DNA of 64,000 bases from Octopus bimaculoides (taxonomy: Eukaryota). A program made the position numbers and the translations under genes. The stretch is taken from positions 42,628,150 to 42,692,149 of the forward strand of contig NC_068983.1 of assembly GCF_001194135.2 (NCBI RefSeq), given 5' to 3'. This document shows positions 1 through 64,000 of this stretch, one piece after another (within the stretch, counting starts at the first letter, position 1; each line of letters begins with the position of its first letter). The notes below the pieces were generated by a model. It searched no databases and had not been told where the DNA came from. It saw nothing but the letters and a program-made list of their open reading frames with translations.

Positions 1-676
1 ACTATTTCCATTCCTGGGGTTCAGGTTTTCTTGTGGGTAGTTGAATGGTTCATATTGTGTGTTTGTATTGTTTTGATGGTGGTGGTTGTTTTTTATCCAT
101 CTTGCAAAGTTGTAGGGTCGCATGAGGTTGGTGTTTGTATGGTTTGGATATCCTCGATTTTTATTGTAGGTTATGTGTTGATTTTTATCTACTTGTCTAT
201 TGTTCCATGTGCGTATCCATTTAGGGTATCCAGCGTTATGTGTTAGTGGTTGTTCATGTTCTGTTTGTTCTCTCCAAGTGTTATAGGTTGTTGGTTGTAT
301 GTGTCTTGTTTGTCTTGCATATTTTGTGTCTGTTTATTGGGGGGTTTGGCAGTGCAAGGAGTGGGATTTCTTCTTTTCTCTTTCCCATCAACACACACAC
401 GCACACACACAGACACACACACCAACACAAAAAAACACACACTCTCTCTCTCACTTTTCCTCACCCTCTCTTACTATCCTATATATCTCTCTCTCCACCC
501 CTACACACTCAATAAAACTATATAAAGAGACCCGCCAGAAAGTTTTTTTCCCAAAACAATTTGAAAAACCTATACGACTAGGTGAAAAGCGCTTCATTTA
601 ATGTGACATTAATAAAAATCTGTAAATGTACAAACATCCAGTTTTCTGAGTACCTTAATTAAACTTTTTTTTTTTA

Positions 677-685
677 TATAGATAT

Positions 686-745
<60 letters not shown>
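677..745. repeat. (TA)n microsatellite, representative of many (TA)n, (TG)n, (CAT)n and (AAT)n tracts
   Basis: Directly visible. Confidence 0.98.
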
Positions 746-749
<4 letters not shown>

Positions 750-1024
750 ACATACATACATGACAGGCTTCTTTCAGGGTCTGTCTATGAAATCCACTCA
801 AAAGGCTTTGGTAAGTCAGATGCTCTAGTAGAAGACACTTGCTCAAGGTGCCATGCAGTGGGACTGAACCCAGAACCATGTGGTTGGGAAACAAACTTCT
901 TACAACACAATCATGCTTTCAAGTGTGTGTGTGTCACTGTTTGTATATGTGTGAAGTAATAAAAACAAGAAATACTCAGTAACATTTTGTAGAGCACACA
1001 TTTTTTTAATCCTTTCGTAGAGTA

Positions 1025-1180
1025 CATCATCATCATCATCATCGTTTAACATCCACTTTCCATGCTAGCATGGGTTGGATGATTTGATTGAGGACTGGTG
1101 AAACCGGATGGCAACACCAGGCTCCAATCTAATTTGGCAGAGTTTCTACAGCTGGATGCCCTTCCTAACGCCAACCACTC
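1025..1180 (-). mobile_element. RTE-tail repeat, representative short copy (others at about 9070, 16870, 20500, 20800, 28420, 35030, 45990, 47580, 50000, 50900, 52250, 53370, 58080, 63200)
   Basis: (CAT)n-ttaacatccactttccatgctagcatgggttgg...ctacagctggatgcccttcctaacgccaaccact consensus. Confidence 0.85.
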
Positions 1181-1214
1181 ATATTTATATAATTCTTAAG
1201 CAAGACTCATATTG

Positions 1215-1258
1215 ATAGTGACTTAGTTTCAGCCAGTTACGGCCCTCATCAGAGAGTC
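1215..1258 (-). ncRNA. Minimal type I hammerhead-ribozyme-like motif, probably a Penelope-like element remnant
   Basis: Minus strand gactct-CTGATGA-gggccgtaactggct-GAAA-ctaa-GTC-a. All core nucleotides are present; stems II and III are short and stem I is imperfect. Confidence 0.5.
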
Positions 1259-1607
1259 AGATAATAGCTTAAGCAGGTTGTAACTTCACAATAACTATCA
1301 ATACTATTCTCATTAAGTAATATATACAATCATCATTGTTTAATATACATACACACGCACACGTTTGTGTGTCTGTCCCCACCCCAACATCGTTTGACAA
1401 CCAATGCTGGTGTGTTTACGTCCCCTTAACTAGAATAAGTACTAGGCTTACAAAGAAGAAGTCCTGGGGTCGATTTGTTTGACTAAAGGTGGTGCTCCAG
1501 CATGGCTGCAGTCAACTGACAAACAACTAATTGAATATATGTGTGTGTGTGTGTTTTCAGGATTAAATAAAAAGACAAGGGAAAATATGACATACTTATA
1601 TAATTCA

Positions 1608-1670
<63 letters not shown>

Positions 1671-3524
1671 TAAAATACATACAGAATTTTGACATAGAAT
1701 CTATTGCTTTTTAAACATTTTCCTTCATAACTTCACAATTGAGTCATGTGATCAGTGTCACTAACAAACATGGAGGCATTTGAACACTACACTATTTACA
1801 CTTCATTTTTGTATTGAATACTAATTCTTTGGAAAACTACACACAAATACACACACATAGGATGGTGAGAGGAACCTAAATTGAAAAAGAGACAAATGAT
1901 AAGTGTGGGGGAGAGAGAAAGAGGCAATGCATCCAAGTACATAATCCAAACACTGATTGAATATTTCTTAGGATGCATAGTAATGTACATATGTAGAAGT
2001 GTATGTATGCATGGCAATAAATAAAGATACACAGTTAACTGTGAGTACATATGTATGTGTGAGATTGACTTATAAATGAAGATACAAGACATGTAAAGAT
2101 TGGAATTGAATGGGAGAGTTGTATGAAATGCCTCCAGTGGGAATTAAGACACGCATCATCTGTTGTGTTAATTATTTGCTGAGAGCAACGGCAGGTATGT
2201 GCGTCAAAGTGTGTGAATGTGTATTTATTTAAGAATTGCAATAATTCTTGGAAAATAATTAACAGAAAACATGGTGCGTGTTTTAATTGCTGGAAACCTC
2301 TGTGATGAAGAAAAAGTTAAGTAACCAATTTTATATTCTCGACAGTAGAAAGAACAGTTAAAGACAAATAAAGACTGATACACTGAGCCAGAGGAGGACT
2401 GATGCAATACTTAACCCTTCAGCATTCCTATTACTCTGTCAAATCTAATGCTTATTTATTCATAATGTTTTGAATTAATCATGCATTATCTCATAGCTTT
2501 GAGATTTCAATGATGTGATTGTCTATTTTTAGAATGAGATTACTGAATAGGTGTAAGAGGCCAGATCTGGCAGGTTTGGACATAAAGCAAATAGGATATC
2601 TGGGCCAGGTGTGTCCAGGATTAATGTCAAAGGTCAACAACAACAGTGGCATCATTGTGTCTTTGGCATTGTCATCATCAGCGTTTGTGTTGGCATGGAT
2701 TGGACAGTTTTACAGAGGCAGTGTTCTTATACCAGATGCCCTTACTTATTGCCAACCCTTTGAGTTGCCTCTCATGGCAACACAGAGATGCAGAAGGCTT
2801 TCTCTAAAACTAGGATACTCATGGTAAACAGCCCTTTTAAATTTGTATTTCTCAACTTATTTCAGTTATTAGACTACGGCCATGCTGGGGCACCAACTGG
2901 AAGAGTTTAAACCAAATGAATCCCCTGAGTACATAGTTTTAAAACCTGATATATATATTCTCTCAGACTCTTTTACCAAACCACTAAGTTATGGGGACAT
3001 AAACAAACCAAAAATGGTTGTCAAGTGGTGATGGGTGACAAACACAGAAAGACACACATATATATATACAAATACTTTTATTAAATAGCTGTCTAAATAT
3101 ACTCCTACCTGTTGACTAGTTATTCAATTTTTATATATATATATATATATAGATTAAATATAAAGATAAAATCTATATAAGAATTTATCAAGTAGTTAGC
3201 ATGAAAAACCAGCTAAGGGAAAAATTCATACAAAATATAATTATTCCCTTTACATATAAATACATTCATTATATATACAGGGTTGGCTAAAAGTCACCCA
3301 GCAGTAAATAAAAATTCCATAAATATTATCTGTAATTCTGTATTGACTCAAATGGAAAAATGTGTCACTCAAGAAAGACTTCAGTTTGAACAATTTCCAT
3401 GATGTTTCATATTTAGATGCTTTTATTAAATTCATTCAGTTGTTAAACACAAATAAATCTTGGAATTAAATGGTTTTTATTTATTGTCAGGTGACTTTTG
3501 GCCAAACATATATATATGAGTGTA

Positions 3525-3592
<68 letters not shown>

Positions 3593-5490
3593 NNNNNNNN
3601 NNNNNNNNNNNNNNNNNNNNNNNNNNNNNNNNNNNNNNNNNNNNNNNNNNNNNNNNNNNNNNNNNNNNNNNNNNNNNNNNNNNNNNNNNNNNNNNNNNNN
3701 NNNNNNNNNNNNNNNNNNNNNNNNNNNNNNNNNNNNNNNNNNNNNNNNNNNNNNNNNNNNNNNNNNNNNNNNNNNNNNNNNNNNNNNNNNNNNNNNNNNN
3801 NATATATATACACCAAATGGCGGTGCCCCAGCATGGTCACAGCTCATGAGCTGAAACTAGATAAAATGAAAATAAAATGAAAATATATATATGCCATCAC
3901 CTTCATCATCACTTAACATCCATTTTCCATGCTGGTATGGGTTGCATGGTTTGATAGGAGCTACCAAGAAGGAGAGCAGCACCAGGCTTCATTTGTTTGC
4001 TTTGGCAGGGTTTCTCTGCCTGGATGCTCTTCCTAACACCAACCACTTTACAGTGTACTGGGTGTTTTTTTTACATGGCACCAACACCAGTGCATTTTAC
4101 GTGGCACTGAACATATATTTCAGAGCTGTTGGCTTTATATTTTTACACCAACACCAGAAGTTAATCCAAGATTAGCATGAAATGTCATGATCCTCAATCC
4201 ACAAATTCACACCCACACACAAGCACACTAGTAATAACAGCCAGACTGTGTTCAAATTACAATCCCTACCATCTTAGAACATAAAGGGCATACTGGACAA
4301 TGTGAAGCTGGATTACCTGCACATACCAACTATATGATTGTCATAGGCGGAATGTTTCTGACCACAGGTCTGACTCAGATGAACTGAGGTTACATAAGGA
4401 CCACACACAAGTATATTCACTACATAATCAAATGCTATTTGTGTGTCTTTGTAACTATTTGTAAGCATTCAAAATTTGATATTGTTGACCAAAAAAGAAA
4501 ACGGCAACCTTAAATAATGATATATTTTTAGCAACGAATTAGATAAAAATAGTAAGGATGTGTGTATGTGTGTGTGTGTGGTAGGATGAAAGGTGAGATG
4601 AGGTGAACACACATTTCACCAATGAAAAATTTCTCTGACATTTGTAACAGAGAAAGAGACAGGGAGAAGAGACAAGACAAGTGGATTAATTATGGTGACA
4701 TTATGATAATATTATTATCATCATCATATATGTTTATCACTATGTATTAACTGATAAGCAATAAAGGAACCCACCTAACTGAGAAACTAGTCAGTCGGAC
4801 TAGAAAAGGTCAGACTTAGAATGATGAGATAACACAAGCTGATAGAAAAACCACTTCATTTATTGACTAAACTTATCATTTCTTCCACCACAGTTGTTTA
4901 AATATATATTTACCGCATGCCAGAAGTTCTCTTCTTTAAAATGACAAGACTTACATCATAAAAAGAGATAAAGAAATCTGGCGGTATTCTTACCCTGATA
5001 TTAAACCATTTTGCTGCAATTATTTATCAGTAAGGTCTTTTATATCTGGTCACTTTTACCTCACACTGAATCAACTGAGGGCAATCTTGGCATGTTGGGA
5101 CGTCCCAATTTTCTGAAAGGTCTAACCTTAGCTGAAACTAACTCTTCTTGAAATACACCAACACAATTCTTGACATGCCTAGACATCCTTTCCTCTTGAT
5201 CACTTTTTTGGGGGGTTTTTTTGTCTTCTATCCTTTGCATTAAGCATGGACTTCTAGCATTCATTGCAGTCTTTTTTCTATCTAACTTATTGCTGCTTTC
5301 TGTCAATTCTTTTACCCTTTACCAATATGCTGTAGTGGACCAGGGCACAATATGAGAAGCTTACTTTCAAAACCGGTACGAGTGCATATTTGGTCGATTT
5401 CATGACAACCATTGAAACACAATCTGCAAGTTGCTGGTGTCACATTCATGGAATTTTTTTCAGTTAAACTGGGAGAGATGCCATATTTTT

Positions 5491-5858
5491 GACATTCTGT
5501 CGGTTACGATGATGAGGGCTCCAGTTGATCTGATCAACGGAACAGCCTGCTCGTGAAATTAAGGTGCAAGTGGCTGAGCACTCCACAGACATGGGTACCC
5601 TTAATGTAGTTCTCGGAGAGATTCAGCGAGACACAGAGTGTGACAAGGCTGGCCCTTTGAAATACAGGTACAACAGAAACAGGAAGAAAGAGTGAGAGAA
5701 AGTTGTGGTGGAAGAGTACAGCAGGGTTCGCCACCATCCCCTGCCGGAGCCTCGTGGAGCTTTAGGTGTTTGCACTCAATAAACACTCACAACACCTGGT
5801 CTGGGAATCGAAAGCGCGTTCCTACGACTGCGAGTTTTCTGCCCTAACCACTGGGCCT
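5491..5858 (-). mobile_element. Family D SINE copy
   Basis: Aligns along its length with 62366-62723. Confidence 0.85.
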
Positions 5859-8800
5859 CCCCAGTATTCTATTGATCTCTTTTGCAAAACCATTATGTTA
5901 CAGGGATGTAACAAACACCGGTCACCAGGTGATGGTGGGAGACAAACAGACAGACACACAAACACAATGGGCTTCCATCTACTAAATTCACTCATAAGGC
6001 TTTGGTCATTGGCCCAAGGCTATAGAAGAAGATACTTGATCAAGGTAATATGCAGTGGAACTGAACCCAGAACCATGTTGTTGGGAAGCAAGGTTCTTAG
6101 TACACAGCCACTCCAGTGCTTATACACACACACACACACACATATATAATTACCTGTTGTGTTAAGAAGATTAATTTGTCTACTGGAATACAGCTTTCGA
6201 GAACTTGGTGGTTTAATGGTAGCAAACCAACCAGAATATGCCTATCTATGATGTAAAAATCCAAACAGATGAAAGGTTATTATAACTAATTCCTGATGTC
6301 TATCTCCATCTTGCTCCCCCACCCCCACCTCTCTATCCATCAAGTTCTGTCTCCACTTTGGTAATTGCATCACAAGTCCTGTCCAGTGTAATTACTAATC
6401 AATTTCAGACAGAATATACATACATCATATTTACTAACGAGACAATACAGCATTCTAGAAGAGACTGAATCTAAATGCTGCCTTGCTAACGTTTCATACA
6501 GGGAACAATTAGTATTTCATTATGAAAATAACATCTTCCTATAAGGTGTACACTGTCCAATTCAAACAATGGAGATTAACAAAGTATTTAAAGATGGACA
6601 GAGAAAAAAATAATCCAATAAAAATAATCCAACAATAATAATAATAATAATAATAAACAAAAACATGTCGAAAGTATGTGTGATGATACCCCATGTTAAT
6701 GGTAAATAAACAGTCATAGATTGCTGATAAGATAATCAAAGAGTATGAAACTAGAATGTTGTGGAAAAACAGCTAGTTTAGAAATAACTGGCTACTTAAG
6801 AGAGAAACAGGCAGACAAACAGAGAGACAGACAGACAGCAGAGGAGGGGGGAAATTATAGTTTTGTTTGTATGTCATGAATTTCAGCAATTACACTATGT
6901 ACTCTTAATAATAATAATAATGCATTGAAGTGACCTGATTGGCATCAATTTTACTCACAGACATTCAACTTCTGCCCCCGTAAGCACACTATCTCATCCC
7001 TCAGTTTCTACCACTTCCAAAATGGTCTCTGCTAAATGAAGCTGACTATTACACCCAGTCCATTCTTCTTGGAACGTTGGCCATCTGGAATTCCCATCCT
7101 GTACATGTTGACTTCCAGAGGAGCAACAGGAAGATTAACACTTTTGATATCAACCTGCCTGAAACTGTCCCTAGTTCTAAGGTACAAAATTCTTGCTTTT
7201 GTTCATCATCATCATCATCATTTAAATGTATGCTTTCCATGCTGGCATGAGTTGGACAGTTTGACTGAGGACTGGCAAGTTGGGAGGCTGCACCAGACTC
7301 CAAGTTATAGAAACCATGCCAAAACAGACTAAGGAGTTTTGTACAGCCCCCAACCATACCAGTCCTGTCAAACTGGGCAACCTACACAAGCATGGAAAAC
7401 GGATGTTAAATGATGTACAACTGGTGTAGCAGGGTAAACTATGGAAATTACAGAAGTTATGCTCTTATTTTCCTTTTACCAAATGAATACAATAGCAGGC
7501 AAGAGTTAAGGAAAAGAAGGGTTAGTCAGAGGGAGAGAAGGTGGAGAGGAGGGAGGGAGGNNNNNNNNNNNNNNNNNNNNNNNNNNNNNNNNNNNNNNNN
7601 NNNNNNNNNNNNNNNNNNNNNNNNNNNNNNNNNNNNNNNNNNNNNNNNNNNNNNNNNNNNNNNTGATATGTACCACGTTGGTGCTATCAATATATTTGCC
7701 ATTTATTGAAAATCTGTTTTACAATGGAATGATACTATGGAGTGACACAAAATAGTTTTGCATCAAATCTCTACATTTGATGAATTAGTTTCTGTTTGGT
7801 TGATTCCCTCCATTTTTATTTTATTTTAGAAAAGATAGTGGTAGTAATGATTTTACAGCTTCATTAGAGGATGGAGCCACGTAAAAAGCACCGAGTACAT
7901 TCTGTAAAGCAACTGGCATTAGGATGGGCATCCAGCCATAGAAACCATGCCAATACAGATAACTGCAGCCCAGTGCAGCTGTCAGGCTTGCCAACTCCTG
8001 TCAAACCATTCGACTCATGCCAGCATAGAAAGCAAATGTTAAAAGATGATGATAATAGTCACAAGACTAAAAACCATCTGATTGAATTATGAAATACAAG
8101 ACTGATAGAATTATTAAGTATTACAAGAAGAAATAGAAATGAAAAGAAGCCAAAAGAGTAAATCTATCACTGGTTGGGTTGAACGAAAGACAATGTTGGC
8201 AGATATTATATCAGATTGGCAAGAATATGGTAAATATCCAGGAATTAGACAAGGCTCTAATGTGAGTGTGAGAGTGCACATGGGTATGCATGTCTGCTTG
8301 CATGAGTGTCTCCACAAAGATATGAATTTACTGCTTTTGTTTATTTCAACAAAAAACTTACAAACATTTCAATTAAAAATAACTATAATTCAGCCAAATG
8401 AATCGAAGTGATGGAAATCAAATTTAACTCTTTTGCTGCCAACCCAGCTGTTTTGAAGAACTCAATGCTTAAACTGAAATCCCCCCCATCATAAAACCAT
8501 TTCAGAACTTTTTTTTTTTTATTAAGTTATGGTCTGACTTTTTACTTGTTTCAATCATTAGACCAAGGCCATTGCTGGGGCACTGTCTTGCGAAATTTTA
8601 GTCAAATGAATCAACGCCAATACTTTTTTTTAAAGCCTGAAACTTATTCTATCAGTCATTTTTGTCAAATTGCTAGGTTAGAGGATGATAAACATACTAT
8701 CAACAGTTGTGAAGCAGTGGTGGCAGACAAACACAAAGACACACACATGACAAGCTTCTTTCAGCTTCCATCTACTAAATTCACCCACACTAAAAGACAC

Positions 8801-11069
8801 TTGCCCAAGATGCTACGCAGTGGAACTGAACTCAGAAACCATGTGTTTTTCTTTAGGAAGCAAGCTTCTTACCACACAGCTACACCTTTACACACTAATG
8901 TTCCAAGAATTACCTTTAATATAGAAAGGCAGAGTTTCAAAGACTGCTACAGTATGTCAACCAATCAGTCACTGACCTCCATGAGTATGCCTCTACCACA
9001 GTACTTAAGCTGCTAGAAATAGCATCTTAACGCCTTTCAGATTTGTCCCAAATATCAAGAAAAAAAAAGAGATCATCATCATTTAACGTCCGTTGTTCAT
9101 GCTGGCATGGGTTGGACAGTTTGACCAGGGCTGTTAAGTAAGAAGGCTGCACCAGACTCCAGTCTGATTTAGCATGGTTTTCTACAGCTGGATGCCACTC
9201 CTAACGCCAAACCACTCCGGGAGTGTAATGGGTACTTTTACATGCCACCGGCATGGGTGCCATTTGCATCACATAAGTATCTGTCACAACTGTGTTTTTT
9301 GTTAGGCTTGATGGGTCCTCTTCTCAAGCATGACATAATGCGAAAGGTCTCAGTCATTGCCTCTGTGAGTCCCAATGTAACCCTTTATACACTATACCTG
9401 AGAAAAGTACAGGGTAGTCATAAATGGAACATCCTTATTATAGGTCTGTTGAACCCTTTTGATACCAACCAGCCTGAGTACATCCCTGGTCCTGTGAGTC
9501 AAACTTCCTTTCAGGTAAATAACGATAAAGTTATTTTATTAAATTCTTCAACATATTTCAACAGAAATATGATAACAGAGGGGTTTACTAGAACTGGCCT
9601 AGGGCTAAACAAAAATTACCCATTCATTACATTTATATAAAAATCATTTAACTAAATCCCTCCAAATTCTTAATTACTTTCAGGGTCCACAAAGGGCTGT
9701 CATCTTTATCTTTTACTTGTTCCAGTCTTTGGACAGTGCCCAAAAATGTTTAGTCAAATAAATTAATACAAGTACTTACTATATATTTTTTTTGTCAAGC
9801 TACTAAATTACAGAACACAAACCAACACCAGTCGTCAGGAATTGGTGGGCGACAAACCTACACATATATATAATGAACTTTCAGTTTCTGTCTACTGACA
9901 AGGCTTTGGTCGGCCTGGGGATATAGTAAAAGATACTTGCCCAAGGTGCCACTGTATAGGCCTGAACCCAAGACCATGTGGTTAAGAAGTAAACTTCTTA
10001 ACCACACATCCATGCCTGGCCAATTCCAATGACAAGCACTTCCGTAAAAACAGGCATGGCTGTGTGGTAAGAAGCTTGCTTCCCAACCACATGACTATGG
10101 GTTCAGTTCCACTGTGTGGTACCTTAAGCAGGTGTCATCTACTATAATGTTGGGCTGACCAAAGTCTTGAGAGTGGAACTGGTAGACAGAAACTGAAAGA
10201 AGCCTGCCATATACATATGCATGTGTGTGTGCCCCAGCATAACCACAGTCTAATAACTGAAATAAGTAAAAGATAGCCAATGTATTATACACTTGAGGGT
10301 AGACATTTGTGTGTGTGTGCATGTTTGCTGAGGTGGAGCAGGTTAAGGACAGAGAAGGACAAATAGAAACAATTCATCCTTTGTCCATTGTACAGGTAAA
10401 AAATTGTAACTCGAGAGATCTAGACTTAACCCTAACCTATTAGTAAGATGAAACAGCAGAAACAAAATTACACAGGAACTGGTAAATAATCTACCACCAC
10501 CAACCACTGCAGCTAGACAAGAGAATAAAGAAACTACTGATTCTATATAACATTATAATATGTCTGATTTTTTTTTCTTTCTCCTTTCATAAAAAGAAGT
10601 CAGAAAACATGAAATTATTTTTCTAAGTAGTGTGCCAATCCCACCACCACCCTCCTCTTCCTAGTATGGACAGGACAGGTCATTATTATTCAAGTGGGAG
10701 TTTGAAGTTACAACCGTCCAAGTTGCAACAAAGGACCGCATTTCATTTGTACATTTCATTTTTAACATTCTTTCTACAGCCAGATGCCCTTGCTGTACTC
10801 AAACACTTTACTAAGTGTGTTTGGGGCACTTTATTGTGACACCAGCAGTAGAGAAACTGTCAGGTCAACAACAAGATTAAAGTATACTCTACACCCCTAA
10901 AGTGTGTCTGCTCATTCATCTGAAACCATGTGCTGTTGAGTTCAAAGCACATGGCAGGCCACCTTGGGCAAACATTGGTCAACTAATGCTTTGTGCATGG
11001 ATTCAATAGACAGCAACTGCCTGGAATCCCGCCATGATTGACCACTAAATCAACAATTTTTTTTTCTCT

Positions 11070-11214
11070 GTTCATTTCTTCGTGTTCCCTTCTATTGAAG
11101 AGCATAGGCTCGAAATGTAAAAGACTTTCTTACTTTCCCAAGCATCAAACTAATACACCTGCTTGTTGTTTATACACCTGTCTTCGTCCTTTGCTTTTCT
11201 GTAAATTTCAACTT

Positions 11215-11265
<51 letters not shown>

Positions 11266-11351
11266 NNNNNNNNNNNNNNNNNNNNNNNNNNNNNNNNNNN
11301 NNNNNNNNNNNNNNNNNNNNNNNNNNNNNNNNNNNNNNNNNNNNNNNNNNN

Positions 11352-11393
<42 letters not shown>

Positions 11394-11510
11394 CAGATTT
11401 ATAGAAAAACAAAAGACGAAGACAGGTGTAGGAACAACACTTAAGAAAGATGAAAAAGTCTTTTATGTTTCAAGCCTATACTCTTCGACAGAAAGGAACA
11501 AGAAATAAAG
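11070..11510. repeat. Inverted pair of a Penelope-like terminal repeat around (TG)n-gap-(TA)n
   Basis: 11070-11219 is reverse-complementary to 11388-11510 (gaagagcataggctcgaaatgtaaaagac vs gtcttttatgtttcaagcctatactcttc). The family assignment is inference. Confidence 0.65.
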
Positions 11511-12292
11511 TGTGTATATACAAACACACACATATTGGAGCCTGATGCAGCTCTCCACCTCTTGTCAAACCTTTCAATCCATGCCAGCATGGAAAACGGA
11601 CGTTAAATGGTGGTGGTGCTGGTGTGTGTATGTGTCTTGTCATTGCATATCAACAGTAAACAACATTTTCATAAAAAGAGGTGACATTTGCAGTCTTCTG
11701 CTGAGACATGTTCACACCAGGAGTGTGAAAAAGGTGAGGTCTGCTGACAGACAGAGCACCTGGCCATGACAAGTATGCCAAGCATGGAAAAGAAGGTACA
11801 GAAATGCCAATAATAATGATGATGATGATGATGATGATGGTTTCATTTGTGAACACATGACTATACAATAAATGGTTTGTAACCAAATGAAATAAAAACA
11901 GTGGATAGGTGTTAGTAGATGCAGTAGACTTGTGCAACCATTCCAACACATTGCATCCATTTTTACCATTTTCTCATCTAGGCATGAGAAGTAATGAAAT
12001 ATTGATTAAAAATATCGATTAATTCAGGGTTTTTTTTTTATTTGTTTGTTTGTTTCTTTTTAACTTTTTTATTTATTTTTGGTCTTCCATATTTCTTCAT
12101 TTCTTCTCCTTGAATTTCTTTACTTCTTTGCAAGAACTCTTACGTCAGTTAAACATTTTTCAACAATTAACACATACAGACAAATAAAACAAAACCACAT
12201 CAAATCTAAGGCAGACACATTTCACTTTTATACAAGTTACTGAAGTTCCATGTGCTGTGCTTCACTGAAAGCGTGTGTCATATATATATATA

Positions 12293-12329
<37 letters not shown>

Positions 12330-12657
12330 TTACACACATTCATGTATACAAGCACAAATGCATATACATTACACACACATAAACATGGCTAGATCAATAT
12401 ATGTATTTTTTCTACCAATATGCCATATACTAGAGACAGTTTCCATGTGACACTGTACTTCCATTCCCGCAAGAAACAATTACTGTTTGCAGACAATAAA
12501 CTCTGAAAAACTAAATAACTAATGCAATTTTTTGGGGTGTTAGACTATCTTGTAATTCTGAGAGAAACAACAACTACATATTACATTCAATGAAAGATGA
12601 TGATAATGATCATGTATGTATGTATGTATGTATGTATTATGTATGTATGTATGTATA

Positions 12658-13353
12658 AATGGGTATAGGACGTCACCAACAGTAAGCAACATGGAATATG
12701 AAAACAAATGAGTTCAATACACAAACGAGAGAAAAAAATGGAAAACAGGACAAATCTTAACCTTTTTTGATGCGACTCTACTCTATACTGTTTTCTCTCC
12801 CATATTTCTCTAATTCCCTTTTTCTCCCCTTCACTGTTTTCTGTCTCTCTTTCCCTTTTTCTCCTCTTTTTTCTCTTTCCCTCTTTTTCTCTCTCTCATT
12901 ACTCACACGTGACCATCTTCCATCTTTCTTTACCTCACATGACCATATTTCTTTTCTTCCAGGACGTCCTAAGAACTGGAAGTCTTCTATCTTTCTCTTT
13001 TCAAAGAAAATATTTCTCCAGTGTTCACTATTTTACCCTCGTTCTGGTCTAACGACCCTCCATGTTTTCATTCGGTTTCCTTGTATGTCTCCAACTGTCC
13101 TGTTTTCATTCCCAACTCTGACCCTACATAAATCCCAAATTTTATTTTGGTATTTATGGGATCAACAGTCTTCGAAGACTCATATTGTTATTCGAAGCTT
13201 GAAATGAGGAGTAGATAGACAGCCAACAACTTATGACGGGTCGTTTCTTGATACTTGCCATGTTTTCCATTTTTTCCCCTTGTTGTTTGCGTATTTAACT
13301 CATTTGTTTTTGTTTTTCATGTCATTTACTGTTGGTGACATCCTGTACCCATA
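12658..13353. repeat. Element with about 95-bp inverted termini between microsatellites
   Basis: gggtataggacgtcaccaacagtaa...aaaacaaatgagtt...atggaaaaca at 12661-12750 vs its reverse complement at 13258-13352. Confidence 0.7.
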
Positions 13354-13358
13354 TATGC

Positions 13359-13393
<35 letters not shown>

Positions 13394-13456
13394 CACATAT
13401 ATGCAAATATATTATTTAGATTATTATCTAACTGAACACCATGCATCCATTTCCAA

Positions 13457-13496
<40 letters not shown>

Positions 13497-14762
13497 CATC
13501 TTCATTTAATGTCCATTTTCCATGAAGGCTGAAGGCATAGGTTGGTCGATTTGACAGGAGCTGGNNNNNNNNNNNNNNNNNNNNNNNNNNNNNNNNNNNN
13601 NNNNNNNNNNNNNNNNNNNNNNNNNNNNNNNNNNNNNNNNNNNNNNNNNNNNNNNNNNNNNNNNNNNNNNNNNNNNNNNNNNNNNNNNNNNNNNNNNNNN
13701 NNNNNNNNNNNNNNNNNNNNNNNNNNNNNNNNNNNNNNNNNNNNNNNNNNNNNNNNNNNNNNNNNNNNNNNNNNNNNNNNNNNNNNNNNNNNNNNNNNNN
13801 NTTAGTGGTTAAATTAGCCTCGTTAATGAATTATTTGGGAATAATAATATTCATAAAATAATAGGTTTGTATATAAACCATGGTTTATAATCATGTAAAT
13901 GAAAAATAAGAAAACAGAGATATAGTATTTAATAAAGATTTATTATTAGCAAAAATCAAACACAGTCCTTTACAGCTGTGTTTTCAGAGGCACACACACA
14001 CACACAAAGTGAGCTTCTTTCAGTTTCTGCCTACCAAATTCACTCACAAGGCTTTGGTCAGCCCAAGAAGACACTTGCCCAAGGTGCCACACAATTGAAC
14101 TGAACCTGAGACCACAAGTTTGAAAAGCAAGCCTCTAACCAGATAGCCATACATGCACCTACAACTACACCATATAGCATCAACATTCAATATCCACTTT
14201 GCCTTGCTTTCATGAATCAATTATTGATTGAAGCAGATTTTTCTACCACCAAATACCCTTCCTCTTGCCAACTCTCTCACCTGTTTCCAAGCAAAGTAAT
14301 ATTGGTCAGACAAGTTCTTGGCAGCTTTAGAACAAGTACACAATATCAAGACAAGACAACACAAGCATACACACAGGCTTCTTTTAGTTTCCACTCTCCA
14401 AATCCACACAAAGTTTTGATCAGCCCAGGGCTATAACAACCATCCCCACCCAAGATGCTATTCAGTGGGATTGAACCCAGCACAAGGTGGTTAAAAAGCA
14501 AACCTCCTCAACCACTCAGCTACATCTGTGCTTATTAATAATGTGGCTGTGTGGTAAGAAGCTTGCTTCCCAACCACAGTTCCAAGTTCAGTCCCACTGT
14601 GTGGCACCTTGAGCAAGTGTATTCTCCTACAGCCTTGCGCTGACCAAAATCCTGGTGAGNNNNNNNNNNGGCACCTTGAGCAAGTGTATTCTCCTACAGC
14701 CTTGCGCTGACCAAAATCCTGGTGAGTGGATTTGGTAGACGGAAACAAAAAGAAGCCTCCTA

Positions 14763-14812
<50 letters not shown>

Positions 14813-16369
14813 CGCACATGTTTGTCCCACACCACCACTTGACAAACATTGTTGTTAACAGTGTATTTACATCTCTGTAACTTAGCAGGTCATCAAAAGA
14901 GACCAACAGAATAAGTACAAGGCTTCAAAGAGGAAAGTAATAGGGTCAATTGATTTGGCGAAAAATTCTTAAAGCCACTGCTCCAGCATGGCTGCATTCT
15001 AATGCCTGACACAAGTAAAAGACATTGCACTGACTTTAACAACAGAATGTTAGAGAGCAAAAAATCTTGCCTAAGGCTGAGAAAATTTCATTTCTCAGTG
15101 AACTTCCAGCTGGCTGGAAGTTATTAATTTAGACATATTAAAACATTATTAAAATAATATGTTGAATGTGTTTTTTTTTTTCTTTTCCATAATTTTTTTA
15201 TTGAATTTAATGAACAATTAGGATAACAAAAAAAAAAACCTGCAAATAACAACAAAAACTTGACATTATCCAAGATAAATATAATTTCTCTAGAGAATAT
15301 TTAAACAAAATGCAATAAATTTTTTTTTAAATTTCTGATGTAATGTTTTTTGACAATCTCAAATGTTGCTGCGAGAAAACTGCATAATAATATATGAAGG
15401 TGTTAATGGAAGAAAATACGAGAAAGAATTATAAATATAAAAATTAGACTAAATTACACTTGTAACCCTGCAGGACTCTGATGTGCCAAGAGAAAATGCA
15501 AGAATCTGCTTCAGGGCAAATTGCTTTGTGAAATGCTGTTACAACCTCAACAGCAATGCAGTTGTATTATAAATATATAATGCAACACCTCTTTATACTA
15601 TAATAATAATGAGTTCGAATTTTGGCAGAGGGGCAGCAGTTTTTGAGGGGGGGGAGTTGATTTCATCGACCTCAGTACGCAACAGGTATTTATTTTTATA
15701 AACCTTGAAAAGATGAAAAGCAAGGTCAACCTAGGCAGAATTTGAACTTAGAACGTAAAAATGGATGAAATACCACTCAGCATTTTGTGCAGCATGCTAA
15801 TGATTCTACCAGCTTGCTACCTTAATAAATAATAGCAGATACAAATGATAGAGGGTTGATTTCTAGGCGGAGGTAAAGAGCAAGGACCACATCCCCTTTC
15901 AGTTATTTTATTGGTTTTTGTCAACAGAAACCTATCTTTTTAAGTATCAGGCCTAAAAAAAATGTCCTTCAAGGCAGTGCCCCAAGATGGCCACAGTCAA
16001 GTGACTGAAACAAATAAAAGACAAAAGATATGTGTGGGAGGGTGTGTGTGCGCGCACATGTGTTAGAGACAGAGAGGGGAGTGACTTCCATATTATAATC
16101 AAACAGACACACGCATGCACAAAAACAATGGACTCAGTTTCCTCATACCAAATTTCACTCTCAAGGAATTGGTTGAACATCAAAGGCTATAACCGCAAAA
16201 GATACTTGCCCAAGATGCCAACCACGTTGTGAGATTGAACCTGGGACCATTCAGGTGCTAAATCAGATACTAATTAACCTATGAAGCTGTAAAAGTACCT
16301 TTGCTTTTGTTTCAGTTTTAGGTTATCTCTAGGCCAGATGCTAATCAACCATTCAAAAGCCATATGTCA

Positions 16370-17691
16370 CTAGACTACACAATATGGTGACACCAAATAT
16401 TCTTTTCACTGTCTGGAAGTTTCTGGAACAGACTAAGCTTCTCTGAAATGCACTTTTATCATTTACTGTGGCCTCGTGGTTAGAGTGTTGAACTGACAAT
16501 CAGAGGGATATAGGTTCAGTTCCTGGGACAAGTGTTGCATTGTATTGTATTGTTGAGCAAGGCATTCACCTCACCTAACTACAGTCTATTCTGCTGAAAA
16601 TCATGACAAGCCTAGCCCTGTTCCCTAAAATCAGACTGGTGTTGCCAGATATTCTATATTATTGTATACCTTTAATTTTGGTGGTGCACTTGGAGGTGTT
16701 AGCACTCTACAGCCAACACAGCTGAGAGAGAATGATGCAATTGTGAAGGTGGAACACCTGCTAAAGTCAGTATTGTTTGGAACTGCAGGAGTTCTTCGTG
16801 GGATTCTTGAAGCATGACCAGTAGGCGAGTGTTAGGTGAGCTGTGAGTTTTCATCATATAATAATAATTATTATGCATGCTTGAGAAGAAGACCCATCAA
16901 GCTGCACAAAATCATAGTCGTTGCAGATACCAGTGTCACACAAATTGGCATGTAAACGCACCCCAGTATCACACAAATGGTACCCATGTCGGTGGCACAT
17001 CAAAGCATCCATTACACTCTCGGAGTGGTTGGCATTAGGTAGGGCATCCAGCCATAGAAAACCATGCCAGATCAGACTGGAGCCTGGTGCAGCCTTCCAG
17101 CTTACCAGCCCTGGTCAAACCGTCCAATCTATGCCAGCATGAACAACGGACGTTAAATGATGATGATGAGGAATCTTATACTTGTAGGTAAACACACCTG
17201 TAAATCTCATTTCTAATCAAATCATCATCATTTGGTTTCCACTTTCCATGTTGGCACGAGATGCATGGTTTCACAGCAACTGCTAAGGCCAGGCAGGTGC
17301 TGCACAAGGCTCCAGTCATCTAGACTACACAATATGGTGACACCTAATATTCTTTTCACTGTCTGGAAGTTTCTGGAACAGACTAAGCTTCTCTGAAATG
17401 CACTTTTATCATTTACTGTGGCCTCGTGGTTAGAGTGTTGAACTGACAATTAGAGGGATACAGGTTCAGTTCCTGGGACAAGTGTTGCATTGTATTGTAG
17501 AGCAAGGCATTCACCTCACCTAACTACAGTCTATTCTGCTGAAAATCATGACAAGCCTAGCCCTGTTCCCTAAAATTGGACTGGTGTTGCCAGATATTCT
17601 ATATTATCGTCTACCTTTAATTTTAGTGGTGCACTTGGAGGTGTCAGCATTCAACTGCCAACACGGCTGAGAGAGATTGATGCAATTGTGA
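16370..17691 (+). repeat. Local direct duplication of about 375 bp (16370-16746 and 17320-17691)
   Basis: ctagactacacaatatggtgacacc...tgatgcaattgtga occurs twice with few differences. Confidence 0.95.
16620..16840 (+). mobile_element. 3' fragment of an R4/Dong-type (RLE) non-LTR retrotransposon
   Basis: 16683-16817 is open: GALGGVSTLQPTQLRENDAIVKVEHLLKSVLFGTAGVLRGILEA*, resembling the GALG...LQKxxLLGTAxILR C-terminus of R4/Dong elements. Confidence 0.65.
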
Positions 17692-20600
17692 CACCATCTA
17701 ACAACCACCTTCCATGCTGGTATGGGGTGGATGACTTAACAGGATCCAACAAGCCAGAGAACTACATTGAGCTGTTGTCTGCTTTGGCACTTTCAACAGC
17801 CAAATGCCCTTCCTAACACCAACCACTTTACAGAGAGTATAGGTGTTTTTTCATGGCACCAGCATTAGTGAGGTTGCTAAGTAATTTGCAAGACAAAGAA
17901 GAAACCTCATCAACTGAGAGGGGTTGTAGTGTATGCATGTATTATTGTCTCTTAGTCACAAGCAAACATCATTGTCACACATGCAGTGTCTGTTTCCAGT
18001 CTTCCATAAACACATCTGGTTATGGAGATCTATTAACTGGCATGGAAACAGATAAGGATTGGTGGCAGTAAAGGAATATGACGATAGTAAATCTGCCTCA
18101 ACAAATTCTGTCCAGCCCATCTGAGTACAGAAAAATCAATATTAAACGACGACGATGATGAGAGAATGTAATTTCAAACACCATATGTTGCCCATCGCAA
18201 CTAAACTATCTCCTTGTTTCAATTAATTCCATCTCACATCTATTTAAACTATGATCAAAGAATGGTGAGAGGATAGGCAAGTTGCTTGAAAGAAAATTTG
18301 ATGCGATGAAGCGTTCTTTGGTAATGGTTCATTGTAAGGCAGACTAGTTGCTATCCAACCAAAAAGAGAGATTTGTAAACAAGAACAAAACTAGTAAATT
18401 ACAATTTCTTCCAATGTATCAAATTAAGGAATGCTCTATCATGTTTTGCTTTATTCCCAGGAGATAACATAAAATGAATATTTAATTTTGATTTTCTTAT
18501 CTTTGCTGTTTTTTTAATTCAAAATAGTAATTAATGTTTTCAAAACCCAAGATGCGGGCATAGCTGGGTGGTGAAGAAGTTTGCTTCCAAACCACAGAGT
18601 TTCTAGTTCAGTCTCACCACAGGCAAGTGTCTTCTACTCCAACCTTGTGAGTGGATTTGGCACATGGAAACTGAAAGAAGCCTGCCATGTAAAATGTACC
18701 CGGTGCCACGTAAAAAGTACCCAATAAATGCTGTAAAGTTATTGGTGTTAAGAAAGACATCTTGGCATAGACACCATGTCAAAACAAACAATTGGAACCT
18801 GGTGCAGCTCCCCAGCTCTTGTTGAACCATACAACCCATGCCAGCATAGAAAGCAGATGTTTAATGATGATGATATGTGTGTGTGCATGTGTGTTTGAGT
18901 CCCTTGTCTTGAGATTGCATGATTGTTGTAAATAAGCATCACTATCATATAAACAGTGCTGCTCATTTTCAGCCTTCCATGCAAACATGTCCAGCTAAGA
19001 GGAGATAATGTCTCGCTTGGGTACAGTTGATCGTTGGTGACAGGAAGAGCACCCAGCTACAGTAAAAATCTTCCTCATGCAAGCAAAAAAAATGCAGGCA
19101 GATGTTAAAAAATGGTGATAATGATGAATTGAGTTCAAAATATATGAAGGTCGACTTTGCCTTTCATCCTTTTGGGGTCAATTAAATAAGCACAAGTTGA
19201 ACACTGGGGTCAATGTAATCGACTCATCTCCTCCCCCAAAATGGCTGCCCTTGTGGCAAAATTTTAAACCGTTATCGCTTTTATTAGTATTGTCAATAAA
19301 TTAAGTACCAATGAAACACTGGGGTCGATGTAATCAATTCATCCCCTCTCCCTAAATTTCAGGCCTTGTGCCTTTACTAGAAAGGATTATTATTATTATT
19401 ATTATCATCATTATTATTATTATTAAAGTATTGATTAGTTTACACCGAATCACCTTGAGACAGTAAAATCAAAAACAAAACAATACAAACAACAAAATTT
19501 CACTAAACCGAAAAGTATTTCTCGCATGAATGATTCCATTATGTCTGAGACTGCCAGAAAATGTTGGAAATCACCGTTGCATGTTCAGGAAACAACTTGT
19601 CATGGTTTACCATCTTCCAGCTGCTTGGATTAATGCTAACGGAATCTTCAATATTCAGAAAGTACAGTTTATGACATAACTGCCAATCTCGTTTTGGCAT
19701 TATGGCAATCAGATTCATTCTAATGGATATCAGTTTGTCTTTGCCATACAGTGGATACAGGTGTGGCAAGAAGCTTGCTTCCCCATACACATGGTCTCTG
19801 GTTCAGTCCTACTGTGTAGTACCTCGGACAAATGTTTACTTATAGCCCCAGGCCAACCAAAGCCCTGAGTGGGGTGGGATTTGGTAGACAGAAACTGAAA
19901 ACATTCCATGTGTGCATGTGTGTGTGTACCCTTGTCCTACCATTATGTGATGGTTGTAAATGATTGTCACCATCAAGCAAAAGTTTTCCATGGATAAACA
20001 TGTCTGGCCATGAGGAAAGCATCACCTTAGCATGTAAACAGGCGAGGGTTGACAACAGGAAGGGCATCCATCTGTAGAAAAGCTACCTCAACGAATGCTG
20101 TCCAACGCATATAAAAGTGGACATCAAAATGATGATGATGTTGATGGCAAAATTATTAACACACTGTCAATACAACATGATATATCATCATCATTTAACA
20201 TCCATCTTCCATGCTGCCATGGGTTGGATGGTTCAACAGGAACTGATAAACTGGGGAACTGGCCAGGCTCTGGTTGTCTGTTCTGGTATGCTGCTATGAG
20301 CTTCCCAATGCCAATCACTTTACAGTGTACACCAGGTGCCTTTTGTGTGGCACCAGCATCAGTGCTTTCAATGTGGCGTCAGCACAAGTGTATGGCACCA
20401 GCACAGGTGTTTTCTAGCATAGCACCAGCACAGGCTTTTTTTTTAAGAGTAAAATATTTACTTCACAATCATGAGTTGTCAGGTTCAACCCTAGTTTAGC
20501 ATCGCAGGTAAATTTCACCAGGAGCCTGGTGTAGCCATCTGGTTTCACCAGTCCTCAGTCAAATCGTCCAACCCATGCTAGCATGGAAAGCGGACGTTAA

Positions 20601-21697
20601 ACGACGACGACGACGACTACGACCTTGGGGGGCTTAAGCTTTCAGAGATGATACTGGATAGATGGAAAGTGTGTGTAAGTCCCCAGAATGGACTGTACCT
20701 GTAATTCAAAAGGTACATCTTTGTTTCACACTGTGTCATGCTAATTTTTACCTGAGAGACATTAACAGACCACATGTCTGTGGAATACTCAGTCACATCA
20801 TCATCATCATTTAACGTCCATTGTCCATGCTGGCATGAGTTGGATAGCTGGATGCCCTTCCTAACGCCGACTACTCTGAGTGTAATGGGTGCTTTTATGT
20901 GCCACCTGCATGGGTGCCATTTGCGTGACACTGGGGTGCTTTTACGTGCCACCAGCACAGGTACCAATTTGCATGAAACCGGTATTTGCCACAACTGTGA
21001 TTTTGCTCAGCATGATGGCTCTTCTCAAGTACAACATAATGCTGAAGATCTCAGTCATTGCCTCCATGGGGCCCAACACTAGAAAGTAACTCAGCCACTT
21101 TGCCACCATGAGGCCCAATGCTCAAAAGGCATTCACATATTTGTTAATTCAGAAGCAGATAATTCAGTAAGTCAAACAACCAAATAATCATTTTTGAACA
21201 ACTGGGATCTATTCAAGCTTAGTTACACACCAAAAGAATGTTTTAAAACGGAGTTAATTAGTTTACTTCCCAACCGCATGGTTCTGGATTCAGTCCCACT
21301 CCATGGTGCCTTGGGCAAGTATCTTCTTTGAAAGATTCAGGTCAACCAAAGTCACGTTAGTGGATTTGGTAAATGGAAACTGAAAGAAGCCCATTATCTG
21401 CATGTATGTGTGTGTGCCTGTGTATATCCTTCACCATCGCGTGACAACCAGTGTTGATACGTTTATGTCCTGCAACTAAGCAGTTCATCAAAAGAAACCT
21501 ATGAAATAAGTACCAGATTGAAAACACAAAAAGAACTGGGATCGATTCATTTGACTAAAAGGTGATATGTTCTGCAAAGTCATATGCGATGCCCCAGTAT
21601 GGCCACAAACTTATGACTGAAACAAGATAAGAAAATAAAAGATAATAGATGTAGGTAATATAGTCTGGGAAGGATAGCAGAGGTCATGGTAGAGTGT

Positions 21698-21960
21698 ATG
21701 ACCTTTATAGAACATATGACCTTTGCATAGCAAATGACCTTTGCAGAGCACATGACCTTTGCAGAGCACATGACCTTTGCAGAGCACATGACCTTTGCAG
21801 AGCACATGACCTTTGCAGAGCACATGACCTTTGCAGAGCACATGACCTTTGCAGAGCACATGACCTTTGCAGAGCATATGACCTTTGCAGAGCATATGAC
21901 CTTTGCAGAGCATATGACCTTTGCAGAACATATCACCTTTGTAGGGAATTTGACCTTGTA
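21698..21960. repeat. 18-bp minisatellite, 13 copies plus 2 degenerate (atgacctttgcagagcac)
   Basis: Directly visible; explains the MTFAEH and CSAKVM repeat ORFs. Confidence 0.97.
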
Positions 21961-22415
21961 GCAGACAGTAGACTTGTGTGCCTGACGTTCAGTTTGGACA
22001 TCCTTAGGGTCACATCAGGGGAAAATGTGAGGGGTGATACACAGTAAGAGTGATAGGAGAAGGGGGATGAATGTAGACAGTGTACACCAACCAGCTTCAG
22101 AAGGGTGGGGGTGGGGGTGACAGAAGCTGTTGTAGCAACAAGAGTAGCAAGGACAAGAAACAGCATGTCTGTAGCTGTGAGCCTGTAGCTAAAGAGTGTT
22201 GGTCGATGACTGGCTAATTTCCAAGTAGTTGAATAACATGACTAAATCAGAAGCTGAAATGAAAAGGTGTAAAACCAGACAATGATATGGAAGCGATACA
22301 GAATGAAAATGGCATGTAAAGATTTCTGGGAATGGTAAACTAGCTTATTAGGTTAGGAGAAAGAACAGAGTTGTGAATGAGAACATTTGTAGGAGAGAAA
22401 CGAGCAATAACTTAC

Positions 22416-22500
22416 TTGAGCTGTAACTGTCAGTTGAAGACTGGGAAACAGAACGACTACGTATCCGAGGACGCTGCGGGGTCAGGTTGTATTTGATTTC
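22416..22500 (-). CDS. AHCYL1: Internal coding exon of AHCYL1/2 (IRBIT-like) gene, serine-rich IRBIT domain: EIKYNLTPQRPRIRSRSVSQSSTDSYSS(+1 nt)
   Basis: Acceptor ttgttttatatttgcag|GAA and donor TCAA|gtaagt; 85 nt, phase 0 to phase 1. SQSSTDSYSS is identical to the vertebrate AHCYL1/AHCYL2 motif as I recall it (RSISQSSTDSYSSAASY), where the corresponding exon also ends in phase 1. AHCYL1 versus AHCYL2 cannot be distinguished. Confidence 0.92.
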
Positions 22501-23147
22501 CTGCAAATATAAAACAAGGAAAGCTAATTCATGGGGTGCACAATAAACTGTAGGAATGCTACCTTCACCCACCAAAATGATAATAATAATAATAATTCAA
22601 TTGGTGCAAACAGAACAGCAGAATTCTAAACAATAGTGTATGTATTCATTCCTTGTTGATTCTTATAAACAGGAGCTTGTGCTCTTGTCAGATTCATAAT
22701 CCCATATGGTAACTTTGACTGAGAAGACACAATGAAGTTGAAACTGTGGTGTTTCAAAGTCTTCTTAAACTTGTCAACCAGCAAATCACATGTTTTATGG
22801 ATAAACATCAACTAAAGGGAGACAGTGTTTCCCAGTGGTGAAAAACAACAAATGGTCAGACATCTGAATTTTTCTTTACCAATATGCTGAAAAAACATGC
22901 TAAATCGGCAAACCACAAAATATTTTCATTTATATTATTACAAGTGGAAATATTTTATGTGGTTAGATGATTTAGCATCTATTTTTCGGCATATTAGCAA
23001 AGGAAAATTCTTCCTTTTGCCCTTATTCATAATTGTATTTATAATTTTCACCTTAACAGGTATTTTTTCATGTACTGGCTACAGATGAAATTTTTAAATA
23101 AAATTTTATCCCTATATTAGGAGTGTGTGTGTTTGTGTGTGAATATA

Positions 23148-23458
23148 GTGGAGGCACAATGGTTAGGGCAGCTGACTCACAATCATAGAATCCCAGACCA
23201 GAGATTGTGTTTATTGAGCAAAAACACCTAAAGCCCCACAAGGCTCTGGGAGGGGGGGGGGCGAACCCTACCGTACCCTTTCACCCAAAATTTCCTCTCA
23301 CACTCTCTTCATGTTTCTGTTGTACCTGTATTTCAAAGGGCCAGCCTTGTCACACTGTGTCACGCTGAATTTCTGAGACCTACATTAAGGGTACACATGG
23401 CTGTGGAGTGCTCAGCCATTTGCACTTTAATTTCACGAGCAGGCTGTGATGGAGTGCC
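23148..23458 (+). mobile_element. Family D SINE copy
   Basis: gtggaggcacaatggttagggcag head and tgtacctgtatttcaaagggccagccttgtcacac body. Confidence 0.8.
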
Positions 23459-23495
23459 GAAGATATAATATATATGTGTGTGTGTGTGTGTGTGT

Positions 23496-23534
<39 letters not shown>

Positions 23535-23544
23535 NNNNNNNNNN

Positions 23545-23576
<32 letters not shown>

Positions 23577-26500
23577 TATATAGTCACATATCATATTGGA
23601 AATCTCTCGGCTTCCAATTCCTACATCAGGAATAATCACCATGACTAATATTACCTTGCTTGTAAACAAGTAAGGATTAAAAACAAAAAGAGCATCCAGC
23701 CACAGAAAATCTGCTTCAATAAATTTCATGGTTAAAAGTGATCTGATTATATCTTTCTCCCCAAAATACTTTGTTAATTTATGTTCCAAACACCAACTTA
23801 ATAATGACAAAGTTATTTCAGTAAATTCTTAATTATTTTCAATATTAACTGAAAGAAAAAGCATTGTATTTCAATACAAACATGGCAATGACAAAGTAGT
23901 TAAATAGACAACAAAATGACTCCTTACAGAAGCTTAACCTATTGCCAGGTGAGGTGTAAAGTCAACTCAAATATTGTCTGTTAAAGGTGTATAGATGTTA
24001 TCAAGTGTAGATGAAAAATAAAGGTCAATTCTCAGGATTTGAACTCAAAAGGTAAATGGGAAAAACAAAGTAGTAAGTACTATATCTGCACTGCTGCAAT
24101 CTTTAATAATCTCTTCAATGAAAAATGCTTTATACAACACAGCCCCAAATGTATAGAAGATTGAACAAGAATCTAACTTGATAACACGATTCATTTACTC
24201 ACAATCTTTAACAAATTTGAACTCAATATAAGCATAAAAGAAACTTAAATAATTTCACAAGACTATGTACATCATGGGCTTTCCAAGTAGTGTATACACA
24301 CCCATGGGGTGGCAGTGACTAAAACCATTGGAGTATACAGGGTTGAATTTAATAGTCTGTACCTAGAAATAACTGGGGGACAAAAATTGCAGTTTTCTGC
24401 AGGCTAGTTAGCTAATATCATACGTCTTAGCAGAAAGACTGATATATTGTTTCCATATGTCTCATTTAAGCTATACAAATCATTTAAATAAATGGTCTGC
24501 ACTGAAAACATTTAGATCATTTTGTAAAACGGTAAATATTCCAAGCTTTCTGCAACTGTTAAACTTATTCCATTAGTTTATTTTACAAGTGTGTGTATAT
24601 AAGGGAACTAGCTTTAAGCATGAGATTTATTTATTAAGCAAATACATCAAACTGGCAGAATTGTTACTGTGTTGGGCAGATTGTTTGTAAGATTCCTTTC
24701 AGCTCTTTACATTCTGAGATAAAATGCTGCCAATGTCGACTCACATTTATCCTTTCAGGATTCATAAAATAAGTATTTGTTGGCACTGGGGTCAACATGA
24801 TCATCAAGTCTTATCTCCCAGAATTTCAAGTGCTGTACCTATAGGCGTAAGCATCATCAAATACACAAAGCTGCAACCATCTTCTCATTGTCCACCAAAG
24901 ACCATCCTTCCCATTATAAAATAAAATGTTTTCTTTTGATATCAAGTATTAAAGTTGTGTTTGCATTTACAGCTGATTGTTTTCTCACGAAAATTCTATT
25001 AATTAATGCTTTTTGTTGTTTTTAAATCCAATATTTAATGTGGAAACTACTAAAGTGTTACAAGAGGTGAATTAAGTAAAAAGACTAAGATGCATTAGTA
25101 TGCACAGAGAAGAAATTTCGCAATGGTATAAAATAAATGTGCAAGGAATTTAGCCACAGTATAAGTTAAGGCTTAACCACAAATATAAGTTATAAGTTAA
25201 GTTAATACATAAATCATATATAAAAAACAAAAAAACAAAACCAAATTGTTGTATAAAAGTGTTTAGCGACAATATGGATATTTCTAGCCCAGAATGAGAT
25301 CAAACTGGAAACAAAACGATGAGAATGAAGGGGGATAACTATCGCCGATTTTTTCTTTTTGTTTCCCTTTATAAGTGAAGAATTGTAACACCTCCCGGAA
25401 TTTTATTTTATAACAATTCTAACGTGTTTCTACAAGAATAGATAGGTGACCACTTTAAAACAAGAGGCGCTAAATCAAAGAAATAGATGCAGGTCCAACA
25501 ATAAACGAATGACATTAATAGCTTCCACGAAACAAGAAAGAAGAGGAATAACTCTTGCAAGATTTGTGCATACAGGGAAAGAACTCGACCAAAATTTTGG
25601 ATTTGTTCAAGCTTTGAGTAGCATGCTCGCAGAATCCTTTGGAGAGTCAGGAAGAAATGCCGTGCAATATTTCCTTTAGCTCATCGCATTCTTCATTCAA
25701 ATCTCACTGAAGTCAAAGTGGCAATTCGCCCCACCCCCCCCAAAAAATGTTAGTCCTGTGCCTAAATTACCAAAAGAATCATTATAAGCCAATACAAGAT
25801 TTTGGGCAAGATTTTACGACCACGTTGAAACAATAAAAACGCTATGGAAAGATGTATTTTCCTAAACTGATCTCACAGGCGCAGGCATAGCTGTGTAATA
25901 AATGTGTGGTTAAGAAGTTCGCTGTGAAATCGTGTTCAGTTCACCAAGAGCCAATTGTTGTACGTATTCACTTTGCATAAGGAAACTTTTGGAATCTTGT
26001 GAGAGTATGTGTCTGTATACATGTAAGTGCATGTATATATGCAGGCATAGGTACGCGCGCGCACACAAACGTGGATTTAAGAAGGCCAAATGAGAGCCGA
26101 GTGCACAATAGGCGTCGGTGTGGCTCTATGGGAAGAAGTTTGCTTCCTAACCAGTTTAGGCTGGTATCTTCTACAATAGGCTCAGGCCAACTAAAGCCTA
26201 GTGAGTGGAGTTGGTGGGCAGAAACTGAAAGAGGCCCACCGTGTATGTGTGTAGAGGGTCTATGTTTATTCTCGCACCCACCGCTTCAATCGATGATATT
26301 GTATTTATGCCCCTGTTAATTAGTGGTTCAGCAATGGCCCTGACAGAATAATTACCAGCCTAAAAAAGTGAATACTGGCGTCGATTCGTTTGACTAAAAT
26401 CTTTCAAGGCGGTGCCCCATCATGGCCGCAGTCTAATGATAGAATAAAGAAAAATAATAACAGAACAAAGTCGTAGAAGATATAGTTTTAATTGACTACC

Positions 26501-26699
26501 TTTGTTTCACTAAAAGCTATATTTATATCTTCATTTATTTGAGTCTATGGAATGTGGTCATAATGGAGCATTATCTTAGATTTTAATCAAACAAATCGAG
26601 AGTAGTCTGGTACTATGTTAACAGATCTTTTTTGCCAAACCACTAAGTTACGGAGACGTAAACAAGCCAACAGTGGTTCTCAAGCAACAGGTGACGGAA

Positions 26700-26730
<31 letters not shown>

Positions 26731-26782
26731 ACGAGCTTCCAAAATTCACTCAAGGCACTGGAAGATCTGGGGCTAAAAAAAG

Positions 26783-27515
26783 NNNNNNNNNNNNNNNNNN
26801 NNNNNNNNNNNNNNNNNNNNNNNNNNNNNNNNNNNNNNNNNNNNNNNNNNNNNNNNNNNNNNNNNNNNNNNNNNNNNNNNNNNNNNNNNNNNNNNNNNNN
26901 NNNNNNNNNNNNNNNNNNNNNNNNNNNNNNNNNNNNNNNNNNNNNNNNNNNNNNNNNNNNNNNNNNNNNNNNNNNNNNNNNNNNNNNNNNNNNNNNNNNN
27001 NNNNNNNNNNNNNNNNNNNNNNNNNNNNNNNNNNNNNNNNNNNNNNNNNNNNNNNNNNNNNNNNNNNNNNNNNNNNNNNNNNNNNNNNNNNNNNNNNNNN
27101 NNNNNNNNNNNNNNNNNNNNNNNNNNNNNNNNNNNNNNNNNNNNNNNNNNNNNNNNNNNNNNNNNNNNNNNNNNNNNNNNNNNNNNNNNNNNNNNNNNNN
27201 NNNNNNNNNNNNNNNNNNNNNNNNNNNNNNNNNNNNNNNNNNNNNNNNNNNNNNNNNNNNNNNNNNNNNNNNNNNNNNNNNNNNNNNNNNNNNNNNNNNN
27301 NNNNNNNNNNNNNNNNNNNNNNNNNNNNNNNNNNNNNNNNNNNNNNNNNNNNNNNNNNNNNNNNNNNNNNNNNNNNNNNNNNNNNNNNNNNNNNNNNNNN
27401 NNNNNNNNNNNNNNNNNNNNNNNNNNNNNNNNNNNNNNNNNNNNNNNNNNNNNNNNNNNNNNNNNNNNNNNNNNNNNNNNNNNNNNNNNNNNNNNNNNNN
27501 NNNNNNNNNNNNNNN
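26783..27515. other. Largest assembly gap (others near 3.6, 7.6, 11.3, 13.6, 14.7, 23.5, 43.3, 47.5, 56.7 and 62.7 kb)
   Basis: N runs; these could hide exons. Confidence 1.
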
Positions 27516-27516
27516 N

Positions 27517-27569
<53 letters not shown>

Positions 27570-28278
27570 GCTTATTTCATATAATTATATATATATATAT
27601 ATGCTTATTATCCTTTCTTTCTTTTTAACTATTCATAGGCCAACCACAGAGAAAAAGTAAACGATTGATAACGACACTAAAAGGAGATAACTCCATTAAA
27701 TAGTAACATGGGAAATGGAAGTTATCTCCCTTACTCCACAAATTCAGAGGTAAGTTTTTATTTTGTTTCGTTTTTTTTTTTCTTCTTGTTTGCAATTGTT
27801 TCCAATGGGTTACCAGAAGACCTCAATAATTCTAAAGAACGGTGTGAAAGCAAGAAATTACATACTTAAAGCAGAATCCACAACAACGTGAGATAGCAAC
27901 TTACCGTCCAACCCAGGCAGAATGGAAAACGGACGTTAAACGATCCATATGTATTTATATCCACAAACACACATGTACAAATATCCCTCTTACATGCTTG
28001 GAAGTACAGATGAGAGAAAATCTAAACTACGTCTAGCAGAGTTTATTTTAGTCTAGTAGAAAATATAGTACAGGAAACAATTTAGTATCATGAACAGCTC
28101 CGTGTTGTAGACAATGTGGTACTGTAGTCAATTTGGCAATTAAGGTGTCCAAAAAGGCCAGTCATTGTGAAAAATGGAGAGAGAAACAAGGTATGATGGG
28201 GTTGGGAACATACGTACATGTTTGTGGCAGGCGGGTATTAGTCCTCTCCGAAAACTGCTGCTATGGGCGATGACTTAC

Positions 28279-28308
28279 AGTCATTTCCCCGTGTCTATGA
28301 GTCGTCTG
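28279..28308 (-). CDS. Candidate 27/30-nt in-frame micro-exon or short alternative first exon, (Q)TTHRHGEMT
   Basis: T-rich tract, tandem CAGCAG acceptor, open phase 0-0 frame, donor ACT|gtaagt; lies between the two AHCYL1 exons. Confidence 0.35.
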
Positions 28309-29096
28309 CTGACTGTTGATGACTCATAGACAAATAAAATAAAATAATAAAAATAGCCTTTACTTGAAACACTGGTAAGGGTTTAGTGATAGAAAGGGCA
28401 GTAAAATAATGCCTCAATACTTCAGTGCCACCTGACTGGCACCCATGCCAGCAGCACGTAAAATGCACCATTTGAGTGTGGCCAGTGCCAGTGCCACTTG
28501 ACTGGCATGTAAAAAGAAAAGCACCATTCATGCATGGCTGATGTCAGTGCCACCTGGCTGGCTCCCATACCAGTGGTATGTACAAACATCCATTACACGC
28601 TCAGAGTGGTTGGAGTTAGGAAGAGCATCCAGCTGTAGAAATATTACTAAATCAGATTGGGTCTTGGTGCAGCCTCCTGGTTTGCCAGTCCTCAGTCAAG
28701 CTGTCCAACCCATGCTGGCATGTAAAATGGACGTTAAAGGATGGTAATGATGAGCAGATGATGCCTCTCCATCACTAAAGTAACAAACCTCTAAGCCGTG
28801 GATATGTTTGGGCAGTAGTTACCTGTGACATTTTTACAAGGTTGGAGCGCAGATTCTACCTCAACCCCTTTTTGTCACCTGTTAATAGAAATGGAGACAT
28901 TGGGTTAATACTTTGACATGCCAATCCCCAATTGTTAACAAATGGTGGATACAGCATAGCACTACTACAGTGCATGCCCCACCATACTACTACTTCTACT
29001 ACTACTGCTGCTGCTGCTACTATATTCAGCAAATTTCCAGTGGTGTGAAAACGAAAAATATGACTTAGAAACAAATGAGATTATATATCAAAATAA

Positions 29097-29523
29097 CGGC
29101 ACATTAATGTGCGATACGCAACCAAATTCAGGCTCAACACTGGACTTAACAATCTACTTTAGTATCCAATATAGTATGATGCAGGGCAATAAACTCAGGA
29201 TACGATAGTGTGGAATACTAACCAATTTATAAGGAAAAGGTGGGGAGAAACCAGTTGTATACACAGCTTTACAGAATGCACATGTGTTTTAATTATTTTG
29301 GCATCTTGCTGAGTTTATATATTTAAAATAAGGGAGGCACATTAACGTGTAATACGTAACCAAACTCAGACTCAACACTGGACTTAGTAATCCACTTGAG
29401 TATCCAAACTGAGAAACGGATAGAGTGTTGAATACAAGCCAAATTATAGGGGAAAGGAAAAAACCCAATTGTATCCACAACTTTATAGAACATGTGTTGT
29501 AATTATTGCGGCATCTTGCTGAA
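29097..29523 (+). repeat. Diverged tandem duplication, two units of about 190-215 bp
   Basis: ggcacattaa...ctcaacactggactta...ggcatcttgctga at 29097-29313 and 29336-29523. Confidence 0.85.
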
Positions 29524-31999
29524 ACACGTATGTTCTATAAAGCTTTGAATACCACACTTTCTGCTTTTTATTTCACATATCATTGTATCAACCAGACAAG
29601 AGGATGTTGTACATTAACCACTGGTCACAATGCGCTTCCAATTCTTTCTTGATTGCCCTTCCTTTCCATCTTGGCCCAAATCGTTTAAATCATCTTCCCA
29701 TTAATGTAGAGACCTTCTAAGTGGCTTTATCCAATCCCTTCACAACCACTCAGAAACTGCAAAGGTCCAGTTAGTGTCTGTGAACCTTGCAACATGTCTG
29801 GCCTTACAGAACTTCTGCATTCAGCATTCTACAACCAGATACTAATCATCATCATTCAACGTCCATTTTCCTGTGCTTGCATGGGCTGAACAGAAGTTGT
29901 TGAGACAGATTTTCTACAGCCAGATGCCATTCCCGTCGCCAATCTGCACTTGTTTCCAGCTAATGTAAGATTTCCCAATTGCCAAACATATTTTTCACAG
30001 AAGATTGGAAACAGACAACATCACTTGTATGACAGTGATACCCATTTACAACCAACACATAATTTTAAGAAAAGGATACAAACAAATACATACAGTAAGG
30101 TACAATTATGAAAGAAGAAAATATGTACAATACTCCTTTATTTTTATCAAAAAAATTTTTAATTGGCCTCATTTTTGATATTTTCAGTGTCATTAATCAT
30201 AACTATAATAATACTTTTATCACAACTTTTAATTTTTTTGATAGAAATGAGTATCATTTTCTTTTTTCATAACTGTATACCTACTCTTACCCCTCCCCCT
30301 GTATATACATATGTGATGGTTCTTCCAGTTCCTGTCAACCGAGGCTTTAGTGGGCCAAAGGCTATCGTAAAAGACACTTGCTGAATGTGCCATGCAGTAG
30401 GACTGGACCCAAGAGCATGCTATTGGGAAACAAGTTTCTTAACCACACAACCACTATTGCATCTCAGTTAGACATGGACCAGTAAATAAGAATACAGTTG
30501 ATGCGAATGACAATTTCATCACTGACTAAACAAGCTCATTTTTGTTTATGTGATTCTTGTTGCTTTCCCTATTGCTCTCTGCCTTTCCAGTTCTTCACCC
30601 ACAAATCTATTTATCCCAGTTCTACTATTGAATACTTCATCTTCCCACCTCACTCCTCCAATAAAAAGCTCTCTCTGAAACCAGAACACATCTCTTTTTT
30701 ACCCCATGGAAGACACATCATCATTTAGTGATTAGAGTATTCAGATCAAACTGACTGACAATTCATCACCAGTGTCTTGAGGCTTTGCTGGTTCACTTTC
30801 ACCCTTTCAAGACTAACTGACCCTGTTTCTATGACGATAACTTCATATTTTGAACTCATCTAAATAAAAATAAAAAAATCTCTGCCCTGAAATTTGCATG
30901 TTAATATCGTTATAGGTGCAAGCATGACTGTGTGGTAAGAAGTTTGCTTCCCAACCACATGGTTCTGGGTTCAGTCCTGTCGTGTGGCACTTCGGGCAAG
31001 TGTCTTCTACAACAGCCTCAGACCAACCAAAACCTTGCGAGTGAATACAATAGACAGAAACTAAAAGAAGCATGTGTGTGTATATGTGTGTGTGTGTCTG
31101 TCTGTCTGTCCCCCACCACCACCTGACAACTGGTGTTGGTGCCTTTACATCCCCATAATTTACCGTTTTTGTGGAAGAGTCTGATACATTAAGCCCAGGC
31201 TCAAGTGCTGAGGTTGATTCATTTAACAAAAAAATTCTTCATGGAGGTGCAACAGCATGGCCACAATCTGTTCATGTAACAAGTAAAAGATAAAAGGATA
31301 GAGATTATCATTAAATGTTCATGTTCCAAGCTAATATGGGTTGGGTGGTATGGTAGGATCCAACAGGTCTGATGATTGCATTCTGCTCCAATGCTTGCTT
31401 TAGCACAGAATTAGGAAGGACATGCAGGATGAACTTCCCATTACCAATGTGGTTATGTTCCAAAAACCTGCTTTATAATGACAAAATTATTATACTAAAG
31501 TCTTTGCCATTTTCAAGATTAACTGAAACAGAAGCAGTGTATCTTTTAAAAAAAATACTGCACCAAAACGTTTAAAGTTACTGTGGGCCACATGCAAAGA
31601 AATACAAGAGCCCAGTAAAATAACATTGAAATAATTAGCTTCAAGAAAACTCCTGTGTGAAACTGATAATATTATCCAGCCTCAGCAATGAATAACGATT
31701 GTTTGGCTGTTTTCATTACAATTTGGCAGAATGACAACAACAAAAGATAAGCTCAAGAAATCATCAGTGGACTGATTTGAGCTGCTGATAGTGTATTCAC
31801 CACACGTTTTCGTTTTCCCTTAATACACATCAACACGCTTTCAGTAATGACAGACATTAAGACTTGATACAATCAGCATATAAGATTAATTATTTAAAAC
31901 TTCACTATGGCCTCACTAAAGACTCTTTACTTTACATGAACATGCAACATCATCATCATCATCATCATCATCAATAATCTATACAACCAATGCAGCTTT

Positions 32000-33450
32000 T
32001 ATTACGGCTCTATTGTTTTTTTCTGATGAATGTAGGAATACAAAAGACAAAACAGGAAAACTTGTGAAAGCAGAAAAGAGTCGATGGAAGAAACAGCTGA
32101 TATTAGTCACAACATCAAGTTGTACTTTAGTTAATACAAAATGCATAAACAAGGATCAATAAGCTGCTACAAAATCACAAGGCAGATAGTTTAGAGATGG
32201 AGCAGAGTTAATTGAAGTAGAGTAATCCGAGGAGAAACTTCTGAAATAGCTCAAGCGTTATCCAGATTATGAAAGTTACAGGAAGAATTATAACCACTGT
32301 TGCTTACAAAGAAGAATCAACCTCAAAGAGATGCAGTTCAGCTTTGTGCCAGAAAGCGGTTTCACTGATCACTAATGTCATTTCCCTAATGAAATAACTG
32401 CAGCAGAAATTACTTTCCTTGGAGCAAATCCAATGCTTTGCATTTGCCAATCCAGACAAGATTTTTGACAGGGTTCCATGGTGGTTGCTAAAGAAATTGA
32501 AAAACTTGTGAGGGGTGTTCATGCAACCCATACAGAGGCACAGTCAGCTAGGCAGCAACATGAGCAAAATGGCAATGAACCCAATGATGAATTCAGAGTG
32601 CAGATAGGAGTCTGTCAGGGCTCAATTCCCACTACATCATCATTTAACTTCTCTTTACCATGCTGGCAATGGGTCAGACAGTTTGAGAAGAGATGGCAAG
32701 CCAGAGAGCTGTACCAGGCTCCAGTTTGTTTTGACATGGCTTCAATGACTGGATTCCCTTCCTAACACCAACCACTTTACAGAATGTACTGGGTGTTTTT
32801 AATGTGGTACTAGCACAAGTGCTTTTTAAGTGGCACCAGCACAGGTGTATTTTAATTCTAAAGACTACGACAAAGGAATTTAAGACTAGATATTCATGCA
32901 GACTCCTGTACACTGACAACTTTTTTACAGGTAATTCTGTAGAAGAATTCAAGAAGAAATTAGAGATCTAGAAGCAAACATTTGAATGAAGACACCTCAG
33001 ATTTAACACAGCAAAGGATAAAAGTTAAAAAGTAGGAAAGAAGTTGTGAACCTGCTGTTCTCAGGAAATGACCATGCTTGATATGTAGAAAAGGAAGGAG
33101 TAAGCTGAAATTTATGATACATCCAGTGAAAACTATGGATACAGGTTTAGTGGTAAGTTAATGGTGATAGTAGACTTCTTATGTGGCAGATGTACAAGAG
33201 TAGCTAGGAGTAATTTGAAAGGCTTAGTCATTAGAACTGAACCTATAAGTGTTATGTCCCTCATCAAATACCAGTTTGCCTGACCATACAAAAAGCAGAC
33301 TCATTACTACATCACTAATGTCTATAAACTGATTATGATATTGTCAAAACATCCTCAAGTGTTTAAGTGACCAAAATGACTACAGTACTATATTGTCCTA
33401 TAACACGGAACTGTTCAGGATACGAAATTGTTTCCTGTACTATATTTTCT
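32000..33450 (+). mobile_element. Degenerate RTE-clade LINE, reverse transcriptase to C-terminal Cys region, interrupted by an RTE-tail insertion at about 32636-32850
   Basis: Decayed motifs in order: QFSFVP..TD, FAFANPDKIFDRVPWW (cf. FVDLEKAFDRVP), EFRVQIGVCQGS, RLLYTDN (cf. LLYADD), PCLICRKG; many stops and frameshifts. Confidence 0.85.
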
Positions 33451-35269
33451 ACCGGACTAGTCATTAACATATTGTGTACAATATTAGATATTTTTCAAAC
33501 ATTTTCTCATCAAATGCTTGAAAGAATTACATGAAGTAGATGGCATCTATAGTCACATCCTAAGTGGCTTAAATTTGTAGTTAGGCATCACTGTGAAAAG
33601 AAATGGAACAGAAATTTCAGTGAGTTATTACTCCCACTGACAAGTTTCTTTTCTTTCTTTTTTTTTGACAGAGTCTCCACTCACACTCCATCCAAGTCAC
33701 TCAGACCCCTCTCACTTTTACTCGCGTCATATTTTGAGATGCCACCTGGACACTCACTAATATCTAGCTCTTCATAGCTATTACTGGTTAATTGTTCCTC
33801 TCTCCTCAAGACATGAATAACCATGTAGTTCCTCTGCAAGAATTTGCTCTACCCCAATCATTTCTTGCCTTAACCCTCATCTGCTAACATGACATCTCCA
33901 CCCTCACTCTTGCAAGCTGCATGGTAACCTCACTAATGCTGGTCGTATGAGAAAAACACAAACTACATGTTGTAAAATGGTTGGTGTTGGGTCAAATATG
34001 GCCAGTTTCAATGCTAAAGGGTCAACAGGGTTAGAGATTTGTAGAAAAAATATGACAGGCAGGTGGAGGGGGATTGCATATGAATGGTGAGTTCGGGCAG
34101 TCGGGTAAAACTGCTAAGTAGGACCTGTGAGGGATGAGACAGAGTTGAGAGCCAGATAGATAGATGCATTGGGTAAGACTGGGTGAAAGTTGACACTGTT
34201 TGAGAGATGGTAAAAGTTGTGTAGAATTAGTAAAGGCAGCAAAATGAAGAAAGATCGTTATTTTGTAAGTGAGGCCTGAGGTAGGAAGCAAGTTCCTTAA
34301 CCACACACCCACATATATGAAATAATATTGTGCCATGTCCTGCTTAAGAGTAACATTTCACTACAAGTATTAGTTTCATTAAGCATTCTTCAGCTAAGCT
34401 GAATTCCAATTCCATTGTTATCGTTATTGAGGGTTTTTTTTTAAATGAGATTTTTGATAGAATTTCCTAGTTTTTTAATAGTAAGTTAACACTAGTTAAG
34501 CTAATATGCTGTCTTAGTTACACTAAGTGCGTGTGTAACTCAATGTTTTAAACTTGAGGCAGATCAACCAATACATAACTGCTACTATTAAAGGAGCCTC
34601 ACTTCATTTATGTAGTTTGTGAAAAATGATGATAAAAATGAGATGTGCTAATGATGGCATTGTGCCCAAGGGGCAGGGTCAAGGATAAGGTAATATGCTG
34701 AACAGAAATGAGAAGATAACAAAGCAGTTTAATTAAGTTGAAGAACTTTATAATTAGTAATTAGAAATAGAGAAATTTTGATAAGATTCTTAGGAAGTAA
34801 GAGTCAAGTTAATATATAATAGAAATATGAAAGATAAGAGGAACGAGAGAGAGGGAGGCAGAGAAAAGAGAGAGGAAGAGAAAAAAAGGAGAGAAAACAA
34901 AAATTTAAATATTCCTTATCATCAAGTTAATATCTATTGATTATTGTTGGTTTTGATATATAGCCTAAGGTCAGTCTTATTCCACACACACACATGTGTG
35001 TGTGTATACATATATGTATATATGTATATATGGCACGTAAAAGCACCATTTGAGCGTGGCTGTTGCCAGTACCGCCAGACTGGCCCTTGTGCCGGTGGCA
35101 CATAAAAGCAGCCACTACACTCACAGAGTGGTTGGCGTTAGGAAGGGCATCCAGCTGTAGAAACTGCCAAATCAGATTGGAGCTTTGTGCAGCTATCTTG
35201 TTCACCAGTCCGCAGTCAGATCATCCAACCCATGCTAGTATGGAAAGCGAACGTTAAACGATGATGATG

Positions 35270-35329
<60 letters not shown>

Positions 35330-35497
35330 ATAGTGTAAACATAGTTAGCGGTTATAACAACCAACTAACAGATCAAATATCCGTATATACCATCTGTATC
35401 CGTTATCCGTTTAATTATCCCGGGCATTGGTGTGCAGGCATACCATGCATGTAGAGTGCAGGTAATAACAAGATAAGAGTTTATGAGGAACCGATGC

Positions 35498-35695
35498 AAA
35501 TAATCAGAAAATGGAGAAAACCTCAGATTAACAAACACAGCAATTGGACCACGTTTATAACTTATTAATACAAAGCATAACAAGTAAGTGATGTCACCTA
35601 TTTGTTATGTCATGCTTTGTATTAAAAAATAAGCTATAAATTTGGTCCAATCGATGTCTTTGTCAATCTGAGGCTTTCTCCATTTTCTGATTATT

Positions 35696-35698
<3 letters not shown>
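35498..35698. repeat. About 200-bp imperfect palindrome
   Basis: aaataatcagaaaatggagaaaacctcagatt...gtaagtga-tg-tcacctat...aatctgaggctttctccattttctgattattt. Confidence 0.85.
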
Positions 35699-35734
<36 letters not shown>

Positions 35735-35851
35735 AAAAAGGTAGAATTATATTTTGTCCTTTAATTTGGAGGATTCCAAAACAGATTTCTAATATAGATT
35801 CTTCATATTTTGCTGGTAGTTTACAGGCGTAAATTTGCGGATATGACAATA

Positions 35852-36405
35852 ATATTTATATATGATGTGTTGTGAATTTATAGAAAGAAATCCCATAAAA
35901 CTCAACAATATTGTTAAAAATGGAGAAGAGATGTTGAAATTTAAGAGAATTTTAATTCATGCAAACAATCATTTCGAACAGAGGTATTAAAATCATGCAA
36001 ATTCATGGCTGAATAGAAATAAATTAATTAATTATATATCACTGTTCTCTTCAGTGCAAGAAGTAGAAACAAAAGATTATTAGAAAGGACTTCGTAAAGG
36101 AAATAGAGTATAATTTCGGATATCCATATTTGTCCTTATGAGAAAGAAATAAAAAATGTGAGTCTAGTTAGGTATAAACTAAAACTAACTCGACTCGTAT
36201 TTCTTTCTTAATTTGATTAATTCAATTATTTCGATTCAACCATTAATTTGCATGATTTTAATATTGCTTTTCAACATGATTGTTTGCAAGAATTAAAATT
36301 CTCTTAAATTTTAACATCTCTTCTCCATTTCTAACAAATTTGTTGAGTTTTATGGGATTCCTTTCCATAAATTCACATAACACACCATATATATAAATAT
36401 ATATA
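35852..36405. mobile_element. Foldback element with about 185-bp inverted arms in TA-rich flanks
   Basis: gtgttgtgaatttatagaaagaaatcccataaaactcaaca... is reverse-complementary to ...tgttgagttttatgggattcctttccataaattcacataacac. Confidence 0.8.
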
Positions 36406-36424
36406 TGTACTCATATGCACACAT

Positions 36425-36680
36425 GTGAAGGTGCATGGACAAGTGGTCAGTGGTGTTGCACTCATGAACATAAGATCATGGTTTCGATTTCTGGACCAGG
36501 CAGCATGTTGTCTTAAACAGAACACTCCATTTCCTGTTACTCCAGTCAACTATTCCAATCAGGGTCAATGTTGGCCTGCCTGGCTAGCAAGCAGGGTGGC
36601 ATCATTAGAAAGCTACAACAATGCAAAGCGCATTGTGATCAGTGATGTAACATCTAATAGTTTGGCTGACACCATGACAT
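36425..36680 (+). mobile_element. tRNA-derived SINE, family E (related copies 39560-39860 -, 48820-49060 -, 16465+)
   Basis: gaaggtgcatgg..agtggt head, ggtttcgatttc B-box, tgttgtcttaaacagaacact central block. Confidence 0.6.
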
Positions 36681-36929
36681 ACACATACATTCTAACTGTA
36701 AACTTGCTATATTTTTCTTCATTTTTTTTTTAATAAATACAGTAATATATAAGACCATTTTATGTGCCCTTCCTTTTTCATGACAGTAGGTGGTAATTAA
36801 AAATTTGGCTGCAATTTCTAGCAAGACAAGTGACCTTATAGAAACTTCCGCATTAACTCATTTATTTCATCAAAGTATCATAGGTTCTACCATCATTATC
36901 TTATGTCCATGTTTTATGCTTGCAAGGAT

Positions 36930-37390
36930 TGAACTGGTCATCACTAACACAGCATCTTCTCTGTTTGATGTAATTCTTTGCTGTCCCTTTTCCTGAGATC
37001 ACCCTTCATTACTACTTCCCATTTCTCCCTGGGTTTCTCCAAAGGCCCCTTCTACTCATCCACCCAACTAACTACCTCTTTACACCACTATCATGTCCAT
37101 ACAACTGTAGTCTTCTCTTTTCCACATTTATCCAATTCCTTCATTACCAATTTTTCTCTCCAGTATTTATTTATACACATTAACATTTCACATCCAGCAG
37201 AGCAAGCTCACTTCATTTCTTTCCACCTTCCATTTATCTTCCACAAAACCCATACTCCACTTCCATGCACCATGACTTCCCACAAAAACATTTTATTCAT
37301 TGCTCAGAGAGAGAATCCTCCAGTTGCCACCAGAGTCAAAAGCTCTGTTCTAACAATTATGCTTCTGACTCCTGAGGTTCTATATTAGAT
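36930..37390 (-). mobile_element. Degenerate RTE ORF2 C-terminal fragment
   Basis: Decayed match to the post-RT region (VATGGFSL..MVHGSGVW..WREKL..KPREKWEVVMKGDLR). Confidence 0.6.
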
Positions 37391-37509
37391 TTTGTGGGGT
37401 CCACACAAGCAAAACAGTACAATGGGGGCTCACAGTAGTATTTTAGGGGCTAATGAAAACAATTTTGCTTTAGATGTGTATCTCCTGTAAGAAACAACCA
37501 CGTTTCATA

Positions 37510-38176
37510 ATCATTGTCGTCATTTAATGTCCGCTTTCCATGCTGGCATGGGTTGGACAGTCTGACAGAGCTGGCAAGCCAGAAGGCTGCACCAGGCTCC
37601 AATCTAATTTGGCAAGGTTTCTACAGCTGGATGCCCTTCCTGATGCCAACCACTCCAAGAGTGTAGTGGGTGCTTTTTACATACCACCGGCATGAGGGCC
37701 AGTCAAGCGGTACTGGCATTGACCATGCTTGAATGGTGCTTTTTACATGCCACCGGCATGGGAGCCAGTCAGGCAGTGCTGGCAACGATCAAGCTTGAAT
37801 AGTGATTTTAACCAGCAAAGAACCCATCATGTGGCACTGGCATCGACCATACTCAAATGGGGCTTTTTGCATGCCACCGGCACAGGAGCCAGTCAGGCAG
37901 CACTGGCAACAATCACACTCGAATGGTGCCTTTTACGTGCCACCGGCACGGGTGCCAATCAGGAGGTGCTGTCATCGGCTACGACAATGATTTCACTTGC
38001 CTCAACAGGTCTTTGCAAGTGCTGTTTATTGCCCAATGATTGAAGGGTACTCTTAAATGGGTCGGTTATGCTGCACTGGCATAGGCCACAGTAACGGTCT
38101 CACTTGGCTTGCTGAGTCTTCTCAAGCACTGCATATCTCCAAAGATCTTGGTCGCCTGTCATCACCTTAGTGAGGG
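37510..38176 (-). mobile_element. 5'-truncated RTE LINE: ORF2 end, full 3' UTR and (GAT/GAC)n tail
   Basis: 38174-38100 translates to LTKVMTGDQDLWRYAVLEKTQQAK*, an RTE-like C-terminus. It is followed by tandem GGCACGTAAAA(A)GCACC sub-repeats and the GGAAGGGCATCCAGCTGTAGAAA...CCAACCCATGC...GACGTTAAA tail shared by dozens of copies in the window. Confidence 0.85.
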
Positions 38177-38888
38177 TTTCTTTCTTTACTCTACATAGTT
38201 CAACAGGTTTCCAACCACTGAAACCCGTTCCCAAAGAGAACGTTGTTGCAAACTTCCACAAGTGAATCGGTGAAAAACAAAATAGGAATTGTAAAACAAG
38301 TGTCTATAACTCATTTCTTTTTTTATTCTATTTGTTTCAGTCATTTGACTGCTGCCATGCTGGAGCACTGGCTTTACTCGAACAAATTGACCCCAGGACT
38401 TATTTTTTGTAAGCCCAGTACTTATTCTATCAGTCTCTTTTGCTGAACCACCAAGTTGCAGTGATGTAAACACACCATCATTGGTTGTCAAGTGATGGTG
38501 GGGGGACAAACACAGACATAAATACATGTATGAACACACACTGACACACATATATACGACAGGCTTCTTTCAGTTTCCATCTACCAAATCCATTCACAAG
38601 ACTTTGGTCAGCCCCAGGATATAGTAAAAGACACTTACTCAAGGTGCCATGCAGTGGTACTCAATGCAGAACCATGTAGTTGGGAAGCAAGCTTCTTACC
38701 ACACAGCCACTCCTGTGCCTCTAAGACTAATTTTTAAATATTAGTCATGCAGGGATCCAACAGGTAGAAAAAGGGAATCAAAGAGGTCCACAGGTAAAAC
38801 AGGATTGAGAACCACTGTTCTTGAATATCCAACTCCAAACTTAATTAGTTAACTACTTCTAGGGAGCTCTTAAGTGTAAGAAAAATAT

Positions 38889-39538
38889 TTAACCTTCCTC
38901 TTTTTACCATATTTCTAGAGAGCGCTTTTAAGTATAAAAGAAATATTTAACCTTTTGTTTTTTACCATATTTCTATTAAAATATAAACACTGCATTTATT
39001 TCTATAAATTTTGAAAATAACAAATTTAGTAAAATAATTTTGTCATGATTAAGTTGGTGTTGAGATTATAAATTAATGTGGAACTTTTGATGGGAAATTT
39101 AAATTTACATCACTTTATTTCTTTTTTGTTACCATATTTTTATTAAAATACACTGTCTTTATTACAATTAATTTATAAAATATGAAGACTGTAGGGAAAT
39201 AACTTTGCTGTTATTAATCTCGTATATGAAACAGAACATGAACTTTGGTAGGAGTTTTCAATTTAGATCACTTTAACCCTATTTTTCACCATATTTTTCA
39301 TCTAGATCTCTTTAACTCTTTTGTTAGTACATTCTTAGTGAATACACTGCCTTGTTTCAATTAATTTTTTGAAAGTAAGAATTTAGTAAAATAATTATTT
39401 CATTACTAAGTTAATGCTAGGAATGTTGAAACAATGTTTTGAAAATTTCAGACGGTTTAAATTTAATCATTTTAAAAGCAGAAGTTTAAATTACAGAACT
39501 AGGGGTAGCCTCAGGTGGACTGGTATCAAAAGGGTTAG
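38889..39538 (+). mobile_element. Second piggyBac-like MITE family with reiterated left ends (fragments also at about 9450- and 23770-)
   Basis: Several ttaacc...ttaccatatttct starts and a single right end ggtatcaaaagggtta. Confidence 0.55.
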
Positions 39539-40786
39539 CGGATCCACATGCTACTGATTAGTTATGCATATCTCCAACATACGAGGTTTCTTCCCAGCCA
39601 GGCTGTCTGTGGTCCCATTGCACTTCTAACCAAGTTTCCATTATGTATAAGTTACTGAAAGTACGACATGCTCCACATCCCAAACTGGATGCCAGTTCAT
39701 TGCAGAGTTAAATTCTGAGCATTCGCTGGGACTTATTTACAGCCTACTGGTCTGGAGCAAATATGGAGTGAAGTGTTTTGCTCAAGAACAGAATGCACTG
39801 CATGGTCCAGGAACCAAAACCATCATTACACAACACCCTAGCCACTAAACCACATGCCTTCAATTATATGTAGATATATATATATTTGTGAATATATATA
39901 TATAATTGCAAAAGAGGACAACAAACATTAAGGCAAGGCAAACATATACATTATTATTGGAAAAAAATTCAAAGCCATACAGCTGTTTCTGGAATATCCC
40001 AGAGTATGACAGAAACAAGTAAAAGACAAAACAAACAAAAAAAGAACTGAATGCATTCTTTTATTCGTTTCAGTCATTTGACTGTGGCCATGCTGGGGCA
40101 CCACCTTTAGTCAAGCAAATCAACCCCAGGACTTATTCTTTGTAAGGCTAGTACTTATCCTATTGATACCTTTTGCTGAACCACTAGGTTACGGGGACGT
40201 AAACACACTAGCATTGATTGCCAAGTGATGTTAGGGGGACAAACATAGACACACAAACATATACATACATATATACACATATATATTTATACGACAGGCC
40301 TCTTTCAGTTTCTGTCTACCAAATTCAGCCTGAGGCTATAGTAGAAGACACCTGTCCAAGGTGCCACACAGTGGGACTGAACCCGGAACCATGTGGTTAG
40401 TAAACAAGCTACTTACCACACAGCCACTCCTACGCATGTGTATAATACTTGTCTATGTCTTGCCTGTTCTCATGTCTCTGTACACTCACACTCCTACTAT
40501 ACCTGGCCATATGTGTGTGTATAAAGCTACATCAATAAAACAATTGACAAATCACTCCACCAGGAATATGATAAAAATACAAATTAATGCTGACTATCCT
40601 CACCTGTTAGTTGAAGGGTTAGAGTACATTAAGTCATTATTGTTTCTCATGATAAACAAACAAGTAATTTATGCGATATATCAACGGTTTTCCCTGTTGT
40701 CTTTTTTTTATAACCATTCTGTGCTGTGCAACACATCAGTGCATCAATGCCAGCCATATTCTGTAGGTTCTCCTCCTCTTCCACCT

Positions 40787-41345
40787 CATCATCATCATTT
40801 AGCGTCCATTGACCCTGCTGGCATGGGTTGGACAGCTTGACCAGGACTATAAGCTGGAAGGCTGCACCAGACTCCAGTCTGATTTGGTATGGTTTTCTAT
40901 GGCTAGATACCCTTCCTAACACCAACCACTCTGAAAGTGTAATGGGTGCTTCTATGTGCCACCAGCATGGGTGCCATTTGCATGACACCAATGGCTTTGC
41001 TCAGCTTGATGGATCTTCTCAAGCACAACATAATGACAAAGGTCTCAGTCATTGCTCCTATGAGGCCCAACACTCAAAAGGAACTCAACCACTTTGCCTC
41101 CATGAAGCCCAATGCTTGAAAAGAACTCGGCCTAGTTCCCTCTATGAGACCCAGTGCTTGAAAAGAACTCGGCCACTTTGCCTCTGTGAAGCCCAATGCT
41201 TGAAAGGGACTCAGCCACCTTGCCTCTGTGAGGCCCAGTGCTCGAAAGGAACTCAGCCACTTTGCCTCGGTGAAGCCCAGCGCTTGGCTGTGGATAGTTT
41301 TTTGGAACATGTGAGATTGCTGGCTTCTAGTCCAACCTGCTGCCA
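40787..41345 (-). mobile_element. RTE 3'-end copy with about 6 tandem 42-bp units derived from the ORF2 end
   Basis: Unit close to ctcagccactttgcctctgtgaggcccagtgctcgaaaggaa, reading LGLTEAKWLSSFQA on the minus strand, followed by the standard RTE tail. Confidence 0.75.
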
Positions 41346-41434
41346 TGTTTTGGAGGAATGGAACTCTGTGACTGGTTCTGACAACTCTCACACAACACAG
41401 CATAGCTGACTCAGAGAGAGGTGGGGAGACAGGC

Positions 41435-41481
<47 letters not shown>

Positions 41482-41774
41482 GAGGAATGGGGAAGCACAG
41501 ACAAAGACGAAGGTGAGAAAGACAGAGTGGCAGAGAGGTGGGTAGGGACAGTGAGAGAGAGAGAATAAGAAAGCAGAATCGATCCCCAATATTTGACTGG
41601 TTCTTTACCGACCCCTGAAGGGTGGAAAGTGAAGCTGTCCTTGACAGAACTTGAACTCAGAATGTAAACAACCAAAACAATTGCAACAAGGCATTTATCT
41701 GGCACTCCTAGTCCTATCAACAGTCTGCCTTAATTATCAATTACAATTATCATTAAACATCAATAATTACAAAC

Positions 41775-42240
41775 AAATGTGGATGTGTGCAAGTGTATGT
41801 GCGCATGAGTATGCATGTATGTGTGAGTATGCATATATACATATGAGCATGTGCATACATATGCATATGAATATACATGTGAGTATACATGCGTGCATGA
41901 GATTTTGTGTATGTGTGCGCGAGTATAAATGTATGTGTGGGTAGGTATGTGCATGCGTGTGAGTATACCAATATATGTCTATGCCTATGAATATGCATGT
42001 GTGTGCCTGCATGTGTATGTGAATGCATGTGAGTCAGTGTCTGTCTGTGTGAGAGCACGTGTGTCTGCATGTAAATGCATGTGAGTTTGTGCTTGTAAGT
42101 GAGAGTGTGTGTATGTAGGAGTATGCATGTGTGTGAGACAATGTGTACATGTATGCATGTGAATGCTTGTGTTTTTGTGCCTGAATGTGTGAGAGCTTGA
42201 GTATGTATGTGTGTGTATGCATGTGGATGCACGTGCATGC
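41775..42240. repeat. Long degenerate alternating purine-pyrimidine tract (TG/CA/TA/CATG)
   Basis: Directly visible; source of the His/Thr/Met-rich ORFs. Confidence 0.9.
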
Positions 42241-42853
42241 AGCAAAATATGCACCCTCAGCCTGGCAAAGACTGATGCCAACAACTGTTTTAACAACAAC
42301 AAAAACATTTCATGGAAAAAAAAAAAAAAATAATAATAATAATCCTAATAAATCAAAGACAGACAATGCCAGCATTTCATAAAACTAACTCCAAGGAGAG
42401 TAAACACACGCATACAATCACACACACACACACACACACACAGAGGCATTTGCACACACGTGCATGCACATGCACACAAACGTGTGTGCACAGAAGGAAA
42501 GAAGAGCAAGCGCTACAGTTACTATGGCATTTCTGAAGATGGTAAAATATCACATTATCGTGTCTGGCAGTAGTCTGTTCGTCCTTGACCAATACACTGT
42601 TGTCTCGCGGAAGTCAAACTTGAAGAAAAATATTGACATAAACTTGCTATAATGAAGCTAGTTGGTCTATTGCTAATTGATGGTGGTGGTGGTGGTGGTG
42701 GTGATGGTTTGCTGATTGTTCCCTTCACTACTTACAATGTCAAATGTCTTAATCCGTCATTTAAATAATACAGATTCACTAAATACCATACAGGATTAGA
42801 AGAATAATAATAACAACAACAATAATCATCATTTTTATTATTATTATTGTATC

Positions 42854-43295
42854 TAAGGCAGTGAGAGCTGGGTGAAATGAAAGTGCACCAGACCAAATAC
42901 TTCGTAGCATTTCGTCTGTCACATTCTGAGTTCAAATTCCACTGGGTTGACTTTGTCTTTCTTCCTTTTGGGGGTTAATTAAACAAGAACCAGCTGAGTA
43001 CTAGGGGTTGATATAAGCAATTTTTCCCCTGCCCCGGAATTGCAGGCCTTGTACCAAAAATTGAAATCATTATCATGGTGAGCTGGCAGAATTGTTAGCA
43101 CGCTGGACAAAATGCTTCACAGCGTTTCATCCATTTATATGTTCTCAGTTCAAATTTTGCCGAGGTCGACTTTGTTTTTATCCTCTGGAGGTTGATAAAA
43201 TAAATTCTAGCTGATTACTGGGGTCAATGTAATCAACTAAACCTTTCTCCCAGAATCCCAGGCCTTGTGCCTATACCAGAAAGGGTTTTTATTAT
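42854..43295 (+). mobile_element. Two tandem family C SINEs (others at 15600-, 19125+, 23930-, 24640+, 43750+, 44300-, 50340-)
   Basis: ggtgagctggcagaattgttagcac head, gttcaaatt B-box, gtcgactttg..tcctt..ggggttgataaa core, (ATT)n-type tail. Confidence 0.8.
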
Positions 43296-44832
43296 ATCTT
43301 CTAGCAAATTTNNNNNNNNNNNNNNNNNNNNNNNNNNNNNNNNNNNNNNNNNNNNNNNNNNNNNNNNNNNNNNNNNNNNNNNNNNNNNNNNNNNNNNNNN
43401 NNNNNNNNNNNNNNNNNNNNNNNNNNNNNAGCAAATTTATTGAAAGGTGGGTGGATGTTGGAAAAATGGCCAGTGTGAATGTACCAATTCTGAGAATACA
43501 CCTCTAGAAAGAACAAAAAGGGCTCTTGCCCTGCTGATCAGGCACCTGTACCGTTTGTGGGTTTTTCCACAAGTAGCCTTAAAACACCTCCCTCTATTGA
43601 GAGATTTTTTTTTCTTCTTATTTTGTTTACATGTTCTAAAACCCTTTATATCGTCCTGTTTTGTCATTTCATGTTGCTTTCATATTAGCCCTTGTGGCCA
43701 ATAAAAGAATTAATTATTATTATTATTATTATTATTACTATTATAATCTAAGGCAGCAAGCATGCAGAATCGCTAGCATCTGGTCCATCTTTGTGTCCCG
43801 AGTTCTGCCAATGTTGACTTTGCCCTTCGTTCTTTCAGGGTTGATCAAATAAGTTCCAGTTTAAACCTTGGGGTGAATGTAATTGGCTAGCCCGTCCCCC
43901 AAAATTTCAGGTCTTGTGCATTTAATAGAAATACTATATTAGATACACACAATTTCAGCATATTCACTAAAAAAGTTTTTAGTGCATCGAACCATTTGAT
44001 ATTGGCCCTGACTTTACATATGGGACCTAGGGTGATCTTCAAAATGTATTTGCTTTATGACACCACATAAAAAAAACCTGTGCTGGCGCTATGTAAAATG
44101 GCCAACAAGTTCGGTGGTTGAGGAAAGTCAATTACAGAGACCACAGTGCTCAACTGGTTCTTATTTTATTAATTGCGAAAGGATGAAAGGCAAAGTCGAC
44201 CTCAGCAGGAACAGTCCTCCAGCTTTCCAACTCTGGTCAAACCGTCCAACTCATGCCAGCATAGAAAACAAACATTCAATGAATGATAGTGATAATAATA
44301 GTAATGATAATAATGATTTCAAATTTTGGCACAAAGCCAGCAATTTTGAGAGAGGGGTAAGTCGATTACATCGAACCCCAGTACTGAACTGGTACTTATT
44401 TTATGATGAAAGACTAAGTCAGCCACGACAGAATTTGAACTCAAAACATGGAAACGGAAAAAATGCTGCCAAGCATTTCGCCTGGGATGCTAACAATCTT
44501 GCCAGCTCTCCACCTTAAAGAAAAAATAAAAATAAAAAATGAAAAGTAATAAAAATGATAATAAATCATACATGACACATGCAGAAATAAATGACATGTA
44601 ACTTGCTCTGTAGAGATGAAAATCCTACACGGAACATGCATCTTAAAAGAATAATGATAAAGAAATAAAGTAAAATGAAGAAAAAGAAAGAAAATAACAG
44701 AACGATATTCAGGAAAAAATTTTTTTTTTTTTTTGAAAACAAGTTTTTACAAGGAATTTGGTTTTTCAAACACTAGTCTCAGATGGAACAAAAAAGCATC
44801 TACCACGGAGATTTGGGTTGCACCTAACTTAC

Positions 44833-44880
44833 CTTATGCAGTTTATGCAGAGTGTTTAACTCCGGCAGATCAAAATGCAC
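44833..44880 (-). CDS. AHCYL1: 48-nt coding exon of the same gene: VHFDLPELNTLHKLHK
   Basis: Long pyrimidine tract ending gtttggcaatcctag|GTG and donor AAG|gtaagt; phase 0-0, open, splices in frame to the 22500 exon. VHF sits where IRBIT has its K-Q-I-Q-F PP1-docking motif. Confidence 0.8.
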
Positions 44881-45510
44881 CTAGGATTGCCAAACACAGA
44901 AAGAGAACAAAAAAGACAGCGGATTATGAACAAAAAAAAGGAACCAAATGTTTTTTTTTTTAAATCAAGGGAAGTTCTGGAATGTACCTAAAACAGTTAA
45001 CTTCTAAAAATAAAAATAAAAACCCAATGCTTCCAATGAATCAAGCTGTATTTTAGCTGGATATTTATATTTTATAATTTAAAAAATTAAACAAAGAAAA
45101 AATTTGGAAGATCTCTAATTTAGATAATGCTAAAATACTCAATGTAAATTAATTCAAATTCTATGCATTAAAAAAATCCATCTCAAACTGTATTTAGGCT
45201 AAAGCACTAAGGAAGGTCTTTCTATATATCTATCTAACTATCTATAAACGTTTATATAAATTCAAAAGGTGGGCTGGAAAGCACATGGTACTGAATGATT
45301 GGTTCCACATTATTCACATGCTTGACGTGGTTTGACCACAACCTTCCTAACTCGATAGGGTAGTGTGTGTGTAGTTGGTGTACTATAATGAAAAGAAACC
45401 TAGAAATAATGCTGACGAAGGATGTCAGCTGCATCTGTTGTATAACAGGGCCTCTAGGCTTATGTCATTTACAGTGGCTGGCTTTCTGAAACGTGTGCAC
45501 ATAATGTAAA

Positions 45511-45980
<470 letters not shown>

Positions 45981-46238
45981 TATATATATCATCATCGTCG
46001 TTTAACGTCCGCTTTCCATGCTAGCATGGATTGGACGATTTGACTGAATGACTGGTGAAACCAGATGGCTACACCAGGCTCCAATCTGATTTGGCAGAGT
46101 TTCTACAGCTGGATGCCCTTCCTAACGCCAACCACTCCGAGAGTGTAGTAGGTGCTTTTATGAGCCACCGGCACGAAGGCCAGTCAGATATATATATATA
46201 TATATATACTTTCTTTTAAGAAACTTTTAAATCCTTAT

Positions 46239-46957
46239 TTAACCCTTTAGCACAGTTGTCTCCTACCTTTTTTATACCATGGACCAGTTTCATGCTGGGC
46301 AATCTTTCCATGGACAGGTGGCAGCACATATGTGTAATTGAAGTGCATTTCAATAAAGAGGACAATGATAAAAAGAGCAATTTATTAAAAGGAAGAATTT
46401 GTGTATAATCTTTTGACTCTCATGTCTGGGCTCCAGCCTGGCCATACACCAGCATGCTTAGTTTCCCTGAATCAATGCCTATTACACTACTATCACTTCA
46501 ATATCAACTCACCATCATGTAGAATCAGTGGGAGCCCTTAGTTTGCTTCCATGCAACTGGGCATTCCCATCTGGGAGTAACGGGAGACAATGACACTCAA
46601 AATAGGTTCTTTATGTCTAGTTTATTTCGTAATTTTGTTTTGGTTATTGCCAGTGCAGAAAACCCTGCTTATTTATGTGGCCCAGGAACAAATGATCCAT
46701 GGACCAGTACTGATCCGCAGCCCAGTGGTTGGGGACCTCTGCTTTAGCGCTCAAATTACTCTGACAAATGTAAAGGTTATTTACGCATATTATTTTGAAT
46801 TAATCATGTTTTAAGTCATAGATTTGATATTTTGATGGTGCTATATTTAGAATGACATTGTAGAGTAGGTGAGAGAGACTAGATCTGGCCAGTGTGAACA
46901 TAAAACAGCAGGTATATTTGGGTCGGATATGGCCCAGATGAAATGCTGAGTGGTTAA
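46239..46957 (+). mobile_element. piggyBac-like MITE (TTAA-CCCT...GGTTAA) carrying a nested hAT MITE; other copies at 2412+ and about 57660-
   Basis: Ends ttaaccctttagc...gctgagtggttaa; body ttactctgacaaatgtaa...gaattaatcatg...tttagaatgacattg shared with 2412-2625. Confidence 0.7.
46253..46741. mobile_element. hAT (Charlie-like) MITE
   Basis: Imperfect TIRs cagttgtctcctacc / ggttggggacctctg, flanked by 8-bp direct repeats ctttagca / ctttagcg. Confidence 0.75.
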
Positions 46958-47421
46958 ACTGTTAGCTTAAATTCTTATGATAAAAATCATGAAGAGGAAA
47001 TACAGTTCTAAATGCCTCAAGAAGTTCTATGGCTCACAACATCATTTTATGTTCAGCAATAAAACAATGAGCAAATGCGTGAGAAATGTCATCCTTAAAA
47101 ATCTAGTGCCTATTCCTAACTACAAGGTGGAATCAGAGTCATTTCTAAACACAAGAGAAAAATTAGTACACAGAATCACCATTGTCATTATCTTCTTTTA
47201 ATGCCCATCTTTCATACTGGAAGACGATAGTTTGAGAGGATCCAACAGGTTGGAGGACTACATCATGCACAAACGTGTGCTTTGGTATAGTTCCTGCGGT
47301 TTAATGTATTTCCTAACACAAACCACTTTGCACAATACTGGGTGGTTTTATTTATAGTCCACCACTAGTTACATCACCATGTCACTGGCAACCTGCAATC
47401 CCCTTCAAATGAGACTAGAGA

Positions 47422-47461
<40 letters not shown>

Positions 47462-49514
47462 NNNNNNNNNNNNNNNNNNNNNNNNNNNNNNNNNNNNNNN
47501 NNNNNNNNNNNNNNNNNNNNNNNNNNNNNNNNNNNNNNNNNNNNNNNNNNNNNNNNNNNNNNNNNNNNNNNNNNNNNNNNGGTCCACCTGACTGGCTCCT
47601 GTGCTGGTGGCATGTAAAAAGCACCTATTGATTGTGGCCAATTGGCACATAAAAAGGACCATCCGAACTTGATCGATACCAAGCCTGCCCGACTGGCTCC
47701 TGTGCCGGTGGCACATAAAATGCACCCACTACATTCTCAGAGTGGTTGGCATCAGGAAGGGCATCAAGCTGTACAAACTTCGCCAGATCAGATTGGAACC
47801 TGGTGCAGCTGCTGGCTCTCCAGACCTCAGTCAAACCGTCCAACCCATGCCAGCATGGAAAACAGACGTTAAATGATGATAATGAGAGTATGAGGAAAGG
47901 CGTTAGAACAGATGATTTGCTGAAGAGGGAATACATGGTCACTGGCACCATATAAGAATGGGTGGGAGTAATTGCGGTGGAGCTGGAAAGAGAAATAAAG
48001 GTGGTAGTGGTGAAGTGGTGTTGGGTGGACCTTCTAAGTACAATAAAGGGGATACATAGTGTAATGACAGAAAAGAGGGTGGGTAGATATAGGAAGAGAG
48101 AAGGGTGGTTAGCAATGAGATGAGAGGAGAAAAAAGAGTGACTCATTGTAACAAAATGACTTGCATATATGTTGCCCTACACATGTATGAGCAATAATTT
48201 CTAAATGTTTAAATAATGAAACATCAGATGCATGCACGCATTTGCTCCTGTGAGAGCGTTACTTTTTTCTTTCTCAAATACATATATTCTTTCATTCTTT
48301 TACTTGTTTCAGTCATTTGACTGCAGCCCTGCTGGAGCACCGCCTCCATCACCATTTGACCTCCTCTTTTATATACTTGCACGGTTCAGAGACAATCGGT
48401 TGATGCAGAATGTCTACAGCTGTATGTCCTTTCTGTCACCAACCCCAACTTTCTTTCAACCAAGATAATATAATATATGTAAGTCTGTGTTGTATATGCT
48501 GTAGAAAACTTTAAAAAAAAGCTTATAGATATATAATTTTATATATATATATATATATATTGTGGTTTCAAACAACCACAACACTGAAATGAATGTACAA
48601 AACACATGATGTAAATTTGTCCTTACTGTAATTTCTCCTACATTTATTCAGTATACCATAATCAGTAATACTACTAATTTTAGTAGGAGTATAACCATTA
48701 CAATGGAAGGAGATGATGGTAATCTACATGGAGCTCTAAACTTAACACTAACAGTCATACATCTAACTATAAACACAAAATACATACATATATACGTATA
48801 TATATATGACCAACCAAACTATCAGATGTTACGCATCACTGATCACAATGCGCTTTGCATCATTTTAGCCTTCTAATGATGCCACCAACCAGGCTGGGCA
48901 AGCAAGCCTACATCTCCTCCTGATCGAAAAGGGGACTGGAGTAGCATGAAAAAGTGTTTCTCTCAAAAACACATGCCATCCGGTCTGCGAACTGAACCCA
49001 CGATCCAGCGATCACAAGCTCAACAGCCTGACCACTAGGCTATGCACCTTCACACACACAGATAGATATGCCATAGCATACATGCACAAGAAGTGTTAAA
49101 AATACGACTAGTACTCAATTTGGGAGAATTTTCCCATGAAGCTGTTGAAGTGTACAGATTTTAATTCTCTCAGCTGAAGTTGTAGAAAAATTGGACAAAA
49201 CTGTCGCAATCTCATACATTCCTCGTACATTATTGGAATTCTAAATGATTTTTAACAGTACAATAGAAAAATATGTGACAGAAAACATGATGGAGAGTTC
49301 CTGTCAGAGTATGAGAGTGGATGTGATTTAATCTCATCAGCTGGCTGCATCTATGCTTGACACTTATTTAATCAGTAAGTCATTTTGGAATGAAAATGTA
49401 TAACAACAGAGAACAATAACAAAATGGCAAATGAAACATGCTTTTCTGGTTGGTTAATACAGATCTCATATTGGTGTCATGTGATTTCAACAGTAAGTTC
49501 AGAAACTTCATGTA

Positions 49515-49701
49515 CAGTAATCCCTCGCCATGTCACAGCTTAATATTTAAGCTTGTGTTGATTCCTCCGTGGTGTAGGTTTGTATTTATGATGAAATATA
49601 TACAAATTATAAAAACAAACAGTACTGTTTCTACTTCGCAGATTTTCATCTATTGCAGGGGGTTTTGGAATGTAACACCCACAATAGTCAAGGGATAACT
49701 G
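49515..49701. mobile_element. Tc1/mariner (Tigger-like) MITE
   Basis: TA|cagtaatccctcg ... caagggataactg|TA. Confidence 0.65.
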
Positions 49702-51989
49702 TATACATGAAACGAGGTAAAACACTTTCAGGATAGTCAAGGAGCAAGCAGGAGGTTTTAATCATATAGACCAGTGGTTGTCAATAAGAATTCCATATGG
49801 CACTCGGGGGTTTCATATAAGATTTTGTTAAAAACCATGTGCAATAAATTGGTTTTACTCCGACAATACACAAAATATTAATTTTTTTTTTATACAATTC
49901 CTAATAATATTGAAGTATACAAACAGGATTTTTTAAACATCAAATGGCTACAAGGGTTTACCCTAGTAAAATAAAAATTTGGGGGAGGGGTCCATCATCA
50001 TCATCATTTAACATCCGTTTTCCATACTTGATGGGTTGGGCAATTTGACTGGAGCTGGCCAGCCAGCCAATTGCTTGTTTTGGCATGGTTTCTATGGCTG
50101 GATGCCCTTCTTAATGCCAACCACTCAGAGAGTGTAGTGGGTGCTTTTTACGTTCCACTGACATCGGCCATATTCAGATGGTGCTTCTTATGTGCTACCG
50201 GCACAAGAGCAAGTTGGGACAGGTGGGAGGCTGGCATTAACCATGTTCGCATGGTACTTTTAATGCGCCACTGGCACAGGGAGCCAGTCAGGCAGAACTA
50301 GCAATGACCCACACATGCATGGTGCTTAATAAATAATAATTCTTACTGCTATAGACACAAGGTCTAAAATTAATGAAGGGAGGGTAAATCAACTATAGGC
50401 ACATGACCAATGATTTTATGGTGCCAGTCTATGACTGGTACCTTAACCCTAAAAGGATGTAAAGCAAAGACAAACCTGGCAGAATGTAAAGAGCCAGAAA
50501 TGTCAATAAGAATTATGTCCAATATGCTAACAATTCTGTCAGCTCAACACATCATTGTCATATGTCTGCTTTCCATGCCAATAGTTTGACATTTGACATG
50601 GCTAGCAGGAAGCTGTCCAAACACCAACTGTCTGTTTTGGTATGGTTTCTACACCTGGATGCCCTTCATAATGCCAACCACTTAACAGAGTGCACTGGGT
50701 GCTTTCAACATGCCACTGCCTTGATAAAATTATCAGCATCATCAATAACATCATTATATATCCGTCTTTCATGATAACATGGTCTGGATAAGTGATTTGT
50801 GTTCTAGATGGGACAGAGGAACACATTCCTAACTTTCATGTTTTGGTTTGATCTCAACAGCTGGATATTTTTTTAACACATGCACGCTCGTGCACACACA
50901 CACACACACACACACTGAATGGCTCTTGTGCCAGTAGTACATAAAAGATACCATCCCAACGTGGCCATGGCCAGTGCTACCTGACTGGCTCCTGTGCTGG
51001 TGGCATATAAAAAGCACCCACTACACTCTTGGAGAGGTTGGTGTTAGGAAGGGCATCCAGCTGTAAAAACCTTGCCAGATCAGATTGGAGCCTGGTGAGG
51101 CCTCCTAGCCTGCCACGTCCCCAGTCAAACCGTCCAACCCATGCCAGCAGGAAAAACGGAAGGATGATGATGGTGGTGTGTGTGTGTGTGTGTGTGTTTG
51201 TCCTCTTAATTTAACTGTTCAGCAGACGAGATCAATAGAATAAGGGCCAAACTTTAAAAAAAAAATTTTTTAAAGCACTAAAACCCCTTCAAGGTGGTGT
51301 CCCAGTATGACTGCAATCAAATGATGGCATGGTAAAAAAATAAGAAATACGTATTTAGAATAGTCGTAATATTGATTCTTCGTTCGGAACTAAAATAAAC
51401 CACTGCAACACTTCAGCTTACTTGTAGATAGCGTCATTAGAAAAATAAACAAACAAACAAATAAATAAACCTCAAACAAACTAATTGCTAGAAATTTAAT
51501 TAACATTTGGAACTTTTTTTACCAAAATTACAAGAATTTCTTATTCAAGGTGAGAATATTTTTACTGAAAACATGTTTAGACAATATGACAAAAGATATT
51601 TAAAGACAGGGCTGATTGCAATTAACCTTGTCATTCATCATTATTCTAATTAGCAGTCAATAATACTAAGAGTTTAAATAATCAGTTCATCACCTGTGTG
51701 TCATTGTGCTAATTATATCTTTAATTGTGGAAAATGAAGTGACAGAATCTAAATGAAAGTTAAAACCTGAAACCATTTCCAATACATTACGGTTTTATAT
51801 TACACACACACACAACTTCAGCATTTAACATCTAACTTCTATGCTGACATGGGTTGGATGGTTCGACAGGGCCTAGTGAGTCGGAGGAATGCACCAGGCG
51901 CCAACATTTATTGTGGTTTATAACACTCAACTGGTCTTATTTTATCGAACCTGAACGATTAATGGAAGATATAAATTGAAATTTATTTA

Positions 51990-52250
51990 AAACAGGAAGT
52001 TTGTATCAAAACTGAAGGTAGTCTTGGGCAAGTTGATATCAAAAAGGAGCACAAAAGTGAGGTAGGCCAGGAGGAGGAGGATATTGGGAGGGTTGGTTTG
52101 AAAAAGGAGGACACCCAAAACCAGACAAGATGGCAAGATGGTGTGAAGGCAGTTACTATGGCGTTGAGGTCGATCCAGCCACTTCCTGATGTGTCGGGCA
52201 ATATGATATGCTTCAGAAGACCTGTTGAGTCAAGTAAAACCAATATCGTA
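51990..52250 (-). mobile_element. Retroelement ORF fragment, possibly Penelope-like; related fragment at about 6960-7190 (+)
   Basis: Shared ttttgatatcaac(c/t)tgcc core and LLISTC/FLISTC translation in both copies. The family assignment is tentative. Confidence 0.35.
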
Positions 52251-53286
52251 CCTATGGCCAGTGTCCCCTGACTGGCTCCCGTGCCGGTGGCATGTAAAAG
52301 GCACCATCCAAACGTGGTCGATACCAGGTCCACCTGACTGGCTCCTGTGCTGGTGGCATGTAAAAAGCACCTATTGATTGTGGCCAATTGGCACATAAAA
52401 AGGACCATCCGAACTTGATCGATACCAAGCCTGCCCGACTGGCTCCTGTGTCGGTGGCACATAAAAAGCACCCACTACACTCTCGGAGTGGTTGGCATTA
52501 GGAAGGGCATCCAGCCATAGAAACACTGCCAGATCAGATTGGAGCCTGGTGCAGACATCTGGCTCTCCAAGCCTCAGTCAAACCAGCCAACTCATGCCAG
52601 CATGGAAAATGGATGTTAAATGATTATAAGGGTGAATAACTTTTTTTCAAAATAGGGGAAATATTGAATTTAACAACGAGCACTATTTAGTCAAATGATG
52701 AAATCTACCATATAACAAAAAGGGAATTTAGAGATAGCACATCGCAGATGAAAATTACACAAGAATTTTTTTTGAATAAAGCAAATATTTTAAATCTCAA
52801 CATTTTCCAATCAAATTGAATATTGAAAATCTGACGGATAAAAGACAAGAAATATATAAGAGTGACAAATTTAAGCAAGCACTTTTTCATGACCACCACA
52901 ACTGAAATGGATTAACCCTTGAAGATAAGAAGAACTGTAAGTAGAGAAGGCAGATCATTAACAAAGTCATGAAAAGGAATGAAAGGACTGTGAAGAACCT
53001 AACTGATTGACTGACCAAACAATTGGTTAAATGGCTAACTAGCTGACTAATAATGGTAATAAAAGAAGTGAAATAGGACCAGTGTGTGTGTGTGTGTGTT
53101 TATAGACATAATGATCCTCCCAAGATACAATAAAATTTATTTCAACACAATCTTGCAAATCAAATACAAAAATAGGATACTGTAAAGAAATATAGAGAAA
53201 TAATTAAACAATAATTAATCACTTATCTGAATACAGTGATGATAGACAAATTAGCAGTTGTATGTTCAGTGTTCAGTTTTTAGCAC

Positions 53287-53325
53287 ACTTACCTAAAAAA
53301 TAAAAAGAAAATAGAAATTAAAATC
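53287..53325 (-). promoter_or_regulatory. Candidate recursive splice site (zero-length exon)
   Basis: Minus strand reads ttttaatttctatttctttttattttttAG|GTAAGTg: pyrimidine tract and TAG followed directly by a perfect donor, in the sense of the host gene. Confidence 0.55.
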
Positions 53326-56300
53326 ATTTCAGTGATTTTTTTTTTTTTTTCCTATAACAAAATATTTTTACTTCATCATCATTTAACGTCCACTTTCCAT
53401 AGTGGCATGAGTCGGACAATTTGACTGAAAACTGGTAAGCCGGAGGACTGCACCAGGTTCTAATCTGATTTGGCAAGGTTTCCAACAGCTGGATGCCCTT
53501 CTTAACGCCATAATATATTTGTTTTTCAGCAAATATGAAAATATTTTTGGAACAATTACTTTGCCAGATTTTAATACAGTTAACCACAAAATTGTTGTGC
53601 AGTTACAAAAACCTGTTTATCAATCAAGCAGACTGAGGCAAGAAAGATTACATGCTACAGTTAGAGTGACAAGTGAACACCATCATTATCATTGCTTTAA
53701 CGCACATCATTTTTCCCCCCCATCCTTGCATGTGTCAGATGGAATTCAAAGAAGCAGATTTTTCTACAGCCAGATGCCTTATCTTTTTCCAAACAAGATG
53801 GTATTTTCCCCAGAGCCAGGCATGTTTTCACGTAAGATTGGAAATAACTGACAGTGCTTGTGTAATAGTGGCACACAGTGTGAATGTGAACACTGTCTGT
53901 GCTTAGTGATTTCCAATGGGTTGGTTTCTGATGGTGAGATTGACAAGGGAACATCTAACTTATTGCAGAACAAATATCCCAAGGCTCTTCATAAAACAAA
54001 CTTTTGGGTTCCTAGCCAATGTTAGTTCAGTGGTCAGTCCCTCTTTCTCTCACATACCCAACCCTTCTCTCTCATTACTCCCACTGCCACCATCAATACT
54101 ACTACTTTTAATAAAAACATCAACTCTCCCTAGATTTCTTTGTCACTCTCTCCCTCTTTTTCATTCTTTCTCTCTCTCTCTTCGCCACTGCCCTAACCAT
54201 CTCTATGCCTACTATTACTCTCACCCCAACATGAGCAATAGTAGGAGTATCAATGACTAGTGAGAGACGGGGGTCGAAGTGTGACACACTGACACAGAAA
54301 TTAGTTTTCGCATTTATTATATTAGATAAGTTACCAAAGTATTGCGAAACTTTTGGCTAAGCACAATATAAATCAAAATAAATCTATGTCACAACAGAAC
54401 ACTCAGAGCTGAACCTTGGTTCTTAAAACTTTGTGGTCTCTTTGAAAGCATTTGTTTCCTCCTTTTTCAATACATAACTGTTAAGATTCATTCTGAACTA
54501 TTCCCTACAGCATTTAGATGGAATTTTTCAATGAAAGAATTACGTTAAATCAACCAAAATTTAAAGAAAGATCTTGGTTTGTGATTAGTTTGTAAAATGT
54601 AGAAAGGTGAGCTGCACAAGCAACAGAATGCTATTTTCGGATTTCCTATCAAGTTATACTTAATTAAATTCAAAAATCGACTGCAATTATTTCATGCATA
54701 ATTCTCAACAGACTCTCAGGCAACTTTAAAAGGTTTCCACTCTCCATTTTGTACATGACAATTTTAATAAGGAAAAAAAAATGACTTTATTCATACACAC
54801 ACTCATATAGGCATATTATGCACAGTTCTTGTTGCCATAGTATTCTAGTGAGAGCCACCAGTTCGTTCTCAGCTAGTTTAGTTAGGTAGGTGCTTCAAAG
54901 AGATTTAGCTTTCAATAGCTCATTTCATCACAATATATAATGGTATCATGAAATGGAAACATTCAATACAGGAAGCATCTGCAGTCATTTAACCAGTAAA
55001 TAGATTGTAGCCAAACTCTCCAGCAAATGAGACATTACCTTCTTAAAGGGAAAAAAAGACACTTTCACTTATGTAGTTCTAGATACACTATGTCTAAAAA
55101 CACGAAAAAAACAAAAAGGCACAGAAAGATGACATGGTTACAGCTGGAGTGTCTTCAATCATAATTCCTCTGAATGAAGGTTAACATGGATGAAACAATG
55201 ACAACAACAACAACAACATTACAAACACTGAAATATCAAATCACACATCTTACAAAAGGAAAGAAACAAGAGAGTGAAAATGATGGATGATTTATTTGCT
55301 TCCAGCATTTGGAAGGAGAAATCTCACAGTGAAAACTAGAGACAGATTCATGTTGTATCTATAAAGAGGATATATTTCTCAACTAGAGAAGGCACATGGC
55401 TTAGTGGTTATGATAGTCACTTCACACTCAATAAGGTCAGGAGTTCAATTCCTGGTGCTGCGTTGCAAGACACGTTATTTCAGGTTGCTGTAGTTCCCGC
55501 AACTGGTAAAAATGAGAGTTGTACCTGTATTTCAAAAGGCCAGCCTTGTCATACTCCATGTCATGCTGAATCCCCTTGAGAACTATGTTAAGGGTACATA
55601 TAGGAGTGCTGTGTTGTAACTGAGAGGGTGCCCTTCCTAATGCCAACCTACATGAAGGGTATATTTCTCAACTATAAATTCAGTTTCCATTTACAAAATT
55701 CACTCACAAGACTTTGGTTGGCCCAAGGTTAAAGTAGAAGACACTTGCCCAATGTGCAATGAAGTGGGTGCTGAACCCAGAACCATGCAGTTGGGAAACA
55801 AACTTCTTACCACACAGCCACACCTGTGCCTCATTGTTTGAATTCTCATTGTTCTGAGTGCACCCCATGAATTACAATCTGTTTGGCAGACATCAGCAAA
55901 TAATTTGTTAGCCAATTCTTATAGAGAAGAGCTCACACTTTGTGTGATTCATTAATCCGACTGTAGGGTAAATTTAAATGAGACACTCAGCACAGTCGAA
56001 ACACCATATAGTCTCAAAAGCTCTTACAATGAGTTATTGTACATGTTATGAACACACATCATCTAAAGGGTGTTCTCCGATGATGAAAAACAACAGTAAT
56101 CAGATATTCACATTGAAATCTGCCAGAGTATATTAAGAATGAAAAGATATGTTATTCTTTTGTAAAGTCTTATATTGGAAGAAAATCAATAATGAGTGAT
56201 AATTGATGCTGTAATTATCGCTTGATTAGTACAAAAAGCAGGGGTGGGGAAGTCAGAAGGAACTTACATGCAACACATGGGAATAAAAAGAAAACAAAAG

Positions 56301-59300
56301 AAAGGAAGAAAGAAAGAATAAGAGCCAAATCAGTGAACAAAAAAAGGAAAAAAAAAAATATCAAATGGCAGAAATCTAATGGTATGAGCAAAAGAAGTTA
56401 AAAGATCTGACGAATCTTCATAAGAATGAATTACTGGATTCTGTCACGCAAGACTGAGAAATGGGTTGTATTGAAAGAAATAACATAGAAACCAGTTAAA
56501 TATAACAACACTGCTGCTGATGTTGTGTGGTTGTAGATGGCATGCAACACACACAAACACACTGACTCAATTTGGGGCATAGTAAAAATAGTTGTGATGC
56601 AATTAGATGCAACTAATGCAGTGATGCAAATATTGACTGATAATTTGGTTCCAATGATGTGAACAACCATCCTTGTTACAAAGAACTAAGCAAGAAGGGA
56701 GACGACAAGTAGGGTCCTTTCTCTTTTTTTTTGCTTTTTTTTTTTTNNNNNNNNNNNNTTTTTTTTTTGCTGCTTTTTTTTTTTTATTCTTGCTTCAGGC
56801 TATTCCAATCTATGTTAGTATGTCTATCAAATGGAATGAAATCGATACTGAAGCAAGTGGTTCAAAAATAAATACATCATGATAACAATGTAAACTGAAT
56901 GTCTTCAGAATATCTGTGCCCTACTTATTGGTTACTACTGTAAAGTAGCATTAAGCTCTTGAAAATTTGAAAGCAATAACCAGCACCATTAACCACTGCA
57001 TGGCAGAATTGCAATATGGTCTTCAACTAGGTCAGAGCAGGACAGAGTTGGAACAAGTGTTCTTCTGATCAAACTAAGCCATTCAACCAATTATCGATTT
57101 GTCTTAGACAAGGGGCAAGTATGGCTGTGTAGATAAGAACTTCATTTCCCAGTCATGTGACTACAGGTTCAGTCCCTTTAGCACTGCAAGTGAATTTGGT
57201 CAACAGCAGCAAAAAGGCCAACATGTGTATCAGTGTGCGCCTGTGATTATATATCTTTCCTCACACTCCATTGGTTATGACCAGGGCTGTGGAGTCAAAA
57301 CACAAGACTTCAACTCCAATTCTTCTACTATTGGTACCTCTGACTCCGACTCCTCTTTATGTAATTAAGTGATTGTGGTCTACATATCTCATAGGGCATA
57401 TGCATACGCTTGTACTTTGAGAAGGCCTATATGTTATATCTGGTTTATATTAAAGAAGATATTGCGAGTCGGAATCGGTATAGTTTTATAGACTCCGACT
57501 CCAGCTACCTTTCAACTGTTTCCAACTGATGAGTGAACTGGAGCAATATGAAATAAAGCAATATGAAATATTGCAAACAATGCTTTAATGATGTATTCCT
57601 CTAATCTATGCTTTCAAGGGAAAAACAGATGTTAGAGACAAATGAACATGTTCAACCCATTATTTAAATTGGACTAAATATTCAACTCTTTTATATTCAA
57701 ACTGGCCAACTCTGACTTCTCACAACAATTCTACAATGCTATTCACTCGAACAATTACATCATTAAAATCTCAAAATTAGAAGATAATGCATAATTAATT
57801 CAAAACAATGTAAATAAACAGACATTACATTTGATAGATAGAACGAAAAAAAAACGGTTTAATCAAAGCCAAGTAAAAGCTACACAGCAGTAACTGTTAA
57901 ATTATTGACGAGTCTACATTACTTTCATTTTCTCATGTAACATTACTCAAAACTTATGCTTGATATCCTTGAGAAAAGTTTCAATATCAAACACCTTGGT
58001 TATCTTTAGCAGAGATCCTTTTTGTAAAGTTCACCCCATTAATGGAAATGATAGAAACTCAAGTATCTAACTTAAAATATGTAAAAAGCACCATCTGAAC
58101 GTGGTCGATGCCTGGTCCGCCTGACTGGCCCCCATGCCGGTGGCACGTAAAAAGCACCATCCAAATGTGGCCAATGCCAGTGCCCCCTGACTGGCTCCAA
58201 TGTCAGTGGCACGTAAAAAGCACTATCTAAATGTGATTGATGCCAGGCCCGCATGGCTGACTCCTGTGCCAGTGGCATGTAGAGAGCACCCACTACACTC
58301 TCGGAGAGGTTGGTGCTAAGAAGGGCATCCAGCTGTAGAAACACTGCCGGATCAGATTGGATCTTGGTGCAGCTACTGGCTCTCCAGACCTTAGTCAAAC
58401 CGTCCAACTCATGCCAGCATAGAAAATGGACATTACACGATGATGATGATGATGGACCAGTTCCACATCATGGTCTCAATTTTATCAACAAACTGATATT
58501 GTGGATCAAATACTCAAACCACAAAACCATATGTCTTCTCGTATATAAAGTGTGTGTGTGTGTGTATGTATATTACATTTTTTTTATTTCAGTCATTTGA
58601 TTGTGGTCATGCTGGAGCACTGCTTTTAGCTGAACAAACCGACCCCGGGACTTATTCTTTGTAAGCCTGATACTTATTCTATCAGTCTCTTTCACCAAAC
58701 CACTAAGTTATGGGGACATGAAAACACTAACATTGGTTGTCAAGCGATGGTGGGAAGACAGTAAGGATCTTGCCCTTTCAAGAAAGTAAGGGGTTTGTAG
58801 AGCAACCTTCTCTCCTCATAACAGTATGCCAAAAAACAACATGGGACTCAGAGACAACTTCAGAGAAAAGTTAAATTCAGTATCGGTACTCCTTCAGGAG
58901 CTGCAAAAGAGACAATTCTACCACCTCCCTGTTTATCTGGAGACTTTAAGACCAGAGAAATGACTTTCCCAACATAATTTTGACCATATCCAAAAAGGAC
59001 TCTCTTAAAGCATATAACTGATTCGATGAGAAACTGCACATAGAGGTGCAGGCATGACTGCATGGTAAGAAGTTTGCTTCTCAACCACATGGCTCCTGGT
59101 TTAGTCCCACAGTGTGACACCTTGAGCAAGTCCCTTCCACTATAGCCTTGGGTTGACCAAAGCCTTTGGGGTGGACTTGGTAGACAGAAATTGAAAGAAG
59201 CCTTATATATATAAGGGTAGGCAAGGTCGGCACTGCCTACCTTGAATAAAATGGATCAATAGCAACATTTCCATGGAGAGCCAGTCAGGGGACACTGGCA

Positions 59301-61718
59301 ATGACCCATGCATGAAAGGTGCTTATTGCGTGCCACCAGCACAAATAATAATAATTAAGTACATGTGCAGTTTCCAGACATCAACCTCTTAAATAGTCCC
59401 ATCAACCCCCAGGGACTGATATCAACTACTTTGGAGACCCCTGTCCTAGAAGTTAATTTTCAGCAATTAATTGATAGCAATGATTTGTAACTTTTATGAA
59501 AACTTCATTAAAATTCTAGTGAAAGTGAGAGAGAGTGATTACTCTTATCTCTTGCATTAGTGTTATATCCATCAAGTAATATTGAGCAACCAACACAACA
59601 CCTGTGGAGGTGCATGGTTTAGTGGTTGGAGTGTGGGACTCAGGATTGCAAGATTTTGGTTTTGATTCCTTAACTGTGCATATATATTCACTATTTCTAC
59701 TGTACCCTTCAACAGTTAATCTCTAAGACATTTCATCCCCTTTTCAGCACTTGCATAGCTTTATCCATAGCCATGGAGGGAGAGGCGATAGAGTACTTTA
59801 AAAATATGGATATGACCCCTGTCCCTCAAGGTTTCTATGCACTTGCTATTACAAAAGCTGCCTATTCCTGCTCTACTCACCCAGGCTTGAGTTACAAGTA
59901 GTTACTTTTCGTAATGCTCATACCTATCAGTAAAACAAACTGTCTACAGTGTTATTCCTCAGCTCCATGGGTAAGAAACAGAATAAGGCTGGGTGGTAGA
60001 GGAAACCCTGCAAAATGACATTTATCACAAAACTAATTATGACTAAGCTATGATTGGTGAGACCACTTTATGTGTCACCTGTCGAACAAGTTGTTGTCTG
60101 CATTTACATTTGCTTAGTTTTATCAAGATTATCTCTGGTACTACAAGTATTGTTGTTAATTTTATATGTGGTGTGTGTGTGTATGTGTGTGAATGCGGAA
60201 CTATTTCAAATGAAAAGGCAGTGCTCAGTTCATGTTGCAAAACCATATGGTTGATTGAAGCTGAATAATTTTAACTACATACATACGTATACATGTAATA
60301 TAATCTTATATATATATACGTGTGAATGTGAACATACATTATATGTGCCTGATTGTACTATAAATATATATCATACCAGCATGGAAAACAGACGTTAAAT
60401 AATGATGGTAGCTTTTATTTTTGATTTGCTTCGGTTTTGGACTGTGGCCATGCTGGGGCGCTACATCGAAAAATTTTAGTTGAATGAATCAACCCCAGTG
60501 CATGATTTTTTTTTAAAGCATGCTACTTATTCTACCAGTCACTTTTGCCAAACTGCTAAGTTACAGGGACGTAAGTGCACCAACACTAGTTGTCAAGCAG
60601 TGGTGGAGGAGAAACAAAGACAAACACACACAATGGGCTTCATTTAGTTTCCCTCTACCAAATCCACAAGGCTATAGTAGGAGATGCTTGCCCAAGGTGT
60701 CACGCCGTCCTCTACCAAATCCACTCCCAAGGCCTTGGACAGCCTGTGGCTATAGTAGAAAATGCTTACCCAAGGTGGCATGCAGTGGGACTCAATCTGG
60801 AACAAGGTGGTTGGGAAGCAAAACAGAGAGCAAGCAAGTGAGAAAGACTTATGTGTTGCTGACTTGCAATTTACTACTGACAAATGTCGATACTGAACAG
60901 AGCAATTTCAAATATTTAGTTAGATACATTATTTTTCTGTTCATTATGAATTTACAAGAGAGAAAAAAAAAAAAAGCAATGTGGTTTAAAAACCTATTTA
61001 TTTTACTAGAATCTAAAAGTCTTATTGCTTGATATCCTTAATCTCTTTTCGCACATAGTTCTTCTTTGTTGGTAACCAGCCTATCAATAGGTCAGCCTAC
61101 CAACATAACTAGTTTATAATAACCTATTGAAGAGCTGTAGCCAAAGGCAGAAGGTGTTCTACTTTCTCACACCAGGAATAATTTTATCATAAACTGTCCC
61201 CTACCATCTGGCAACCTTGATATTTGATTAAAATGGTTTATTAAAGTAAATGTTCAGTTTACATAACAGATTAAGCAGATGCTTAGAATAAGGTAAATGT
61301 TTATTATTCATCTTTGATGTTGGTTTTGTCGACTTTTAAAGTAAAAAATCAAAACAGCAATGTGACTGTAGAGGTGGTGGTGGTGGTGGTGGTGACAACT
61401 TCAGATCAGAATCTCGACAGAGCAAAACCTACAAAGATGTTGCATACCCCATCGTCATCATCCCATCTTCTTCAATCATTTCAATGTCCACTTTTCCATA
61501 TTTGCATGGATCAGATGGAATTTGTTGAGGCAAATTTTCCATGGCCTTCCTGTCACTAACCCTCACCTACCTCCAAGCAAAGGAATATTTCCCCAAGTGC
61601 ACACAGGATTTTCATGGAAAACTGGAAACAAATGAAATTGCTCATATGTCCCCGTTTATTTTACAATCACATGATATCAGGATAAAGTCACAAACAAACA
61701 CACGTGTGTGTATATATA

Positions 61719-62108
61719 GGTGCAGGAGTGCTTGTGTGGTAAGTAGCTTGCTAACCAACCACATGGTTCCGGGTTCAGTCTCGCTGCATGGCACCTTGGG
61801 CTAGTGTCTTCTACTATAGCCTTGGGCCAACCAAAGCCCTGTGAGTGGATTTGGTAGACGGAAACTAAAAGAAGCCCATCATATATATATGTATGTATAT
61901 ATTTTTGTGTCTGTGTTTGTCTTCCCATCATTGCTTGACAACCAATGTTAATGTGTTTACGTCCCTGTAACTTAGCGGTTCAGCAAAAGAGACTGATAGA
62001 GTAAGTATTAGGCTTACAAAAGAATAAGTCCTGAGGTCGATTTGTTTGACTAAAGACAATGCTCCAGCATGGCCACAGTCAAATGACTGAAACAAATGAA
62101 AGAATAAA
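61719..62108 (+). mobile_element. Near full-length tRNA-derived SINE, family B (more than 20 copies or fragments, e.g. 744-, 5870-, 8540-, 10050+, 14545+, 21255+, 26100+, 30915+, 38320-, 40060-, 60420-)
   Basis: A-box-like tgcttgtgtggtaag, B-box-like ggttcagtc, conserved ccttgggc/agtgtcttctactatagcc block, internal (TA/TG)n linker, tail gctccagcatggccacagtcaaatgactgaaaca. Confidence 0.85.
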
Positions 62109-62365
62109 GGAATATATAGGTGCATGTTCATAGAAAGTTTTGTTGAGGACAGGACACGTCTCTAATGCTGGTGCCATAAAAAAAAAAACACAAAACACCC
62201 AGTGTTATCTGTGAAGTTGTTGGTGAGAAGATAGGTAAACGGTTGCAGAAATCAAGCATGAAACCAAAAATGAAATGTAAATGAAATGTAAATGAGATGT
62301 GGTCCCCTAACCCATCTAGGGCTAATTCTAGTCATGAAGACTTAGTCAGCCTACATGTTGTTGTT

Positions 62366-62723
62366 GGCATTCCGTCGCTTACGACGTCGAGAGTTCCAGC
62401 CTGCTTGTGAAATTAATGTGCAAGTGGCTGAGCACTCCACAGACACGTGTACCCTTAACGTAGTTCTCGGGGATATTCAGCTTGACACAGTGTGACAAGG
62501 CTGGCTCCTTTGAAATACAGGTACAACAGAAACAGGAAGAAAGAGTGAGAGAAAATTGTGGTGGAAGAGTACAGCAGGGTTCGCCACCATCCCCTGCTGG
62601 AGCCTTGTGGAGCTTTAGGTGTTTTCGCTCAATAAACACTCACAACACCCAGTTTGGGAATTGAAACCACGATCCTATGACCGCGAGTCCGCTACCCTAA
62701 CCACTGGGCCATTGCGTCTCCAC
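62366..62723 (-). mobile_element. tRNA-derived SINE, family D
   Basis: Head gtggagacgcaatggcccagtggttagggtagcggactcgcggtc with B-box-like ggtttcaattccc; homologous copies at 5491-5858 (-) and 23148-23458 (+). Confidence 0.85.
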
Positions 62724-64000
62724 AACCNNNNNNNNNNNNNNNNNNNNNNNNNNNNNNNNNNNNNNNNNNNNNNNNNNNNNNNNNNNNNNNNNNNNNNNNN
62801 NNNNNNNNNNNNNNNNNNNNNNNNNNNNNNNNNNNNNNNNNNNNNNNNNNNNNNNNNNNNNNNNNNNNNNNNNNNNNNNNNNNNNNNNNNNNNNNNNNNN
62901 NNNNNNNNNNNNNNNNNNNNNNNTTGTTTACATTCTCACAATTAAGCAGTTCAGCAAAAGAACCCAATAGAATAAGTACCAGACTTAAGTGAGCGATATT
63001 GATTTTATCAACTAAGCCCATCAGAGTGGTGCCCCAGGAGGGCCATGGTCCAATGATTGAAACAAGCAGAAGGTAGAAAATAAATTATCCCCCCTTTCAT
63101 CTGAAAGTTGCTAACATTTACCCTGAGATTTATATTTCCTTTCTCTGATTAAATGGCAGAGTTCAGCTAAGAGGTCTGTCTAACAAGCTACTTGGCAAAC
63201 CTGGAGAGGCTGGTGGCACATAAAAAGAACCCATTAGTTTCTGTAAAGTGATAGGCATTAGGAAAGGCATCCAGCTGAAGAAACCATGCCAAAACAGACA
63301 ATTGGAGCCTAAAAACAGCTCTCCAGTTTGCCAACTCCTGTCAAACGGCCCAACCCATGCCAACAAGGAAAACGGATGATGTTTGGCATGTGTCAATCAG
63401 CACACCACCACCTACTTGAATTGTCTAAACCTTACACCACCGTTGACTTATTTCAGCAATTTGTCTGGGCTGGTTTTCTTTATTCTAACAAAGTAAATCT
63501 AGTTCATTTCTTGTTCAAATCATTAAATATAAAATAACTAACCTTGTTATGTGTACAGGTAGGTGAATCTAGCTTTTAACAATATAAATATTTGCTCAGA
63601 CTACTAAAGCGATAAATAGAACGTTTTTTTTTTTCTTTCTTTCTTTCTTTCTTTTTCCTGCTTGCAAACAGGAGAGAACCATTGGATACAAACTGTATTG
63701 TGTCTTTAACTTTTCTTCACCTTTAACTTCCTCAGCAGACAATAGGTAAATATAAAATCCTAATTGGAAATGGCTAGAAAGGTGAATGTAAGAAGGAAAA
63801 AAATTCCACATGCTAGACAGTGACATGAAGGCTGTTGACAAAAGAATAGATTCTTTTATAGCCACACACATTGCTATTATGTTAAACTGTCGTATGTCCA
63901 AATTTGGCCACATGCTTTTTTCCAATATTTAATTTTACTTGCGATAGCAGGTTCTTTTGGTCAATCTATCGTATCTCCAGCTGTTTCAGATGAAAACTGT

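What the first reader, a model, noticed from the sequence alone, without database searches (positions are those of the whole stretch)
53287..53330. Textbook recursive-splice (ratchet) site in the upstream long intron
Seen: in the host-gene sense, an approximately 30-nt U-rich tract ending in UAG abuts a perfect GUAAGU donor. It was the clearest such junction I found by eye in 64 kb. Established: Drosophila removes long introns stepwise at AG|GT ratchet points. Inference: this large-intron gene is spliced recursively; I am not aware of this being described in cephalopods.
Basis: partly seen in the sequence, partly recalled or inferred. Interest (0 to 1): 0.72.

Follow-up and report, generated by a model that had tools for sequence, protein, structure and literature searches.

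The report
Candidate recursive splice site in octopus
A near-perfect back-to-back acceptor/donor splice motif lies in the sense strand of a very long intron of an octopus AHCYL/IRBIT gene; it could let the intron be removed in two steps as in flies, but sequence alone cannot show it is used, and about 1 window in 25 holds one this good by chance.

Summary
The motif is real. On the minus strand, a 26-nt U-rich tract (22 of 26 pyrimidines) ends in UAG at 53293 and abuts GUAAGU at 53292-53287. It is the best AG|GT junction on either strand: normalised score 0.90, against 0.73 for the next best.

I identified the host gene. Minus-strand exon 22416-22500 encodes the serine-rich N-terminal exon of an AHCYL/IRBIT-type "adenosylhomocysteinase 3". 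Exon 1 is not in the window, and the Octopus vulgaris gene model spans 199.5 kb. The site therefore lies in the sense strand of a first coding intron of at least 41.5 kb, 30.8 kb upstream of exon 2.

The site has the sequence hallmarks of fly ratchet points: TT at -5/-6, a branch-like UUAAU at -26, and a 59-nt zone free of AG.

Three things limit the claim:
- An equal or better site is expected by chance 0.03-0.06 times per 62-kb strand.
- There is no convincing downstream donor for the cryptic RS-exon that flies and vertebrates need.
- Neither conservation nor RNA evidence could be obtained with these tools.

Verdict: a plausible but unproven recursive site (about 0.4), nearly matched by a chance pseudo-site (about 0.38). 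If real, it is a new member of a known kind.

The parts
53287..53330 (-). Ratchet-point-like motif: U-rich tract, UAG (AG at 53294-53293), then GUAAGU (53292-53287)
   Evidence: best joint AG|GT site on either strand, normalised score 0.897.
53295..53320 (-). Polypyrimidine tract, 26 nt with 22 pyrimidines, TT at -5/-6; no AG in the 59 nt upstream of the junction AG
   Evidence: The TT at -5/-6 criterion comes from Duff et al. (10.1101/006163).
53317..53321 (-). Branch-point-like UUAAU, candidate branch A at 53318 (-26)
   Evidence: yUnAy scan. Consensus match only; no lariat data.
53287..53292 (-). GUAAGU donor that would be regenerated after exon 1 is joined at 53292; with the preceding AG it gives 8 contiguous U1-complementary bases
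   Evidence: donor 10.4 bits, among the 5 best of 3854 GT sites on this strand.
53221..53292 (-). Only candidate short cryptic RS-exon (70 nt, 53292-53223), ended by a very weak donor uaa|GUGAUU (GT at 53222-53221); stop codons in all frames
   Evidence: 2.7 bits. The next donor, uug|GUCAGU at +277, scores 5.1 bits.
53373..53510 (-). Octopus SINE 3' module in sense orientation with a (GAT)n tail, ending about 75 nt upstream of the site; carries an acceptor-like uuaccaguuuucag| (exon start 53424)
   Evidence: 16 similar copies in the window; acceptor 6.1 bits; the resulting 132-nt exon has stops in all frames.
53336..53350 (-). A15 run between the SINE and the U-rich tract; not part of the SINE
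   Evidence: the other 12 SINE copies examined lack it.
53136..53141 (-). AAUAAA 151 nt downstream of the junction
   Evidence: Common in AT-rich DNA; function not tested.
22416..22500 (-). Host-gene exon 2 (85 nt, EIKYNLTPQRPRIRSRSVSQSSTDSYSS) of an AHCYL/IRBIT-type adenosylhomocysteinase 3; acceptor uuuuauauuugcag|G, donor CAA|GUAAGU
   Evidence: 100% identity to O. vulgaris P0001; 94% to Biomphalaria and Aplysia and 81% to Solemya AHCYL proteins.
22501..64000 (-). Part of the first coding intron (at least 41.5 kb here); exon 1 (MSEPGMEIEPLG...DRANR) is not in the window
   Evidence: tblastn; O. vulgaris gene range 199,545 bp; exon 1 aligns to the Solemya AHCYL N-terminus.

Best explanation
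The site is a zero-length-exon 'ratchet point' in the first coding intron of the octopus AHCYL/IRBIT gene. Proposed mechanism, all steps inferred: as RNA polymerase transcribes the roughly 195-kb intron, the exon 1 donor pairs with the strong 3' splice site at 53293 (UUAAU branch at -26, 26-nt U-tract, UAG). This removes the upstream part of the intron. The ligation places exon 1 directly in front of GUAAGU and so regenerates a strong donor. That donor is later joined to the exon 2 acceptor at 22500, removing the last 30,792 nt and leaving no trace in the mRNA. The reverse order is also chemically possible: 53292 to exon 2 first, which regenerates a U-tract-UAG acceptor in front of exon 2. Shown: the motif, its strength, its strand, its location in a long intron, and the identity of the gene. 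Inferred: every splicing step.
For: The motif is the window's outlier and is as strong as the gene's authentic sites. It is in the sense strand of an intron of at least 41.5 kb, in a gene whose O. vulgaris model spans 199.5 kb. TT at -5/-6, found in 99.5% of fly ratchet points, is present. A branch-like UUAAU and a 59-nt AG-free zone are present. Chance expectation is only 0.03-0.06 per 62-kb strand. [quoted passage not shown] Recursive sites occur in most fly introns longer than 40 kb (PMC6110457). In human cells recursive splicing is more frequent in first introns (PMC13105047).
Against: There is no RNA evidence and no conservation evidence; both were out of reach. The RS-exon needed in flies and mammals (PMC8605326) has no convincing donor here: +70 uaa|GUGAUU scores 2.7 bits and +277 uug|GUCAGU scores 5.1 bits. 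Vertebrate-sized genomes show no sense-strand enrichment, and octopus genome architecture is vertebrate-like in size. The site was picked as the best of the window in a scan, so p of about 0.04 overstates its significance. The first-step segment would be about 164 kb, far above the fly maximum of 63.6 kb, so further sites outside the window would be needed. There is no broader sense-over-antisense excess of moderate sites in the window. The Biomphalaria orthologous intron (17.2 kb) has no strong site; this is weak evidence, because that intron is short.
Confidence: 0.4

Rival explanations
1. Chance pseudo-site. A U-rich low-complexity stretch in an AT-rich intron happens to abut one of the roughly 1-2 AGGTAAGT octamers expected per strand per window. 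It is not used, or is used only sporadically, and is not under selection.
For: Exact AGGTAAGT occurs at chance frequency: 3 in the window, against about 1.2 per strand from my base-composition arithmetic. About 0.5% of 20-mers have at least 18 pyrimidines. The expected number of sites this good is 0.03-0.06 per strand per window. That matches the 0.07-0.12 per 100 kb seen on complementary strands of many animals, and implies thousands per genome. The site was chosen post hoc as the best in the window. No supporting RS-exon donor is present. Vertebrate large introns carry such motifs with no enrichment, and recursive splicing is reported as rare in mouse brain (PMC8797253 abstract).
Against: It is still a 1-in-25 event for the sense strand of this window. 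It combines several independent fly ratchet-point hallmarks (TT at -5/-6, long AG-free zone, branch-like motif). All invertebrates tested so far show a strong sense-strand excess.
Confidence: 0.38
2. The GUAAGU is the donor of a cryptic or alternative cassette exon, not a zero-length exon. The most plausible version is a 132-nt exon (53424-53293) whose acceptor is supplied by the sense-oriented SINE. Its inclusion would introduce a stop codon, making it a poison exon.
For: The SINE-borne acceptor uuaccaguuuucag| scores 6.1 bits at a typical exon distance from a 10.4-bit donor. The corresponding part of another SINE copy in the window also reads ...cctcag|tcaaacc. Stops occur in all three frames.
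Against: No protein in the database contains such an exon. Searches with window ORFs near the site found nothing, and only one Octopus protein carrying exon 2 was found. This reading does not explain the strong U-tract-UAG directly abutting the donor. There is no transcript evidence either way.
Confidence: 0.12
3. Splicing-independent U1 snRNP binding site. The 8-nt U1-complementary AGGUAAGU suppresses premature cleavage and polyadenylation in the long intron, for example at the AAUAAA 151 nt downstream (telescripting), and the U-tract is incidental.
For: There is perfect complementarity over AG|GUAAGU and an AAUAAA at 53141-53136. That long introns depend on U1 to suppress intronic polyadenylation is from my own knowledge, not checked here.
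Against: AGGTAAGT occurs at chance frequency, and AAUAAA is common in AT-rich DNA. Nothing specific points to selection for this role. This reading is not exclusive of the others.
Confidence: 0.05

Closest known systems
Drosophila intronic ratchet points / zero-nucleotide exons (Ubx, kuz, osp, luna; Hatton 1998, Burnette 2005, Duff 2015, Pai 2018)
   Same: [quoted passage not shown]
   Different: U rather than the consensus C at -3. No evidence of conservation, junction reads or lariats. No convincing downstream RS-exon donor. The implied segments (about 164 kb and 31 kb) exceed the fly range of 2.6-63.6 kb. The lineage is a lophotrochozoan with a large, repeat-rich genome.
Vertebrate recursive splice sites with RS-exons (Sibley 2015; Zhang 2018; Joseph and Lai 2021 review of the mechanism)
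   Same: A long first intron and an AG|GU junction that would regenerate a strong donor.
   Different: Vertebrate and fly recursive splicing relies on exon definition through a downstream 5' splice site of a cryptic RS-exon. Here the nearest GU donors score 2.7 and 5.1 bits.
Computationally defined 'RP-sites' of large introns (Burnette 2005; Shepard 2009, PMC2773006)
   Same: This is exactly that kind of object, a motif-level prediction. My normalised score of 0.897 is above the 0.80-0.85 thresholds those studies use, although the matrix differs.
   Different: Those studies rest on genome-wide sense/antisense enrichment. Here there is one site in one window (1 versus 0).
SINE/Alu exonization and intronic pseudo-exons
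   Same: A sense-oriented SINE 75 nt upstream offers an acceptor 132 nt from the strong donor.
   Different: The U-tract-UAG that abuts the donor lies outside the SINE and is not needed for exonization.

Membership tests
Recursive splice site (ratchet point, zero-length exon) | Juxtaposed strong 3' splice site and 5' splice site around an invariant AG|GT | tested here: met
   acceptor 12.1 bits, donor 10.4 bits, normalised joint score 0.897; top site on both strands.
Recursive splice site (ratchet point, zero-length exon) | Prominent pyrimidine tract with TT at -5/-6 (99.5% of fly ratchet points) | tested here: met
   Sequence uuuuuuag|; the criterion is from 10.1101/006163.
Recursive splice site (ratchet point, zero-length exon) | Located in the sense strand of a long intron (more than about 11 kb in flies) | tested here: met
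   Exon 2 lies at 22416-22500 on the minus strand, exon 1 is absent from the window, and the O. vulgaris gene range is 199.5 kb. The full intron length in this species is inferred.
Recursive splice site (ratchet point, zero-length exon) | Cryptic RS-exon (about 50 nt) closed by a downstream donor that is weaker than the regenerated donor | tested here: inconclusive
   the only donors are uaa|GUGAUU at +70 (2.7 bits) and uug|GUCAGU at +277 (5.1 bits). They are weaker as required, but so weak that chance explains them.
Recursive splice site (ratchet point, zero-length exon) | Evolutionary conservation of the AG|GU core above its flanks | not testable with these tools
   No octopod orthologous DNA was obtainable. 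The Solemya gene range was also too long to return DNA.
Recursive splice site (ratchet point, zero-length exon) | Splicing intermediates: reads joining the upstream exon to the site, saw-tooth read density, recursive lariats | not testable with these tools
   No RNA-seq access.
Recursive splice site (ratchet point, zero-length exon) | Class-level sense-over-antisense enrichment in long introns of the genome | tested here: inconclusive
   In this window there is 1 sense versus 0 antisense site at a score of at least 0.75, and no excess at lower scores. The attempt to sample more octopus DNA gave only 20 kb.
Exonized SINE / poison cassette exon | TE-borne acceptor and a donor at exon-like spacing, with transcript evidence of inclusion | tested here: inconclusive
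   The geometry is present (6.1-bit acceptor, 132 nt, 10.4-bit donor). No transcript or protein evidence was found.

The most novel reading that the evidence does not exclude
Octopus removes the roughly 195-kb first intron of its AHCYL/IRBIT gene stepwise at fly-style zero-length-exon ratchet points. This would be the first recursive splicing shown in a mollusc or any lophotrochozoan. Together with insects, sea urchin and vertebrates, it would imply that recursive splicing of long introns is ancestral to Bilateria and was kept in a lineage that independently evolved a vertebrate-sized, repeat-rich genome.
Probability: 0.35. Interest if true: 0.5.

Novelty: new member of a known kind. Interest (0 to 1): 0.3.

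Why it matters
Cephalopod genes have very long introns; this gene's O. vulgaris model spans about 200 kb. How such introns are removed accurately is unstudied in the literature I could search. Recursive splicing is documented in flies and vertebrates and predicted from motif enrichment in other insects and sea urchin. A validated octopus site would extend it to Lophotrochozoa and provide a concrete locus for experiments. As it stands, the value of the finding is a precise, testable candidate: exon 1 joined to 53292, a saw-tooth step at 53293, and a branch near 53318. It is not a discovery.

Tried and rejected
**Finding the host gene**
- Long ORFs are almost all SINE or microsatellite translations.
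- Pfam on ten composition-ranked ORFs gave nothing.
- A splice-site-plus-ORF screen followed by a protein search found exon 2.
- Other exon candidates (61448-61566, 44833-44880, 5064-5318) had no homologues.

**Orthologous DNA for a conservation test (all failed)**
- The O. vulgaris gene range is 199.5 kb and Solemya's is 129.5 kb, so no DNA was returned.
- An exact look-up of the 110-aa ORF next to the site found nothing.
- Eight ORFs within about 700 bp of the site had no homologue among 5.8 billion proteins.
- A metagenome scan for the 26-mer across the junction gave 0 hits.

**Class-level enrichment test**
- I tried to fish octopus gene models with a SINE peptide. This returned one protein and 20 kb of unrelated O. 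vulgaris DNA, which has no power.

**Biomphalaria orthologous locus (L001)**
- Intron 1 is 17.2 kb and its best sense site is weak. This is uninformative for a 195-kb octopus intron.

**Is the motif part of a repeat?**
- It lies outside the SINE, which ends near 53373 with a (GAT)n tail.
- The A15 run is not a SINE tail.
- 52636-53359 has no other copy in the window, and 52631-53372 has none in L002.
- I considered that the U-tract is the decayed poly(A) tail of an antisense retroposon, linked to the coding-like ORF at 51975-52268. That ORF sits between inverted SINE pieces, and only a 12-mer (AATATTTTTACT at 53361 and 51555) repeats. This idea is unsupported but not excluded.

**Other**
- Rfam: no family match in the window.

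Full report
**1. Observation**

On the minus strand, the window reads gaaatgattttaatttctattttctttttattttttAG|GTAAGTgtgc across 53330-53283. The AG ends at 53293 and the GT occupies 53292-53291. The 28 nt ending in AG contain 20 T, 2 C, 5 A and 1 G.

AGGTAAGT occurs only three times in the 64 kb. Only this copy is preceded by a pyrimidine tract.

With a generic metazoan weight matrix:
- The acceptor half scores 12.1 bits and the donor half 10.4 bits. Each is among the best handful of roughly 3,500-3,850 AG or GT sites on its strand.
- The joint score of 22.6 bits is the best on either strand; the next are 19.6 and 18.1.
- On a normalised scale the site scores 0.897, and no other AG|GT on either strand reaches 0.75.

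**2. Chance**

| Null model | Expected sites at least this good, per 62-kb strand |
|---|---|
| Markov order 1 | 0.027 |
| Markov order 3 | 0.043 |
| Markov order 5 | 0.057 |
| Real acceptor and donor halves recombined, sense | 0.039 |
| Real acceptor and donor halves recombined, antisense | 0.041 |

- This is about 0.06 per 100 kb per strand. It agrees with the 0.07-0.12 RP-sites per 100 kb reported on complementary strands of large introns in thirteen animals (PMC2773006, Table 2).
- The site is therefore a 1-in-25 event for the sense strand of this window.
- By my arithmetic on that rate, a genome of a few gigabases would hold a few thousand such sites by chance.
- The site was chosen as the best in its window, so the nominal p-value overstates its significance.

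**3. Context: the host gene**

- The window is 36.8% G+C, has 11 assembly gaps, and is about 32% self-similar repeat. Most of that is an octopus SINE.
- Long ORFs are repeat translations.
- A screen for open segments flanked by good splice sites picked out minus-strand 22416-22500, with acceptor uuuuauauuugcag| at 12.4 bits and donor CAA|GUAAGU at 8.8 bits.
- Its peptide EIKYNLTPQRPRIRSRSVSQSSTDSYSS is 100% identical to an Octopus vulgaris protein (P0001). It is 81-94% identical to 'adenosylhomocysteinase 3' (AHCYL/IRBIT-type) proteins of Biomphalaria, Aplysia and Solemya; the Solemya protein carries the AdoHcyase domain.
- Exon 1 of P0001 aligns to the Solemya N-terminus, so it is a genuine AHCYL exon. 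It is not in the window.
- The O. vulgaris gene model spans 199,545 bp.
- The next conserved coding exon is also absent from the window.

From this:
- The host gene is on the minus strand.
- 22501-64000 is part of its first coding intron: at least 41.5 kb here, and about 195 kb by inference from O. vulgaris.
- The site lies in the sense orientation 30,792 nt upstream of the exon 2 acceptor.

**4. Anatomy of the site**

Features that favour a functional 3' splice site:
- TT at -5/-6. This is present in 196 of 197 fly ratchet points but only 44% of ordinary fly introns (10.1101/006163).
- A yUnAy match, UUAAU, with its A at -26 (53318).
- No AG in the 59 nt upstream of the junction AG.

The donor is perfect from -2 to +6.

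Features that count against, or are neutral:
- In flies and mammals, recursion proceeds through a short cryptic RS-exon (about 50 nt) closed by its own donor (PMC8605326).
- Here the only GU donors downstream are uaa|GUGAUU at +70 (2.7 bits, lacking G at both -1 and +5) and uug|GUCAGU at +277 (5.1 bits). This criterion is at best inconclusive.
- An AAUAAA lies 151 nt downstream.

**5. Neighbouring repeat**

- A SINE 3' module occupies 53373-53510 in the sense orientation and ends in a (GAT)n tail.
- The A15 run at 53336-53350 is not part of the SINE, since the twelve other copies examined lack it.
- The motif itself lies in sequence with no other copy in the window (52636-53359) or in 20 kb of O. 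vulgaris DNA (52631-53372).
- The SINE supplies an acceptor-like uuaccaguuuucag| at 53424 (6.1 bits). Paired with the GUAAGU donor, it would define a 132-nt exon with stop codons in every frame.

**6. What could not be tested**

Conservation:
- The O. vulgaris and Solemya loci exceed the DNA-return limit.
- ORFs flanking the site have no exact or homologous entries in the protein collections.
- A metagenome scan for the junction 26-mer found nothing.
- A SINE-peptide search meant to sample more octopus loci returned one protein and 20 kb of unrelated DNA.
- The Biomphalaria orthologous intron is only 17.2 kb and has no strong site. This says little about a 195-kb octopus intron.

RNA evidence is outside these tools.

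**7. Weighing the explanations**

For recursion:
- All five invertebrates examined by Shepard et al. (four insects and a sea urchin) show a 4- to 22-fold sense-strand excess of such sites in introns longer than 50 kb. Vertebrates show none.
- In flies, most introns longer than 40 kb contain recursive sites.
- If octopus behaves like other invertebrates, most sense-strand sites of this quality would be real. If it behaves like vertebrates, which it resembles in genome size, most would be noise.

Estimates:
- Recursive splicing at this site: about 0.4, after allowing for the weak RS-exon evidence and the post hoc selection.
- A chance, unused pseudo-site: about 0.38.
- Donor of a SINE-assisted cryptic or poison exon: about 0.12.
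- A splicing-independent U1 site: about 0.05, and not exclusive of the others.

**8. Comparison with the known, and novelty**

- The object is the same kind of thing as the computationally defined RP-sites of Burnette 2005 and Shepard 2009. At motif level it matches fly ratchet points.
- It fails no defining feature. The two features that actually define membership, splicing intermediates and conservation, are untested, and the RS-exon feature is inconclusive.
- Searches of the held literature found no report of recursive splicing in cephalopods or molluscs.
- If validated, it would be a new member of a known kind in a new lineage. It would not be a new mechanism.

**9. Verdict**

- Interest is moderate to low (0.3) until RNA-seq or a genome-wide sense/antisense test is done. 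Both are straightforward with public octopus data.

Noticed in passing
window 22416-22500 (-): The AHCYL/IRBIT serine-rich exon (…RSRSVSQSSTDSYSS) is conserved almost residue for residue between octopus, gastropods and a bivalve. Only one Octopus protein (from O. vulgaris) carrying it turned up in the protein search, so other octopus annotations may miss this exon.
   Followed up: partly
window 18313-18351 and 18209-18292 (-): The last 37 residues of the O. vulgaris gene model P0001 map here at 77-89% identity, about 4 kb downstream of exon 2. They do not resemble AHCYL proteins of other molluscs. This is probably a mis-annotated or alternative terminal exon pair. The differences also show the window is not from the O. 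vulgaris assembly itself.
   Followed up: partly
window, e.g. 1036-1173, 9073-9209, 17030-17166, 28611-28743, 35133-35267, 40789-40924, 45978-46130, 47747-47880, 52493-52630, 53373-53510, 58311-58446: A SINE family has at least 16 copies of a roughly 140-bp 3' module in both orientations, ending ...catgccagcatggaaa.ggacgttaaa(tgatga)n. Some copies carry internal 66-bp tandem units (37669-37977, 58081-58290, about 52260-52450). The same family is dense in 20 kb of O. vulgaris DNA (L002).
   Followed up: partly
window 21698-21941: An 18-bp minisatellite (ATGACCTTTGCAGAGCAC, 13.6 copies, 95% matches) lies about 475 bp downstream of exon 2 in intron 2. It generates long repeat ORFs on both strands.
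   Followed up: no
window 41058-41286 and 41700-42500: There is a 42/84-bp tandem array and a long degenerate (CA/TG)-rich tract. Together they produce the longest, spurious ORFs in the window.
   Followed up: no
window 51975-52268 (+): This is the most protein-like ORF by composition (…EDTQNQTRWQDGVKAV…). It lies 1 kb from the site on the opposite strand, between inverted SINE fragments. It has no Pfam match, and its origin (transposon remnant?) is unresolved.
   Followed up: partly
window 61567 and 14281 (-): Two AG|GTGAG junctions sit in a shared repeat fragment of about 70 nt (aatatt.ctttgcttgga..agGTGAG…aggaagg). At least one repeat family therefore carries its own AG|GT, which illustrates how repeats can seed ratchet-like motifs.
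   Followed up: partly
window 44834 (-) and 27748 (+): These are the other two exact AGGTAAGT octamers. Neither has a pyrimidine tract (11 and 13 of 20 Y). The 44834 one closes a 48-nt open segment with a 6.3-bit acceptor, which had no homologue in the protein search.
   Followed up: partly
L001 (Biomphalaria glabrata) 10001-10120, about 27356-27440, 34252-34530: The snail AHCYL 'isoform X2' model uses a different first exon 17.2 kb upstream of the conserved EIKYNL exon, followed by a non-conserved terminal exon. The pattern of truncated or alternative models is similar to that in O. vulgaris.
   Followed up: no
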